From an uncultured Actinomycetota bacterium (GTDB taxonomy: Bacteria; Actinomycetota; Actinomycetes; JAHEKZ01), in assembly GCA_963718235.1 (NCBI GenBank), contig CAVQYR010000001.1:1184001-1248000 (forward strand): 64,000 nt of DNA, read 5' to 3'. Below, piece by piece: positions 1 through 64,000 of the stretch. Position numbers and translations under genes: made by a program. Under the pieces are notes generated by a model, which saw only the letters and a program-made list of their open reading frames with translations, was not told the origin of the DNA and ran no database searches. Within the stretch, counting starts at the first letter, position 1, and each line of letters begins with the position of its first letter.

Positions 1-362
1 CCCGGCCGGTAGTACTCCCACGGCTCCTGGGCGCCTTGCGCGAGGATCTCGTGAACCCGCTGGTGGAGTCTGAGGAGTCGCCCTTCAGTGGTCACCGCGA
101 GGAATATGGCGCCCTCCTCCCCTGGGAAAGTGCCCAGGGTATGCAGGTCAAGGCGGATGGGCGCTTCCACGAGGACTGAGCGCAGGGCATCGCGGCTCAC
201 GGCCGCGAGCGACTCCGCGATGCCTAGGGTGACGTGGGGTCGGTGCCTGCCGTGTGTCTGGCCAGCCAGGCTGGGGACACCGGCAGCGTCGATGCGAGCC
301 CACAGCCGACGGACGTCGCGTTCCGCGGCCTCGTCGAGGAACATCTCAAGTGCCTGCGCCAT
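1..362 (-). CDS. 2'-5' RNA ligase family / 2H phosphoesterase (runs off the left edge of the window)
   Basis: Not in the ORF track. Manual translation from ATG at 362 gives MAQALEMFLDEAAERDVRRLWARIDAAGVPSLAGQTHGRHRPHVTLG, with the PHVTL (HxT) 2H motif. Confidence 0.75.
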   Translation of the reverse strand, partial: MAQALEMFLDEAAERDVRRLWARIDAAGVPSLAGQTHGRHRPHVTLGIAESLAAVSRDALRSVLVEAPIRLDLHTLGTFPGEEGAIFLAVTTEGRLLRLHQRVHEILAQGAQEPWEYYRP

Positions 363-386
363 GCCTCCCCCTCACCCGAGTGATAC

Positions 387-425
387 TGCCGGATCGACAC
401 CCAGCGAGACGATCGCGAACGGCAC
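387..425 (-). repeat. Cassette-boundary repeat copy R1 (39 bp)
   Basis: Reverse complement GTGCCGTTC-GCGATCGTCTCGCTGGGTGTC-GATCCGGCA; intergenic. Confidence 0.85.
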
Positions 426-461
426 ATCGCGGGCGGTCGATTGCGATCACCTGACTGACGG

Positions 462-998
462 CTACTGCCCGGTGACACCGTCGATGGACTCGCGGAGCAG
501 ATCAGCGTGGCCGTTGTGGCGCGCGTGCTCCTCGATGAGATGGCACAGGATCCATCGCAGCGAAACGCGCTGGCCATCCTCCTGCTCCTCGGAGAGGGCG
601 GGCAGGCCATCAGGTCCCGCCAAGGCATCTGCCACCACCCCGTCCGACACCGCGACAGATTCCTCGAACCAGGCGAAGAGCTGCTCTGGCTCAGCCCCGG
701 CCGCCGTGGCGAAGGACCAGCTGGGGTCCTCAGGGTCCATCTCCGCCAACCATGACGGTCGCGCGACCCCGCCCGCAAACGTCAGGTTGAGCCAGCCCGC
801 CTCCACCACCGAAAGGTGCTTCAGCAGGCCACCCAGAGTCATCGTGGTTGGTGCCAGCGGAGTCGAGAGTTGGATCTTGGTGAGGCCTGAGCACTTCCAA
901 CGCAACGTGTCGCGCTGGTAGTTGAGGAATCCCAACAGCGTGGCGGCCTCATCTTGTGCGACTGGAGGATCTACACGGTCATCAGCACCGAACATCAT
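462..998 (-). CDS. DinB/DUF664 family protein (putative mycothiol transferase)
   Basis: Motifs EAATLLGFLNYQRDTLRWKC, TLGGLLKHL and EEHARHNGHADLLRESIDG. Confidence 0.9.
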   Translation of the reverse strand: MMFGADDRVDPPVAQDEAATLLGFLNYQRDTLRWKCSGLTKIQLSTPLAPTTMTLGGLLKHLSVVEAGWLNLTFAGGVARPSWLAEMDPEDPSWSFATAAGAEPEQLFAWFEESVAVSDGVVADALAGPDGLPALSEEQEDGQRVSLRWILCHLIEEHARHNGHADLLRESIDGVTGQ

Positions 999-1056
999 CG
1001 CGCGACCGTAGCAACGCCTTCGACGTTTGGCGAGGCACCGAGGAGGCGATCGCGAA

Positions 1057-1094
1057 GACCGGTTGGCTCGTCAGAAGACGATGCAGATCGGCAC
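1057..1094 (-). repeat. Cassette-boundary repeat copy R2 (38 bp, degenerate)
   Basis: Reverse complement GTGCCGATCTGCATCG...CAACCGGTC followed by TTCGCGATCGCC. Shares agacgat-N3-gaNcggcac with R1. Confidence 0.65.
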
Positions 1095-1122
1095 GTCGGA
1101 GCGGTTCTGGCATCCTGCCGTG

Positions 1123-1599
1123 ATGACCGTGGACGCTGTGACATGGCGCAACACCCGACCGAAGAAGCGCGTAGGCGCTGGTGTGCTCGTCCGTGACGAG
1201 AAGGGTCGAGTGCTGCTGGTCGAGCCGACCTACAAGGAGTCCTGGGAGATCCCTGGCGGGTCGGTGGAAGCCGACGAGTCACCGCGGACTACCTGCGCAC
1301 GCGAGGTCGAGGAAGAACTCGGACTCAGGCGCGGCGTCGGACGGCTGTTGTGCATGGAATGGCAAGGGCCGGCCCCCGATCGCAGCGAGTCCCTGATGTT
1401 CATCTACGACGGCGGCGTGGTCTCAGACCCCTCTGCCATCCGTCTCCCATCCGACGAACTGGCTTCGTTCAGGTTCGTCGACCCGGGCGAGTTGGACGCC
1501 TTGATGGTGGAGCGACTTGCGCGTCGGATTCGTGCCGCTCTCAGGGCGCTCGCCGATGACACTGTGGCTGAACTGGAAGACGGGGCACCCGGCGAGTAG
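1123..1599 (+). CDS. NUDIX hydrolase
   Basis: Nudix box GGSVEADESPRTTCAREVEEELGL. ATG 1123 lies 6 nt after a CATCCT -10-like hexamer. Confidence 0.9.
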   Translation: MTVDAVTWRNTRPKKRVGAGVLVRDEKGRVLLVEPTYKESWEIPGGSVEADESPRTTCAREVEEELGLRRGVGRLLCMEWQGPAPDRSESLMFIYDGGVVSDPSAIRLPSDELASFRFVDPGELDALMVERLARRIRAALRALADDTVAELEDGAPGE

Positions 1600-1632
1600 A
1601 AGGTTCGTTCGCGCGACGTAGGCGAGAGCGAA

Positions 1633-1671
1633 TGCCGGATCTTGTTGCACGAATGCGAACGAGAACGGCAC
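1633..1671 (-). repeat. Cassette-boundary repeat copy R3 (39 bp)
   Basis: Reverse complement GTGCCGTTCTCGTTCGCATTCGTGCAACAAGATCCGGCA; 37/39 identical to R5. Confidence 0.9.
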
Positions 1672-1686
1672 TTCGGCGCGGCTGGC

Positions 1687-2295
1687 CTACGGCTTGGTCC
1701 ACTCCAACGAGTAGCGGTAGTACGCACGACGGCGCAGCCTGGCACCTGGGAGCGGGAGCCGGGCCTGGTCGCGAATGTCTGTCAGCGTTTCTGATGGCTC
1801 GACGGTTGGCACGTCGTCGGGCCACTGCTCGTGGCGCAGCGCTCCGACAACGCGAGCCCGGGGTATCGAGGCCACGGCGAACGCGAAGTCCGCCTTCGAC
1901 GCGATCCGCGTGAGACCGAGGACGTAGAGCCGGCCACCGGGGCGAAGCAGTCGCACGCATCGACGAAGTGCGGCGCTGGTGTCCATGTGGTGGAGGGTCG
2001 CAACGACAGCGACGAAGCCGAAGGACGACTCGTCGAGGCTGGCCTCGTCGAACGTGCACTCGACGAGGTTCACGTTGGTCAGGTTAGCGCAGCGTCGCCG
2101 GGCCCGCTCAGCTGCTTGCGGGTCCGGCTCGATCCCGACGACGTGCCGTCCTGTGCGAGCCATGCGCGACAACAGCAGTCCATCGCCGCACCCGATGTCC
2201 AGCACATCCCCGACCGTCTCGTCGCACCGACGAAGGATCTCTACGTGGAAGGCCGTGTTGTGGTTCCAGTACGCATCAGGCGACTCGGGAACCAC
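1687..2295 (-). CDS. Class I SAM-dependent methyltransferase
   Basis: Motif I VLDIGCGDG, plus ATLHHM and LLRPGGRL. Confidence 0.9.
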   Translation of the reverse strand: MVPESPDAYWNHNTAFHVEILRRCDETVGDVLDIGCGDGLLLSRMARTGRHVVGIEPDPQAAERARRRCANLTNVNLVECTFDEASLDESSFGFVAVVATLHHMDTSAALRRCVRLLRPGGRLYVLGLTRIASKADFAFAVASIPRARVVGALRHEQWPDDVPTVEPSETLTDIRDQARLPLPGARLRRRAYYRYSLEWTKP

Positions 2296-2306
2296 CCGAG
2301 CGATAC

Positions 2307-2435
2307 TGCCGGGTCTCGCGCCTTGGGTTCAAGGAAGTGACGCAACACCCTGAGTTGTAGGGGTGTTGGATTGATGGGTCGTCCGAAGTTTCCGAAGCAG
2401 TTCGAGCGGTCGTTCTGGGCGAGCGAGAACGGCAC
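2307..2435 (-). repeat. Cassette-boundary repeat copy R4, arms separated by ~90 bp of extra sequence
   Basis: Arm tgccgggtc at 2307-2315 (2293-2315 is 21/23 identical to 373-395) and arm gaacggcac at 2427-2435. Confidence 0.7.
2324..2410 (+). mobile_element. Possible IS30-family left-end remnant
   Basis: GGGTTCAAGGAAGTGACGCAACACCC...GGGTGTTG hairpin, then ATG GGT CGT CCG (MGRPKFPKQFER). Resembles actinobacterial IS30 ends from memory; no transposase body follows. Confidence 0.4.
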
Positions 2436-2511
2436 ATCCGTGCCGTGAATCGGTTGGGTAGGGCTGCCCGTAGGCCCGTTGGGCCGTCGGTCACCACAGG
2501 GTGAGTGAGGA

Positions 2512-2940
2512 TCAAGTGTTGTTCACGATGCGTTGCCCGAGCGAGCAGTCGGAGGACACTCCGCCGTAGTCGAGACAGACGCGAGGGCGGACATCCAGGA
2601 TCTTGCGATGACGGCGGTAGATGTTGTAGTAGGAGACGTCGCCGTGGTCGCCACCCGCGCAGCCCTCGCCGTTGTTGAGCCACTCCGTCGAACCGTGGGA
2701 GCCATTGGCGAAGTCGATCACGAAGTTGCCCTTGACTCCCTTTCCGTCACACGACAGGTCGACCACGTCGACCTTCACTTGGAACTTCGAAGCGCCGTCG
2801 AAACCGACGGACCCCGACATCGTTCCATGACCGTTGCCGGTTTGGATCATGAAGTCTTGCCAGATGCCAGCCTGGGCTGTTGAGGGAGCGAGAAGACCGC
2901 CGACAAGCCCAACCGCGATCACATACCTTCGCAACCTCAT
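2512..2940 (-). CDS. Hypothetical secreted protein (142 aa, 4 Cys)
   Basis: Signal peptide MRLRRYVIAVGLVGGLLAPSTAQA; the mature part looks beta-rich. Confidence 0.75.
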   Translation of the reverse strand: MRLRRYVIAVGLVGGLLAPSTAQAGIWQDFMIQTGNGHGTMSGSVGFDGASKFQVKVDVVDLSCDGKGVKGNFVIDFANGSHGSTEWLNNGEGCAGGDHGDVSYYNIYRRHRKILDVRPRVCLDYGGVSSDCSLGQRIVNNT

Positions 2941-3029
2941 CTGGACACCACCGCCAAGAGGACCGGTACCGTGCGTCCAATCGTAGTCCGACGCCTCGCC
3001 GAATGTCGGCGATCTCATCCCAGGCCACC

Positions 3030-3180
3030 CACCGCCGCGGAGCGGTGGGCGGCTGACCTCGGCATCCCCGCCTACGCCATCGACGAGCAGACGGCCATCA
3101 AGGTCGTCGACGGCTCCGTCGAGGTGATCTCCGAGGGGCAGTGGACACCGTTCGGGGTCACGGCCGCCGAGCAGTCGTGA
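3030..3180 (+). pseudogene. C-terminal fragment of a peptidase E (S51)-like / type 1 glutamine amidotransferase-like protein
   Basis: AAERWAADLGIPAYAIDEQTAIKVVDGSVEVISEGQW resembles the C-terminus of actinobacterial peptidase E; the N-terminal part is absent. Confidence 0.6.
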
Positions 3181-3273
3181 AGGCGCGCCGTGGCACAAGA
3201 CCCGGCGGCAAGCGGGATCCTCACTCCGGACGTCGCTGTACAGGTCGTCGCATCAGTCCGAGCCCAAGCGGAC

Positions 3274-3306
3274 GTGCCGATCGGCTCGCCCCGCGTGGCG
3301 TCGGCA
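3274..3306 (+). repeat. Possible shortened cassette-boundary repeat
   Basis: GTGCCGATCGGCTCG...TCGGCA, 33 bp, upstream of the second DinB gene. Confidence 0.4.
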
Positions 3307-3347
3307 AGCTCGTTGCCCCGCGACATTCAGCCTCCTACCCTGACCGG

Positions 3348-3944
3348 GTGACGGAAGCGGACCTGAAGTCTGTCCTCGTCGGTCGTCTCGACCGGCTCAA
3401 CCAGGCTGTCCAGCACAAGCTCGAGGGTCTGTCGGAGTACGACTTGCGCCGACCGATGACCCCGACCGCGACCAACCTGCTCGGCGTCACGATGCATCTT
3501 GCCAGCCTGCAGTCGGAGTACTTCGGCAAGACCTTCGGCAACCCCTTCCCGCGAGAAGACGAGTTGTACTTCCTCACCGACGAGGACGCCGACCCGCAGG
3601 ACGACCTCTGGGTTCGCCCGGAGGCGACGTCGGAGTGGGTGGTCGGGCTCTATCGCGCCACCTGGGATCACGCCATGGAGACATTCGCGACGCTGGACCT
3701 GGACTCGCCGGGTCAGATTCCGACGAGTCCCTACGCGGAGGTCACACTCGGCGAGATGCTGGTGCACATGGTCGACGAGACCGCTCGCCACGTGGGACAC
3801 ATGGACATCGTGCGTGAGTTGATCGATGGTGCTGTCGGCAGGCACGCCGGCGACGGGAACATCATCGACGGCTATGACTGGGCTGCGTACCGGAGACGCG
3901 TGGAGGCCGGAGCCCGGGAGGCCGAGGAACGCGCCGAGTCCTGA
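3348..3944 (+). CDS. DinB/DUF664 family protein
   Basis: LEGLSEYDLRRPMTPTATNLLG and ETARHVGHMDIVRELIDG. GTG start 6 nt after TACCCT. Confidence 0.9.
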   Translation: MTEADLKSVLVGRLDRLNQAVQHKLEGLSEYDLRRPMTPTATNLLGVTMHLASLQSEYFGKTFGNPFPREDELYFLTDEDADPQDDLWVRPEATSEWVVGLYRATWDHAMETFATLDLDSPGQIPTSPYAEVTLGEMLVHMVDETARHVGHMDIVRELIDGAVGRHAGDGNIIDGYDWAAYRRRVEAGAREAEERAES

Positions 3945-3988
3945 GTTCAGTGCGCCACTCGGCCTGAAGCATCACCGACCGATCCGAA

Positions 3989-4027
3989 GTGCCGTTCTCG
4001 TTCGCTTCCGTGCAACAAGATCCGGCA
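3989..4027 (+). repeat. Cassette-boundary repeat copy R5 (39 bp)
   Basis: GTGCCGTTCTCGTTCGCTTCCGTGCAACAAGATCCGGCA followed by ACGCGCTCGCC. Confidence 0.9.
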
Positions 4028-4059
4028 ACGCGCTCGCCTGCGAAGGGCATGATGCAGGC

Positions 4060-4959
4060 GTGAAGATGCACGAGGGCGAACTCGACGTCAATGCTGAGTT
4101 GGTTCGACGGTTGGTTGCGGACCAGTTCCCGCAGTGGTCGGATCTGCCGATCGTTCACGTCGCACCTGCGGGCTCTGTGAATGTCATCTTTCGGGTGGGC
4201 GATTCATTGGCCGCCAGGTTTCCACTCCAAGCGGGCGACCCGGAAGAAGTCCGAGATTGGCTGATGCAAGAGGCTCGGGCAGCGTCTGAGTTCGCGGCCG
4301 TGTCGCCCGTTCGGTCGCCGAGGCCCATGGCGCTGGGAGAGCCAGGGCATGGCTATCCGCTGTCGTGGACGGTCCAGGACTGGCTACCCGGGCGCGACGC
4401 CATCGCGGAAGATCCTGCAGTGTCCGCGGCCTTCGCGCTGGAACTCGCGGATCTGCTGGCCTGTCTGCGTGAGGCAGACACGGGAGGGCGGCGTTTCTCG
4501 GGTGGAGGGCGCGGGGGCCATCTACCAGACCACGACGAGTGGATGGACCTGTGCTTCGCCAAGAGTGTGGGACTCGTCGACGTGGAGACATTGCGGGGTC
4601 TCTGGGAGAGCCTGCGGGTCCTTCCTGAGGTTGACGAGGACGTCATGTGTCACGGCGATCTGACTCCGCAGAACGTGCTGGTCGATGCGGGCCACTTGGT
4701 GGGAGTCCTCGACACTGGCGGCTTCGATGCGGCGGATCCGGCGCTCGATCTGGTGTCGGTCTGGCACCTGCTCGATTACGAGCGCCGGGAACTGGTCCGG
4801 CAACACTTGAAGTGCGGCGACGTTCAGTGGCATCGCGGGATGGCGTGGGCTCTCCAGCAAGCGATGGGTCTCGTCTGGTATTACGCCGAGACGAACCCGA
4901 TCATGAGTCGGTGGGGCCTACGGACTCTGGATCGCCTCGTGGGCGCGTCCGCCGCCTAA
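4060..4959 (+). CDS. Aminoglycoside phosphotransferase (APH) family kinase
   Basis: Brenner motif HGDLTPQNVL, GVLDTG and DPALDL. Start is GTG 4060 or ATG 4066. Confidence 0.9.
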   Translation: MKMHEGELDVNAELVRRLVADQFPQWSDLPIVHVAPAGSVNVIFRVGDSLAARFPLQAGDPEEVRDWLMQEARAASEFAAVSPVRSPRPMALGEPGHGYPLSWTVQDWLPGRDAIAEDPAVSAAFALELADLLACLREADTGGRRFSGGGRGGHLPDHDEWMDLCFAKSVGLVDVETLRGLWESLRVLPEVDEDVMCHGDLTPQNVLVDAGHLVGVLDTGGFDAADPALDLVSVWHLLDYERRELVRQHLKCGDVQWHRGMAWALQQAMGLVWYYAETNPIMSRWGLRTLDRLVGASAA

Positions 4960-4997
4960 GTGCCGTTCTGGCTCGGTCACTTTCGCAGGATCCGGCA
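4960..4997 (+). repeat. Cassette-boundary repeat copy R6 (38 bp)
   Basis: GTGCCGTTCTGGCTCGGTCACTTTCGCAGGATCCGGCA begins immediately after the APH TAA stop. Confidence 0.9.
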
Positions 4998-5066
4998 TCC
5001 GGTGCTGCACCTTGGCGCCGCTTGGTGCGCTACCCGCCGACGCGCTCGCCGCGCTATCGTTCGAGA

Positions 5067-5681
5067 GTGTCAGCCACGATCATCGGCGTCCCCATGGAAC
5101 ACCTCATCCCGGCTGGGATACTCGGCCCGGATCCCGTGACCGTGAACGTGCGAGCCTTCTTCGTGCCCCACGAAACCGGTCTTACGCTCGTGGACACCGG
5201 GCTGGACCCCGGTGGGGAGGCCCTCGATCTGGCATTGGCAGACGCCGGAGCGTTATGGACGGATGTCTCGGATGTCGTGATCACCCACGCCCATCCCGAT
5301 CACGTCGGGGCCCTCGACCATGTGCGCGTGGCAGCGCCCCAAGCCCGGATTCACTCCAACCCTGCCGAGGGGATGGCTGGGACGCTGCCCCTGTGGGACG
5401 GGGACACCGTGAACAGCCTGCGGGCGATAGCGACTCCGGGGCATACGGCAGGGCACCTGAGCTTGATCGATGAGAGCCAAGCGACGCTGCTGGTTGGGGA
5501 CTGTCTAGGCGTGGTCGACGGGCAGCTCGTGCGGGCCCCTGCGCAGTTCACCGCAGACGGCGAGCAGGCCGAGGCGTCACTCCATCGCCTGCTCAGCATG
5601 CGCGGGTCTCGAATGCTGTTCGCCCACGGCGAGGAGCTCTCTGAACCGTGGGCCGACCTTGAGGTCCTCCTCCCAGACTGA
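5067..5681 (+). CDS. MBL-fold metallo-hydrolase
   Basis: THAHPDHVG, TPGHTAGH, VGD and AHG motifs. GTG start 6 nt after TATCGT. Confidence 0.9.
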   Translation: MSATIIGVPMEHLIPAGILGPDPVTVNVRAFFVPHETGLTLVDTGLDPGGEALDLALADAGALWTDVSDVVITHAHPDHVGALDHVRVAAPQARIHSNPAEGMAGTLPLWDGDTVNSLRAIATPGHTAGHLSLIDESQATLLVGDCLGVVDGQLVRAPAQFTADGEQAEASLHRLLSMRGSRMLFAHGEELSEPWADLEVLLPD

Positions 5682-5718
5682 TCAAATCGCGCTCCACGGC
5701 TGGGCACGATTCGGCGGA

Positions 5719-5756
5719 GTGCCGTACTCACGCGCTTCGGTGAGAACGAACCGGCG
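5719..5756 (+). repeat. Cassette-boundary repeat copy R7 (38 bp)
   Basis: GTGCCGTACTCACGCG...GAACCGGCG followed by TCCGCGCTCG. Confidence 0.8.
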
Positions 5757-5892
5757 TCCGCGCTCGTCGGCTTGTGTGACCCCTGCCGGCACCCGCCGGC
5801 CACTGCTAGGGGTCAAACTGATGAATCTGTCCGCGCGCTCCGGCCGAGCGTGACCGCTGGGCGGATCTGTCACACGGGACCGGGAGGCCATC

Positions 5893-6303
5893 GTGGTAGC
5901 CGACGAGAATGTTGCAGCTGTGCGGGACTTCATCGAGCGGGCGTGGAACGGCGGTGACGAGTCGGTCTTCGAGGAGCACCTTTCTGTGGATTTCCCGCTT
6001 CCGGGAGGCCGAGACGGGTTCAAGCGAATGATCTTCAAGTACCGGCAGGCGTTCGCGGACTTCCACATGGAGGTGCACGACATGTTCGGTGCGGAGGACA
6101 AAGTCGTGACCGTGCTGACGATGCGCGGAACACATGTGGGCGAGTTCCTCGGCGTGGCTCCGACTGGCCGGAGCATGTCGATCTCCGGCATAGCCGTGGA
6201 CATCATGCGCGACGGCCAACGTGTCGGTGGTGGCGCGCAACTAGATCACCTCGGGTTACTCCAACAGCTCGGAGCAGTCAGCGGGGCGTGCTCGATGTTC
6301 TGA
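5893..6303 (+). CDS. SnoaL-like ester cyclase
   Basis: AFADFHMEVHDMFGAEDKVVTVLTMRGTHVGEFLGVAPTGR; GGAGG RBS upstream. Confidence 0.9.
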   Translation: MVADENVAAVRDFIERAWNGGDESVFEEHLSVDFPLPGGRDGFKRMIFKYRQAFADFHMEVHDMFGAEDKVVTVLTMRGTHVGEFLGVAPTGRSMSISGIAVDIMRDGQRVGGGAQLDHLGLLQQLGAVSGACSMF

Positions 6304-6433
6304 CACAGTTCATAGCCGTGCCGTGTGACGGCAGCCGTGAACAGCGCAAGCCGAGTTCGCTCGAACCCGTCACGGCGACCACTGTTCGAGGCCATCTGCG
6401 ACCGGACAACCGACGTCACATGACCGCGCAGAT

Positions 6434-6472
6434 GTGCTGTTATCCAGCGCGTCATGAAGTGCTGATCCGGCA
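6434..6472 (+). repeat. Cassette-boundary repeat copy R8 (39 bp)
   Basis: GTGCTGTTATCCAGCG...GATCCGGCA followed by TTCGCGCTCG. Confidence 0.8.
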
Positions 6473-6535
6473 TTCGCGCTCGTCTCGCCGTGTAACCAGT
6501 TGGCCGGTTGACCGCTGGCCGATGTACTTGACCTC

Positions 6536-7372
6536 ATGCCGTGCAACGTCCTTGTTACCGGCCAGCGTGGACTGATCGGCCTGTACGTCGTAGCGGAGTT
6601 GGAACGTCAGGGGCACATTCCTGTGGGCTTTGATCTCCAGGACGGCCAGGACGTGCGCGACCGCACTGCGTTAGCGGCTTCGCTGTCAGGCTGCGACGCC
6701 GTGATCCACCTTGCCGCCGCTGATGACCCGCTACCGGCTGAGGTGATCGTGGACAGCATCGTGGTCGGAACCATGAACCTTCTGGATCTTGCGGTGGCCC
6801 AGGGGTGCCATCGGGTGGTCATTGCCTCGAGCGTGGACGCACTCGGGATCTTCATGAGCAAGGCACCTCCGGACTATCTGCCGATCGACGATGCGCATCC
6901 CGCCCGTCCGGGAACCCCATACGGGGCCGCAAAGCGGGCCGCCGAACTTCTGGCGGAACGGGTCGCCGCTTCCACTGACCTAGAGGTGATCTGCCTCCGA
7001 CCGCCCGGCGTCTGTGACGACGCAACGATGGCCAAGATTCGCGCCAATCGCGTCGAGCGTGCCTCCTATGAATGGGAACCGATCTGGGAGTACAGCGCCT
7101 GGATCCATGTCGAGGATCTCGCCCGCGCCCTTGTGGCTGCCTGCTTCTGCCCGCGCTCTCCCGGCTCGTTCGCCTGCGTGCTGGTGGCAGCCTCGGATGT
7201 CAACTCCGATGAGCACTCGGGTCGTGATCTCGCTGCCGTCGTCCATCCCACGGTGCCGTGGCGAGGAGGAGCCGAGTACCACACCGATCCCCGACGATCG
7301 CTCATCGACTCGACGAAGGCCGTCGAGATGCTGGGGTGGGCTTCGAGGATCCTGTGGACCGACCGAACCTAG
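6536..7372 (+). CDS. NAD-dependent epimerase/dehydratase (extended SDR)
   Basis: VLVTGQRGLIG Rossmann motif, VIHLAA, and YGAAK (YxxxK). Confidence 0.9.
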   Translation: MPCNVLVTGQRGLIGLYVVAELERQGHIPVGFDLQDGQDVRDRTALAASLSGCDAVIHLAAADDPLPAEVIVDSIVVGTMNLLDLAVAQGCHRVVIASSVDALGIFMSKAPPDYLPIDDAHPARPGTPYGAAKRAAELLAERVAASTDLEVICLRPPGVCDDATMAKIRANRVERASYEWEPIWEYSAWIHVEDLARALVAACFCPRSPGSFACVLVAASDVNSDEHSGRDLAAVVHPTVPWRGGAEYHTDPRRSLIDSTKAVEMLGWASRILWTDRT

Positions 7373-7409
7373 GTGCCGATATGCAGCGCTGAGGTCGATT
7401 CCTGCGGCG
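7373..7409 (+). repeat. Cassette-boundary repeat copy R9 (degenerate right arm)
   Basis: GTGCCGATATGCAGCG starts directly after the TAG stop and ends ...GCGGCG, followed by CTCG. Confidence 0.55.
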
Positions 7410-7632
7410 CTCGTCTGGGCTCGCTTGGTCACCCGGGGCGGACAGCGACGGGCACTGCGTTGAGCGACGACGAAGGCGGTACTGCGAGCGTGGTGAGTGA
7501 CCTTCGGGCTCTCCTAGTGACCGTTGGCTATTCCACGCTCCCGTTCAGCGATGAAGCCTCTGACGTGGAATGTGATGCCGCTGATTCCGCCCGGCACGTG
7601 GCGTCGATCGGCGTTTGCGCTGGTCAGGGATC

Positions 7633-7706
7633 TGGAGCGGGTGACCGGGATCGAACCGGCATGGCCAGCTTGGAAGGCTGGGGCTCTACCATTGAGCTAC
7701 ACCCGC
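7633..7706 (-). tRNA. tRNA-Gly (TCC)
   Basis: Reverse complement GCGGGTGTAGCTCAATGGTAGAGC...TTCCAA...GGTTCGATCCCGGTCACCCGCTCCA. Confidence 0.95.
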
Positions 7707-7767
7707 GTGAGCGGACCCTCGCCTTGGCGGTGGCCCGACGGCGTCCTCTAGACTACGGGACCAGCCG

Positions 7768-7840
7768 CGGGGCGTAGCGTAGTGGCTAGCGCGCCTGCTT
7801 TGGGGGCAGGAGATCGGGAGTTCGAGTCTCCCCGCCCCGA
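7768..7840 (+). tRNA. tRNA-Pro (TGG)
   Basis: CGGGGCGTAGCG...CCTGC-TTTGGGG-GCAGG...GTTCGAGTC; usual position before tig. Confidence 0.95.
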
Positions 7841-7916
7841 CTGCCTGCTGCACCACCAGTCAACGCACCACCACCGGTCGCTGGCGCATGCCGCCACGAC
7901 GAACGAGGAGAGAGTC

Positions 7917-9263
7917 GTGAAGAGCAGCGTCGAGAGCCTCGGGCCCACGCGTGTGAAGCTGACCGTCGAGGTGCCCTTCGACGAGCTCAAGCCGACCCTT
8001 GACCAGGCCTACCGTCGGATCGGCTCCCAGGTCACGATCCCGGGCTTCCGCAAGGGCAAGGTGCCGGCGCGGATCATCGACCAGCGGGTCGGCCGCGGCG
8101 CGGTGCTGGAGGAGGCGGTCAACGAGGCGCTGCCCAAGGCCTACAGCCAGGCCGTCGAGGAGAACTCGGTCAAGGTCATCGGCCAGCCGCAGGTCGACGT
8201 GACGAGCTTCGAGGACGGCGCCGACCTCACTTTCACCGCGGAAGTCGACGTCCGCCCCGACATCGAGCTGCCCGCCTTCGACACCCTGCACGTCACCGTG
8301 GCCGACGCCGTGGTCTCCGAGTCCGACATCGACGAGCAGATCGAGACGCTGCGCGCCCGGTTCGCCACGCTCAAGCCCGTCGAGCGGGCCGCCGCCAATG
8401 GTGACTTCGTCCAGATCGACCTGGCCAGCACCCACGACGACGAGCCGGTCGAGACGCTGTCGGCCACCGGCATGTCCTACGAGGTCGGCTCCGGGACGCT
8501 GCTGGACAACCTCGACGACGCACTGCTCGGCCTGTCAGCCGGAGAGAGTGGGGCCTTCACGACCACACCAGGTGTAGGCGACCTGGAGGGCGAGGCGGTG
8601 GATGTCACCGTCACCGTCACCGCCGTCCGCGAGCGCGAGCTGCCCGAGGTCGACGACGACTTCGCGTCCACCGTCAGCGAGTTCGACACCCTCGACGAGC
8701 TGCGGGACGCCGTACGCGAGGAGCTGAACCCCCGCAAGCAGGTCGAGCAGCTGATGGCCGCCCGCGACGCTGTGCTCGAGGCGCTGGTCGCCTCTGTTGA
8801 GGTGCCCCTGCCCGAGCATGTGGCCGCGGAGGCCGTCGAGGCACACTTCGAGGACGGCCACGGAGACGAGGCGCACCGCGAGGAGTACGTCGGCCAGGTC
8901 CGCGAGGCCTTGAAGAAGGACCTCGTGCTCGACGCCGTCGCCGACGCCGACGACACCCAGGTGACCCAGGCCGAGCTCGCCGAGTACATCGTGCGCCAGG
9001 CGCCTCAGTACGGCATGACGCCCGACCAGTTCGCCCAGGCACTCACCCAGTCGGGTCAGGTCGGCTCGGTGTTCGCCGACGTCCGCCGGGCCAAGGCGCT
9101 GTCGGTCGTCCTCGAGGCCGCCACGGTCATGGACGAGTCCGGGAACCCGGTCGACCTCAGCCCGGCCGCCTCGTCCGAGGACGATTCGGCTGAGGCCGCT
9201 GACGCGGTCAGCTCCGAGGACTCCGAGGACGCCGGGGCGACTGCAGAGGCGCCGGCGTCCTGA
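7917..9263 (+). CDS. tig: Trigger factor
   Basis: IPGFRKGKVP motif; GAGGAG RBS. Confidence 0.97.
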   Translation: MKSSVESLGPTRVKLTVEVPFDELKPTLDQAYRRIGSQVTIPGFRKGKVPARIIDQRVGRGAVLEEAVNEALPKAYSQAVEENSVKVIGQPQVDVTSFEDGADLTFTAEVDVRPDIELPAFDTLHVTVADAVVSESDIDEQIETLRARFATLKPVERAAANGDFVQIDLASTHDDEPVETLSATGMSYEVGSGTLLDNLDDALLGLSAGESGAFTTTPGVGDLEGEAVDVTVTVTAVRERELPEVDDDFASTVSEFDTLDELRDAVREELNPRKQVEQLMAARDAVLEALVASVEVPLPEHVAAEAVEAHFEDGHGDEAHREEYVGQVREALKKDLVLDAVADADDTQVTQAELAEYIVRQAPQYGMTPDQFAQALTQSGQVGSVFADVRRAKALSVVLEAATVMDESGNPVDLSPAASSEDDSAEAADAVSSEDSEDAGATAEAPAS

Positions 9264-9273
9264 CCGGACGTTC

Positions 9274-9320
9274 TTCCGTCAGCGAACACCTCGGGGTCGT
9301 GGATGGACCCGGGGTGTTCG
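9274..9320 (+). promoter_or_regulatory. Hairpin after tig, with a partial ClgR-like operator upstream of clpP
   Basis: Inverted repeat CGAACACC...GGTGTTCG at 9283-9320; GCGAAC half-site resembling the ClgR motif. Confidence 0.3.
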
Positions 9321-9368
9321 GGCGTTAATGTCGCATGACCGCGTTGCTGACGAAGGAAGGCAAGCCCC

Positions 9369-9986
9369 GTGAGCCCTGATGTGACCGCTCGGACCCAACA
9401 GCCCAGTGGGGCCACCTTCGACGACTCGGTCTACCAGCGACTCCTGCGTGAGCGGATCATCTTCTTGGGCTCACAGGTGGACGACCCGATCGCCAACGCA
9501 CTCTCGGCCCAGATGCTCCTGCTCGCCGCCGAGGACTCCGAGCGCGACATCTACCTGTACATCAACTCACCCGGCGGCTCGGTGTCGGCCGGCATGGCCA
9601 TCTACGACACCATGCAGTACGTCCCGTGCGACGTCGCGACGGTGGGCATGGGTCTGGCCGCCTCGATGGGGCAGTTCCTGCTGGCGGCCGGCGCGAAGGG
9701 CAAGCGCTACGCCCTGCCTCACGCGCGGATCATGATGCACCAGCCCTCCGGCGGGCTGGGCGGCACCGCTTCGGACATCAAGATCCAGGCCGAGCAGATG
9801 CTCTACACCAAGAAGAAGCTGGCCGAGCTGATCGCCGAGCACACCGGGCAGACCGTCGAGCAGATCGAGGCCGACTCCGACCGCGACCGGTGGTTCACCG
9901 CTGACGAGGCCAAGGAGTACGGCTTCGTCGACAACGTCGTCAGCACAGCTCGCGACGTCGCCGGGGCCGGCGGCACCAGCGCGTGA
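9369..9986 (+). CDS. clpP1: ATP-dependent Clp protease proteolytic subunit 1
   Basis: [20 protein letters not shown] and MMHQP. Confidence 0.97.
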
Positions 9987-10042
9987 CGCCGCCCAGCCCT
10001 GACCCAGATCCCCGCACGACTTCCCGGAAGGACCCACTCGCT

Positions 10043-10708
10043 GTGAGCACACTGAACCCCGGTGGCGGCCTCGGAGGCATGGTCGGCGCTCAGCCGCAGT
10101 CGCGCTACATCCTGCCGAGCTTCGTCGAGCGGACCGCGCAGGGTTTTCGTGAGTTCAACCCGTACAACAAGCTGTTCGAGGAGCGGATCATCTTCCTCGG
10201 CGTCCAGATCGACGACGCATCGGCCGACGACGTCATGGCGCAGCTGCTGTGCCTGGAGTCGATGGACCCCGACCGCGACATCTCGATCTACATCAACTCT
10301 CCCGGCGGCTCGTACACGGCGATGACGGCCATCTACGACACGATGCAGTTCGTCAAGCCCGACATCCAGACCGCGTGCCTGGGCCAGGCGGCCTCGGCGG
10401 CTGCCGTGCTGCTGGCCTCGGGCACCCCCGGCAAGCGGTTCGCGCTGCCGCACTCCCGGATCCTCATCCACCAGCCGTACACCGAGGGGGGCGGCCAGGG
10501 CTCGGACATCGAGATCCAGGCCAACGAGATCCTGCGGATGCGTGCCGAGATGGAGGGCATCCTCGCCCGCCACACCGGTCGCAGTGTCGAGGACATCGAG
10601 AAGGACATCGAGCGGGACAAGATCCTGACTGCGGAGCAGGCCCGCGAGTACGGCATCGTCGACTCCGTGATCGACACCCGCAAGGGTCCGGCCGCGCCCG
10701 CCGCCTGA
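10043..10708 (+). CDS. clpP2: ATP-dependent Clp protease proteolytic subunit 2
   Basis: [15 protein letters not shown] and [11 protein letters not shown]. Start uncertain (9983, 10043 or 10079). Confidence 0.95.
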
Positions 10709-10833
10709 CGTGCCGCCGAACGGGTCACTCCCGGGCGACGCGCCCGGGCAATTCGGAGCCGGCGCGCCTGGTTCGGGGTACGGTCGTGAGGTTCGCGGTC
10801 CGGCAGCAGCCGGCCGTCCAGGTGAGGAGACCC

Positions 10834-12162
10834 GTGGCACGCATCGGTGACGGCGGCGACCTGCTCAAGTGCTCGTTCTGCGGGAAGAGCCAGAAGCAGG
10901 TCAAGAAGCTCATCGCCGGCCCCGGCGTCTACATCTGCGACGAGTGCATCGACCTGTGCAACGAGATCATCGAGGAAGAGCTCTCCGAGTCGACCGAGGT
11001 CTCGTGGGACGACCTGCCCAAGCCGCGGGAGATCTTCGAGTTCCTCGACGAGTACATCATCGGCCAGGACCCGGCCAAGAAGTCGCTGGCGGTCGCCGTC
11101 TACAACCACTACAAGCGGGTCCAGGCCGGCAACAACGAGCGGCCCAAGGACGACGTCGTCGAGCTGGCCAAGTCGAACATCCTGCTGCTGGGGCCCACCG
11201 GGTGCGGCAAGACCCTCCTGGCCCAGACGCTGGCCAAGATGCTGAACGTCCCGTTCGCGATCGCCGACGCCACCGCGTTGACCGAGGCCGGCTACGTCGG
11301 TGAGGACGTCGAGAACATCCTGCTCAAGCTGATCCAGGCTGCCGACTACGACGTGAAGAAGGCAGAGACCGGGATCATCTACATCGACGAGATCGACAAG
11401 GTCGCCCGCAAGAGCGAGAACCCCTCGATCACCCGAGACGTGTCGGGCGAGGGGGTGCAGCAGGCGCTGCTGAAGATCCTCGAGGGCACCACCGCCTCGG
11501 TGCCGCCGCAGGGCGGGCGCAAGCACCCGCACCAAGAGTTCATCCAGATCGACACCACCAACGTGCTGTTCATCTGCGGCGGTGCGTTCGCCGGCCTGGA
11601 CACCATCATCGACAGCCGGGCTGGCCGGCACCCGATCGGGATCGTGCCCAACAAGTCGCGCAAGGAGCAGGACCTCGAGGCCCAGGGCTACCGACGACTG
11701 GGCGCCGAGGGAGAGCTCGACCCCGACGACATCTTCGCCCGCGTGCTGCCCGAGGACCTCATCTCCTACGGGATGATCCCGGAGTTCATCGGACGCCTCC
11801 CGGTCATCACCTCGGTGTCCAAGCTCGACCGCAACGCCCTGGTCCAGGTGCTCACCGACCCGAAGAACGCCCTCGTGCGCCAGTACCAGCGGCTGTTCGA
11901 GATGGACGGCGTCGAGCTGGAGTTCACCGAAGACGCCCTGCTCGCCGTGGCCGACCAGGCCGACCTGCGCGGCACCGGGGCCCGTGGGCTGCGCGCCATC
12001 ATGGAGGAAGTGCTGCTCTCGGTCATGTACGAGGTGCCCAGCCGCAAGGACCTCGCCCGGGTGATCATCACCCGCGACGTCGTGGTCGAGCACGTGAACC
12101 CGACCCTCGTGCCTCGCGAGAAGGAGACGCCCAAGCGCGAGCGCCGCGAGAAGTCAGCCTGA
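10834..12162 (+). CDS. clpX: Clp protease ATP-binding subunit ClpX
   Basis: Zinc finger CSFC...CDEC, Walker A GPTGCGKT, and [10 protein letters not shown]. Confidence 0.98.
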
Positions 12163-12195
12163 CCTCGACCGTTCGCCTGTGGCTGCCTCGCCCGG

Positions 12196-13065
12196 TCAGC
12201 TCACTGCGGCGTTGCGCAGCTGCTTGGTCGTCTTGATGATCGGGGCCGCCTCACCGGGCAGGGCCATCACGACCCCCAGGGTGTCGCCGTCCACCCAGAT
12301 GCAGGTCTGCAGGGCGATCCGCTGGCTGCTCACCGTCCCGCAGCGCATCTCGCCGGGCTGACCCGACGTCGCGGCGGGCATGAGCTTGGCCGTTCCACCC
12401 GTTCCGGCGACGCCGGCCGCCAGTCCGCGCCAGAACGAGTCACCGCCGGGGTTGCCGGCCACCTCGCCGACGATCAGCACGACCGAGGGCTGGCCGCCGG
12501 GCTTGCGGGCGTACACCCCGGCTTCCAGGTTGGAGATGCCTGAGTCGCCACCGACGCCGGCCTTCAGCGCATCCATCGCGGCCTTGGTGTTGGCGGGCGG
12601 CTCGATCAGGGCGAGGGCGCCAGCAGCGGCAGGAACCACGACGCTTCGATGGTCGATGATGTCCAGGGCGATCGGGACCGTCCGGATCACCCCGAACGCC
12701 GACAGCACGCAGCCCAGGGCGATCAGCATCACCGGGGCCAAGGAGGGTCCACTCGACGGGCTGGGCTTCGAGGGAGCACTGTGCGGCGGGGACCACGTGG
12801 CGGCCACGTTCTGGGACCAGGGGGCCGAAGCCCCGGTCGAGCCACCCGGCGACGTGGTGGCGAAGAACTCCACCCCCTCGCTGGGCGCCCACTGCATCCC
12901 ACCGCCTCCGAAGGTCGCTGCGCCTTCGACGGAGTCGCGCTGGCGGCGGCGTCCGGTGACTCCGACGATCACGAGCACCACGCCACCCAGCAGCAGCAGA
13001 CCGGCGAGGGCCATCTGGCCAGCCTGGTACCCGTTGGCGAACGCCAACAGGCCAGAGGCGCTCAT
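12196..13065 (-). CDS. Hypothetical membrane protein (2 TM segments plus an extracellular domain)
   Basis: Two hydrophobic segments, a Pro/Ser linker, and a C-terminal GEMRC...CIWVD domain. Confidence 0.7.
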   Translation of the reverse strand: MSASGLLAFANGYQAGQMALAGLLLLGGVVLVIVGVTGRRRQRDSVEGAATFGGGGMQWAPSEGVEFFATTSPGGSTGASAPWSQNVAATWSPPHSAPSKPSPSSGPSLAPVMLIALGCVLSAFGVIRTVPIALDIIDHRSVVVPAAAGALALIEPPANTKAAMDALKAGVGGDSGISNLEAGVYARKPGGQPSVVLIVGEVAGNPGGDSFWRGLAAGVAGTGGTAKLMPAATSGQPGEMRCGTVSSQRIALQTCIWVDGDTLGVVMALPGEAAPIIKTTKQLRNAAVS

Positions 13066-13164
13066 GGTGACCTCGCATCGGGAACGCACTCATCGCCCGA
13101 ATGGCGCATCTTGCCGTCCCCATCAAGGTGTCGACCACCGGGAGCGGCGCCTTGAGGCGCCGGG

Positions 13165-15742
13165 TCAGGTGACCGCCAGCGTGACCTCGACGCTGAGCGT
13201 GGGAGCGTCGCTGGCCGTGAGCACCAGCTCACCGATCCGACCGGCCGCCTTGAGGTCCTCAGCGGCCGTCTGGACCCGGTCGATCTCACCCGCGGGGCCG
13301 CTGACGGTGACCGTCGGCACCTCGGTGCGCATGGAGGTCTTGGCCTCCGACTTCGCCTTCCGGACCGCCGCGAGCACGACCGCCGCATGCTGCAGGACCG
13401 TCACATCGGCGTCACGGGCCACCCCAGCGACCTCTTCAGCGCTCGGCCACGCAGCCCGGTGCACCGAGCCCTCCTGCCACCAGGACCAGACCTCCTCGGT
13501 GACGAACGGCAGAAACGGCGCGAACAGGCGCAGCTGCACCGACAAGGCGGTGGCGAGCGTCGCCTTGACCGAGGCGGCAGCTCGATCGTCGCGACCACCG
13601 TAGGCACGGTCCTTGACCAGCTCGAGGTAGTCGTCGCAGAACGTCCAGAAGAACGCCTCGGTGACCTCGAGCGCCCGGGTGTACTCGTAGGCGTCCAGCG
13701 CCTCGGTCGCCTCGCGGGTGACGTCGGCGAGGGCGGCCAGCAGTGCCTGGTCCAGCGGCTCGGTGACCGCGGAAGCGTCCTCCCCAGCGCCGAAGGACAG
13801 CGCGAACCGGCTGGCGTTGAGAATCTTGATGGCCAGACGTCGTCCGATCTTCATCTGCGCCTCGTCGAACGGGCTGTCCATGCCGGGCCGGGCGCCTGCG
13901 GCGCGCCAGCGCACGGCATCAGAGCCGTAGCGCTGGAGCACGTCGGTGGGGACGACGACGTTGCCCTTGGACTTCGACATCTTCTTGCGGTCGGGGTCGA
14001 CCACGAAGCCGGAGATCGCCGCATGCGGTCCAGGGGACCGTGCCGTGCTCGTAGTAGCGCGCGCACCACGGTGGCGAACAGCCAGGTCCGGATGATCTCG
14101 TGCGCCTGGGGTCGAAGGTCCATGGGAAAGGTGCGGGCGAAGAGGTCGGGGTCGCGCTCCCAGCCACACACCACCTGCGGGCTCAGTGACGACGTCGCCC
14201 AGGTGTCCATGACGTCGGGGTCGGCGGTGAAGCCGCCCGGGACGTCGCGCTGGCCGTCGGCGTAGCCCTCCGGCGCCTGGGAGGACGGGTCGACCGGGAG
14301 GATCGACTCGTCGGCCAGGAGCGGCTCGTCGTACAGCGGCTCGCCGTCGGCGTCGAGCGGGTACCAGACCGGGAACGGGACACCGAAGAACCGCTGCCGG
14401 CTGACCAGCCAGTCACCCTGGAGACCATTGACCCAGTTCTCGTAGCGGTGACGCATGAAGTCGGGCACCCAGGTGATCTCCCGACCCTGCGCGATGAACG
14501 TCTCGCGCATGCGCCTCGCTGCGGCCCCCGTTGCGGATGTACCACTGCCGGCTGGTGACGATCTCCAGCGGCTTGTCGCCCTTCTCGTAGAAGTTCGCCA
14601 TCCGCTGGGTGGGCACCGGCTCACCGACGAGGTCCCCGGAGTCACGGAGCCGCTCGACGATGGCCGCCCGCGCCGAGAACGTCGTCTTGCCCGCCAGCTC
14701 CGCGTACGTCGCAGCCGCCGACTCCTGCAGGAGCCACTCGGGGGTCTCGCGCAGGAGCCGGCCGTCGCGGGCCACGACCGACCGGGTGGGCAGGTCGAGC
14801 TCGCGCCACCACTGGACGTCGGTGAGGTCGCCGAAGGTGCAGCACATGGCGATGCCGGCCCCCTTGTCCGGCTCGGCCGCCGGGTGGGCGAGGACGGGGA
14901 CCTCGACGTCGAACAGCGGTGAGCGCACGGTGGTGCCGAACAGGGCCTGGTAGCGCTCGTCGTCCGGGTGGGCGATCAGGGCGACGCACGCGGGGATGAG
15001 CTCGGGCCGGGTCGTCTCGATCGCGACCGGGCCGGAGCCGCCATGGAACGTGACCCGGTGGAAGTGTCCCGGGTAGTCGCGCGCCTCGAGCTCCGCCTGC
15101 GCGACCGCGGTCTGGAAGGTGACGTCCCACAGGCTCGGCGCCTCGTGCTGGTAGGCCTCGCCCCGCGCCAGGTTCCTCAGGAACGCTCGCTGGGACGCGG
15201 CGATGGAGGCGTCGTTGATCGTCGTGTACTTCTGGGTCCAGTCGACCGACAGACCGACGAGACGCCAGAGCTCCTCGTACGCCTGCTCGACCTGCTCGCT
15301 CCACCGCTCGCACAGCTCGATGAAGTTGCGGCGTGAGATCGGGACCTGGCGTTTGGGGTCAGGCTTGGCCGGGGGCTCGAAGTCGGGGTCGTAGGGCAGG
15401 GACGGGTCGCAGCGCACGCCGAGGTCGTGCTGCACCCGGCGTTCGGTGGGCAGGCCGTTGTCGTCCCAGCCCATCGGGTAGAAGACCTCTTTGCCCCTCA
15501 TCCGCTGGTAGCGCGCGACGATGTCGGTGTGGGTGTAGCTGAAGACGTGCCCGACGTGCAGGGAGCCGCTCACGGTCGGCGGGGGAGTGTCGATCGAGTA
15601 GATCTGCTCGCGGGTCTTCGTGCGGTCGAACCGGTAGGTGTGCTGCTGCTCCCACGACCTGGGCCCACTTCGCCTCGAGCCCGTCGATCGTGGGCTTCTC
15701 GGGCACGCCCGTGGTCGTGGGGTCAGCGGTTGCCTGGTTCAT
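13165..15742 (-). CDS. valS: Valine--tRNA ligase (about 4 frameshifts, probably assembly errors)
   Basis: [33 protein letters not shown] and KMSKS are spread across several reading frames. Confidence 0.92.
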
Positions 15743-15781
15743 GCCGTCATCGTAGAGAGGGGGGCTCCTAGACTCGCGACC

Positions 15782-17137
15782 GTGATCCCCTCCGGCAGCT
15801 CATCCGCCTCCGACGTCGACGCACGAATGCGTGAGATCGAGGTCGCCCTGATAGCGCGTGCGCCGGAGTCCGACATCGAGCCCGGCACCGACCGGGTGGC
15901 CGCTGTGCTGGCAGCGATGGGTGACCCGCAGCGGTCCTTCCCGTCGATCCACGTCGCGGGCACCAACGGCAAGACCTCGACCACGCGGATGATCGACGCG
16001 CTGCTGCGGGCCCTCGACCTGCGTACCGGCGTGTACACCAGCCCCCACCTCGAGTCGATCACCGAGCGGATCACCGTGGACGGCGAACCCATCGGGGCCG
16101 AGGCGTTCGTCGCCACCTTCGACGAGGTCGCCCCCTACCTGCGGATCGTGGAGTCCGACGGCGGTCGCCCGCTCACCTACTTCGAGCTGGTCACCGTCAT
16201 GGCGTTCAGCGCCTTCGCTGACGCGCCGGTCTCCGTGGCCAGCGTGGAGGTGGGGCTCGGCGGTCGGTGGGACGCGACCAACGTGCTCGACGCGCCGGTG
16301 TCGGTCGTCATGCCGATCGGCCTGGACCACACGGAGTACCTGGGGGACACCCTCGAGCTCATCGCAGCCGAGAAGGCCGGCATCATCCGGGCCGGTCAGG
16401 TGACGGTACTGGCCCAGCAGGACCCGGTGGCCGAAGCCGTGGTCGTGCAGCGAGCCGCCCAGGTGGGGGCCACCCTCGCCCGGGAGGGCCTGAACTTCGG
16501 CGTCGTCGACCGGCAGATCGCGGTCGGCGGCCAGCTGCTCACCCTGCGCGGGATCACCGGTGAGTTCGACGAGGTCTTCCTGCCGTTGTACGGGGCGCAC
16601 CAGGCCTCCAACGCGGCCTGTGCGCTGGCCGCGGTCGAGGCGTTCGTGGGGGGTGGACAGGGACAGCTCGACCCCGAGGTGGTGCGGGCCGGCTTCGCCC
16701 AGGTCAGCTCTCCCGGTCGGCTGGAGATCGTCCGCCGCAGCCCCACGGTGATCATCGACGCCACCCACAACCCCGCAGGTGCCGCGACCCTGGTCGACTC
16801 GGTCGAGGAGGCCTTCGAGTTCACCCGGCTCGTCGGGGTGGTCGGAGTGCTCGGCGACAAGGACGCCGAGGGCATCCTCGGGGCGCTGGAGCCCCTGCTG
16901 TCGGAGGTCGTGGTGACCCGCTCCCGGTCCCCACGGGCGATCGACCCCGACGACCTGGGGGAGCTGGCCACGGAGGTCTTCGGTGCCGACCGGGTGGTGG
17001 TCGAGCCGCAGCTCGCCGACGCCGTCGAGCGGGCGATTGAGCTGGCCGAGGGTGACGACCCACAAGGTGGTGGCGGAGTCCTGATCACCGGGTCGGTGAC
17101 CCTGGCCGGCGAGGCCCGGTCGCTGCTGCGTCGCTGA
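15782..17137 (+). CDS. folC: Folylpolyglutamate synthase / dihydrofolate synthase
   Basis: HVAGTNGKTST, EVGLGGRWDATNV, IAAEKAGII. Confidence 0.96.
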   Translation: MIPSGSSSASDVDARMREIEVALIARAPESDIEPGTDRVAAVLAAMGDPQRSFPSIHVAGTNGKTSTTRMIDALLRALDLRTGVYTSPHLESITERITVDGEPIGAEAFVATFDEVAPYLRIVESDGGRPLTYFELVTVMAFSAFADAPVSVASVEVGLGGRWDATNVLDAPVSVVMPIGLDHTEYLGDTLELIAAEKAGIIRAGQVTVLAQQDPVAEAVVVQRAAQVGATLAREGLNFGVVDRQIAVGGQLLTLRGITGEFDEVFLPLYGAHQASNAACALAAVEAFVGGGQGQLDPEVVRAGFAQVSSPGRLEIVRRSPTVIIDATHNPAGAATLVDSVEEAFEFTRLVGVVGVLGDKDAEGILGALEPLLSEVVVTRSRSPRAIDPDDLGELATEVFGADRVVVEPQLADAVERAIELAEGDDPQGGGGVLITGSVTLAGEARSLLRR

Positions 17138-17219
17138 CCCGTTCACCCATGGGTCACCCAGTGGTGGCAGGCTGCCATGCATTGGTCCGCTTCCACGATG
17201 GTCAGCGAACGGAGTCGTC

Positions 17220-18617
17220 ATGCCGATCCACTACGTCGGACGCACCGAGCCCCAGCGTGACTCGGTGTCGGTCAACCCCCTGTTCGCCCAACCGGGTGAG
17301 ACCGCGGTTCCGCGCAACCGGATGCCAGACCACGAGATGCCCCCGGACACCGCGTACCAGATCGTGCACGACGAGGCGATGCTCGACGGGAACGCCCGGC
17401 TGAACCTGGCGACGTTCGTGAGCACCTGGATGGAGCCGCAGGCGGCGCAGCTGTACTCAGAGACGTACGACAAGAACATGATCGACAAGGACGAGTACCC
17501 GCAGACGGCGCAGATCGAGGAGCGCTGCGTACGAATGCTCGCCGACCTGTGGCACGCCCCCGGGGAGACTGTGGGCACCTCAGCGATCGGTTCGTCCGAG
17601 GCGTGCATGCTGGCCGGGCTCGCGTTCAAGCGCAGGTGGCGCAACCGTCGCCTCGCGGAGGGGAAGTCGGTCGACAAGCCGAACCTGATCATGAGCTCGG
17701 CCGTGCAGGTCGTCTGGGAGAAGTTCTGCAACTACTGGGACGTCGAGCCGGTCTACGTGCCCGTGACGCTCGACAACCCGGGGCTCACCCCGGAGACGTT
17801 GCTCCCGTACGTCAACGAGAACACGATCGGGGTCGTCGCGATCCTTGGTGTTACGTACACGGGGGCCTACGAGCCGGTCAAGGAGATCGCCGCAGCGCTC
17901 GACGACCTGCAGGCCCGGACCGGTCTCGACGTCCCGCTTCACGTCGACGGCGCCAGCGGCGCGATGATCGCGCCCTTCCTGCAGCCTGACCTGGAGTGGG
18001 ACTTCCGGCTCGAGCGGGTCCACTCGATCAACACGTCGGGGCACAAGTACGGGCTGGTCTACCCGGGGCTGGGCTGGGTCGTGTGGCGCAGCCGGCAGTA
18101 CCTGCCCGACGACCTCGTCTTCCACGTCTCCTACCTCGGTGGCGACATGCCGACCCTGGCGATCAACTTCTCCCGCCCGGGCGCCCAGGTGCTGCTGCAG
18201 TACTACAACTTCCTGCGGTTGGGGCGCGGCGGCTACTACCGGGTCCAGAAGGCCTGCCAGGACGTCGCCGTCCACATCTCCTCCGCGGTGGCGGCCATGG
18301 AGCCGTTCGAGCTGCTCACCGACGGGACCGACATCCCGGTCTTCGCCTGGCGGCTGAACGACGAGTACACGACCAAGTGGGACCTGTCGGACCTGTCCGA
18401 GCGGCTTCGTCACCACGGCTGGCAGGTGCCGTCCTACCCGATGCCGGCCGACATCGAGGACGTGACGGTGATGCGAGTGGTGGTCCGCAACGGCCTGTCG
18501 ATGGACCTCGCCCAGCTGTTCATCCACGACCTCCAGCGCTCGGTGGAGTACCTCGACGGGCTCAGCGGCCCACTGCCCAAGGAGATCGGCAAGACCGCGA
18601 GTGGGTTCCACCACTGA
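17220..18617 (+). CDS. gadB: Glutamate decarboxylase (PLP-dependent)
   Basis: LDGNARLNLATFV, KNMIDKDEYPQT, HVDGASG and SGHKYGL (PLP lysine). Confidence 0.95.
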   Translation: MPIHYVGRTEPQRDSVSVNPLFAQPGETAVPRNRMPDHEMPPDTAYQIVHDEAMLDGNARLNLATFVSTWMEPQAAQLYSETYDKNMIDKDEYPQTAQIEERCVRMLADLWHAPGETVGTSAIGSSEACMLAGLAFKRRWRNRRLAEGKSVDKPNLIMSSAVQVVWEKFCNYWDVEPVYVPVTLDNPGLTPETLLPYVNENTIGVVAILGVTYTGAYEPVKEIAAALDDLQARTGLDVPLHVDGASGAMIAPFLQPDLEWDFRLERVHSINTSGHKYGLVYPGLGWVVWRSRQYLPDDLVFHVSYLGGDMPTLAINFSRPGAQVLLQYYNFLRLGRGGYYRVQKACQDVAVHISSAVAAMEPFELLTDGTDIPVFAWRLNDEYTTKWDLSDLSERLRHHGWQVPSYPMPADIEDVTVMRVVVRNGLSMDLAQLFIHDLQRSVEYLDGLSGPLPKEIGKTASGFHH

Positions 18618-18619
18618 CC

Positions 18620-18988
18620 ATGCGCACCCTTGCCGCAAGTGTGCTCTTCTTCGAGGCCGTCCTCATGGTGCTCGTGGTGCCCGTCGTGATCGCCCTGACC
18701 GAAGTCGGTCCGGCCACGGCCGTGGCCAGCGGCGCTGGTGTTCGCCGCCTGTGCCTGGTCACAGCCGGCCTGCTGCGCCACGCCTGGGCCTACGGCGTCG
18801 GCTGGGGGTTGCAGGTGCTGCTCGTCGCAAGCGGGTTCGTCGTCCCGGCGATGTTCCTGCTCGGCGGGATCTTCGCCATTCTCTGGGGTGTCGGCCTGCA
18901 CGTGGGCCGCAAGGGTGAGCAGGTCCGAGCAGCGCGGCTGGCTGCCGCCGGGGGTCCGGTCGACCTCAGGGAGGAGCCGTCCGGCTAG
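18620..18988 (+). CDS. DUF4233 membrane protein
   Basis: [13 protein letters not shown]...GWGLQVLL; conserved folC-DUF4233-ndk context. Confidence 0.85.
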
Positions 18989-19049
18989 GGTGGCGGCCGC
19001 CTCCACGGTCGTTGGGGAGCACTGGTCCACACCCACGAAGGAGCCCACG

Positions 19050-19457
19050 GTGAGCGAGCGCACGCTGGTCCTGGTCAAGCCCGACGGTGTCAGCCGGGGC
19101 CTGGTCGGCGAGGTCCTGGCCCGGATCGAGCGCAAGGGCTACTCCCTGGTCGCGCTGGAGCTGCGCCGGCTCACCGTCGAGGTGGCCACCGAGCACTACG
19201 GCGAGCACCAGGGCAAGCCGTTCTTCGACGACCTCGTGACCTTCATCACGTCGGCGCCCCTGGTGGCTGCGGTCGTCGAGGGGCCCGACGCCATCGAGGC
19301 CTGGCGCACGATGATGGGGGTCACCAACCCGATCAAGAGCGCTCCAGGCACGATCCGGGGGGATTTCGCCTCGGTGATGACCGAGAACCTGGTCCACGGC
19401 TCGGACTCCCCTGAGTCCGCTGCCCGGGAGATCGCGCTGTTCTTCCCGGGTCTCTGA
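19050..19457 (+). CDS. ndk: Nucleoside diphosphate kinase
   Basis: [27 protein letters not shown]. Confidence 0.97.
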
Positions 19458-19576
19458 CCCCGTCGGGCCCCCGATGGTGGGGTCCTGAACTGCGATCCAT
19501 GGGTTTCCGGAGAAGGCGGTCTCGCCGTTAGCATGGGCGGTCGGCTTCCCCCGTCGCCCCCGGAAGGCGCTTCTTC

Positions 19577-20605
19577 ATGAGCAACATGTCATTCATCGGC
19601 CGTGACATGGCCGTCGACCTCGGCACCGCCAACACCCTCGTCTACGTCCGCGGCCGCGGTGTCGTGCTGAACGAGCCGTCGGTGGTCGCGATCAACCAGA
19701 ACACCGGTGGGATCCTCGCGGTCGGCTCCGAGGCCAAACGGATGATCGGACGCACGCCCGGCAACATCGTGGCGATCCGCCCGCTGAAGGACGGCGTCAT
19801 CGCCGACTTCGACACCACCGAGCGGATGCTGCGCTACTTCATCCAGAAGGTGCACAAGCGGCGCCACCTGGCCAAGCCGCGCATCGTCGTGTGCGTGCCC
19901 AGCGGCATCACCGGTGTCGAGCAGCGCGCCGTCAAGGATGCCGGCTACGCGGCCGGCGCGCGCAAGGTGTACATCATCGAGGAGCCGATGGCCGCGGCGA
20001 TCGGCGCGGGGCTGCCCGTGCACGAGCCGACCGGGAACATGGTCGTCGACATCGGCGGTGGTACCACTGAGGTCGCCGTGATCTCGCTCGGTGGCATCGT
20101 GACGTCGCAGAGCATCCGGGTCGGTGGCGACGAGCTGGACAACGCCATCATCCAGTACGTGAAGAAGGAGTACTCGCTCATGCTGGGCGAGCGCACCGCT
20201 GAAGACATCAAGATGGCGATCGGCTCGGCGTTCCCGATCCCCGACGAGCCGCACGCAGAGATCCGTGGTCGCGACCTCGTGTCCGGCCTGCCGAAGACGA
20301 TCGTCGTGTCGGCTGAGGAGATCCGCAAGGCACTGGAGGAGCCGGTCAACGCCGTCGTCGACGCGGTCAAGACCACGCTCGACAAGTGCCCCCCTGAGCT
20401 GTCCGGCGACATCATGGACCGTGGCATCGTGCTGACGGGTGGTGGCGCGCTGCTCAAGGGCCTCGACGAGCGGCTGCGCCACGAGACCGGCATGCCGATC
20501 CTGATCGCGGACAACCCGCTGGACTCGGTGGCTCTCGGGTCGGGCAAGTGCGTCGAGGAGTTCGAGTCGCTGCAGCAGGTCCTGATCTCCGAGCCACGCC
20601 ACTGA
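19577..20605 (+). CDS. mreB: Rod shape-determining protein MreB
   Basis: [28 protein letters not shown]. Confidence 0.98.
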
Positions 20606-20660
20606 CGAGGTCGCGCAGCCCCGAGGCCTCCTGGGGGCGCCGCCGTCACCACGCCATCTG

Positions 20661-21593
20661 ATGAGGGACACCCGTCGCACCCGCATCGTGCTGGCTGTTC
20701 TCCTGCTGAGCGCGGTGACGTTCATCGTCTTGGACCTGCGTGGTGGTGAGGGCTCGCTGACCGACCGCATGCGCACGACCGCAGCTGCGGTGTTCGGCCC
20801 CGTCGAGCGGGCCGCAGCGGCGGTCGTGCGGCCGGTGGCCGACTTCGTCGACGGTGTCTCCTCGATCGGGGCCAATGACGACCGGATCGCCGAGCTCGAG
20901 CAGGAGAACGACTCACTGCGGCTCCAGCTGCGCACGACGGAGCTCGACCGCAACCGGGCTCGCGAGCTCGACGCGCTGCTCAACATCGCCGGCCTCGGTC
21001 GCTACCGCGTCGTTCCCGCAGAAGTGATTGCCGTCGGGAGTGACCGTGGGTTCGTGCGGACGGTCACCGTCGACGCCGGTACGCGGGACGGCGTCACCAT
21101 CGACCAGACCGTCCTCAACGGCGACGGCCTCGTCGGTCGGGTCACGAGCGTCGGCCCGAGCACGGCGACGATCCTGCTGCTCAACGACCCGAGCTTCGCT
21201 GTGGGCGCCCGGCTGGCCGAGACGATGGAGATCGGCGCCGTCCGCGGCCAGGGCCGTGACCCGCTGACGCTGGAGGTGCTGAACCCGCAGGCCCAGGTGG
21301 CCGAGGGCGACGCCCTGGTCACGCTGGGCTCGCGGGACGGCCGCCCGTTCGTCCCCGGTGTGCCGATCGGCGAGGTGTTCCAGGTCGAGGCGACCCCGGG
21401 CGCGCTCACCCGGACCGCCCTGGTCCGCGCGTACGTCGACTTCACCACCTTGTCCCTGGTGGGGATCGTCGTGGAGCCGCCCAGGCGCGACCCGCGCGAC
21501 TCGGTGCTCCCGAGCCCACCGGTGTCGCCGACCCCGTCGACGTCCTCGTCGGCCCCGTCGTCACCGTCCTCGACGAGCAGCCCCTCCCCATGA
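20661..21593 (+). CDS. mreC: Rod shape-determining protein MreC
   Basis: N-terminal TM, coiled coil, GLVGRV; follows mreB. Confidence 0.95.
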   Translation: MRDTRRTRIVLAVLLLSAVTFIVLDLRGGEGSLTDRMRTTAAAVFGPVERAAAAVVRPVADFVDGVSSIGANDDRIAELEQENDSLRLQLRTTELDRNRARELDALLNIAGLGRYRVVPAEVIAVGSDRGFVRTVTVDAGTRDGVTIDQTVLNGDGLVGRVTSVGPSTATILLLNDPSFAVGARLAETMEIGAVRGQGRDPLTLEVLNPQAQVAEGDALVTLGSRDGRPFVPGVPIGEVFQVEATPGALTRTALVRAYVDFTTLSLVGIVVEPPRRDPRDSVLPSPPVSPTPSTSSSAPSSPSSTSSPSP

Positions 21594-21612
21594 GCGCGAG
21601 CGTGGCCTCCCG

Positions 21613-22125
21613 ATGATCGTGGCCCGGATCCTGCTGAACACCGCGGTGACCGTGACGGCGGTCCTCGTCCAGCTGACCGTGGTGAACCCGCTGAACCTGC
21701 CGGGAGGTGGTCCTGACCTGGCGCTGCTCGCGCTGCTGGGGCTCGCCCTGGTCCAGGGGCCGGTCTCGGGTGCGGTCACCGGCTTCCTCGTGGGACTCCT
21801 GCTCGACGCCGCGCCGCCGGCCGACGGTCAGATCGGTCAGTGGGCTCTCGTCCTGTGCCTGGTGGGATATGTCACAGGCCTGGTCGGTCCGGACGTCCGC
21901 GACTCGGCGCTGAGGGTGGTCGCGCTGGTCGCGGGTCTCAGCGCGCTGGAGGTCCTGGGGTACGCCGCGATCGGCCTGATGTTCGGGGCGCCGGGGGTCA
22001 GTGGTCCCGCTGTGCTGAGCGCCACCCTCGGAACGGTTGGCTACGATGTCCTCCTGGCTCCCTTCGTCGTCCCTGCTGTGATGGCCCTGGCCCGACGGGT
22101 CGAGCCGGCCCCGCTTCGGGTCTGA
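21613..22125 (+). CDS. mreD: Rod shape-determining protein MreD
   Basis: PDLALL...GAVTGFLVGLLLD; hydrophobic; operon position. Confidence 0.92.
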   Translation: MIVARILLNTAVTVTAVLVQLTVVNPLNLPGGGPDLALLALLGLALVQGPVSGAVTGFLVGLLLDAAPPADGQIGQWALVLCLVGYVTGLVGPDVRDSALRVVALVAGLSALEVLGYAAIGLMFGAPGVSGPAVLSATLGTVGYDVLLAPFVVPAVMALARRVEPAPLRV

Positions 22126-22184
22126 ACGCCGTCGGTGCCGCACTCGCGGCGGGCCGGGAACCATGAGCGGGCGCGAGGCGTCCG

Positions 22185-24442
22185 ATGACTGACCACGACC
22201 GAGGAGCCAGACCTGTGAGCGACCGATCGCGGCTGCGGCTCATCGTGCTGCAGGTGCTGGTCCTGTCGTTGCTGGCGACGCTGTTCGGACGCCTCTGGTA
22301 CATGCAGGTCGTGACCGGTGACGAGTACGCCGCCCAGGCCGCCGACAACCGGATCCGAGAGGTCGTCACTCCGGCCGTCCGGGGCGCCATCCTCGACGAC
22401 CAGGGGCGCCCGCTGGTCCAGAACCGCACGACCCTGGTCGTCTCGGTCGACCGGACGGTGATCCTGGACGAGCCCAACGACGGCGTTGCCGTCGTTCGTC
22501 GACTCGCACGTCTCCTCGACGAGCCCTACCGGGCGATCGACCGGCAGCTCACCCTGTGCGGGACCGAGGGGGCGCCCGAGCCACCCGTGTGCTGGAACGG
22601 CTCGCCCTACCAGCCGATCCCCGTGGCCGAGGACGCCAACCCAGAGGTCGCACTGCAGATCATCGAGCGCAGCGAGGACTTCCCGGGCGTGACCGCCGAG
22701 CTGCAGGCCATTCGCGACTACCCCAAGCCGTTCGACGTCAACGCCGCGCACCTGCTCGGGTACCTCGGACCGGTCACCGCCGAGGAGCTGGAGGCGGCGC
22801 AGAGCAAGGTCGGGCGCAACGGGGTGACCTTGACCCGCACCGACCTCGTCGGCCGGGCCGGGCTGGAGCAGGAGTACGACAAGTACCTGCGCGGGCGACC
22901 CGGGATCAAGCAGCTCTCGGTCGACCACGCGGGCACCGTGGTGGGCACCCTCGCCGATGACCCGCCCGTGGCGGGTGACTACCTCGTCACCAGCATCGAC
23001 GCGCAGGTGCAGAAGGTGGTCGAGGAGCAGCTCCAGGCGGCGATCAGCCGGGCTCACACCCAGGTCGACCCCGACGGCTTTCCCTACCGGGCGAGCACCG
23101 GCGCGGCCGTCGTCATGGAGGTCGACACCGGCCGAGTGGTCGCCATGGCCAGCTACCCCGACTACGACCCCAAGGTCTGGGTCGGGGGGATCTCCAACCA
23201 GCAGTACAAGCGCCTCGCCAGCGAGAAGGCCGACTACCCCTTGATCAACCGGGCGATCCAGGGGCAGTTCGCCCCGGCGTCCACGTTCAAGGTCGTGACC
23301 ACGGCCGCGGCCGCGGCAGCAGGCTACTCGCTGAACGGGACCTACCCCTGTCCGAGCTACCTCACCGTCGCGGGCCGGGACTTCTCGAACTACGAGTCGT
23401 CGTCGTACGGCGACATCAGCCTGCAGCGCGCGATCGAGGTCTCCTGCGACACGGTGTTCTACAAGATCGCCTACGAGATGTGGCTGCGCGAGGGCGGGTA
23501 CGACGCCGAGCCCGAGGCCACGCAGTACCAGTCGGAGACCGCCAAGGCGTTCGGTTTCGGCTCGCCGACCGGCGTCGACCTGCCGGGTGAGGCGTCCGGG
23601 CGCGTGGCCGACCGCGCGTGGCGCAAGGAGTACTACCTCGCGAACAAGGACTACTACTGCAACTTCGACAAGCGAGCCCCTGCCGACGACCGGGACAGCG
23701 CGTACCTGCAGCAGTTCGCCAAGGAGTTCTGCGCCGACGGCGACGAGTACCGCGCAGGTGACGCCGTGCTGTCGGCGATCGGCCAGGGCGACATGCTCAC
23801 CACGCCGTTGCAGATCGCCCAGGCCTACGCGGCGATCGCCAACGGGGGAACGATCTACCGGCCCCAGATCGGGAAAGCGGTGATGACCCCGGGTGGCGAG
23901 CTGGTGAAGGAGTTCCAGCCCAAGGTCTCCGGCAAGCTGCCGGCGTCCCCGAGACGATCGCGTTCCTGCAGCAGGCGCTGGCCGGCGTCCCCGTCTACGG
24001 GACCGCGACCTACCCGTTCAGCACCTTCCCTCTGGGGGAGCTGCCGGTCGCGGCGAAGACCGGAACGGGAGAGGTCTACGGCAAGCAGACCACCTCATGG
24101 TTCGCGTCGTACGCGCCCGCCGACGACCCCAAGTTCGTCGTCTTGATGATGGTTCCCGAGGGTGGCACCGGGTCGCTGACGTCGGGTGCCAGCGTCAGGG
24201 CCATCTACGAGGCGCTGTTCGGCGTCAGCGGCCAGTCGATCGACTCGAAGCAGGCGATCCTGCCCGGAGGTGGCCCGGTCGACACCCTGCCGGTGATCGA
24301 GCCGGACGGCACCATCGTGGCTCCGAAGGACTCCGGGCTGCCCAAGCAGGAGCAGGACCAGTCCTCGCTCCCGGCGACCGGGCCCAGGACCTCGGCGTCC
24401 CCTCGGCGCGGGCACGGGCGAAGACGGCACCACACGTCATGA
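22185..24442 (+). CDS. mrdA: Penicillin-binding protein 2 (frameshift near 23950)
   Basis: STFK and SCD motifs in the first frame. The KTG motif (AAKTGTGEV) is in the frame of ORF 24143-24442. Confidence 0.9.
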
Positions 24443-25617
24443 CGCTCGGGTACCCCACCACCTACTCCCGGCCCCCGCGGTCGCGGGTGCGCCGAGCCCT
24501 GGGCCGCAGCTCGTGGCTGCGTCGGTTCGACTGGGTGCTGCTCGTGGCGGCCCTGGGACTCAGCGTCGTCGGGACGCTGCTGGTGTACTCGGCAACCCGC
24601 AACGTCGACCCGGGGGGCGACCCCCAGGCCTTCTTGAAGCGGCACCTGCTCAACCTGCTCGTCGGCGTGGGACTCGGCGCGATGACGATGGCGTTCGACT
24701 ACCGGCAGCTGCGGGCGTACGCACCCATCGTCTACATCGGGTCGATCCTCGGGCTCGTCGCGGTGCTGTCGCCGCTGGGGTCGTCGGTGAACGGCGCGCA
24801 CGCCTGGATCCTGTTGCCGGGTGGGTTCTCCGTGCAGCCTTCGGAGTTCGCCAAGGTGGCCCTCGTCGTCGGCCTGGCCATGCTGCTGGCCGAGCGGCGC
24901 GACGCCCAGACCGAGCCACAGGGTCGAGACGTGCTCGTCGCCCTCGTGATCGCGGCCGTCCCGATCGGTCTGGTCATGCTTCAGCCCGACCTCGGCACGG
25001 CGGTCGTCCTGGGCATGATCGTGCTCGGGATCCTGGCGGTGGCCGGTACTCGTACCACGTGGCTGGTCGGCCTGCTCCTGGCCGGTGGACTCGCTGCGTT
25101 CGCCGCCGTGAAGGTGGGAGTGCTCGACCAGTACCAGATCGACCGCCTGCTCGCGTTCACCAACCCCGACTACGACCCGCAGGGCGTCGGCTACAACACC
25201 AACCAGGCCCGGATCACCCTCGGCAGCGGTGGGCTGCTCGGGGTCGGCCTGTTCCAGGGCACCCAGACCAGCGGCAACTTCGTGCCCGAGCAGCAGACCG
25301 ACTTCATCTTCACCGTGGTCGGCGAGGAGCTGGGCTTCGTGGGCTCGGCGCTGATCATCGTGCTGTTCGGGATCCTGCTGTGGCGGGCCCTGCGGATCGC
25401 GATGCGGGCCGAGGACCTGTTCGGCACGCTGGTCGCGACCGGCGTCGTGTGCTGGTTCACCTTCCAGATGTTCGAGAACATCGGCATGGTCGTGGGGATC
25501 ATGCCGGTGACCGGCGTCCCGCTGCCGTTCGTGTCCTACGGGGGGTCCAGCATGTTCGCGAACTGGATGGCGCTGGGCCTGCTGGAGAACGTCCACCTCC
25601 GCCGCGCCATCCGCTGA
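24439..25617 (+). CDS. rodA: Rod shape-determining protein RodA (SEDS)
   Basis: QPSEFAK, LQPDLGT, PEQQTDFIF, PFVSYGGSS. Confidence 0.96.
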   Translation: MTLGYPTTYSRPPRSRVRRALGRSSWLRRFDWVLLVAALGLSVVGTLLVYSATRNVDPGGDPQAFLKRHLLNLLVGVGLGAMTMAFDYRQLRAYAPIVYIGSILGLVAVLSPLGSSVNGAHAWILLPGGFSVQPSEFAKVALVVGLAMLLAERRDAQTEPQGRDVLVALVIAAVPIGLVMLQPDLGTAVVLGMIVLGILAVAGTRTTWLVGLLLAGGLAAFAAVKVGVLDQYQIDRLLAFTNPDYDPQGVGYNTNQARITLGSGGLLGVGLFQGTQTSGNFVPEQQTDFIFTVVGEELGFVGSALIIVLFGILLWRALRIAMRAEDLFGTLVATGVVCWFTFQMFENIGMVVGIMPVTGVPLPFVSYGGSSMFANWMALGLLENVHLRRAIR

Positions 25618-25710
25618 CCCCACCCCCCAAGTTGATCTTGGACTTGATCTGCCAGTTCGACGTCCTGGGTGCTCATCTTCTGCTTGATCAACTTGGGGAG
25701 GGGGTGGGGG
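25618..25710. repeat. REP/MITE-like palindromic element (may also act as a terminator)
   Basis: Perfect 13-bp inverted repeat CCCCAAGTTGATC (25625-25637) / GATCAACTTGGGG (25686-25698), with C-rich and G-rich extensions. Confidence 0.7.
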
Positions 25711-25794
25711 TCCGGCTGGTCCTTAGGATGTGAGTGTCCAGATATGAGCTGCAGGGTGTGGGCATCAGTGCGTCCGTCGGTCAGAGGGGATCTC

Positions 25795-27738
25795 GTGGAG
25801 TCCGTGTTCGACCGGCTGGAGCCGCTTCTGCCCCGGGTGCAAAAGCCCATCCAGTACGTCGGCGGCGAGCTGAACGCGACCACCAAGCCGTGGGAGTCCT
25901 GCGACGTCCGGTGGGCCCTGATGTACCCCGACGCCTACGAGGTCGGCGTGCCCAACCAGGGCGTACAGATCCTCTACGAGGTGCTGAACGAGCAGGACGG
26001 CGTCCTGGCCGAGCGCACCTACTCGGTGTGGCCCGACCTCGAGGCCCTCATGCGCGAGCACGGCGTCCCGCAGTTCACCGTCGACAGCCACCGACCGGTT
26101 GCGGCGTTCGACCTGCTGGGGGTCAGCTTCTCCACCGAGCTCGGCTACACCAACCTGCTCACCGCCCTCGACCTCGCAGGGATCCCGCTGGACGCCGCCG
26201 ACCGGGACGGCACGCACCCGATCGTCGTGGCCGGGGGGCACGCGGCCTTCAACCCCGAGCCGATCGCCGGCTTCATCGACGCCGCGGTCCTCGGCGACGG
26301 TGAACAGGCGGTGCTCGACATCACCGCCGTCGTCCGCGAGTGGAAGGCCGCCGGGCGCCCGGGCGGCCGGCCCGAGCTGCTGCTGCGCCTGGCCCGCAGC
26401 GGGGGCGTCTACGTGCCTTCGTTCTACGACGTCGAGTACCTGCCCGACGGACGCATCAAGCGGGTCGTGCCGAACGTGCCCGGCGTTCCGTGGCGGGTCA
26501 GCAAGCACACGGTCATGGACCTCGACGAGTGGCCCTACCCCAAGACACCCCTGGTGCCCATGGCCGAGAGCGTGCACGAGCGCGCGAGTGTGGAGATCTT
26601 CCGCGGGTGCACCCGCGGTTGTCGCTTCTGCCAGGCCGGCATGATCACCCGCCCGGTGCGCGAGCGCAGCATCACCGGGATCGGCGAGATGGTCGAGCAG
26701 TCGTTGCAGACGACCGGCTTCGAGGAGGTCGGGCTGCTCAGCCTGTCCAGTGCCGACCACAGCGAGATCGCCGACGTCGCCAAGGGCCTGGCCGACCGCT
26801 ACGAGGGCACCAACACCTCGCTGTCGCTGCCGAGTACGCGCGTCGATGCCTTCAACATCGACCTCGCCAACGAGCTGACCCGCAACGGACGCCGGTCCGG
26901 ACTGACGTTCGCCCCCGAAGGTGGCAGCGAACGCATCCGCAAGGTCATCAACAAGATGGTCACCGAAGAGGACCTCATCCGCACCGTCGCCACGGCGTAC
27001 GGCAACGGCTGGCGTCAGGTGAAGCTCTACTTCATGTGTGGGCTGCCCACCGAGACCGACGACGACGTCCTGCAGATCGCCGAGCTGGCGAGCAAGGTGA
27101 TCGCCACTGGTCGCAGCGTCGCGGGGCGCAACGACATCCGGTGCACGGTGTCGATCGGTGGTTTCGTGCCCAAGCCGCACACCCCGTTCCAGTGGTGCGC
27201 CCAGCTCGACCACGAGGCGACCGATGCCCGGCTGGCCAAGCTGCGCGACGCGATTCGCGCCGACAAGCGCTACGGCCGGTCGATCGGCTTTCGCTACCAC
27301 GACGGCAGGCCGGGCATCGTCGAGGGCCTGCTCTCCCGCGGTGACCGGCGGGTCGGCGAGGTCATCCGACAGGTGTGGCTGGCCGGCGGTCGCTTCGACG
27401 GGTGGAGCGAGCACTTCTCGTTCGACCGGTGGATGCAGGCGGCTGACCTGGCGTTCGCCGGGGCCGGCGTTGACGTCGACTGGTACACCACCCGCGAGCG
27501 TGAGTACGCCGAGGTGCTGCCGTGGGACCACCTGGACAGCGGGCTCGACAAGGACTGGCTGTGGGAGGACTGGCAGGACTCCCTCAACGGGGTCGAGGTC
27601 GAAGACTGTCGATGGACGCCGTGCTTCGACTGCGGGGTGTGCCCCCAGCTGGACACCCAGATCCAGGTCGGACCCACCGGCCAGAAGCTGCTGCCGGTCA
27701 CGGTCGTCGGTGCCGCGGGCGCCCGGCTGAGCGGCTGA
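25795..27738 (+). CDS. TIGR03960 family B12-binding radical SAM protein
   Basis: KPIQYVGGELN, YPDAYEVG, and CTRGCRFC (CxxxCxxC). Confidence 0.93.
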   Translation: MESVFDRLEPLLPRVQKPIQYVGGELNATTKPWESCDVRWALMYPDAYEVGVPNQGVQILYEVLNEQDGVLAERTYSVWPDLEALMREHGVPQFTVDSHRPVAAFDLLGVSFSTELGYTNLLTALDLAGIPLDAADRDGTHPIVVAGGHAAFNPEPIAGFIDAAVLGDGEQAVLDITAVVREWKAAGRPGGRPELLLRLARSGGVYVPSFYDVEYLPDGRIKRVVPNVPGVPWRVSKHTVMDLDEWPYPKTPLVPMAESVHERASVEIFRGCTRGCRFCQAGMITRPVRERSITGIGEMVEQSLQTTGFEEVGLLSLSSADHSEIADVAKGLADRYEGTNTSLSLPSTRVDAFNIDLANELTRNGRRSGLTFAPEGGSERIRKVINKMVTEEDLIRTVATAYGNGWRQVKLYFMCGLPTETDDDVLQIAELASKVIATGRSVAGRNDIRCTVSIGGFVPKPHTPFQWCAQLDHEATDARLAKLRDAIRADKRYGRSIGFRYHDGRPGIVEGLLSRGDRRVGEVIRQVWLAGGRFDGWSEHFSFDRWMQAADLAFAGAGVDVDWYTTREREYAEVLPWDHLDSGLDKDWLWEDWQDSLNGVEVEDCRWTPCFDCGVCPQLDTQIQVGPTGQKLLPVTVVGAAGARLSG

Positions 27739-27743
27739 GGGTC

Positions 27744-28508
27744 GTGGCTCGACGTCCACCCGAGCGCGACGTGGCTCCCACCGTGCAGAAGCTGCGGGTG
27801 CGCTACGCCAAGCGGGGTCGCCTGCGCTTCGCCAGCCACCGCGACTTCCAGCGCGCGTTCGAGCGGGCCCTGCGCCGGGCCGGGGTTCCCATGGCCTACA
27901 GCGCCGGCTTCAGCCCGCACCCCAAGGTGTCGTACGCCGGGGCGGCCGCGACCGGGGCGGCCAGCGAGGCGGAGTACCTCGAGATCGGCGTCACGGCCCG
28001 CCTCGACCCGTTGGCTGTCTGCGCCGCCCTGGACGACGCGCTTCCGCCCGGGCTCGACGTGGTCGAGGTCGTCGAGGCCGGCCCGGGGTCGCTGGCCGAC
28101 CGGCTGGAGGCGTCGGACTGGCGGGTCGAGCTGCCCGACCTGGACCCGCGGGCCCTGGAAGCGGCCGTGCCGCCCTTCCTGGCCGCCGACGAGATCGTGG
28201 TCGAGCGGCTGACGAAGTCCGGTATCCGGTCGTTCGATGCTCGCTCTGCGGTGGTTCGACTCGCCGTCGAGGACCCGACGGCCTCAAGCCAGGACCCGGT
28301 CTGTGCGATACTGCGAATGGTCGTTCGGCACCTGACACCCGCTGTTCGACCCGACGACGTGCTCGCCGCCCTCCATGCGGTGGCGGGTCTGACGCCGCCG
28401 ACGCCCCCACGGGTGACCCGGCTGGCGCAGGGCCCGCTGACGAACGTGACGGTGACCGATCCCTTGGTCGCCGACCGCACGAGCGGCTCGGACGCCGTCG
28501 GCCGCTGA
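27744..28508 (+). CDS. TIGR03936 family radical SAM-associated protein
   Basis: RYAKRGRLRFASHRDFQRAFERALRRA, GFSPHPK. Confidence 0.92.
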   Translation: MARRPPERDVAPTVQKLRVRYAKRGRLRFASHRDFQRAFERALRRAGVPMAYSAGFSPHPKVSYAGAAATGAASEAEYLEIGVTARLDPLAVCAALDDALPPGLDVVEVVEAGPGSLADRLEASDWRVELPDLDPRALEAAVPPFLAADEIVVERLTKSGIRSFDARSAVVRLAVEDPTASSQDPVCAILRMVVRHLTPAVRPDDVLAALHAVAGLTPPTPPRVTRLAQGPLTNVTVTDPLVADRTSGSDAVGR

Positions 28509-28636
28509 CCACGGCACCGCGCGGGCCACGCGCGAGCCCGGTCGCCCGGCACCCTCAGGCTTTGGCTCCTTCGGGAGCCCAGAATCGGCCTCGTCCGCGG
28601 TAACGCCGCCGGCAGGCCCGACGGGAGTAAACCCGG

Positions 28637-31243
28637 ATGCTCGACGACGAGCGCACGACCAGCACCACCGACCAGACCGACCGCCCGACCGCGACCCAGT
28701 CCGAGCCGAGCGCGACGCCACCCCCCAAGCGAACCCGGCGTCGGGCGGCCAGCCGCCCCGCGGGGCCCCCGGCTGAGGCCCCTGCCGCGCCCACCGGGGC
28801 CGCGGCCACCACCGAGGCGCCCAGACGACAGCGCACGACCAAGATCACCATGACTGACGCCCAGGCCCAGGCGGCCGACGCGGCCGCACCGGCTGCGGCC
28901 AAGGCAGCGAGCAAGCCGGCCGCGAAGGCTGCCGCCAAGACGACGGCCAAGACCACCAAGGCTGCGGCCAAGTCGCCGGAGAAGACGTCGGCCAAGACCG
29001 CCGGCAAGACCACGGCCAAGGCGGCGGCCAAGAAGACGAGCAAGGCCGCCGCGGGCGCCCTGGAGACCACCGCTGAGACCGCGACCAGCGACAAGCCCAA
29101 GCGGTCGCGCAAGAAGGCGACCGCGGCCCCCGCGTTCTCCGCCGAACCAGAGACCGCCCCGGCGGACGTGGCGGCCGGAGTGCCGGCCACCACCGCTCTG
29201 TTCCAGCCACCGGAGCCGGTGACGGCTCCGCGGCGACGTACCGCGAAGAAGGCCGCGTCGACCGCGCCGGACCTCCCCGACGCAGACGACACGGAGTCGG
29301 CCGAGTTGGACTCTGACGCGGCCGGCGAGGAGGGCGGCGAGGGCGCTGCCGAGGGTGGACGCCGCCGGCGCCGCCGCGGTGGCCGCGGCCGCCGCGGTCG
29401 TTCACGCACCGGCGAGGGTGAGTCGGCAGGCGAGGACACCGACACCGACGAACGGGCCGACGAGCCGGCCGACCAGCGCGAGCAGGCTGCCGACAGCGGC
29501 GCCGACGCGGACGACGAGGGCACCGGCACCACCCGACGTCGTCGCCGTCGTCGCCGTCGGGGTGGCGGCTCGGGCGAGGGCGACGAGCCCGGGGACGACC
29601 CGGCGCGCACCGTCGTGCACGTCCGCCAGCCCCGCAAGAAGGCGTCCGACGCCGACGGCTCGGGGATCAGCGGCGTCAAGGGGTCGACCCGCCTCGAGGC
29701 CAAGAAGCAGCGGCGCCGTGAGGGCCGCGAGCAGGGCCGCCGCCGTCCACCGGTGCTGTCCGAAGCAGAGTTCCTGGCCCGGCGTGAGTCGGTCGACCGG
29801 GTGATGGTCGTGCGCCAGGTGGAGGATCGGACCCAGATCGGCGTGCTCGAGGACGATGTGCTGGTCGAGCACTACATCGCTCGGGAGTCGACGGCGTCGA
29901 TGGCCGGGAGCGTCTACCTCGGCCGGGTGCAGAACGTGCTTCCGAGCATGGAGGCCGCCTTCGTCGACATCGGGCGTGGTCGTAACGCCGTGCTCTACGC
30001 CGGTGAGGTCAACTGGGACGCTGCTGGCCTGGACGGGCAGCCGCGCCGGATCGAGCACGCGATGAAGTCCGGCGACGCGGTCCTGGTGCAGGTCACCAAG
30101 GACCCGATCGGCCACAAGGGTGCTCGGCTCACTGCGCAGGTCTCGCTGCCCGGCCGCTACCTGGTGTACGTGCCGGACGGCTCGATGACCGGGATCAGCC
30201 GCAAGCTGCCCGACCAGGAGCGCACCCGCCTCAAGGGGATCCTCAAGCGGGTCGTTCCCGACGACGCGGGCGTGATCGTGCGCACCGCCGCGGAGGGGGC
30301 GAGCGAGGAGGAGCTCCAGCGAGACGTCAGCCGCCTCGCCGCGCAGTGGGAGGAGATCACCAAGAAGGCCAAGACGGCGCAGGCTCCGGCGGTGCTCTAC
30401 GAGGAGGCCGACCTCACGGTTCGGGTGATCCGGGACATCTTCAACGAGGACTTCGCCTCGCTGGTCGTGAGCGGTGACGGGGCCTGGCAGACGATCGAGG
30501 GGTACCTCACCCACGTGGCCCCGGACCTCGTGCCCAGGCTCAGCAAGTGGACCGAACCGGGGGACGCGTTCGCCGCCCACCGGATCGACGAGCAGCTCGC
30601 CAAGGCCCTCGACCGCAAGGTCTGGCTGCCCAGTGGGGGCTACCTCATCTTCGACCCGACCGAGGCCATGACGGTGGTCGACGTCAACACCGGCAAGTTC
30701 ACCGGCTCCGGGGGCAACCTGGAGGAGACGGTCACCAGGAACAACATCGAGGCGGCCGAGGAGATCGTCCGCCAGCTGCGCCTGCGGGACATCGGCGGGA
30801 TCATCGTCGTCGACTTCATCGACATGGTCCTGGAAGGCAACCGCGAGCTGGTCCTGCGGCGCCTGCTGGAGGCCCTCGGCCGCGACCGCACCAAGCACCA
30901 GGTGGCCGAGGTCACCTCCCTGGGCCTGGTCCAGATGACCCGCAAGCGGGTCGGGCAGGGGCTGCTCGACGCCTTCTCGACGCCCTGCGAAGCCTGCAAC
31001 GGGCGTGGTCGCCACGTCCATGCCGACCCGGTCGAGCCCAAGGGTGGGGGGCGAGGCGACGCGAAGTCGGCTCCAGCCAAGCCCGCCCGGCGCAAGCGTG
31101 GGGCCGCCAAGGCCGAGGAGGCCGAGCGGGAGGCCGCTGCTGCTGCTGCCGCCGCTGCTGCCGCTGCTGTCGCCTCGATCGCCAAGGCGTCGGCGCTGGT
31201 CGAGGTGGAGGCGCCCGAGGAGCTGGTCGCTCCGTCGGTTTGA
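28637..31243 (+). CDS. rne: Ribonuclease E/G with a long Ala/Lys/Arg-rich disordered N-terminus
   Basis: GRVQNVLPSMEAAFVDIG, DVNTG, RLRDIGGIIVVDFIDM. Confidence 0.96.
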   Translation: MLDDERTTSTTDQTDRPTATQSEPSATPPPKRTRRRAASRPAGPPAEAPAAPTGAAATTEAPRRQRTTKITMTDAQAQAADAAAPAAAKAASKPAAKAAAKTTAKTTKAAAKSPEKTSAKTAGKTTAKAAAKKTSKAAAGALETTAETATSDKPKRSRKKATAAPAFSAEPETAPADVAAGVPATTALFQPPEPVTAPRRRTAKKAASTAPDLPDADDTESAELDSDAAGEEGGEGAAEGGRRRRRRGGRGRRGRSRTGEGESAGEDTDTDERADEPADQREQAADSGADADDEGTGTTRRRRRRRRRGGGSGEGDEPGDDPARTVVHVRQPRKKASDADGSGISGVKGSTRLEAKKQRRREGREQGRRRPPVLSEAEFLARRESVDRVMVVRQVEDRTQIGVLEDDVLVEHYIARESTASMAGSVYLGRVQNVLPSMEAAFVDIGRGRNAVLYAGEVNWDAAGLDGQPRRIEHAMKSGDAVLVQVTKDPIGHKGARLTAQVSLPGRYLVYVPDGSMTGISRKLPDQERTRLKGILKRVVPDDAGVIVRTAAEGASEEELQRDVSRLAAQWEEITKKAKTAQAPAVLYEEADLTVRVIRDIFNEDFASLVVSGDGAWQTIEGYLTHVAPDLVPRLSKWTEPGDAFAAHRIDEQLAKALDRKVWLPSGGYLIFDPTEAMTVVDVNTGKFTGSGGNLEETVTRNNIEAAEEIVRQLRLRDIGGIIVVDFIDMVLEGNRELVLRRLLEALGRDRTKHQVAEVTSLGLVQMTRKRVGQGLLDAFSTPCEACNGRGRHVHADPVEPKGGGRGDAKSAPAKPARRKRGAAKAEEAEREAAAAAAAAAAAAVASIAKASALVEVEAPEELVAPSV

Positions 31244-31405
31244 CCCTTCGGCGGGGGGGTGCAGTACCCTGGGCCACGGCGCAGTCGCGCCTCGTCCCTG
31301 TGTGACGTCCCCGGTCCGACCGGGCGGCCTCGCGCGGGCGGTGATTGACCGTCGATGACCGGATCGGTGATCGGCACCCATGCAGCAGACGTGAAGGAGT
31401 CCGCG

Positions 31406-31717
31406 GTGTACGCGATCGTCCGTGCTGGCGGCCGTCAGGAGAAGGTCGCTGTCGGCGATGTCGTCCGGATCGACCAGGTCGAGGGCGCCGTCGGCTCGAC
31501 GCTGACCCTGCCCGCAGTGCTGCTGGTCAACGGCGAGACGGTCACCAGTGACCCCAAGGCGCTGGCAGCCGTGACCGTGACCGCCGAGGTCGTCGGAGCG
31601 GCCAAGGGCCCCAAGATCATCATCCACAAGTTCAAGAACAAGACCGGCTACCGCAAGCGGCAGGGCCATCGGCAGCACTACACCGAGGTCCGCGTCACCG
31701 GTATCGACGGCAAGTAG
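31406..31717 (+). CDS. rplU: 50S ribosomal protein L21
   Basis: [20 protein letters not shown]. Confidence 0.97.
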
Positions 31718-31735
31718 CGGCGAGGAGCAGCAGAC

Positions 31736-31990
31736 ATGGCACACAAGAAGGGCGCCTCGTCGACCCGCAACGGTCGTGACTCCAACGCCCAGCGGCTCGG
31801 CGTCAAGCGCTTCGGCGGTCAGATCGTCGGCCCGGGGGAGATCATCGTCCGCCAGCGCGGCACCCACTTCCACCCCGGAGCCAACGTCGGTCGCGGTGGC
31901 GACGACACGCTGTTCGCCCTGGCCAGCGGTGCCGTGGAGTTCGGCACCCGGCGGGGTCGCCGCGTCGTCAACGTCGTCCCGGCGGAGTGA
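31736..31990 (+). CDS. rpmA: 50S ribosomal protein L27
   Basis: [16 protein letters not shown]. Confidence 0.98.
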
Positions 31991-32013
31991 CCGGCCGCTC
32001 ACGCACATCATGA

Positions 32014-32047
32014 ACGAAGGCGGGCTGCGACTGCGGCCCGCCTTCGT
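32014..32047 (+). terminator. Stem-loop after rpmA
   Basis: ACGAAGGCGGGC...GCCCGCCTTCGT inverted repeat. Confidence 0.7.
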
Positions 32048-32095
32048 GCATCCGCCCCCAGCTCTCCCCGCACCGTCGACCGGCAAGGACACCCC

Positions 32096-33463
32096 GTGAC
32101 CACGTTCGTCGACCGGGTCGACCTCCATCTCGAGGGCGGGCGCGGCGGCAACGGCTGTGCGTCGATCCACCGCGAGAAGTTCAAGCCGTTCGGCGGTCCG
32201 GACGGCGGCAACGGGGGAAACGGCGGCGACGTGATCATGCTCGTCGAGCCCGGCCAGACGACCTTGCTCGACTTCCACCACAACCCGTCCCGACGGGCCG
32301 GGAACGGCAAGCCCGGACAGGGTGGCCACCGCGACGGGGCCAACGGGGCCGACGTCGTCCTGTCGGTGCCGGAGGGCACGGTCGTGAAGACCCGGTCCGG
32401 TGAGGTGCTGGCCGACCTCGTCGGCGCCGGCACCCGCTGGGTGGTCGCGGCCGGCGGCAGAGGTGGGCTCGGGAACGCGGCGCTGGCCTCCACCCGACGC
32501 CGCGCCCCCGGCTTCGCCCTGCTCGGCGTCCCGGGGGACAGCCTCGACGTCGTGCTCGAGCTCAAGAGCGTCGCCGACGTCGGGCTCGTGGGGTTCCCCA
32601 GCGCGGGCAAGTCCAGCCTGGTGGCGGCGATGTCGGCGGCCCGGCCGAAGATCGCCGACTACCCGTTCACGACCCTGGTGCCCCACCTCGGGGTGGTGCA
32701 GGCGGGCTCCGTGCGGTTCACCGTCGCCGACGTCCCGGGGCTGATCCCCGGTGCGAGCCAGGGCAAGGGGCTCGGGCATGAGTTCCTGCGGCACGTCGAG
32801 CGCTGCGCGGTGCTGGTGCAGGTGCTGGACTGCGCCACCCTGGAACCGGGGCGTGACCCGGTGAGCGACCTCGACGTCATCGAGGCCGAGCTGGCGGCCT
32901 ACGGGGGGCTGGCCGACCGGCCGCGGCTGGTCGCCCTGAACAAGACCGACGTGCCCGAGGGGCGCGAGCTGGCCGAGCTCGTGCGTCCGATCCTGCAGGA
33001 GCGCGGGCTTGAGGTCTTCGACGTGTCGGCGGTCAGCCATGAGGGGTTGCGCCCCCTGGAGTTCGCCATGGCCGAGCTCGTGACCCGACACCGCAGCTCG
33101 CTCCCAGCCCCGGACTCCGAGCGGATCGTGCTGCGGCCGCGCCCCGTCGACGAGGCCGGGTTCACCGTGACCGCGGGAGCCGACCGGTTCGTGGTCCGTG
33201 GCGCCAAGCCGGAGCGCTGGGTGCGCCAGACCGACTTCGGCAACGACGAGGCCGTCGGCTACCTGGCCGACCGGCTCGCTCGGCTCGGGATCGAGGAGGC
33301 CCTGGTCGACGCCGGCGCGGAGCCAGGCGACGAGGTCGTCATCGGTGACGGCGACGACGCCGTCGTGTTCGACTTCGCCCCTCAGCTCGACGCCGGGGCC
33401 GAGGTGCTGCTCGGCCGAAGGGGCACCGACCTGCGCCTGGAGGCGTGGGAGCGCGAGCAGTGA
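32096..33463 (+). CDS. obgE: GTPase ObgE
   Basis: Gly-rich Obg fold, [21 protein letters not shown]. Confidence 0.97.
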
Positions 33464-34575
33464 GCCGGTCCCAGGCTCGACGGGTCGTGGTGAAGGTCGG
33501 CTCGTCGTCGATCACCGACGCCGCGAACGGCCTCGACGGCGCGCGGGTCGAGGCACTGGTGGCCGCCCTGGCCGAGCACCGCCACGCCGGAGCGGAGATC
33601 GTCCTGGTCTCTTCCGGAGCGATCGCCGCCGGGCTCGAGCCGCTGCAGCTGAAGCGGCGTCCCCGCGACCTGGCCACCCAGCAGGCCGCGGCCAGCGTGG
33701 GTCAGGGCCTGCTCATGCACCGCTACACCGAGGCCTTCGCCGCCCGGCAGGTCCAGGTCGGCCAGGTGCTGCTGACCGCCGACGACGTCGTCCGACGCTC
33801 GCACTACCGCAACGCCCAGCGCACGCTGTACCGACTGCTCGAGCTGGGTGTCCTTCCGGTCGTCAACGAGAACGACACGGTCGCGACCGACGAGATCCGC
33901 TTCGGTGACAACGACCGGCTGGCGGCACTGGTCGCCCACCTCGTGCACGCCGACCTGCTGCTGCTCCTGTCCGACGTCGACGGTCTGTACGACGGTGACC
34001 CGCGCCGAGCAGGCGCCCGGCGGATCACCCGGGTCGACCGCGAGTCCGACCTGGCCGGAGTCGTGCTCGGGCGCAGTGGGGGTTCTGGCGTCGGCACCGG
34101 TGGCATGGCCACCAAGGTTGACGCGGCACGGATCGCCACGGGTGCCGGCGTTCCGGTCGTCCTCGCTGCCGCCGAACAGGCCGGGAACGCCCTGGCAGGT
34201 GCGTCGGTGGGCACGTACTTCGCGGCCACGCGTCGCCGGACCCCGACCCGGCTGCTGTGGCTCGCGCACGCGGCCACCACGCACGGCTCGCTGGTGCTGG
34301 ACGCCGGGGCAGTGACCGCGGTCGTCGAGCGTCGCGCCTCCCTGCTGCCCGCCGGCGTGGTGGGGGTGGAGGGCACCTTCGTGGCTGGGGATCCGATCGA
34401 CCTTCTCACCGAAAACGGTCACGTCGTGGCCCGTGGACTGGTCAACTTTGACGCGACGGAACTGCCGGAGCTCTTGGGCCGCTCGACCCGAGACCTCGCT
34501 CGCGAGCGAGGAACGGCCTACGAGCGTGAGGTCGTCCACCGCGACGACCTGATCGTGCTCGACGACCGCCGCTGA
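33460..34575 (+). CDS. proB: Glutamate 5-kinase
   Basis: VVKVGSS, NENDTV, FGDNDRL, TGGMATK; PUA domain. Confidence 0.97.
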
Positions 34576-34586
34576 GAGGAGTCGAC

Positions 34587-34964
34587 GTGAGCGTGTCCCC
34601 ACCCGCCGTCCTGCCCTCGGCCCGTCGGCTGTGGCACGTCACGGTGACCCTTGCGGGGGAGCCCGTCTCGGTCGCGGAGGTGCGGGCCGCGCTCGGCCGC
34701 TTCGCCGACCGGCACCAGTTCCTCCTGTCGGGGCGCTACGCCAGCGACCGGGCCGAGATCAGGTACTGGGAGGAGGGGGCGCACATGCGTGACACGGCTG
34801 CCCGCGCGCTGCTGCTGTGGGACGACCATGCCGACGTCGCCGCGCTCCCTCCGTGGGAGGTCGTCGGGCTCGAGGTCGTCGACCAGGAGACCTTCCAGAC
34901 CCGGGGGCGAGCCGGTGAGCTGCTCGTCACCTCGGTGGGCTCGGGCGACCTGCGCCCGTTCTGA
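34587..34964 (+). CDS. Conserved actinobacterial hypothetical protein between proB and proA
   Basis: LWHVTVTLAG...AEIRYWEE...LPPWEVVGLEVVD; RBS present. Confidence 0.75.
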   Translation: MSVSPPAVLPSARRLWHVTVTLAGEPVSVAEVRAALGRFADRHQFLLSGRYASDRAEIRYWEEGAHMRDTAARALLLWDDHADVAALPPWEVVGLEVVDQETFQTRGRAGELLVTSVGSGDLRPF

Positions 34965-34991
34965 ACGGCGCCCGACCCGTACCCTTGACAG

Positions 34992-36287
34992 ATGGTTGAC
35001 CTCGCTGCGCCCCCCACGACCGACGAGCGTGCGGCCGTGCTGTCGGTGGCCCGCCGGGCCAACGCGGCAGCCGCGGTGCTCGCCCCGCTGTCCCGCTCGG
35101 CCAAGGACGCCGCCCTGCACGCCGTGGCCGATGCCCTGACCGGCGCCCTCGACGTCGTCCTCGCGGCCAACGCCCTCGATGTCGAGGCGGCTCGCGCCTC
35201 GGGCACCACCGCGGGTCTTGTCGACCGGCTGACCCTGACCGCCCCTCGCCTGCAGGCGATCGCCGACGCGGTCCGTGAGGTAGCCGAGCTCCCGGACCCG
35301 GTGGGTGAGGTCATCCGCGGATACACGCTGCCCAACGGGCTGCAGGTACGCCAGCTGCGCGTGCCGCTCGGCGTCGTCGGGATCATCTACGAAGCGCGCC
35401 CGAACGTCACGGTCGATGCGGCCGCGCTTGGGCTGAAGTCGGGCAACGCGGTGCTGCTCCGGGGGTCGGCCTCGGCGCGGCACTCCAACCACGCGCTCGT
35501 CTCGGTGATGCAGCAGGCCCTGGTGGCCTCCGGGCTGCCCGGAGACTGCATTCAGCTCGTCCCAGGGGTCAGCCACGAGTCGGTCAAGCACCTGATGACC
35601 GCAAGGGGACTCGTCGACGTGCTGATCCCCCGAGGGGGAGCCGGGCTGATCGCCTCGGTGGTCGAGGGATCGACGGTCCCGGTGATCGAGACCGGTGTGG
35701 GCAACTGCCACGTCTACCTCGACGCCGACGCCGACATCGACATGGCCGTGTCGATCGTGGTCAACGCCAAGTGCCAGCGCCCCAGTGTCTGTAACGCCGC
35801 CGAGACGCTGCTCGTCCACGCCGACCTCGCCGACGCGGTGCTGCCGAGCCTGCTCGCCGCACTCAGGGACGCCGGGGTCACCGTGCACGCCGATGCGCGC
35901 ATGGAGCCGTACTGCACCGAGGCCGGGGTGCCCCACGTGCCCGTGACCGACGACGACTGGGCGGCGGAGTACTACTCCCTCGACCTCGCCGCGGGGGTCG
36001 TCGACTCGATCGACGACGCGGTCGCCCACATCCGGCGCTGGTCGACCGGGCACACCGAGGCGATCGTCACCGACAGCGTCAGCGCGGCACAGCATTTCGT
36101 CGCCCAGGTCGACGCGGCCGCGGTGATGGTCAACGCGTCCACCCGGTTCACCGACGGCGGGGAGTTCGGGTTCGGCGCCGAGATCGGGATCTCCACCCAG
36201 AAGCTGCATGCCCGAGGGCCGATGGGCCTGCAGGAGCTCACCTCGACCAAGTACGTCGTCGTGGGCGAGGGACACGTCCGAAGCTGA
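34992..36287 (+). CDS. proA: Gamma-glutamyl phosphate reductase
   Basis: [38 protein letters not shown]. Confidence 0.97.
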
Positions 36288-36373
36288 CGGCCGGCCGCTA
36301 GGCTGGCCTCCGTCCTGTCAGGCCGGTCCTCGGGCCGGCCGTCCGTCCTGCCAGATGCTGTCGAGGTGCGTCG

Positions 36374-36514
36374 ATGTCGTGGATCCAGATGGCGTCCGAA
36401 GTCGTCGAGGAGGAGGTCTCCGGCCTGCCGATGGCGATCGGGCTCGGGGTCACCGCCTTCGTGGTGTTCGCAGTGCTGCTGTTCGCCGTCACCCGGCTGA
36501 ACTCCGACCGCTGA
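36374..36514 (+). CDS. Small single-pass membrane protein (46 aa), not in the ORF track
   Basis: GAGGTG RBS; [46 protein letters not shown]; stops 7 nt before nadD. Confidence 0.7.
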
Positions 36515-36521
36515 GCCAGCG

Positions 36522-37133
36522 GTGACCCGCCGCCGACTCGGGGTGATGGGCGGCACGTTCGACCCAGTCCACCAGGGCCACCTCGTCGCTGCCAACGAGG
36601 TGGCGTCACTGTTCCTGCTCGACGAGGTGGTCTTCGTCCCCACGGGTGCCCCGTGGCAGAAGACCGAGCGACACGTCACGCCCGCAGAGGACCGCTACCT
36701 GATGACCGTGATCGCCACAGCGTCCAACCCCCGGTTCTCGGTGAGCCGGGTCGATGTCGACCGCGGAGGACCCACTTACACCACCGACACCCTGCGCGAC
36801 CTCCGCCGCGAGCGAGGCGACGACGTCGAGCTCTACTTCATCACCGGTGCCGATGCCCTGGGGCAGATCCTCGGCTGGCGCGAAGCCGACCAGCTGTTCG
36901 AGCTCGCCCACTTCGTCGGTGTCACCCGACCCGGACACCACCTGTCCGACGCCGGCCTGCCCGAGGGTCGGGTGAGCCTGGTCGAGGTTCCCGCGCTGGC
37001 CATCTCCTCGACCGATGTGCGCGAGCGGGTCGAGACCCACCGCCCGGTGTGGTACCTGGTGCCCGACGGCGTGGTCCAGTACATCGCCAAACGGGGTCTG
37101 TACCGCACGGCCGCCAACGAGGGCGCCCGGTGA
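36522..37133 (+). CDS. nadD: Nicotinate-nucleotide adenylyltransferase
   Basis: [26 protein letters not shown]. Confidence 0.96.
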
Positions 37134-37262
37134 GCGGGCGCCGTCGGCGTCAGCCGAACCGCGACGCGTCGCGGGTCGCGGCGAGCCCGGTCACCGCGGA
37201 CCCCGCCGGCCCGACTCCCGACCCGAGCTCCCGACCCGAGTCCCGACCCGACTCCGGTCCCG

Positions 37263-38465
37263 GTGGCGAGTCGGCGGGACCGACGCGCGCAGAAGCGAAC
37301 AGCCTCGAGGCGGCGCTGGCTCCCCCTCGTCGCGGTCGCAGCGGTGCTCGCCGTCGTGGCTGCTCTCGTGCTCGTGGTGCCGGTGCTGTTCGGCGACGAC
37401 GACGTCGCCCCTTCGCCGACACCCCCGGCTCGGACCCAGCAGACGATGGTGATGATGCTCGCCGGCGAGTACAGCTCCTCGTTCGCCTCAGCTCTCATGG
37501 CGGCCGATCCGGCCGCCGACGACGGCTCGGTGGTCCTGGTGCCGTCGTCGCTGCTGGTCGACGGTCCCAGCCCGGAGGCGATCCGGTTCGGCTCGACGGT
37601 GCGGTACCCGGACCCCAACGCGCCGGCGGTGGCGTTGGAGGACACCTTGGCCGTCGTGATCGACGCGACGTGGCGACTGTCCCCGATGGGGTTGGCCCAG
37701 CTGGTCGACGCGGTCGGTGGGGTCAGCGTCAGCGTCGAAGACGACGTAATCCTCACCCGTCGCGACGGCACGAGGGAGGTCGTCGTCCCCGGTGGCACCA
37801 CCCAGCTCAGCGGGACGCAGGCGGCGGCCTACTCGGCGGTGCTCCCGACGGGGGAGGAGGAGGCCTCGCGGCTCGCGCACTTCAACGCGGTCCTGTTCGC
37901 CCTCATCCCCGAGCTGCCCAGTGACCAGGCCGAGCTGGAGTCGTTGCTCAAGGGACTGGGCCGGGAGTCCGCCGTGACCACCGGTGTCCCCTGGCTGGCC
38001 AGCTTCTTGCTGGCCGAGCAGTCGGCCATGGACGCCGGGAACGTCACCGCGACCACCCTGCCCGTCGACTCGATCGACGTCGGGTCGCCGCAGGCGGTGT
38101 ACGCCGTCGACCAGGAGGCGGCGGAGACGTTGATGGCGGCGTCGTTCGCCGGGTCCAGGCCGCCGGGAGGGGCCGACCGGCTCAGCGTGCTCGCCCAGAA
38201 CGGGGTCGGTCGCCCCGGTCTCGTGGAGTCGGCGGGGGAGAAGCTGCGCGACGCCGGCTACGCGTTCGTCAACGGCGGCAACGCCAACCGGTTCGGCTAT
38301 GCCAAGACCGTGATCGTGGTCCCGGACACCACCGACGAGTCGCTGGCCAACGGACGAGCGATCGCCGACGTGCTCGGAGTCCCCGCCTCGGCGGTGCAGG
38401 TCGCGGCGGAGGGCCAGTCCGTCGCCGACGTCGTCGTGATCATCGGGGCCGACTACGAGGCGTGA
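37263..38465 (+). CDS. LCP-like membrane protein with a LytR C-terminal domain
   Basis: N-terminal TM, LVDAVGGV, and C-terminal VLAQNGVGRPGL...DVVVIIGADY. Confidence 0.85.
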   Translation: MASRRDRRAQKRTASRRRWLPLVAVAAVLAVVAALVLVVPVLFGDDDVAPSPTPPARTQQTMVMMLAGEYSSSFASALMAADPAADDGSVVLVPSSLLVDGPSPEAIRFGSTVRYPDPNAPAVALEDTLAVVIDATWRLSPMGLAQLVDAVGGVSVSVEDDVILTRRDGTREVVVPGGTTQLSGTQAAAYSAVLPTGEEEASRLAHFNAVLFALIPELPSDQAELESLLKGLGRESAVTTGVPWLASFLLAEQSAMDAGNVTATTLPVDSIDVGSPQAVYAVDQEAAETLMAASFAGSRPPGGADRLSVLAQNGVGRPGLVESAGEKLRDAGYAFVNGGNANRFGYAKTVIVVPDTTDESLANGRAIADVLGVPASAVQVAAEGQSVADVVVIIGADYEA

Positions 38466-38540
38466 GAGGCTGGGAGTGCTCGAACGCGACCCCCGAGCGA
38501 CCCAGACGACCAAGCCGATCGAACCGACCCAGACGAGACG

Positions 38541-38927
38541 ATGACTGCCACTGCTGAGACCGTGACCTTGACCGAGGCGGCCGCATCAGCGGCCGCGGAC
38601 AAGCTGGCGCGAGACATCATCGCCTTCGACGTGAGCGAGCAGCTGGCCATCGCTGATGTCTTCCTGCTGTGCTCGGCGGCCAACGAGCGGCAGGTGCAGG
38701 CGGTCGTCGATGCGGTGGAGGAGCGGCTGCGCGAGCTGGGCGCCAAACCCGTGCGGCGCGAGGGCGAACGCGATGCACGCTGGGTCCTGCTCGACTACCT
38801 CGACCTCGTGGTTCACGTGCAGCAGGAGGACGAGCGGGCGTTCTACAGCCTGGAACGGCTGTGGAAGGACTGTCCGGTCGTCCCCCTGTCGGTCCAGCGG
38901 GTCGACGACGCCGAGGTGTCGTCCTGA
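38541..38927 (+). CDS. rsfS: Ribosome silencing factor
   Basis: NERQVQAVVD, WVLLDY, FYSLERLWKDCP. Confidence 0.95.
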   Translation: MTATAETVTLTEAAASAAADKLARDIIAFDVSEQLAIADVFLLCSAANERQVQAVVDAVEERLRELGAKPVRREGERDARWVLLDYLDLVVHVQQEDERAFYSLERLWKDCPVVPLSVQRVDDAEVSS

Positions 38928-38938
38928 CCGGTCGCCGG

Positions 38939-39559
38939 GTGCTGCTGTGGCGTCACGGCCGCACCCAGTGGAACGACGAGGACCGGTTCCAGGGGCATCT
39001 CGACATCCCCCTGGACGACGTGGGACACGCGCAGGCCCGGGCCGCCGCTTCGGTGCTGGCTGCGCTCACCCCTGCTGCGCTGGTCGCCAGTGATCTGCAA
39101 CGCGCCACCGAGACGGCGGTCTACCTGGCCACGCTGACCGGGCTCGACGTGCAGGTCGACGTCCGGCTCCGGGAGACCGACGGAGGCACCTGGCAGGGCC
39201 GGCTGGGCGCGGAGCTGAGGGCTGATGACGGCGAGCGGTACCTGGCCTGGAGGTCCGGCGCCGACGTCGCGGCGGGAGGAGCCGAGACCAGGTCACAGCT
39301 CGCCGACCGGGCTACTGCGGCGATCTCCGACGCCCTGGCCGGCGTCGCACCCGGTGGCCTGCTCGTGGTCGCCACCCACGGGGGGACGGCCAGGGCTTCG
39401 CTGGGGCGGCTGCTGGACCTCCCGACGAAGCAGTGGCGGATCCTCGGCGGGATCGCGAACGCCTGCTGGTCGGTGCTCGAGGAGGGTTCTTCGGGGTGGC
39501 GCCTGGTCGAGCACAACGCGGGCAGCCCGCCGACCCGGGTGGTGGGCGACGACCGCTGA
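38939..39559 (+). CDS. Histidine phosphatase family protein
   Basis: WRHGRT, SDLQRATET, ATHGG. Start uncertain. Confidence 0.9.
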   Translation: MLLWRHGRTQWNDEDRFQGHLDIPLDDVGHAQARAAASVLAALTPAALVASDLQRATETAVYLATLTGLDVQVDVRLRETDGGTWQGRLGAELRADDGERYLAWRSGADVAAGGAETRSQLADRATAAISDALAGVAPGGLLVVATHGGTARASLGRLLDLPTKQWRILGGIANACWSVLEEGSSGWRLVEHNAGSPPTRVVGDDR

Positions 39560-39620
39560 CCCGGCGATTCGGCCGGGTCGCCGACGACGGCTACACTGGC
39601 CGCTGCCCTGCGGGGCACCT

Positions 39621-39696
39621 GGGGCTATGGCGCAGCTGGTAGCGCGTCTGCATGGCATGCAGAAGGTCAGGGGTTCGAGTCCCCTTAGCTCCACCA
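39621..39696 (+). tRNA. tRNA-Ala (GGC)
   Basis: GGGGCTATGGCGCAGCTGG...TCTGC-ATGGCAT-GCAGA...GTTCGAGTCCCCTTAGCTCCACCA. Confidence 0.96.
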
Positions 39697-39777
39697 GCGA
39701 CCGAGGCGAGCAGAGCACTGCGAGCAAGGCAACCAGGTCTTGCGTCCTCGCGGGAGCACAGGGGGAGTGCTGCACCA

Positions 39778-40722
39778 ATGACTCGTCGGGCGCTCGCGGT
39801 GGCGGCTGTGGTCGTGGTGGTCGCGGTGAGCGCAGGAATCGCCCTGACCCTGGGTCGGCTGGGTTCGAGCACCGCCCCCGACAGCTGCCAGAGCTTCCCG
39901 GGGGATCCGTGCGCCGGGTCGTTGTACTACGGGGCGTCGGTCGAGGGTGGCGACCCTGCCCGGCTGGAGGCGCTGACCGGCCGTCCCCTCACCCTGTTCC
40001 GCTCCTTCATGCAGTCCACGACGCCGGCGAGCGCCTTCGTCGAGCGGGCGACGGCCGACGTCGCGGCCGGCCGGATCCCCCTGATCTCGACCAAGGTCCC
40101 CGGGACCTGGTCCGAGGTCGCCTCGGGTGACCAGGACGCCTGGCTGGAGGAGCGGGTCAGGGCCCTGGCCGCGGTCGACGGTCCCGTGTGGCTCGTGCTG
40201 CACCACGAGCCGCAGAGCGACGGCGTCCCGGCCGACTGGGTGGCCATGCAGCAGCATGCCCGAACGGTGATCGACCGCCTGTCGTCAAACATTGTGCTCG
40301 TCGGCATCCTCAACGGTTCGACCTTCCTGGACCCGGGCGGTGACCCACGGGCGTACTTCATGCCGGTGGGGACAGGGGTCGACGTGATGGGCTTCGACTC
40401 CTACAACCAGTGGTCGCCGACCAACGGCCGACGGTGGATGCCGGCGGCCGAGGTGCTGTCACCTGCCCTGGTGATCAAGTCCTGGGGCTACCCCGTCCTG
40501 GTGGGCGAGCACGGGGTGCGGGAGGACCCCGACCGGCCAGGCCGCGCGGCTCAGTGGCTCGCGGACGCCTACCAGTTCGGGTTGGACCACGGCCTGGTCG
40601 CCCTGTCGTACTTCGACTCGTCGGTGAACTCCGAGGACGGAAGCTGGGCGCTCGACGGGGAGCGGCTCGAGCAGTTCACCGCCAACCTGGCCCGCCCGGA
40701 GACCGCCGCGCTGACCCCCTGA
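39778..40722 (+). CDS. Secreted or membrane-anchored GH26-like glycoside hydrolase (clan GH-A)
   Basis: N-terminal hydrophobic anchor, HHEP (acid/base), DVMGFDSYN, PVLVGEHG (nucleophile). Confidence 0.75.
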   Translation: MTRRALAVAAVVVVVAVSAGIALTLGRLGSSTAPDSCQSFPGDPCAGSLYYGASVEGGDPARLEALTGRPLTLFRSFMQSTTPASAFVERATADVAAGRIPLISTKVPGTWSEVASGDQDAWLEERVRALAAVDGPVWLVLHHEPQSDGVPADWVAMQQHARTVIDRLSSNIVLVGILNGSTFLDPGGDPRAYFMPVGTGVDVMGFDSYNQWSPTNGRRWMPAAEVLSPALVIKSWGYPVLVGEHGVREDPDRPGRAAQWLADAYQFGLDHGLVALSYFDSSVNSEDGSWALDGERLEQFTANLARPETAALTP

Positions 40723-40810
40723 CCGCCCCGGGGCCCGGTGACCGGTGAGCGGACCGGTCCGGCGGGCCCAGGCCCGGGCTCACCGGCGGTGACCGTCGGC
40801 GCGGTGGCGC

Positions 40811-42031
40811 GTGGCGTTCTTCGCCCGTTCGTGGCATCTTCGCGGATTCGCCCGACGCGGCGGGTGCGACTCGGTCAAGGTATCGAGTGTGCGTGACGAC
40901 ATCGTGGTTGTGGTGGGGGCGGATCCAGGAGATCCAGACGACGTGCGCCGTGACGCCGCCGTCTGGTCGATGCTGCCTGCCGTGGCCGGGGGCCTCGCGA
41001 TCTGGGCGGCGCTCTCGGCCGTCGTCGCCCTGACCCAGGACACTGGGGGCGTCGCCACCGCCCTGACGGCCCTGACCACCTCCTTCCTCCTGACCGCGAT
41101 CGCGGTCGGCTTCGGTGTCCGTGGTCGGCTGGAGCGTTGGGCCGACCCGGTGGCGGCCACCACCGTGGTCCTGGCCTCGGTGCCTGCCGTCGCCGGCGTG
41201 GTCCTGACCCGCGACGTCGCCTGGTCGCTGGGTGTTCTCGTGTCGCTCGTGGCGACCGGGGCACTGCTGCTGTCCATCCGCTGGTTCGTGGTCACCGGGT
41301 ACGCCTTGTGGCTGGGCTGGTTGGTGGCTCTCGCCTTCGGTGACCTGGGCACTTGGCCATGGCTGTGGCTGGCCGCGGGCGCCGCAGTGACCGCTCTGTC
41401 GGCGCTGGTGTGTGTCTCGCGGCGCCGCCTCGTCCAGGCGCTGGCCAGGGCCGAGGAGACCGCCGCGCTGGCGAGCGTGCGGGACTCGCTCACCGGTCTG
41501 GCGAACCGCCGCGGGCTCAGCATGCTGGGCCAGCAGATGGTCGAGGTCGCCAGACGCCAGGGTGACGCCGTGCACTGCGTCTACGTCGACATCGACCAGC
41601 TGGCGCACGTCAACGAGGTCGTCGGCCACGACGCCGGCGACGAGGTCGTGGTGGCCGTCGCCGATGCTTTGCGGGCCGTGACCCGTTCGACCGACGTCGT
41701 CGCCCGTTGGGGCGGCGACGAGTTCTGCGTCATCGGGCCCGGGGCGGGGATGGCCCCCATGGAGCTCGAGCGGCGCATCCGCGAGCGTGTGATGCAGAAC
41801 CCGCCGGTACCCGACGTGGTCTGGTCGCCGCGCGTGTGCGCGGGGGGCGCGATGCTCGCACCCTGGGACAGCGGCACGCTGGACACCCTGCTCGGCAAGG
41901 CCGACCAGGAGATGTACCTGCGTCGGGCGCTGCGTCGCGGGGGAGGCCGCACTCGTGCCGGCGGCGCGGGTGGTGCCGGTCGGGGGGCTGGGCCGGGCAC
42001 CAACCAGGAGCAGCCGCAGGCCGGCGCCTGA
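40811..42031 (+). CDS. Membrane-bound diguanylate cyclase (GGDEF)
   Basis: Multiple TM segments, DSLTGLANRR, ARWGGDEF. Start uncertain. Confidence 0.9.
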   Translation: MAFFARSWHLRGFARRGGCDSVKVSSVRDDIVVVVGADPGDPDDVRRDAAVWSMLPAVAGGLAIWAALSAVVALTQDTGGVATALTALTTSFLLTAIAVGFGVRGRLERWADPVAATTVVLASVPAVAGVVLTRDVAWSLGVLVSLVATGALLLSIRWFVVTGYALWLGWLVALAFGDLGTWPWLWLAAGAAVTALSALVCVSRRRLVQALARAEETAALASVRDSLTGLANRRGLSMLGQQMVEVARRQGDAVHCVYVDIDQLAHVNEVVGHDAGDEVVVAVADALRAVTRSTDVVARWGGDEFCVIGPGAGMAPMELERRIRERVMQNPPVPDVVWSPRVCAGGAMLAPWDSGTLDTLLGKADQEMYLRRALRRGGGRTRAGGAGGAGRGAGPGTNQEQPQAGA

Positions 42032-42096
42032 ACGCTGCCGGTCCCGTGCTGGGCGGTGACCAGCGGGCGACTGCCCCTTCCTGTACCCTGACCGGC

Positions 42097-42132
42097 ATGC
42101 GAGTCCGGCTGCTCCTTACCGAGCCGCGCTGA
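42097..42132 (+). CDS. leuS attenuator leader peptide MRVRLLLTEPR
   Basis: Three tandem Leu codons CTG CTC CTT; resembles the Streptomyces leuS leader MRAVRLLLSEPR; ATG 7 nt after TACCCT. Confidence 0.85.
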   Translation: MRVRLLLTEPR

Positions 42133-42169
42133 CCTCAGCGGGTGCCACAGGCACCGCGTCGGCGCGGCG

Positions 42170-42192
42170 ACCCCTCGTGATCGAGGGGTTTT
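42170..42192 (+). terminator. Attenuator terminator upstream of leuS
   Basis: ACCCCTCG-TGAT-CGAGGGGT followed by a T run. Confidence 0.8.
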
Positions 42193-42227
42193 CCCATGTC
42201 AGGGGCACGTTTTGAGTGAGGGAGCCG

Positions 42228-44720
42228 ATGAACCAGAACCAGCCGGACGCCGACATCCGCGACGCCTACGACCCGGAGACCATGCAGGAGCGGTGGCTCC
42301 CGGTCTGGGACGAGCTGGCACCCTTCCGCTCCGGGGACCCGGCCGACGATCGACCCAAGAAGTACATCCTCGACATGTTCCCGTACCCCTCCGGCGACCT
42401 GCACATGGGCCACGCGGAGGCCTACGCGCTGGGTGACGTGGTGGCTCGCTACTGGGTCCAGCGCGGCTTCAACGTCATGCACCCGATCGGCTGGGACGCC
42501 TTCGGGCTGCCTGCGGAGAACGCCGCGATCAAGCGGGGGGTCGACCCTGCGGCCTGGACGTACGAGAACATCGCCATCCAGCGCGCCTCGATGCGTCGCT
42601 ACGCGTGCTCGTTCGACTGGGACCGGGTGCTCAACACCTGTGACCCGGAGTTCTACCGGTGGAACCAGTGGCTGTTCCTTCGGCTGTTCGAGCGGGGTAT
42701 CGCCTACCGCAAGCCTTCGCAGGTGAACTGGTGCCCCAAGGACCTGACCGTCCTGGCCAACGAGCAGGTCGTCGGGGGGCTGTGCGAGCGCTGCGACACA
42801 CCGGTGACCAAGAAGAAGCTGACCCAGTGGTACTTCCGGATCACCGACTTCGCCGACCGCCTGCTCGACGACATGCAGCAGCTGGAGGGTCACTGGCCGG
42901 AGAAGGTGCTGCTCATGCAGCGCAACTGGATCGGTCGCTCCACGGGCGCCGATGTCGTGTTCTCGATCGAGGGTCGCGACGATCCGGTCACGGTGTACAC
43001 GACCCGACCCGACACGCTGTACGGGGCGACCTTCTTCGTCGTCGCCGCCGACTCCGACCTGGCGGCCGAGCTCGCGGCGCAGGCACCGGACGCCGTCCGC
43101 GAGGAGTTCGACGCCTACCTCGCCCGGGTCCGGCAGACCTCAGAGGTCGACCGGCTGTCCAGCGACCGGCCCAAGACCGGCGTGAACCTGGGCCGCTTCG
43201 CCGTCAACCCGGTCAATGGCGAGCAGTTGCCGATCTACGCCTCGGACTACGTCCTGGCCGACTACGGCCATGGGGCGATCATGGCGGTGCCCGCCCACGA
43301 CCAGCGTGACCTCGAGTTCGCCCTCGCCTTCGACCTGCCGGTGCGGGTCGTGGTGGGCACCGAGGAACCGGACCCGGCTGTCTCCGCGGTGGCGACCACC
43401 GGTGATGGCGTCATGGTCAACTCCGGGCCCCTGGACGGCCTGGACAAGCAGCAGTCCATCTCGCTGATCGTCGAACAGCTGACCGCGAGCGGCTCCGGTC
43501 GCGCCGCGGTCAACTACCGACTGCGTGACTGGCTCATCTCCCGTCAGCGCTTCTGGGGGACCCCGATCCCGATCGTGCACTGTCCGGAGTGCGGGGAGGT
43601 CCCGGTTCCCGACGACGAGCTGCCCGTCCGGCTGCCGTCGTCCGAGGGCCTGGACATGAAGCCGAAGGGCACCTCGCCGCTCGGGGGGGCCACCGACTGG
43701 CTCAACGTTCCCTGTCCCCGGTGCAACGCGGCCGCCCAGCGTGACCCGGACACGATGGACACGTTCGTCGACTCGTCCTGGTACTTCCTGCGCTTCCTAG
43801 ACCCTCAGCTGGAGACGGCTCCGTTCGACCTCGAGCAAGCGGCGACCTGGATGCCGGTCGACCAGTACGTCGGCGGGGTGACGCACGCGATCCTGCATCT
43901 GCTCTACGCGCGCTTCTTCACCAAGGTGATGCACGACATGGGGCTGGTCGACTTCACCGAGCCGTTCACCCGGCTGCTGAACCAGGGCATGGTGGTCATG
44001 GACGGCTCGGCGATGAGCAAGTCGCGGGGCAACCTGGTGCGCCTGTCCGACGAGCTGGCCGAGCACGGCGTCGACGCCATCCGGCTGGCGATGGTCTTCG
44101 CCGGACCGCCGGAGGACGACGTCGACTGGGCCGACGTGTCGGCCACGGGTGCCCGCCGGTTCCTGGCCCGGGCCTGGCGGCTGGCCGGAGACGTCACGTC
44201 ACCGGTCGGTGTCGACGTCACGCGCGGAGACGTTGAGCTGCGCAAGACGACCCATCGCACCATCGCCGACGTCACCAAGGCGGTGGAGGACTTCCGGTTC
44301 AACGTGGCCGTCGCCAAGGTGATGGAGCTCGTCAACGCCACGCGCAAGGTCATCGACTCCGGTGCCGGCGGGGCCGACCCGGCCGTCCGAGAGGCGGTCG
44401 AGTCGGTGGCGGTGATGCTCTCGCTCGTCTCGCCGTTCACCGCCGAAGACATGTGGGCCCGGCTGGGGCACGAGCCGTCGGTCGCGAGGGCCGGTTGGCC
44501 GAGCCTCGACGAGGCGCTGCTCGTACGCGAGACCGTCACCTGCGCCGTCCAGGTCCAGGGGAAGGTCAAGGACCTGCTGGAGGTGTCGCCGGAGATCGGT
44601 GAGGACGAGCTGAAGACCCTGGCCCTGGCGTCGGAGTCGGTCGTGCGGGCCCTCGACGGTCGTCCGGTCCGCACCGTGATCGTTCGTGCACCCAAGCTCG
44701 TCAACGTCGTGGCCGGCTGA
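42228..44720 (+). CDS. leuS: Leucine--tRNA ligase
   Basis: [34 protein letters not shown]. Confidence 0.98.
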
Positions 44721-44728
44721 GGCCCGCG

Positions 44729-45583
44729 TTGAGCGTGCCAGCTGGTCGGGTGGCCGTGGTGACCGACTCCACGGCGTACCTGCCCCAGGTGATGCGTGAG
44801 GCTCATGGCATCGAGGTCGTGCCGGTGCAGGTCGTCATTGGTGGAGTGGTGGCCGACGAGACATCGGTCTCGGCCGACGAGGTTGCCGAGGCGCTGCGCG
44901 ACTGGACGCCGGTGAGCACGAGCCGACCCACGCCGCACGCGTTCCTCACGGTGTTCGAGCGGCTCGCAGCCGGCGGTGCCACGGGGATCTTGTCGTTGCA
45001 CCTGTCCTCGGACATGTCGGCCACCATCGAGTCGGCCATGCTCGCCGCCCGAGACTCGCCGGTGCCCGTCCGGGTGGTCGACAGCCGGTCGATCGGCATG
45101 GCCCTGGGCTTCGCCGCGATCAGCGCCGCGGAGTGTGCTGCCGCTGGCGGCGACCTCGACCAGGTCGTGGCGGCGGCTCGTCGGCGGGCGTCCGAGGCCA
45201 CCGTGCTGTTCTACGTCGACACCCTGGAGTACCTGCGCCGCGGAGGCCGGATCGGGGCCGCCGCGGCACTCGTCGGCTCGGCGCTGTCGGTGAAACCACT
45301 GCTCCAGCTGGTCGACGGCCGGGTCGAGACCTTCGAGAAGGTGCGGACGACCAGCAAGGCGCTCGCCCGGCTCGAGGACTACGCGGTCGAGCGGGCCGGC
45401 GCCGGGCCGGTCGACGTGGCCGTGCAGCACCTGGCCAACGCCGGGCGGGCGCAGCTGCTGGCCGCGCGGCTCGGCGAACGGATCCCGGGGCTCTGCGACC
45501 TCGTGGTCGACGAGATCGGTGCCGTCGTCGGTGCCCACGTCGGCCCAGGGATGATCGCCGTGATGATCGCACCACGAAGCTGA
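44729..45583 (+). CDS. DegV family fatty-acid-binding protein (FakB-like)
   Basis: VVTDSTAYLP, STSRP, LRRGGRIG, AHVGPG. Confidence 0.93.
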   Translation: MSVPAGRVAVVTDSTAYLPQVMREAHGIEVVPVQVVIGGVVADETSVSADEVAEALRDWTPVSTSRPTPHAFLTVFERLAAGGATGILSLHLSSDMSATIESAMLAARDSPVPVRVVDSRSIGMALGFAAISAAECAAAGGDLDQVVAAARRRASEATVLFYVDTLEYLRRGGRIGAAAALVGSALSVKPLLQLVDGRVETFEKVRTTSKALARLEDYAVERAGAGPVDVAVQHLANAGRAQLLAARLGERIPGLCDLVVDEIGAVVGAHVGPGMIAVMIAPRS

Positions 45584-45616
45584 CGCCGGCGTGACCCCGC
45601 CACGCAAGGCGTCGCC

Positions 45617-46192
45617 GTGAGCCAGGGCCTGTGGGTGGTAGTCGCGGTCGCGGTGGGTTACGCGATCGGTTCGCTGTCCCCGGCGGTCGCGGTCGCGCGG
45701 GTGCGCGGGGTCGACCTGCGCACGAGTGGGTCGGGAAACCCGGGTGCGACCAACGCCGGACGCGTGCTGGGCTGGCCGTTCGGCGTCCTCGTGGGCCTCC
45801 TCGACGTGGCGAAGGGTTTCGTGCCTGCGTTGGCGTTCGGTTCGGTCGAGGTCGAGCTGGCGCTGTGGGCCGGAGCCGCTGCCGTGCTCGGCCACGTGAC
45901 GTCACCCATCCTGCGTGGCCGTGGTGGACGGGGGGTCGCGACGGCGCTCGGGGCCGTGCTCGCCGTGCAGCCGTGGTGGGCCCTGCTCGCCGTGGTCGGC
46001 TTCGGGCTGACCGTCGCCGTGACCCGTTGGGTCGCGCTGGCGTCCATGGTGGCGGGCGTCGTCCTGGTCTCGGCGGCTCTGGTCGCCGCTGACTCGACCG
46101 GGCAGCTGGTCTGGGCGGTGTTCCTGGCTGCTGTGGTCGAGATCCGTCACGTACCGAACATCGCGCGCTGGGTACGCGGGCGGCGCGGCTGA
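45617..46192 (+). CDS. plsY: Glycerol-3-phosphate acyltransferase PlsY
   Basis: GSGNPGATNAGR, DVAKG, GHVTS, GGRGVAT, RHVPNIAR. Confidence 0.9.
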   Translation: MSQGLWVVVAVAVGYAIGSLSPAVAVARVRGVDLRTSGSGNPGATNAGRVLGWPFGVLVGLLDVAKGFVPALAFGSVEVELALWAGAAAVLGHVTSPILRGRGGRGVATALGAVLAVQPWWALLAVVGFGLTVAVTRWVALASMVAGVVLVSAALVAADSTGQLVWAVFLAAVVEIRHVPNIARWVRGRRG

Positions 46193-46269
46193 CGGCGAAG
46201 CCGTTGAGCGGTGTCCGCAGCGCATGGTCGTGAGGAGTTCTCCCCAGGCCGGCGCTGGGCCTCTCGCTG

Positions 46270-47160
46270 GTGTGGTCAAGGCGCCTAGCGTCCGGCTTCG
46301 TGCTGCCGACCCACAGACGCGCCCGAGTCGAGCGAACCCGGGCCCGCCTCGACGCGCTGGCTCCGCGCTGGGTGCCGACCGCCGAGGGGGTCCAGGCCGA
46401 GCTCGCCGGTGAGTCGGCGCAGTCGGACTCATCGGGGCCACCGACGCCGCAGCCTGTCGTGCGGTCGCGCGAGCCGCGGGGGCTGCTCGCGCTCGGGCTG
46501 TGCGGAGTGGGCGCAGTCGTGGGTGGCGCCCTCGTGTGGTGGCTGGCGCTGCCGTCGGGCTCGGCGCTGCCCGAAGTCGTAGGGGCACCGGCTCCCGCAC
46601 CGGCCCGCGCTGCCGCCGCGTCGCCGATGCCGGCCGGGACCTCCACATTGCTGACCGCGGTGCCTTCGGGCGTCGGGTCGACCACGTCGCCATCGGCTTC
46701 GTCGGTCGTCGTGGTCGACGTCAAGGGCCGGGTCCGGCGGCCCGGCGTGGTCGAGCTGCCCGTCGGCTCGCGGGTGATCGATGCGTTGGACGCTGCCGGC
46801 GGGGTCACCGCCCGTGGGTCGACGGACGGGCTGAACCTGGCCGCTGTGCTCACCGACGGGGTCGCGATCGTGGTGCTCGGTCCCGGCCAAGCCGCTGGGC
46901 TGGCCCCGCTCAGCCCCGGTTCGGCGACGATCGGCGCGGCGCCCTCGGCCGGGGGCACGTCGATGACCGGACCGATCGACCTCAACGCGGCCACCCTCGA
47001 GCAGCTGGACACCCTGCCCGGGATCGGACCCGTGCTGGCCGAGCGGATCCTTCAGTGGCGGGCCGAGCACGGCCGGTTCTCCAGCGTCACCGAGCTGCAG
47101 GAGGTCTCCGGCATCGGTGACGCGACGTTCTCCGACCTGGAGCCCCTGGTGCGGGTGTGA
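46270..47160 (+). CDS. comEA: Competence protein ComEA (SLBB plus HhH)
   Basis: VDVKGRVRRPGVVELPVGSRV; DLNAATLEQLDTLPGIGP. Confidence 0.9.
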   Translation: MWSRRLASGFVLPTHRRARVERTRARLDALAPRWVPTAEGVQAELAGESAQSDSSGPPTPQPVVRSREPRGLLALGLCGVGAVVGGALVWWLALPSGSALPEVVGAPAPAPARAAAASPMPAGTSTLLTAVPSGVGSTTSPSASSVVVVDVKGRVRRPGVVELPVGSRVIDALDAAGGVTARGSTDGLNLAAVLTDGVAIVVLGPGQAAGLAPLSPGSATIGAAPSAGGTSMTGPIDLNAATLEQLDTLPGIGPVLAERILQWRAEHGRFSSVTELQEVSGIGDATFSDLEPLVRV

Positions 47161-49505
47161 GCGTCGGTGGGGGTTCGTGGCGCGAGACTCCCGGCGGAGC
47201 CGACCTGCGCCTGCTGCCCCCTGTGGGCGCGCTGTGGGCCGCTGCCTGGCTGACTCCCTGGATCGGCGTGCGCGGCGCCGTCCTCACTGCGGCAGCCCTC
47301 GCGGCGGTGTCGGTGGGCATCGTCTCGACCCGTCAGGGCCGGACCTCGGCGTGGCGTGTCGTCGCGGTGACCGTGCTGCTCGCCGCGGCCACTGGGTGCG
47401 TCGGTTCGGCCTGGCGGGTGGCCGCCCTGACGTCGGGCCCCTGGCGTTCGCTGGCCGAGCACTCGGCGTCGGTCCACCTGGCGGGCACGGTCACGACCGA
47501 CCCGCACCTGGGTGACCTCGGTTGGGGCGGTCTGCCGACGGTGTCCCTCACGGTTCGGGCCGAGCAGGTGTGGTCGACCGAGGGCGCGTGGCGGGTGCGC
47601 AGCCCGGTGGTGGTGCTGGGCAGCGGCGACCCCTGGGCGAGGCTTACGCCGGGGGAGCGGGTCGAGCTGGTCGGCACGGTTCGCACGTTGCCGCCGACGT
47701 CCGGTCGCTCGGCCCTGGTCTTCGCGCGCGACGGTCCCCGGCTCACCGCTCGCGAGTCGCCGCCGGAGCAGATGGCCGACCTGGTGCGGGCGCGACTTCG
47801 GGCCGCGGTCGAGGGCCGCCCACCCGATGTTGCGGGGCTGTTGCCCGCCCTGGTCGTCGGGGACACGTCGGCCCTGCCGCAGGCGCTGGTCGACGACCTG
47901 CGGGCGGCGGGGCTCGCCCATCTCACGGCGGTCTCCGGGGCCAACGTGGCGATCGTCTTGGCCGCGGTGCTGGGCCTGGCCCGGTGGGCCCGGGTTCGGG
48001 GACTCGCCCTCCCGGTGGTGGGCCTGCTGGCCGTTGCGGCCTTCGTGCTCGTGGCCCGGCCCGAGCCGAGCGTCCTCCGGGCCGCCGTCATGGGCAGCGT
48101 CGGCGTGCTGGGGCTGCTGGCGTCCGGACGTCGGCACGGTCCGCGCAGCCTGCTGGTCGCGTGCGGCGGGCTGCTGCTCGTCGACCCCTGGCTGGCCCGG
48201 TCGTGGGGCTTCGCGCTGTCGGTGGCCGCCACGGCGGGGCTGCTCGGCCTCGCGCCCCACCTGCGCGACAGATGGGCCGGCCGGCTTCCGACCGGGGTGG
48301 CCGAGGTGCTGGCCCTGGCCGTGGCGGCGCAGCTGGCGACGCTGCCGCTGCAGGTCGCGCTGGCCGGGTCGGTAGGCCTGGTCGGCGTTGCGGCCAACGT
48401 GCTCGCTGCGCCGGCCGTGGCACCCGCGACGACGCTCGGGGCGGCCGCGGCGGTCGTCGGCGTGGTCTGGCCCGGGGCAGCCGCCGTCCTGGCCTGGCTG
48501 GCCGGCTGGCCGGTCGCCTGGATCGTCGCGGTGGCCCGTTGGTCGTCGACCGCGCCCCTTCCGACGCTGAACCTCCCGACCGGCGTGACCGGGCTCGTCC
48601 TCGTCGTCCTCGGCCTCTCAGGTTCAGTGGTGGTGGGACGTTGGCTGTTGCGCCGTGCGGCGTCGCGTCGGTGGCCGCGAGGGGCCGCCCTCGTGCTCGT
48701 GGTGGCGCTGCCCCTGGCCTGGTGGCGCGGCCCGGACCAGTGGCCCCCGCCGGGCTGGGTGATGGTGGCCTGCGACGTCGGCCAGGGTGACGCTGTGGTG
48801 CTCAACGCCGGACCGGGGTCCGCGGTCGTGGTCGACGCCGGGCCCGAGTCCGGGGCGGTCGACCGATGCCTGCGTCGGTTGCACGTGTCGGTGGTGCCCC
48901 TCGTCGTCCTGACCCATGACCACGCCGATCACGTCGACGGCCTGCCCGGTGTGCTGCGCGACCGAGAGGTCGGGCAGATCCTGGTGAGCCCGCTGGCCGA
49001 ACCTCCGCTCCAGGCGGCGCAGGTGATGGCCTGGGCGGCCGAGGGCGGGGTGCCCGTGGGGGTCCTGGCCGCCGGCCAGCGGGTCGAGGTCGGTCCGTTG
49101 CGCTGGCAGGTGCTGTGGCCGGCGAGGGTGATCCGGGGTGAGGGCTCGGACCCCAACAACGCCAGCGCGGTGCTCCTCGTCGAGGTGAGCGGAGTGCGCC
49201 TGCTGCTCACCGGGGACATCGAGCCGGCAGCGCAGCAGGCGATCCTCGCCTCCGGTGTGGATCTGCACGCCGACGTGCTCAAGGTGCCGCACCACGGGTC
49301 CGCGGCCCAGGAGCCGGCGTTCTGGTCCACGGTCGCCCCCCGGCTGGCCGTGGTCTCGGTCGGTGAGGACAACGACTACGGCCACCCGGATCCGGGACTG
49401 ATCGCGGCCCTGACGGACTCGGGGATCGCAGTGCGGCGCACCGACCTGGACGGCGACATCGCGGTGGTGGTCCACGACGGCGTCCTGCGGGTGGCGAGCC
49501 GGTGA
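47157..49505 (+). CDS. comEC: DNA uptake channel ComEC/Rec2
   Basis: GLAHLTAVSGAN, PSVLRAAVM, DVGQGD, THDHADH, VPHHGS. Confidence 0.95.
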   Translation: MSVGGGSWRETPGGADLRLLPPVGALWAAAWLTPWIGVRGAVLTAAALAAVSVGIVSTRQGRTSAWRVVAVTVLLAAATGCVGSAWRVAALTSGPWRSLAEHSASVHLAGTVTTDPHLGDLGWGGLPTVSLTVRAEQVWSTEGAWRVRSPVVVLGSGDPWARLTPGERVELVGTVRTLPPTSGRSALVFARDGPRLTARESPPEQMADLVRARLRAAVEGRPPDVAGLLPALVVGDTSALPQALVDDLRAAGLAHLTAVSGANVAIVLAAVLGLARWARVRGLALPVVGLLAVAAFVLVARPEPSVLRAAVMGSVGVLGLLASGRRHGPRSLLVACGGLLLVDPWLARSWGFALSVAATAGLLGLAPHLRDRWAGRLPTGVAEVLALAVAAQLATLPLQVALAGSVGLVGVAANVLAAPAVAPATTLGAAAAVVGVVWPGAAAVLAWLAGWPVAWIVAVARWSSTAPLPTLNLPTGVTGLVLVVLGLSGSVVVGRWLLRRAASRRWPRGAALVLVVALPLAWWRGPDQWPPPGWVMVACDVGQGDAVVLNAGPGSAVVVDAGPESGAVDRCLRRLHVSVVPLVVLTHDHADHVDGLPGVLRDREVGQILVSPLAEPPLQAAQVMAWAAEGGVPVGVLAAGQRVEVGPLRWQVLWPARVIRGEGSDPNNASAVLLVEVSGVRLLLTGDIEPAAQQAILASGVDLHADVLKVPHHGSAAQEPAFWSTVAPRLAVVSVGEDNDYGHPDPGLIAALTDSGIAVRRTDLDGDIAVVVHDGVLRVASR

Positions 49506-49548
49506 CCACCCCAGACCGTCGTGCCGTGCTTCTGACATCCTGACGGCG

Positions 49549-50562
49549 ATGCCCGAGCCGCCTCAGCAGACCGCTCCCGCCGCCCTCACCCTCGTGACCG
49601 GCAGCGAGGAGCTGCTCGTCGAGCGGGCCACCCGGTCACTGGTCGAGGAGTGGAGGAGGGGCGACCCGGAGCTCGACGTGCACGAGCTGGGGGTCGCGGC
49701 CCTGCACAAGGGCGATCTCGCCGTGCTTGTGTCCCCGTCGTTGTTCGGGGGCACCCCCGTCGTGGTGATCACCGGGATCGAGCTGCTGAAAGCCGATGCC
49801 GGCGAGCTCGGCGACGCGGCCGACGAGATCACCGCCTACCTGAAGGCCCCGTCGCTTGAGGCCCGAGTGGTCCTGGTCCACGGGGGCGGACAGAGCGGCA
49901 AGGCGGTGCTGACCGCGGCCCGAAAGGCGGGAGCCCGCGAGGTCACCACCCCGTCGCCGCGCAGCCGCGGAGAGGTCCGCGCGCACCGTGAGCAGTTCAT
50001 CCGCGACGAGTTCGGCGCGCACCAACGGGCGATCGACCGCGACGGCGTGACCGCATTGCTCGAGGCGCTGGGCACCGACCTGCGCGACCTGTCCGGCGCG
50101 TGCGCCCAGCTGGTCTCCGACGTGCCCGACCGGATCGACCGTGACGTGGTGACCCGCTACTACTCCGGGCGGGCCGAGATCACCGGGTTCGCGGTGGTCG
50201 ACGCCCTGCTCGACGGCAACACCGCGCACGCCCTGGCCCTGGCCAGGCAGCTGGTCGACAGCGGCACCGACCCGGTCCCCGTGGTGGCTGCGGTCGCCAA
50301 GCAGCTTCGGACCCTGTCCCGGGTCGCTGGAGCCCCGCGCAACCTGTCGCCGGCCACGCTGGCCCGTGAGTTGGGGGTGGCCGACTACGCGGTCAAGCGG
50401 GCCAGGGACTGGGCGCCCGCCTGGACACCGGGTGCCCTCGCGGTCGCGATCCGGGCCACCGCAGCCACCGACGACGCGGTCAAGGGCGGCGAGGTGCAGC
50501 GGGCGTACGCCCTGGAGCGGCTGTTGGTGACCATCGGCCGCGCGAGGGCCACCCGGGCCTGA
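49549..50562 (+). CDS. holA: DNA polymerase III delta subunit
   Basis: LVTGSEELLVERA, GTDLRDL, DDAVKGG; comEC-holA-rpsT synteny. Confidence 0.9.
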   Translation: MPEPPQQTAPAALTLVTGSEELLVERATRSLVEEWRRGDPELDVHELGVAALHKGDLAVLVSPSLFGGTPVVVITGIELLKADAGELGDAADEITAYLKAPSLEARVVLVHGGGQSGKAVLTAARKAGAREVTTPSPRSRGEVRAHREQFIRDEFGAHQRAIDRDGVTALLEALGTDLRDLSGACAQLVSDVPDRIDRDVVTRYYSGRAEITGFAVVDALLDGNTAHALALARQLVDSGTDPVPVVAAVAKQLRTLSRVAGAPRNLSPATLARELGVADYAVKRARDWAPAWTPGALAVAIRATAATDDAVKGGEVQRAYALERLLVTIGRARATRA

Positions 50563-50578
50563 CCGGCCCCGCCGACGA

Positions 50579-50611
50579 CGAAGGCGCCGCCCCCAAGGGA
50601 CAGCGCCTTCG
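50579..50611. terminator. Hairpin between convergent holA and rpsT
   Basis: CGAAGGCGC...GCGCCTTCG inverted repeat. Confidence 0.7.
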
Positions 50612-50639
50612 GTGCGCCCGAGGGGCGCGTGAGCGAGGG

Positions 50640-50915
50640 TCAGGCGGCCTGTGCGCTGGCCGAGGCGAGCCGCTTGGCCATCTTCGACTTCTTGTTGGCG
50701 GCCTGGTTGGCGTGGATCACGCCCTTGCTGACGGCCTTGTCGAGCTGGCGGGACGCCTCGAGGTAGAGGGCCTGTGCCTGCTCGGTGTCGCCGGCGTCGG
50801 TGGCCTCACGGAACTTGCGCACCGAGGTCTTCAGCGACGAGCGGACCGACTTGTTGCGCTCGTGCCGCTTGGCGTTCTGCAGGTTGCGCTTGATCTGGGA
50901 CTTGATGTTGGCCAC
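50640..50915 (-). CDS. rpsT: 30S ribosomal protein S20
   Basis: [10 protein letters not shown]...[20 protein letters not shown]. Confidence 0.97.
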
Positions 50916-51184
50916 GAAGAATCTGCCTCGTCGTTTCGTCTGGGTGGAGTCGTTGGTCGGGCGCCGGCGGCAGCCGAAGGGTCGGACTGCCGGTCCTGGC
51001 CGCCCTGGCATCCGCCCAGGGGGAGGCTGCCGCGCCGTCGCAGGCGCCCGCCAAGAATACCAGCGCCGCCCGCGCGGCGTCCAAATCGGTCCGGGCCCAG
51101 GCCCGTGGGACGATGGGGCCCCCACGAGCCCAGACCAGCCAGACCGGCCCAGACCGCCAGCCCAGCCTCCGACGAAAGCGTCCC

Positions 51185-53026
51185 GTGCCCGCGACCCCGT
51201 CCCACCGCGCTCCCGCCCCGGCGTCGACCGACCCGTCGGTGATCCGCAACTTCTGCATCATCGCCCACATCGACCACGGCAAGTCGACCCTGGCCGACCG
51301 GATGCTGCAGATCACCGGGGTGGTCGAGGCCCGTCACATGCGGGCGCAGTACCTGGACCGGATGGACATCGAGCGCGAACGTGGGATCACCATCAAGTCG
51401 CAGGCCGTGCGGCTGCCGTGGACCAGCCCGGAGGGCCGCGACCACGTCCTGAACATGATCGACACCCCTGGGCATGTCGACTTCACCTACGAGGTCTCCC
51501 GCTCGTTGGCCGCCTGCGAGGGTGCCGTGCTGCTGGTCGACGCGGCCCAGGGCATCGAGGCGCAGACCCTGGCCAACCTGTACCTGGCGCTGGAGAACGA
51601 CCTGCAGGTGATCCCGGTGCTCAACAAGATCGACCTGCCGGCCGCCCAGCCGGACAAGTTCGCCGCCGAGCTGGCCCACCTGATCGGCTGTGAGCCCGAC
51701 GACTGCCTTCGCGTCTCGGGCAAGACCGGTGAGGGGGTCGGTGACCTCCTCGACGAGATCGTGCGCCAGGTCCCGCCTCCGATAGGCGACGCGAACGCCC
51801 CCGCTCGAGCGATGATCTTCGACTCCATCTACGACACCTACCGCGGCGTGGTCACCTACGTGCGCGTCATCGACGGCCTGCTCACCCCGCGCGAGCGGGT
51901 CACCATGATGAGCACCGGCGTGACGCACGAGCTGCTCGACATCGGGGTCATCTCCCCGGAGCCGGTGTCCAGCCGTGGGATCGGAGTAGGGGAGGTCGGC
52001 TACCTGATCACCGGCGTCAAGGACGTCCGGCAGAGCCGGGTCGGCGACACCGTGACCGACGCCCTGCACAAGGCGGCCACACCACTGGCCGGGTTCCGGG
52101 ACCCGAAGCCGATGGTCTTCTCCGGTCTGTACCCGATCGACGGCTCCGACTACCCCGAGCTGCGCGACTCACTCGACCGGCTCCAGCTCAACGACGCGGC
52201 ACTGGTCTTCGAGCCGGAGACGTCCACCGCCCTGGGCTTCGGTTTTCGGTGCGGGTTCCTCGGGCTTCTGCACATGGAGATCGTGCGTGAGCGGCTGGAG
52301 CGCGAGAACGGGCTCGAGCTCATCTCCACGGCGCCCAACGTGGTGTACCGGGTGATCATGGAGGACGGCGTCGAGCACGTCGTCACCAACCCCAGCGAGT
52401 TTCCGGGCGGCAAGGTGGCCGAGGTCTTCGAGCCCGTCGTGCGGGCCACCGTGCTCGCCCCCAGCGAGTTCATCGGAACGATCATGGAGCTGTGCCAGAA
52501 CCGCCGGGGTCAGCTGCTCGGCATGGACTACCTGTCCGCCGACCGGGTCGAGCTTCGCTACACGCTGCCGCTGGCCGAGATCGTCTTCGACTTCTTCGAC
52601 AACCTGAAGTCGCGCACCCGCGGCTACGCCTCGCTGGACTACGAGCCGATGGGTGAGGCTGCGTCGGAGCTGGTGAAGGTCGACATCCTGCTGCACGGTG
52701 AGCCGGTCGACGCGTTCAGCTCGATCGTGCACAAGGACAAGGCGTACACCTACGGCGTCGCGATGGCCCAGAAGCTGAAGGCGCTGATCCCGCGCCAGCA
52801 GTTCGAGGTGCCGATCCAGGCGGCCATCGGGTCGCGGATCATTGCCAGGGAGAACATCCGGGCCATCCGCAAGGACGTCTTGGCCAAGTGCTACGGCGGC
52901 GACATCACCCGCAAACGCAAGCTGCTGGAGAAGCAGAAGGAGGGCAAGAAGCGGATGAAGATGGTGGGTCGGGTCGAGGTGCCGCAAGAGGCCTTCATCG
53001 CGGCCCTGTCGACCGAGGACTCGTGA
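51185..53026 (+). CDS. lepA: Translation elongation factor 4
   Basis: [40 protein letters not shown]. Confidence 0.98.
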
Positions 53027-53097
53027 TCGAGGGTCGTTCGGCCGTCTCCTGGGCGAAATCTGGTGGACACCCGTCGTTCTCCCTAGGCTGTTGAGCC

Positions 53098-54945
53098 ATG
53101 AGCCACACTCTGACCGGCGACCCCGACGCCCCGCTCCCCTCGGTGGCGTCGTCGGTGGCCCGCATGTTCGTCGACCGCGTGAACGCCTCACCGAGACGGG
53201 AGGCGCTGCGCTTCCCCGTCGAAGGGGGCTGGGAGTCGCTCACCTGGCAGCAGACGCATACCAAGGTGTTCGACCTGGCGGCCGGTTTGATCGACCTCGG
53301 TGTGCAGCCGGAGCACCGGGTCGCGATCGTGTGCTCCACCCGGGTCGAGTGGATGCTGGCCGACCTCGCCATCATGTGCGCCGGCGCTGCGACGACGACG
53401 GTCTACCCCTCGACGGAGGCGGCCGACGTGGCCTTCATCGTCTCCGACTCCGGCGCCCAGGTCGTCATCGCCGAGGACGACACCCAGCTGGACAAGCTGC
53501 GCCAGCGCAGGGCCGAGCTGCCCCAGGTCGAGCGAGTCGTGCTTGTCGACGGGAGCCCGGACGCCGCCGACGGCGACTGGGTGATCAGCTGGAGCGAGTG
53601 GGAGAAGCGTGGTGCGGCCCGCCTCGCCGACGCTCCGGGGCTGGTCGACGAGGTGATCGAGGAGATTCGCCCGGATCAGTTGGCCACGCTCATCTACACG
53701 TCCGGCACGACCGGGCGACCCAAGGGCGTCGAGCTCACCCAGTCGTGCTGGACCTACGAGGGCGCTGCCATCGAGGCGATCGAGATCCTGCGACCGGACG
53801 ACGTCCAGTACCTGTGGCTGCCGCTGGCCCACTCCTTCGCGAAGGTGCTCATGGCGGCCCAGCTGCAGATCGGCTTCGTGACGGCGGTCGACGGTCGGGT
53901 CGACAAGATCGTGGAGAACCTCACCACCGTGCAGCCCACCTTCATGGCCGGCGTCCCGCGCATCTTCGAGAAGGTCCGGGCCAGGGTGATCCAGACGGCC
54001 AAGGGCGAGGGTGGCGTCAAGGCCAAGATCTTCGACTGGGCGTTCGGGGTCGGGGAGCAGGTGAGCCGTCGGCGTCAGCAGGGTCTGGAGCCCACCGGCT
54101 CGCTCAAGCTGCAGCACGCCGTGGCCGACCGGTTGGTCTTCAGCAAGATCAAGGCGCGGCTGGGGGGCAACATGCGCTACCTGGTCTCCGGCAGCGCCGC
54201 GCTGTCCCACGACGTCGCCGAGTGGTTCCACTCCGCGGGGCTGCTGATCCTGGAGGGGTACGGCCTCACCGAGACCAGTGCCGCCACCTGTCTCAACCGT
54301 CCGGACGGCTTCCGGTTCGCCACCGTCGGGCCGCCGTTCCCCGGCACCCAGCTCAAGATCGCTTCTGACGGGGAGATCCTGGTCCGGGGGCCCGGCGTGA
54401 TGCGCGGGTACCACGGCATGCCCGAGCAGACCGCGGAGGTGCTCGATGCCGACGGCTGGTTCGCGACCGGTGACGTCGGTGAGATCGACGAAGGTGGTCG
54501 GTTGCGGATCACCGACCGCAAGAAGGACCTCGTGAAGACCTCGGGCGGCAAGTACATCGCGCCCGGGGCGATCGAGGCACAGTTCAAGGCCATCTGTCCC
54601 ATCGCCGGCCAGATGGTCGTGCACGCCGACCGGCGCAACTTCGCCAGCGCCCTGATCACGCTCGACCCGGACACGCTTAGCCACTGGTCCGCCGATCACG
54701 GCGTCACGGGTGACTACTCCGCGATGACCCAGGACCCGACCACCCGGGCGTACGTCCAGCAGTGCGTCGACGAGCTGAACGCCGGGCTCAACCGGTGGGA
54801 GGCGGTGCGGGAGTTCCGCATCCTCGACCGCGACTTCGGCGTCGAGACCGGTGAGCTGACCCCGAGCCTGAAGGTCAAGCGCAAGGTCGTCGAGACCAAG
54901 TACGAGTCGCTGCTCGACGAGATGTACGGCGAGCCGAGGAGCTGA
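53098..54945 (+). CDS. Long-chain fatty acid--CoA ligase (AMP-binding)
   Basis: IYTSGTTGRPKG, EGYGLTET, TGDVG, DRKKDLVKTSGGKY. Confidence 0.93.
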   Translation: MSHTLTGDPDAPLPSVASSVARMFVDRVNASPRREALRFPVEGGWESLTWQQTHTKVFDLAAGLIDLGVQPEHRVAIVCSTRVEWMLADLAIMCAGAATTTVYPSTEAADVAFIVSDSGAQVVIAEDDTQLDKLRQRRAELPQVERVVLVDGSPDAADGDWVISWSEWEKRGAARLADAPGLVDEVIEEIRPDQLATLIYTSGTTGRPKGVELTQSCWTYEGAAIEAIEILRPDDVQYLWLPLAHSFAKVLMAAQLQIGFVTAVDGRVDKIVENLTTVQPTFMAGVPRIFEKVRARVIQTAKGEGGVKAKIFDWAFGVGEQVSRRRQQGLEPTGSLKLQHAVADRLVFSKIKARLGGNMRYLVSGSAALSHDVAEWFHSAGLLILEGYGLTETSAATCLNRPDGFRFATVGPPFPGTQLKIASDGEILVRGPGVMRGYHGMPEQTAEVLDADGWFATGDVGEIDEGGRLRITDRKKDLVKTSGGKYIAPGAIEAQFKAICPIAGQMVVHADRRNFASALITLDPDTLSHWSADHGVTGDYSAMTQDPTTRAYVQQCVDELNAGLNRWEAVREFRILDRDFGVETGELTPSLKVKRKVVETKYESLLDEMYGEPRS

Positions 54946-54946
54946 C

Positions 54947-55534
54947 ATGGCGGGTCCGGACGCACCCCAGGGCGGTGCGCGGGTCGACGTCCTGTGCGAC
55001 GGGTACGCCGCCGACCGGGTGGCCGGCACGGTCTCGCTGATCCGCGACGGTGACGCAGTGATCGTGGTCGACCCCGGCATGGTGGCGAACCGGTCGGTGA
55101 TCCTCGACCCGCTGGGTGAGCTGGGTGTCGACCCGGACCACGTCACCGATGTGGTGTTCAGCCACCACCATCCAGACCACACGCTGCACGCCGCGCTGTT
55201 CGCCAACGCGCGTTTTCACGACCACTGGGCGATCTACGACGGTGACGAGTGGATCGACCGTCCAGCCGACGGTTTCTCACTGTCGCCCCACGTCCGGCTC
55301 ATGGCCACACCCGGGCACACCCCGCAGGACATCTCGACCGTCGTCGCGACCCCGACTGGGGTCGTGGTGCTGACCCACGCCTGGTGGAACGCCGACGGTC
55401 CGAGCGAGGACCCCCTCGCCGACGATGCCGAACAGGTGCACGTCTCGCGCGCGGCGCTCCTTGCCCTTGAACCGGTGCTGGTGGTGCCCGGCCACGGCCC
55501 GGCCTTCCGTCCAGGAGCCAGCACGCCCGCCTGA
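54947..55534 (+). CDS. MBL-fold metallo-hydrolase
   Basis: SHHHPDH, TPGHT, VPGHG. Confidence 0.9.
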   Translation: MAGPDAPQGGARVDVLCDGYAADRVAGTVSLIRDGDAVIVVDPGMVANRSVILDPLGELGVDPDHVTDVVFSHHHPDHTLHAALFANARFHDHWAIYDGDEWIDRPADGFSLSPHVRLMATPGHTPQDISTVVATPTGVVVLTHAWWNADGPSEDPLADDAEQVHVSRAALLALEPVLVVPGHGPAFRPGASTPA

Positions 55535-55585
55535 CCCACCCGATCGGGGCGGTCCCGGCCACCACGCGGCCCCGATAGACCCTGC

Positions 55586-55777
55586 ATGAGTGCGCGGGGA
55601 CTCCTCGTCGGTGTCCTGACGTCGGCCCTCGCCCTGGGAGCAGTGCTCCCCGCGTCGGCGGGGTCCGAACCGGTGCCCCAAGGCCGAGGCGAACGGCTTC
55701 TCGTCGACGAAGAAGCGTCTGGGGCTGGGTCCCTGGTCGTCGATCTGATGGAGGCCCTGACTGAGGGCCCTGGCTGA
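55586..55777 (+). CDS. Small hypothetical secreted peptide or gene remnant
   Basis: Signal-peptide-like N-terminus (LALGAVLPASA); 63 aa. Confidence 0.4.
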   Translation: MSARGLLVGVLTSALALGAVLPASAGSEPVPQGRGERLLVDEEASGAGSLVVDLMEALTEGPG

Positions 55778-55787
55778 AGGCACTGAC

Positions 55788-55813
55788 CGCGGGTACCGAT
55801 CGCGGGTACCGAT
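55788..55813. repeat. 13-bp tandem direct repeat
   Basis: CGCGGGTACCGAT twice, followed by a partial third unit. Confidence 0.7.
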
Positions 55814-55855
55814 CGCAGGTGCTGGGCCTGCGCGGTCGTGGGACACACTGGACCC

Positions 55856-57073
55856 ATGCCCTCCGCGCTGCCCGACGGCGATCCGGTTCCGCCCGACGGC
55901 AGCCTCCCCGCGTCGGCACTGCAGGACGCGGAGTCGCGAAGTTTCGGCGTCTACGTCCACGTGCCGTTCTGTGCGGTGCGGTGCGGATACTGCGACTTCA
56001 ACACCTACACCGCGACCGAGCTGGGCGGCGGCGGCTCCCAGTCGTCGTTCGCCGGCGTCGCCTCGCGCGAGGTGCAGCTCGCCGCCCAGGTCCTCGAGAC
56101 GGCCCCTCGTCCGGTCGACACGGTGTTCTTCGGTGGCGGTACACCCACCCTGCTCTCCGTGGCGGATCTCCGGTCGATCCTGCTCGCCGTGGACGAGCAG
56201 CTCGGGCTGGCCGATACCGCGGAGATCACCACCGAGGCGAACCCGGAGACGGTGACACAACAGTCACTGGTTGCCCTTCGCGCCGCCGGGTTCAACCGGG
56301 TGTCGTTCGGCATGCAGAGCGCCGTGCCGCACGTGCTGGAGACCCTGGACCGGCTGCACACACCCGGTCGGGTGCCCGAGGTCGTCCGCTGGGCGCGCGA
56401 GGCCGGGTTCGAACAGGTGAGCGTCGACCTGATCTACGGCACCCCGGGGGAGAGCCTGGACGACTGGCGCCGGTCCCTCGAGGCCGTCGTCGCGCTGGAC
56501 GTCGACCACGTGAGCGCGTACGCGCTGGTCGTCGAGCCGGGCACGGCCCTGGCCAAGGCGGTCGACCGCGGCGACGTCGAGGCACCCGACGACGACGACC
56601 TGGCCGACAAGTACCTCATGGTCGACGAGGCGCTCAGCACTAGCGGGCTGACGTGGTACGAGGTGTCCAACTGGGCCCGACAACCCCGGGCTCGGTGCCG
56701 GCACAACCTCGGCTACTGGCGGGGGGCCGACTGGTGGGGGGTCGGGCCGGGAGCACACTCCCACGTCGGCGGAGTCCGCTGGTGGAACGTCAAGCACCCG
56801 ACGGCCTACGCGCAGGCGTTGAGCGCCGGACACTCTCCCGGTGCCGGTCGAGAGCTGCTCGACGAGCCGACCCGACGCACCGAACGGGTCATGCTCGGCG
56901 TGCGGTTGCGGGAGGGCCTGGCGATGGGCGAGGTGTCGTCGGCCGCGGTCGACGCCTTGGAGCGAGACGAGCTGGTCGACCCGGTGGCTCGGGCCGAAGG
57001 ACGGGTGGTGGTGACCCGCCGTGGCCGCCTGCTGGCCGACGCGGTCGTGCGGCGGTTGCTCGCCGACGGTTAG
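55856..57073 (+). CDS. hemW: Radical SAM heme chaperone HemW
   Basis: YVHVPFCAVRCGYCDFN, FFGGGTP, YEVSNW; upstream of hrcA. Confidence 0.93.
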   Translation: MPSALPDGDPVPPDGSLPASALQDAESRSFGVYVHVPFCAVRCGYCDFNTYTATELGGGGSQSSFAGVASREVQLAAQVLETAPRPVDTVFFGGGTPTLLSVADLRSILLAVDEQLGLADTAEITTEANPETVTQQSLVALRAAGFNRVSFGMQSAVPHVLETLDRLHTPGRVPEVVRWAREAGFEQVSVDLIYGTPGESLDDWRRSLEAVVALDVDHVSAYALVVEPGTALAKAVDRGDVEAPDDDDLADKYLMVDEALSTSGLTWYEVSNWARQPRARCRHNLGYWRGADWWGVGPGAHSHVGGVRWWNVKHPTAYAQALSAGHSPGAGRELLDEPTRRTERVMLGVRLREGLAMGEVSSAAVDALERDELVDPVARAEGRVVVTRRGRLLADAVVRRLLADG

Positions 57074-57609
57074 TGGACGATCCGCAGGGTCAGGGGGTAG
57101 CGGTAGCCCTCGCCGCGACCGGACTTGACGGCGGCGATCACCGCGAAGACGGCGCCGTAGACGAAGACCGCGATCGGCAGGAAGAACAGGATGCCGAAGG
57201 TGACCACGGCGGCGACCACGGCGACCAGCCCGGCGATGAGCAGGGTGATGTGGAAGTTCAGCGCCTCGACGCCGTTCGCTCGGGCGAACGGCCGCTGGGG
57301 TCCCGCGACCAGCATGATGACCAGTGGCCCGATGAGCGACAGCACGAAGAAGGACAGGTGGGCGAGCACCGCCCAGACGGTCTCGTCGGACTGCACGGGT
57401 GCTGGAACGGGGCCGCCGGGCTGGGTCGGCACCGGCGGCCCTGGCGGCACGGCCGGCATAGCCGGGGGAGCCGGAGGAACGGCCGGGGTCGCCGCCGGGG
57501 GAGCCGGGGGAGCCGGGGGAGCCGGAGGAACGGCCGGTGGCGTCGCTGGGGGAGCGGGGGGAGCCGCTGGGGGAGCCGGGGGGTACTGCTGCGGGTCGGG
57601 TTCGGTCAT
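57070..57609 (-). CDS. DUF4870 membrane protein with a Pro/Ala-rich N-terminus
   Basis: WAVLAHLS...EALNFHIT...YRYPL. Confidence 0.88.
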   Translation of the reverse strand: MTEPDPQQYPPAPPAAPPAPPATPPAVPPAPPAPPAPPAATPAVPPAPPAMPAVPPGPPVPTQPGGPVPAPVQSDETVWAVLAHLSFFVLSLIGPLVIMLVAGPQRPFARANGVEALNFHITLLIAGLVAVVAAVVTFGILFFLPIAVFVYGAVFAVIAAVKSGRGEGYRYPLTLRIVH

Positions 57610-57626
57610 GGCTCCATCCAACCCCA

Positions 57627-58439
57627 TCAGGGTGCGGGTGTGGTCTCGTCGGTGACGAAGTCGATCAGCTCCTCGACCCGGCCGAGCAGCGACGGCTCGA
57701 GTGCGGTGTACCCGTCGACGGCGTCGAGGAGCCGGTGCCAGGCAACGCCTGGGTCGTCACCCCATCCGAGCTCGGCGCACACGCCCTCCTTCCACGGCCG
57801 TCCGCGCGGCACCTCGGGCCACGCAGACAGCCCGATGACCTCGGGCCGGATGGCCTGCCACACGTCGACGTATGGATGGCCCACGACATGCACCTGCGGC
57901 CCCTCCGCCGCCTGGGCGAGCCTCGACTCCTTGCTGCCGGGAACGAGGTGGTCCAGCAGCACTCCCAGGCGTCGGCCGGGGCCTGGGCCGAACGCGGCGA
58001 CGGCGTCGACCAGGCCGTCGGCTCCGTGCAGGGGCTCGACGACGACCCCGGCGACACGCAGGTCGTGGCCCCACACCCGCTCGACCAGCTCCGCGTCGTG
58101 GAGCCCCTCGACCCAGATCCGGCTGGCCCGGGCGACCTGCGCGACGTGGTCGGTGACCGCCACCGAGCCGGATGCCGAGCGAAGCCGGGTCGGCCGGGCG
58201 CTGACGGGGCGCACGAGCACCACGGGTTCGCCGTCCACGAGGAACCCCGCGCCCAGACGGAACTCCCGATGGGCGCCGAACCGGTCCTCGAGGGTGACGG
58301 TCGCCTTGTCGTGGGCCACCACGGCGCCGCAGAAGCCGTCGTCGGTCTCGACCACCAGTTCGGCCTCGACGGCCAGCTCCGGCAGAGACTGTCGTCGGCT
58401 GGGCGGGCCGGCCAAGAGGTCGGATCCGTAGTCGCGCAT
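57627..58439 (-). CDS. DUF3097 domain protein
   Basis: [43 protein letters not shown]. Confidence 0.9.
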
Positions 58440-58498
58440 ACCGGTCATCCTGCCCGCGGGTGCTCAGGCGACGCGGCAACGCGCCGCAGCACCTACAC

Positions 58499-58525
58499 TT
58501 GGCACTCGGGAATGGCGAGTGCCAG
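58499..58525. promoter_or_regulatory. CIRCE element (HrcA operator)
   Basis: TTGGCACTC-N9-GAGTGCCAG directly upstream of hrcA. Confidence 0.9.
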
Positions 58526-58536
58526 CGGAGGTGACC

Positions 58537-61402
<2,866 letters not shown>

Positions 61403-61429
61403 CGGCGGCAGGGCCCGTAGGGTGACCGC

Positions 61430-61771
61430 ATGGCTGAATCGTGTCTGTTCTGTCGCATCGTGGCCGGGGAGATACCGGCCGACGTCGTGGCGTCGACACC
61501 GTCGACCCTGGCCGTGCGGGACATCGACCCCCAGGCGCCCGTCCACGTCCTGGTCATCCCTCGGGCGCACCATCGTGACGTCGGGTCCCTCGCCGACGCC
61601 GAACCCGGGCTGGCGGCCGACCTGCTCACGGCAGCCCGCGGGGTGGCCGTGAGCGAGGGCCTGGACGACTACCGGCTGGTGTTCAACACCGGCGCGACGG
61701 CCGGGCAGTCGGTGTTCCACGTCCATGGCCACGTGCTGGGAGGGCGACCGATGAACTGGCCACCGGGTTGA
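61430..61771 (+). CDS. HIT family nucleotide-binding protein
   Basis: CLFCRIVAGEIPA and GQSVFHVHGHVLGG. Confidence 0.95.
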   Translation: MAESCLFCRIVAGEIPADVVASTPSTLAVRDIDPQAPVHVLVIPRAHHRDVGSLADAEPGLAADLLTAARGVAVSEGLDDYRLVFNTGATAGQSVFHVHGHVLGGRPMNWPPG

Positions 61772-61886
61772 GCCCGGCCGACAGTGACTCGAGACAATGA
61801 CTCCAGAGTGATCCGCAGGACAAGCACCAGCAGCGCGACCCACCGCCGCCGACGACGAGGAGTGTGAGGGCCACCCGGCCCACCTC

Positions 61887-62924
61887 ATGGGCAAGAGCCA
61901 GACCACCGACGTGATCGAGCACCGAATCGTCGTACCCACCAGCCTGTCGATGGTCAGCCTGCTCGGGTCCGGCGACGAGCTGCTGCGGGTCGTCGAGAAC
62001 GCCTTCCCGGCCACCGACATCCATGTGCGCGGCAACGAGATCACGGTCACCGGACCAGCCGACGAGGTCGGTCTGGTCGAGAGACTGGTCGACGAGCTGG
62101 TCGCAGTCCTGCGCACCGGTCAGGGCCTGTCCGCCGAGGCCGTCCAGCGCTCGGCTGCCATGCTCCGCAGCCGGGAGGCCAGCCCCGCTGAGGTCCTCAC
62201 GCACAACATCCTGAGCAGTCGCGGTCGCACGATCCGGCCCAAGACGCTCAACCAGAAGCGCTACGTCGACGCCATCGACAAGAACACCATCGTGTTCGGG
62301 ATCGGTCCTGCCGGGACGGGCAAGACGTATCTCGCCGTGGCCAAGGCGGTGCAGGCCCTGCAGAACAAGCAGGTCACCCGGATCATCTTGACCCGCCCGG
62401 CCGTCGAGGCGGGTGAGCGGCTGGGGTTCCTCCCGGGCACCCTGGCCGAGAAGATCGACCCCTACCTGCGGCCGCTGTACGACGCGCTGCACGACATGAT
62501 GGAGCCGGCCAGCATCCCGAGGCTGATGACCGAGGGGACCATCGAGGTCGCTCCCTTGGCCTACATGCGGGGGCGCACGCTGAACGACGCCTTCGTGATC
62601 CTGGACGAGGCGCAGAACACCTCTCCGGAGCAGATGAAGATGTTCCTGACCCGTCTGGGCTTCGGGTCACGGATGGTCGTCACCGGCGACATCACCCAGA
62701 TCGACCTCCCGTCCGGCACCTACAGCGGACTGAAGATCGTGCGCGACATCCTCGACGACATCGGTGACGTGCACTTCACCCAGCTCACGTCCCAAGACGT
62801 CGTGCGTCATCGTCTGGTCAGCGAGATCGTCGAGGCGTACCACCGGCACGACGTCGCCACCGAGGGCGCACAGGGGCCAAAGGGCCGGTCGCGTCGCCCC
62901 GGACGTGCAGGGGACCGCCGATGA
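61887..62924 (+). CDS. phoH: PhoH family ATPase
   Basis: [29 protein letters not shown]. Confidence 0.95.
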
Positions 62925-63388
62925 CGATCGACGTGAACAACGAGTCCGGGGTTCCCGTCGACGAGGAATCACTCGCGGCGTTGGCCCGGTTCCTGCTCGA
63001 CGCGCTGCACATCCACCCGCAGGCGGAGCTGTCCATCCTGCTGGTCGACGAGGACACGATCGCCCGGCTGCACGAGCGCTGGATGGACGAGCCGGGGCCG
63101 ACCGACGTGATGGCCTTCCCGATGGACGAGCTGCGGGTCACCGACCCCGACGCGGAGCCGCAGCCGGGCCTCCTCGGTGACGTCGTCCTGTGTCCTGGGG
63201 TGGCCGAGCGCCAGGCCGCATCGGCCGGTCACGGCGTGCAGGACGAGCTGTTCCTGCTGTGCACCCACGGTGTGCTGCACCTGTTGGGCTACGACCACCA
63301 CGAGCCCGACGAGGAGCGCACGATGTTCGGCCTGCAGGCACGCCTGCTCGCCTCCTGGCAGGCTGTGCGCGCAGATGGTCCGGCATGA
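62921..63388 (+). CDS. ybeY: rRNA maturation RNase YbeY
   Basis: PTDVMAFP and [11 protein letters not shown]. Confidence 0.96.
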
Positions 63389-64000
63389 CCGCCTCCGACG
63401 TGTGGCTCTTGGTGCTGGCGGGCGTGCTCGTCGTTCTTGCAGCGGTCCTGTCCGGGGTCGACGCCGCGGTGTCGCGGGTCAGCCGGCATGCCGTGGACGA
63501 GGCCGTCCGCGAGGGGCGTCGCGGTGCCGTCCGTCTTCAGCAGCTGGTCGTCGACCCCGCTCGCTACCTGAACGTCGCCCTGTTCCTGCGGATCGGCAGC
63601 GAGATCACGGCGACCGTCATCGTCACCCTGGTCGTCCTCGACCTGTTTCCCGAGACGTGGGAGGCGGTGGTCGTCGCCAGCGTGACGATGGTGGTCATCG
63701 CCTACGTGTTCATCGGCGTCGCACCGCGCACCCTCGGCCGGCAGCATGCGACCCGGATCGCTGTGACGGCAGCGCCAACCTTGCACGCAGTCGCCACCCT
63801 CCTCGGTCCGCTCACCCGGCTGCTCATCCTCATCGGCAACGCACTCACACCTGGCAAGGGGTTTCGCGACGGGCCGTTCACGTCGGAGGCGGAGCTGCGC
63901 GATCTCGTCGACCTGGCCGAGGAGCGCTCACTGATCGAGGACGACGAGCGGCAGATGATCCACTCGGTCTTCGAGCTGGGTGACACGCTGGCCCGCGAGG
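63385..64000 (+). CDS. Hemolysin family / CNNM (DUF21-CBS) membrane protein (runs off the right edge)
   Basis: Manual translation [23 protein letters not shown]...[11 protein letters not shown]...[10 protein letters not shown]...[11 protein letters not shown]. Confidence 0.9.

Follow-up and report, generated by a model that had tools for sequence, protein, structure and literature searches.

Beside a tRNA-Gly(TCC) gene near the left end of the 64,000-nucleotide stretch of DNA analyzed here (the window), some 15 unrelated small genes are linked by one short conserved site (Table 1). The genes in the window encode small, mutually unrelated enzymes and form two opposed sub-arrays; at their center, a gene encoding a 142-aa protein and a peptidase-S51 fragment face each other head to head. 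The array extends leftward past the window to C1:1181469, and short sites continue back to C1:1176138; the first ORF of the window, of 174 aa, likewise extends beyond its left edge to C1:1183838. Most genes have a site upstream, and the stop codons of the APH-family phosphotransferase (TAA) and the epimerase/dehydratase (TAG) directly abut the hexamers at 4960 and 7373, as a preliminary description of this DNA had read them. The sites at 1613-1674 and 3986-4046 are 91% identical in a 57-nt match, in inverted orientation.

Table 1. Features of the cassette array and its right-hand boundary, in window positions.
Feature	Position	Strand	Evidence or remarks
2'-5' RNA ligase superfamily cassette gene	3-362	-	Pfam PF13563, E=1.2e-15
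Junction site after MST/DinB gene, hexamer 425-420	367-428	-	R1 55.5, R2 57.3 bits; strict pattern
Mycothiol-S-transferase (MST)/DinB family cassette gene	462-998	-	PF04978, E=1.1e-39
Junction site, hexamer 1094-1089	1037-1097	-	R1 50.7, R2 44.9 bits
NUDIX hydrolase cassette gene, reversed relative to flanking sites	1123-1599	+	PF00293, E=9e-21
Junction site, hexamer 1671-1666	1613-1674	-	R1 63, R2 55.5 bits
SAM-dependent methyltransferase cassette gene	1687-2295	-	PF08241, E=1.2e-20
Junction site with ~90-nt insert between halves, hexamer 2435-2430	2287-2438	-	R2 39.6 bits
142-aa protein cassette gene, putative signal peptide	2512-2940	-	ORF list; no Pfam family
Peptidase-S51 cassette, 3' fragment, ends GACGTGCCG, hexamer 3274-3279	3032-3279	+	Homology
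Degenerate junction site	3271-3322	+	R1 12.7 bits, E=0.33; accepted only as homology breakpoint
Second MST/DinB family cassette gene	3348-3944	+	PF04978, E=2.5e-37
Junction site, hexamer 3989-3994	3986-4046	+	R1 63.9, R2 53.1 bits
APH-family phosphotransferase cassette gene	4060-4959	+	PF01636, E=1.3e-21
Junction site, hexamer 4960-4965	4957-5017	+	R1 45.7, R2 32.1 bits
Metallo-beta-lactamase-fold protein cassette gene	5067-5681	+	PF00753, E=8.3e-18
Junction site, hexamer 5719-5724	5716-5776	+	R1 53.9, R2 36.5 bits
SnoaL-like protein cassette gene	5893-6303	+	PF07366, E=5.4e-25
Junction site, hexamer variant GTGCTG 6434-6439	6431-6492	+	R1 55.5, R2 44.3 bits
NAD-dependent epimerase/dehydratase cassette gene	6536-7372	+	PF01370, E=2.9e-25
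305-bp segment, starts at terminal-site hexamer	7373-7677	+	99% identical repeat at C1:1179564-1179868 (blastn self-comparison)
att repeat of tRNA-Gly islands, 49 bp	7629-7677	.	Further copies at C1:1170909-957 and C1:1179820-868
tRNA-Gly(TCC) gene, island's integration target	7633-7706	-	ARAGORN; Rfam tRNA 67.3 bits

The tRNA-Gly gene beside the array, already recognized in the preliminary description, is the integration target of an 11.8-kb island, in which the array is flanked by the island's integrase gene on one side and a terminal ('primary') site on the other; from the integrase stop codon to this site, 14 hexamer sites bound 13 units. The 305-bp segment that starts at the terminal-site hexamer comprises the hexamer, a 260-bp island arm and a 45-nt 3' part of tRNA-Gly, in this order, and is also carried by genome G092 (88-89% identity). 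Two sister islands lie in tandem beside the array-bearing one; two tandem islands share the 305-bp arm from the hexamer rightward, and the DNA to the left of the hexamer is unrelated. The terminal site is also present in a sister island that has no array. The preliminary description had pointed to the left of the window for a recombinase, but the tyrosine integrase located there (L001 ~16127-17407) belongs to the tRNA-Gly island and is interrupted by an in-frame TAG, and its close relatives elsewhere come without sites.

The functional core of the site is the hexamer GTGCCG between short dyad arms, cCGAn on the left and wTCk on the right. It is followed by an optional body of ~33 nt (wTCTCGcTCGCC ... 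GAwCCGGCA) and then by TTCGCGCTCGCC. The left flank is formed by the preceding cassette's 3' end, which is conserved as cCGAn across 51 sites and mirrors the right-hand wTCk. Some junctions have the hexamer and its arms but lack the body or second half, and are still cassette borders. This core has the look of a minimal site for a simple recombinase, in which short inverted arms (CGAn/nTCG) would enclose GTGCCG as an asymmetric 6-bp overlap. The preliminary description had thus recognized real copies, but its site of 38-39 nt was too short: cCGAn on the left and TTCGCGCTCGCC on the right belong to it, and the key element, the 5' hexamer at which exchange takes place, had been overlooked.

In the window, the site occurs as seven full copies, one copy with the ~90-nt insert and two degenerate copies. 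The strict pattern GTGCCGWTC-N18-24-GAWCCGGCA matches four times in the window, compared with no match in 100 shuffles, and the rest of the 3.17-Mb genome adds none to these four. A model built from 13 copies (R1, run with filters off) scores the seven full copies at 45.7-63.9 bits, which follows from its construction, as they are among its training rows. A second model (R2), built from 33 sites of another family only, recovers the same seven copies at 32.1-57.3 bits; it is not wholly independent of R1, with which its sites had been found. The copy with the insert, listed as split in the preliminary description, is read by R2 as a single site, whereas R1 scores its 5' half alone (15.6 bits); beyond these eight copies R2 yields one remaining match in the window (E=0.088). 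On model score, the two to three degenerate window copies are inseparable from background: those at 7373 and 3274 reach 14.0 and 12.7 bits with R1, no higher than background matches in core genes, and we accept them as sites only because they contain GAnGTGCCGwT and lie exactly at a homology breakpoint. The copies listed in the preliminary description were therefore recovered, two of them in degenerate form, and in the other 56 kb of the window, where it had noted no intergenic copy, neither model gives a convincing copy.

In the window's genome (G000), an nhmmer profile gives 13 matches with E<0.02, all in C1:1179561-1191427 or C1:527858-530123. With R1, 11 matches of at least 44.8 bits fall in these two loci, and the next best match has 26.7 bits; a third site, interrupted by an IS, lies on contig C2. 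The motif is thus restricted to accessory-gene loci and is not found genome-wide. Within the window's family, 4 of the 20 genomes carry sites; in another family, all six species of one genus do, with 1-15 copies each. In the class sample outside both families, four genomes have single copies, as do two of 150 other genomes in the phylum sample.

Cassettes of the window recur in other arrays of its own genome, in related genera and in the second family, and the homologous blocks span from hexamer to hexamer. For 29 inter-locus blocks, 40 of 116 ends lie within 12 nt of a hexamer, compared with a random expectation of 2.6 and a maximum of 9 in 2000 trials. The peptidase-S51 cassette, for example, is present at locus B, in G002 (77.7% over 903 bp), at L062 (93% over 896 bp) and as the window fragment, which is 91% identical to locus B and L062 and 74% to G002 in alignments that end 0-11 nt from the hexamer; all copies diverge immediately past GTGCC(G). 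Likewise, G063 and G092 have in common a 524-bp cassette (95.6%) with ends 0 and 5 nt from hexamers, in which the bodies are near-identical and the 3 nt upstream differ. A two-gene cassette is found in two arrays of G092 (92% over 1058 bp), both times with its right border at GAAGTGCCG, and a homologue of the APH-family gene is flanked by two sites in the same genome. The left border of one cassette lies 35 nt from the hexamer in one case and 2 nt in the other; given this difference and the body-less junctions, the left limit of a cassette is not uniform. Breakpoints cluster at one edge of the repeat, even beside a neighbor that is not a site (G002, L062 and the island arm).

Metagenome contigs from three runs of three studies show a similar picture, which is weaker evidence than it appears, since any repeat is prone to interrupt a De Bruijn contig: 10 of 32 listed pieces end within 5 nt of a hexamer, and nine of these ten continue into 19-2184 nt of unlike sequence. 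X3 record 13 matches the window up to 1094 and continues with 737 unlike nt, X6 record 21 has 589 nt of unlike sequence continuing from 3989, and X7 record 32 has 2184 nt continuing from 6442; the match of X3 record 16 ends at 4965, and that of X7 record 31 begins at 4960. Neither excised circles nor empty sites were seen in this analysis. The hexamer is also hit repeatedly by IS110-family elements, which are inserted at GTGCC^ in three assembled loci (contig C2 of G000, L062 and G115); a metagenome contig in which an IS110-family right end is joined inside the terminal-site hexamer suggests a fourth insertion.

This region of the window is best explained as the right-hand part of an array of ~13 mobile gene cassettes, and we consider it reasonably probable that these are recombined at GTGCCG by a site-specific recombinase acting in trans. 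A cassette consists of the optional body and TTCGCGCTCGCC, followed by one gene (occasionally two, in either orientation) and a 3' end cCGAn-GTGCCG. Adjacent cassettes share one GTGCCG, and DNA has been exchanged within it or immediately next to it, so that each cassette is bounded by two hexamers; a circularized cassette would hold one complete site, like an integron cassette. Recombination would presumably be conservative and proceed through such a circular intermediate, on DNA that may be double-stranded or a folded single strand. The enzyme would most likely be of the tyrosine type, supplied in trans and without a gene at most arrays. Of the cassette system proposed in the preliminary description, the mobile units of one or sometimes two genes, bordered by sites, stand; a recombinase common to the arrays was not found, and its action in trans is therefore something we can only infer. 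The observations that it had named as contrary to such a system were scatter of the motif across the genome, a fixed gene order and a match to attC or IS ends. Instead, the motif is confined to few accessory loci, relatives hold the same cassettes elsewhere with breakpoints at the site, and the sites resemble neither attC features nor IS ends.

ORF clustering of nine array loci revealed only the tRNA-Gly integrase family as a common element, and this in just three loci. G002 and G115 contain no intact tyrosine recombinase besides two Xer-like genes, with the exception of one G002 gene far from the array, and this Xer-like pair provides the only intact tyrosine recombinases common to all the site-bearing genomes checked. 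In G000, we found no integron integrase (best TIGR02249 score 74 bits, cut-off 265), no Y1 HUH transposase and only a fragment of a resolvase.

A different mechanism, which would leave the cassette reading intact, is that the site is recombined as a folded single strand, like integron attC or CTX-phage attP: TGCCG...CGGCA would pair with a one-base offset around a variable-loop middle, and one strand would be exchanged at the foot of the hairpin. We regard this as unlikely. It is true that 88% of cells in the inverted halves of 49 sites pair at the 1-nt offset, compared with 9-50% when one side is slid, that one site carries a compensatory change (GTGTCG...CCGACA), that the copies at 1633 and 3989 and the long copy fold into imperfect hairpins, asymmetric by 1 versus 2 nt (z=-3.1, -0.96 and -2.75), the long copy retaining its outer stem as single-stranded DNA, and that an insert of ~90 nt in the middle is tolerated. 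However, covariation between the halves gives no signal (a single compensatory cell; 57 of 500 shuffles give at least as many), the interior contributes little stability (mean z -0.7 over 36 sites, z>0 in 8), several cassette borders have the hexamer and arms without the second half, and it is the sequence itself that is conserved, not structure alone. The same conserved sequence without covariation would suit an ordinary repeat dispersed between genes (REP- or MITE-like, protein-binding or regulatory) that accumulated in flexible regions, with genes there shuffled by RecA-dependent homologous recombination between the copies. The position upstream of most cassette genes, reminiscent of an operator or 5' element, and the lack of a dedicated recombinase among our findings fit this as well. 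We nevertheless judge it quite unlikely: unlike REPs, the copies occupy few loci, no RAYT-type Y1 transposase is present, the sites match no Rfam family, breakpoints fall at one repeat edge even without a neighboring site, and the 3' end of an unrelated preceding cassette is conserved as cCGAn. A function as terminator was rejected, with one terminator-like site in 7.7 kb versus 2.7 expected; the junction sites are not terminator-like.

Tandem tRNA-integrating genomic islands, which include tycheposon-like elements, raise another alternative, namely that the arrays are tiny integrative elements of tRNA-island integrases, accreted in tandem, with the sites as their secondary or arm-type att sites. 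The window's array does lie in an att-bounded island of this kind, with a 49-bp att in tRNA-Gly, a tyrosine integrase and the two tandem sisters; 7 of 10 examined array loci are 0.3-4.5 kb from tRNA or tmRNA genes; G063 and G092 have the same integrase family at their tRNA-Gly arrays; and in L016, a tRNA-Gly remnant and a motif of loose similarity recur in every one of its tandem units of 0.7-0.9 kb. Yet the internal junctions lack the integrase core, an anticodon-loop segment that L016 and the 49-bp repeats retain, and no site lies within 10 kb of the close integrase relatives (70-86% identical in L015-L019) or of the one in L020 (46%). Furthermore, the integrase is TAG-interrupted in G063 as in G000, no close orthologue was found in G001, G002, G115, G019 or G157, the arrays of G002, G092b and G305 have no flanking att repeats, and locus B has neither a tRNA gene in the 20 kb read nor a nearby PF00589 match. 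We consider this alternative very unlikely.

The array of site-bounded cassettes is most readily compared with integrons and with CALINs, clusters of attC sites without an integrase (Cury et al. 2016, PMC4889954); in that survey, the host phylum had no complete integrons. In both, the unit is one gene plus one site and the crossover is fixed at one site edge, so that a cassette carries one site formed from its two ends. Further likenesses are the cargo of small unrelated enzymes, resistance-type genes and a putative toxin-antitoxin-like pair, the arrays without a local integrase (as in CALINs), and a terminal site at an integrase-bearing platform, which resembles integron attI in that it occurs both with cassettes and in their absence. 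The site is also the target of a DEDD-type IS, comparable to the attC-targeting IS1111-attC group of integrons. Nevertheless, we rejected an integron proper: the genome has no IntI, the sites lack RYYYAAC/GTTRRRY (AAC/GTT) ends and covariation, the junction site of 38-39 nt is conserved in sequence rather than in structure, and its body is located 5' rather than 3' of the gene. Whole genes have been swapped between genomes at a short site, an integron-like outcome with a different site.

In pdif modules of Acinetobacter plasmids and other Xer-dependent elements, gene modules lie between short recombination sites and a host recombinase acts in trans. The arrays described here are similar in their short-site-bounded modules, and the intact tyrosine recombinases of the checked site-bearing genomes include the Xer-like pair. 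A dif-like site was rejected, however, as the sites are unlike the genome's own candidate dif, TTCGCCGATAA-TAGACA-TTATGTCATTT at C1:1739242; moreover, they are direct and the arrays chromosomal, whereas pdif sites alternate in orientation. REP/BIME repeats pair with RAYT transposases, and IS200/IS605-type elements are associated with palindromes. REP/RAYT was rejected because the motif is not genome-wide and no Y1 HUH transposase of the RAYT type accompanies it, and the palindrome here is at the left end only. The short imperfect intergenic palindrome with its conserved 5' motif is nonetheless shared with these elements, and a unit with its own target sequence at its end could in principle give rise to arrays.

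The genome that holds the window (G000) is actinobacterial and comprises 3.17 Mb with 70% G+C in two contigs, C1 and C2. The junction motif is present at each of the ten places named in the preliminary description, and a strict pattern for it has four matches in the window, against none in shuffled sequences, and none elsewhere in G000. With an nhmmer profile built from eight copies, G000 yields 13 matches at E<0.02, which lie only in C1:1179561-1191427 (locus A, the array beside tRNA-Gly that includes the window part) and in C1:527858-530123 (locus B, a second array). A covariance model built from 13 copies (R1) gives 11 matches of 44.8-64 bits in the whole genome, all in loci A and B, the next best score being 26.7 bits. 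With filters off, R1 recovers seven copies in the window at 45.7-63.9 bits and scores those at 2383-2438, 7370-7423 and 3271-3322 at background level (15.6, 14.0 and 12.7 bits). Because these seven copies were among the training rows of R1, a further model (R2) was built from 33 sites of another family; it finds the same seven copies again at 32-57 bits, although its sites were located with R1, so that the two models are not fully independent. R2 also recognizes the copy described as split, at 2287-2438, as a single site with an insert (39.6 bits). The statement that the other 56 kb of the window contain no copy stands except for one R2 match there, at E=0.088. On the scale of the genome, the motif is confined to the two loci and one site interrupted by an insertion sequence.

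Aligned on the hexamer GTGCCG, 51 sites give the consensus ..ccgc.CCGAn / GTGCCG / wTCTcgaTCGCcT ..., followed in most copies by GAwCCGGCA and tTCGCGCTCGcc. The left arm, cCGAn, forms part of the 3' end of the unrelated gene unit that precedes the site and mirrors wTCk across the hexamer; in two cases the GAn position is taken by a stop codon (TAA, TAG). Some sites consist of the hexamer and its arms and nothing more, namely those at C1:1181469, 1182005 and 1183793, three further ones in the sister island, and L060:8970. A loose pattern, [GT][AG]NGTGCCGNT[CA], occurs 157 times in G000, of which 17 fall within C1:1176138-1191370. Two oppositely oriented copies, at window 1613-1674 and 3984-4039, are 91% identical over 57 nt, far closer than other pairs of sites, which would fit a recent inversion or copy event between two sub-arrays. 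The site also bears some, unproven, likeness to a tRNA T-arm. An Rfam scan of window 1-9000 at E<=10 returned only two tRNAs and chance-level matches, none of them at the sites, and blastn of one site against plasmid and phage collections gave no match.

The coordinates of the main features are collected in the table.

Positions of the array, of recombinase genes and of mobile or exchanged elements
Feature	Position	Strand	Remarks
Small genes of the window array	window 1-7632	both	then tRNA-Gly(TCC) 7633-7706(-), then tRNA-Pro
Island tyrosine integrase	L001 ~16127-17407		PF00589 E=8.4e-13; in-frame TAG
XerC-like recombinase of a tandem element	L001:10616-11368		85% identical to the G092 and G001 genes
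Integrase-like fragment	C1:1167650-1167860		among the tandem elements left of the array island
Peptidase-S51 protein, 226 aa	L003:7997-8677 = G000 C1:527997-528677		locus B
IS110-family copies	L263:8600-9997 (G000 C2:~380600-381997); L062:6780 onwards; L061:5614-7027		

The interpretation of the array as a set of gene cassettes is largely borne out by comparison with other genomes, and, judging from these alignments, we think it rather probable that cassettes are exchanged site-specifically at the hexamer. When relatives are compared, blocks of homology extend between one hexamer and another. Locus B shares its S51 unit with G002, a genome of another genus (77.7% identity over 903 bp), and with a metagenome-assembled genome (locus L062; 93% over 896 bp), and the window holds a 3' fragment of it. 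In every copy, homology begins at the hexamer of the site upstream and stops at GTGCC(G), with unrelated sequence beyond; what lies beyond it in G002 and L062 contains no site at all. A 524-bp unit common to G063 and G092 (95.6% identity) ends 0 and 5 nt from hexamers, and its bodies, the optional stretches that end in GAwCCGGCA, are near-identical, whereas the three bases upstream differ, so that the body moves with its downstream gene. A two-gene unit found in two arrays of G092 (92% over 1058 bp) has the right border GAAGTGCCG in both copies, but differs at the left border, which comes after a full body in one copy and directly after the hexamer in the other. The 29 blocks shared between loci (minimum 200 bp and 72% identity, including blocks from flanking core genes) have 116 ends, of which 40 are no more than 12 nt from a hexamer, against a mean of 2.6 and a maximum of 9 in 2000 random trials. 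Finally, the array of G002 is an insert of about 22 kb between genes that adjoin each other in G000. Units of gene plus site would thus change places at one fixed position within the site, as integron cassettes do.

Similar breakpoints are seen in natural populations. Of the words sampled from window 1-7700, 14-28% are present in each of 20 metagenome runs, which come from 13 studies, and contigs from four runs of four studies were placed on C1:1179001-1192000. Among the 32 pieces listed, out of 568, ten end within 5 nt of a hexamer (runs X3, X6 and X7), and nine of these continue into 19-2184 nt of unlike sequence; since contigs assembled from short words break at repeats anyway, we regard these ends as support, not proof. 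The read joints listed have short sides (20-41 nt; for instance 2466 to 12633 in the coordinates of locus L142), and neither they, nor uncovered stretches, nor the habitat labels of the small-share runs are counted as evidence. A pattern scan of metagenomes returned at least 120 stretches; among the 80 loci listed there are 23 model matches on 20 contigs, most of them short.

Sites were found in 4 of the 20 genomes of the window's family, which are also the 20 genomes of its order (11 sites in G000, 4 in G019, 3 in G002 and 1 in G001). In a sample of the class, 11 of 151 genomes have a match, multiple copies being restricted to the window's family and to genus g49 (family f45). Of the 7 genomes of family f45, 6 have sites; these are all six species of g49, with between 1 and 15 copies each. 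A sample of the phylum, with 150 other genomes, added a single weak match in each of two; elsewhere, none of the genomes searched yielded the site. Of ten array loci examined, seven have a tRNA or tmRNA gene at a distance of 0.3-4.5 kb, and no tRNA gene occurs in the stretches read for locus B, the G001 locus and the second G063 array. The largest array seen, in G305, extends over 17 kb, comprises at least 17 sites of one orientation and ends 1.7 kb from a tmRNA gene.

In the case of locus A, the tRNA gene is also the attachment site of a larger element. Three copies of a 49-bp stretch that covers the 3' part of tRNA-Gly lie at C1:1170909-957, 1179820-868 and 1191629-677, and a 305-bp repeat, 99% identical between C1:1179564-868 and window 7373-7677, starts exactly at the hexamer of the terminal site. 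The two repeats therefore place the array inside an island of 11.8 kb, which has the 49-bp direct repeats C1:1179820-868 and C1:1191629-677 at its ends and reads, in order, att repeat, tyrosine integrase, 13 units bounded by 14 hexamer sites, a 260-bp arm and the tRNA. The sites point leftward from the integrase end to window 2435 and rightward from 3274 to 7373; they turn at a gene for a putative secreted protein that stands head to head with the truncated S51 gene. A neighboring island has the same arm and terminal site and other genes to the left, including the XerC-like recombinase; it is one of at least two further tandem elements that occupy tRNA-Gly to the left of the array island (C1:1167650-1179868, in locus L001). 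The carrier is thus a tRNA island, and the internal sites are not part of that class.

Some further likenesses concern the carrier island. In G092, a genome of another family, L058:9056-9361 matches the 305-bp arm and terminal site (window 7373-7677) at 88-89% identity, and the XerC-like recombinase lies in a 1.2-kb stretch with 84% identity to its counterpart in G000; this likeness in sequence indicates exchange of island parts between families. The in-frame TAG of the island integrase stands at the same conserved Trp codon (...VRR-stop) in G000 (L001:16547-16549 = C1:1180547-49) and in G063 (L057 ~16369-16371, minus strand), likewise of another family than G000, and the G092 orthologue has Trp at this position. 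The shared codon could be a coincidence of pseudogenes or regulated read-through. At L016:15326-17150, in a metagenome-assembled genome whose integrase is 82% identical, tRNA-Gly is followed by tandem one- or two-gene units of 0.7-0.9 kb, each of which begins with a tRNA-core remnant and a conserved repeat of about 66 nt. The motifs repeated there loosely resemble the junction site, but the model does not recover them, and we regard these units as cassette-like accretion by a different route.

Among known systems, integrons come close in behavior. G000, however, encodes no recognizable IntI, the best score of TIGR02249 in the whole genome being 74.2 bits, reached by Xer-like genes, against a cut-off of 265. 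In place of the RYYYAAC...GTTRRRY boxes of attC, the site ends in GTGCCGwTC...GAwCCGGCA, and it is conserved in sequence, whereas attC is conserved in structure rather than sequence. For the stem of our site, 88% of the cells pair, but there is one compensatory cell, a level reached in 57 of 500 shuffles and thus no signal of covariation, and the interior of the hairpin has weak added stability (mean z -0.7). The preliminary description was thus right in setting the array apart from integrons, of which no complete ones occur in Actinobacteria according to a survey of complete genomes (PMC4889954). It had likewise expected no dif or pdif layout, and the 28-bp arrangement of XerC arm, 6-bp spacer and XerD arm is indeed absent. 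A candidate chromosome dif of G000, found with a dif consensus, lies at C1:1739242 on the minus strand (TTCGCCGATAA-TAGACA-TTATGTCATTT); it shares at most GCCGAT(A) with some sites, which lack a counterpart of its XerD arm.

Two more ordinary explanations were considered for the repeats themselves. As REP elements mobilized by a RAYT, they should be dispersed over the genome, but the copies are not, being limited to two loci and the interrupted site, and the Y1 HUH domain PF01797 is unmatched in G000, which is 95% complete. As intrinsic terminators, they should have a GC-rich stem followed by a T tract, but 7.7 kb contain one terminator-like site, against 2.7 expected, and no junction site has a T tract.

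The recombinase was proposed to lie outside the window or to act in trans, and the geometry of the site would suit a tyrosine-type recombinase that acts in trans. Clustering of the ORFs from nine array loci revealed no recombinase common to them, none lies at either end of the 17-kb array of G305 (where a 575-aa ORF looks like a wrong-frame artefact), and none is among ten ORFs scanned on site-bearing metagenome contigs. G000 has one resolvase fragment and six PF00589 matches, two of them Xer-like and four island-type, including two genes of the tRNA-Gly islands. Neither of these two island recombinases co-occurs with the sites: close relatives of the island integrase have no sites nearby and five site-bearing genomes have no close orthologue of it; as for the XerC-like recombinase of the sister island, orthologues with 85% identity are limited to G092 and G001, where the gene is broken into two frames. 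The remaining two are a split gene that adjoins tRNA-Val and a gene whose open frame of 918 aa is interrupted by one TAG. The latter (C1:1846992-1847462; L265 ~2378-4975, minus strand) is the second recombinase gene of G000 with such an in-frame codon. No att repeats were found around four other arrays. The host Xer pair is linked to the sites by co-occurrence, each of the six genomes checked having Xer-like genes, and G002 and G115 have little apart from this pair.

The hexamer is also the target of an insertion sequence. The element of locus L263 belongs to the IS110 family, with DEDD_Tnp_IS110 (PF01548, E=3.2e-21), Transposase_20 (PF02371, E=1.1e-24) and sequence-specific insertion. In L062 it follows the S51 unit and is joined at GTGCC, and this junction, GTGCC/TACCTGTT, is identical on contig C2 of G000. 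The C2 copy, the sole one in G000, is frameshifted and 83% identical to that of L062, and it breaks a site at the same base (...GATGTGCC/TACCTGTT...GAGGGGAA/CCGTTCGCGGTCGC...), with SnoaL and ADH genes after it. A copy in G115 ends 9 nt from hexamers, and in one metagenome contig the right end of the element is joined inside the hexamer of the terminal site, which is probably a further insertion of this kind. Altogether, three assembled genomes or records have the element at one and the same base of GTGCCG. A parallel is found in integrons, whose attC sites are targeted by the IS1111-attC group.

Tentatively, we combine these results as follows: some Actinomycetota may run a cassette system of an origin independent of integrons, with a sequence-defined site composed of a GTGCCG overlap, short dyad arms and an optional second half-site. 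Cassettes would move among arrays beside tRNA or tmRNA genes and between families, by a recombinase not encoded at the arrays, be it the host Xer pair acting on a non-dif site or an enzyme class not yet recognized, and the system would have its own dedicated IS110-type parasite. Integrons are the textbook route by which bacteria stockpile and reshuffle single genes; if the combined reading is true, a second cassette system, unrelated to them, exists in this phylum, and such an architecture has arisen on more than one occasion. The system would also help to trace how accessory genes move among actinobacterial lineages of soils and sediments, and point to a recombinase-site pair not yet known. 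Searches of full texts turned up neither a description of this site nor one of a cassette system in Actinomycetota other than integrons. As the site is short, sequence-defined and easily searched, the question is directly testable.

The cargo of locus A comprises two SnoaL-like proteins, a HAD hydrolase, a 95-aa ORF without assignment, an F420H2-dependent quinone reductase, a member of the 2'-5' RNA ligase family, two MST/DinB proteins, a NUDIX protein, a methyltransferase, an APH, an MBL-fold protein and an NAD-dependent epimerase. Locus B carries the peptidase S51, a rifampin ADP-ribosyltransferase (Arr), an unknown 154-aa protein, HAD and GNAT proteins, a beta-lactamase-fold protein and an alcohol dehydrogenase. 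The genes that travel in these arrays include resistance-type ones (APH, Arr and MBL-fold). Relatives of the S51 protein, with 80-96% identity among the 80 loci kept (L062-L141) of 577 candidate stretches, come from very diverse Actinomycetota, with a few records labelled Chloroflexota or Symbiobacteriaceae; among the 80, L062 alone has a junction site beside the gene. Either the mobility of the S51 gene or the constraint on it looks far greater than one would expect from its family name.
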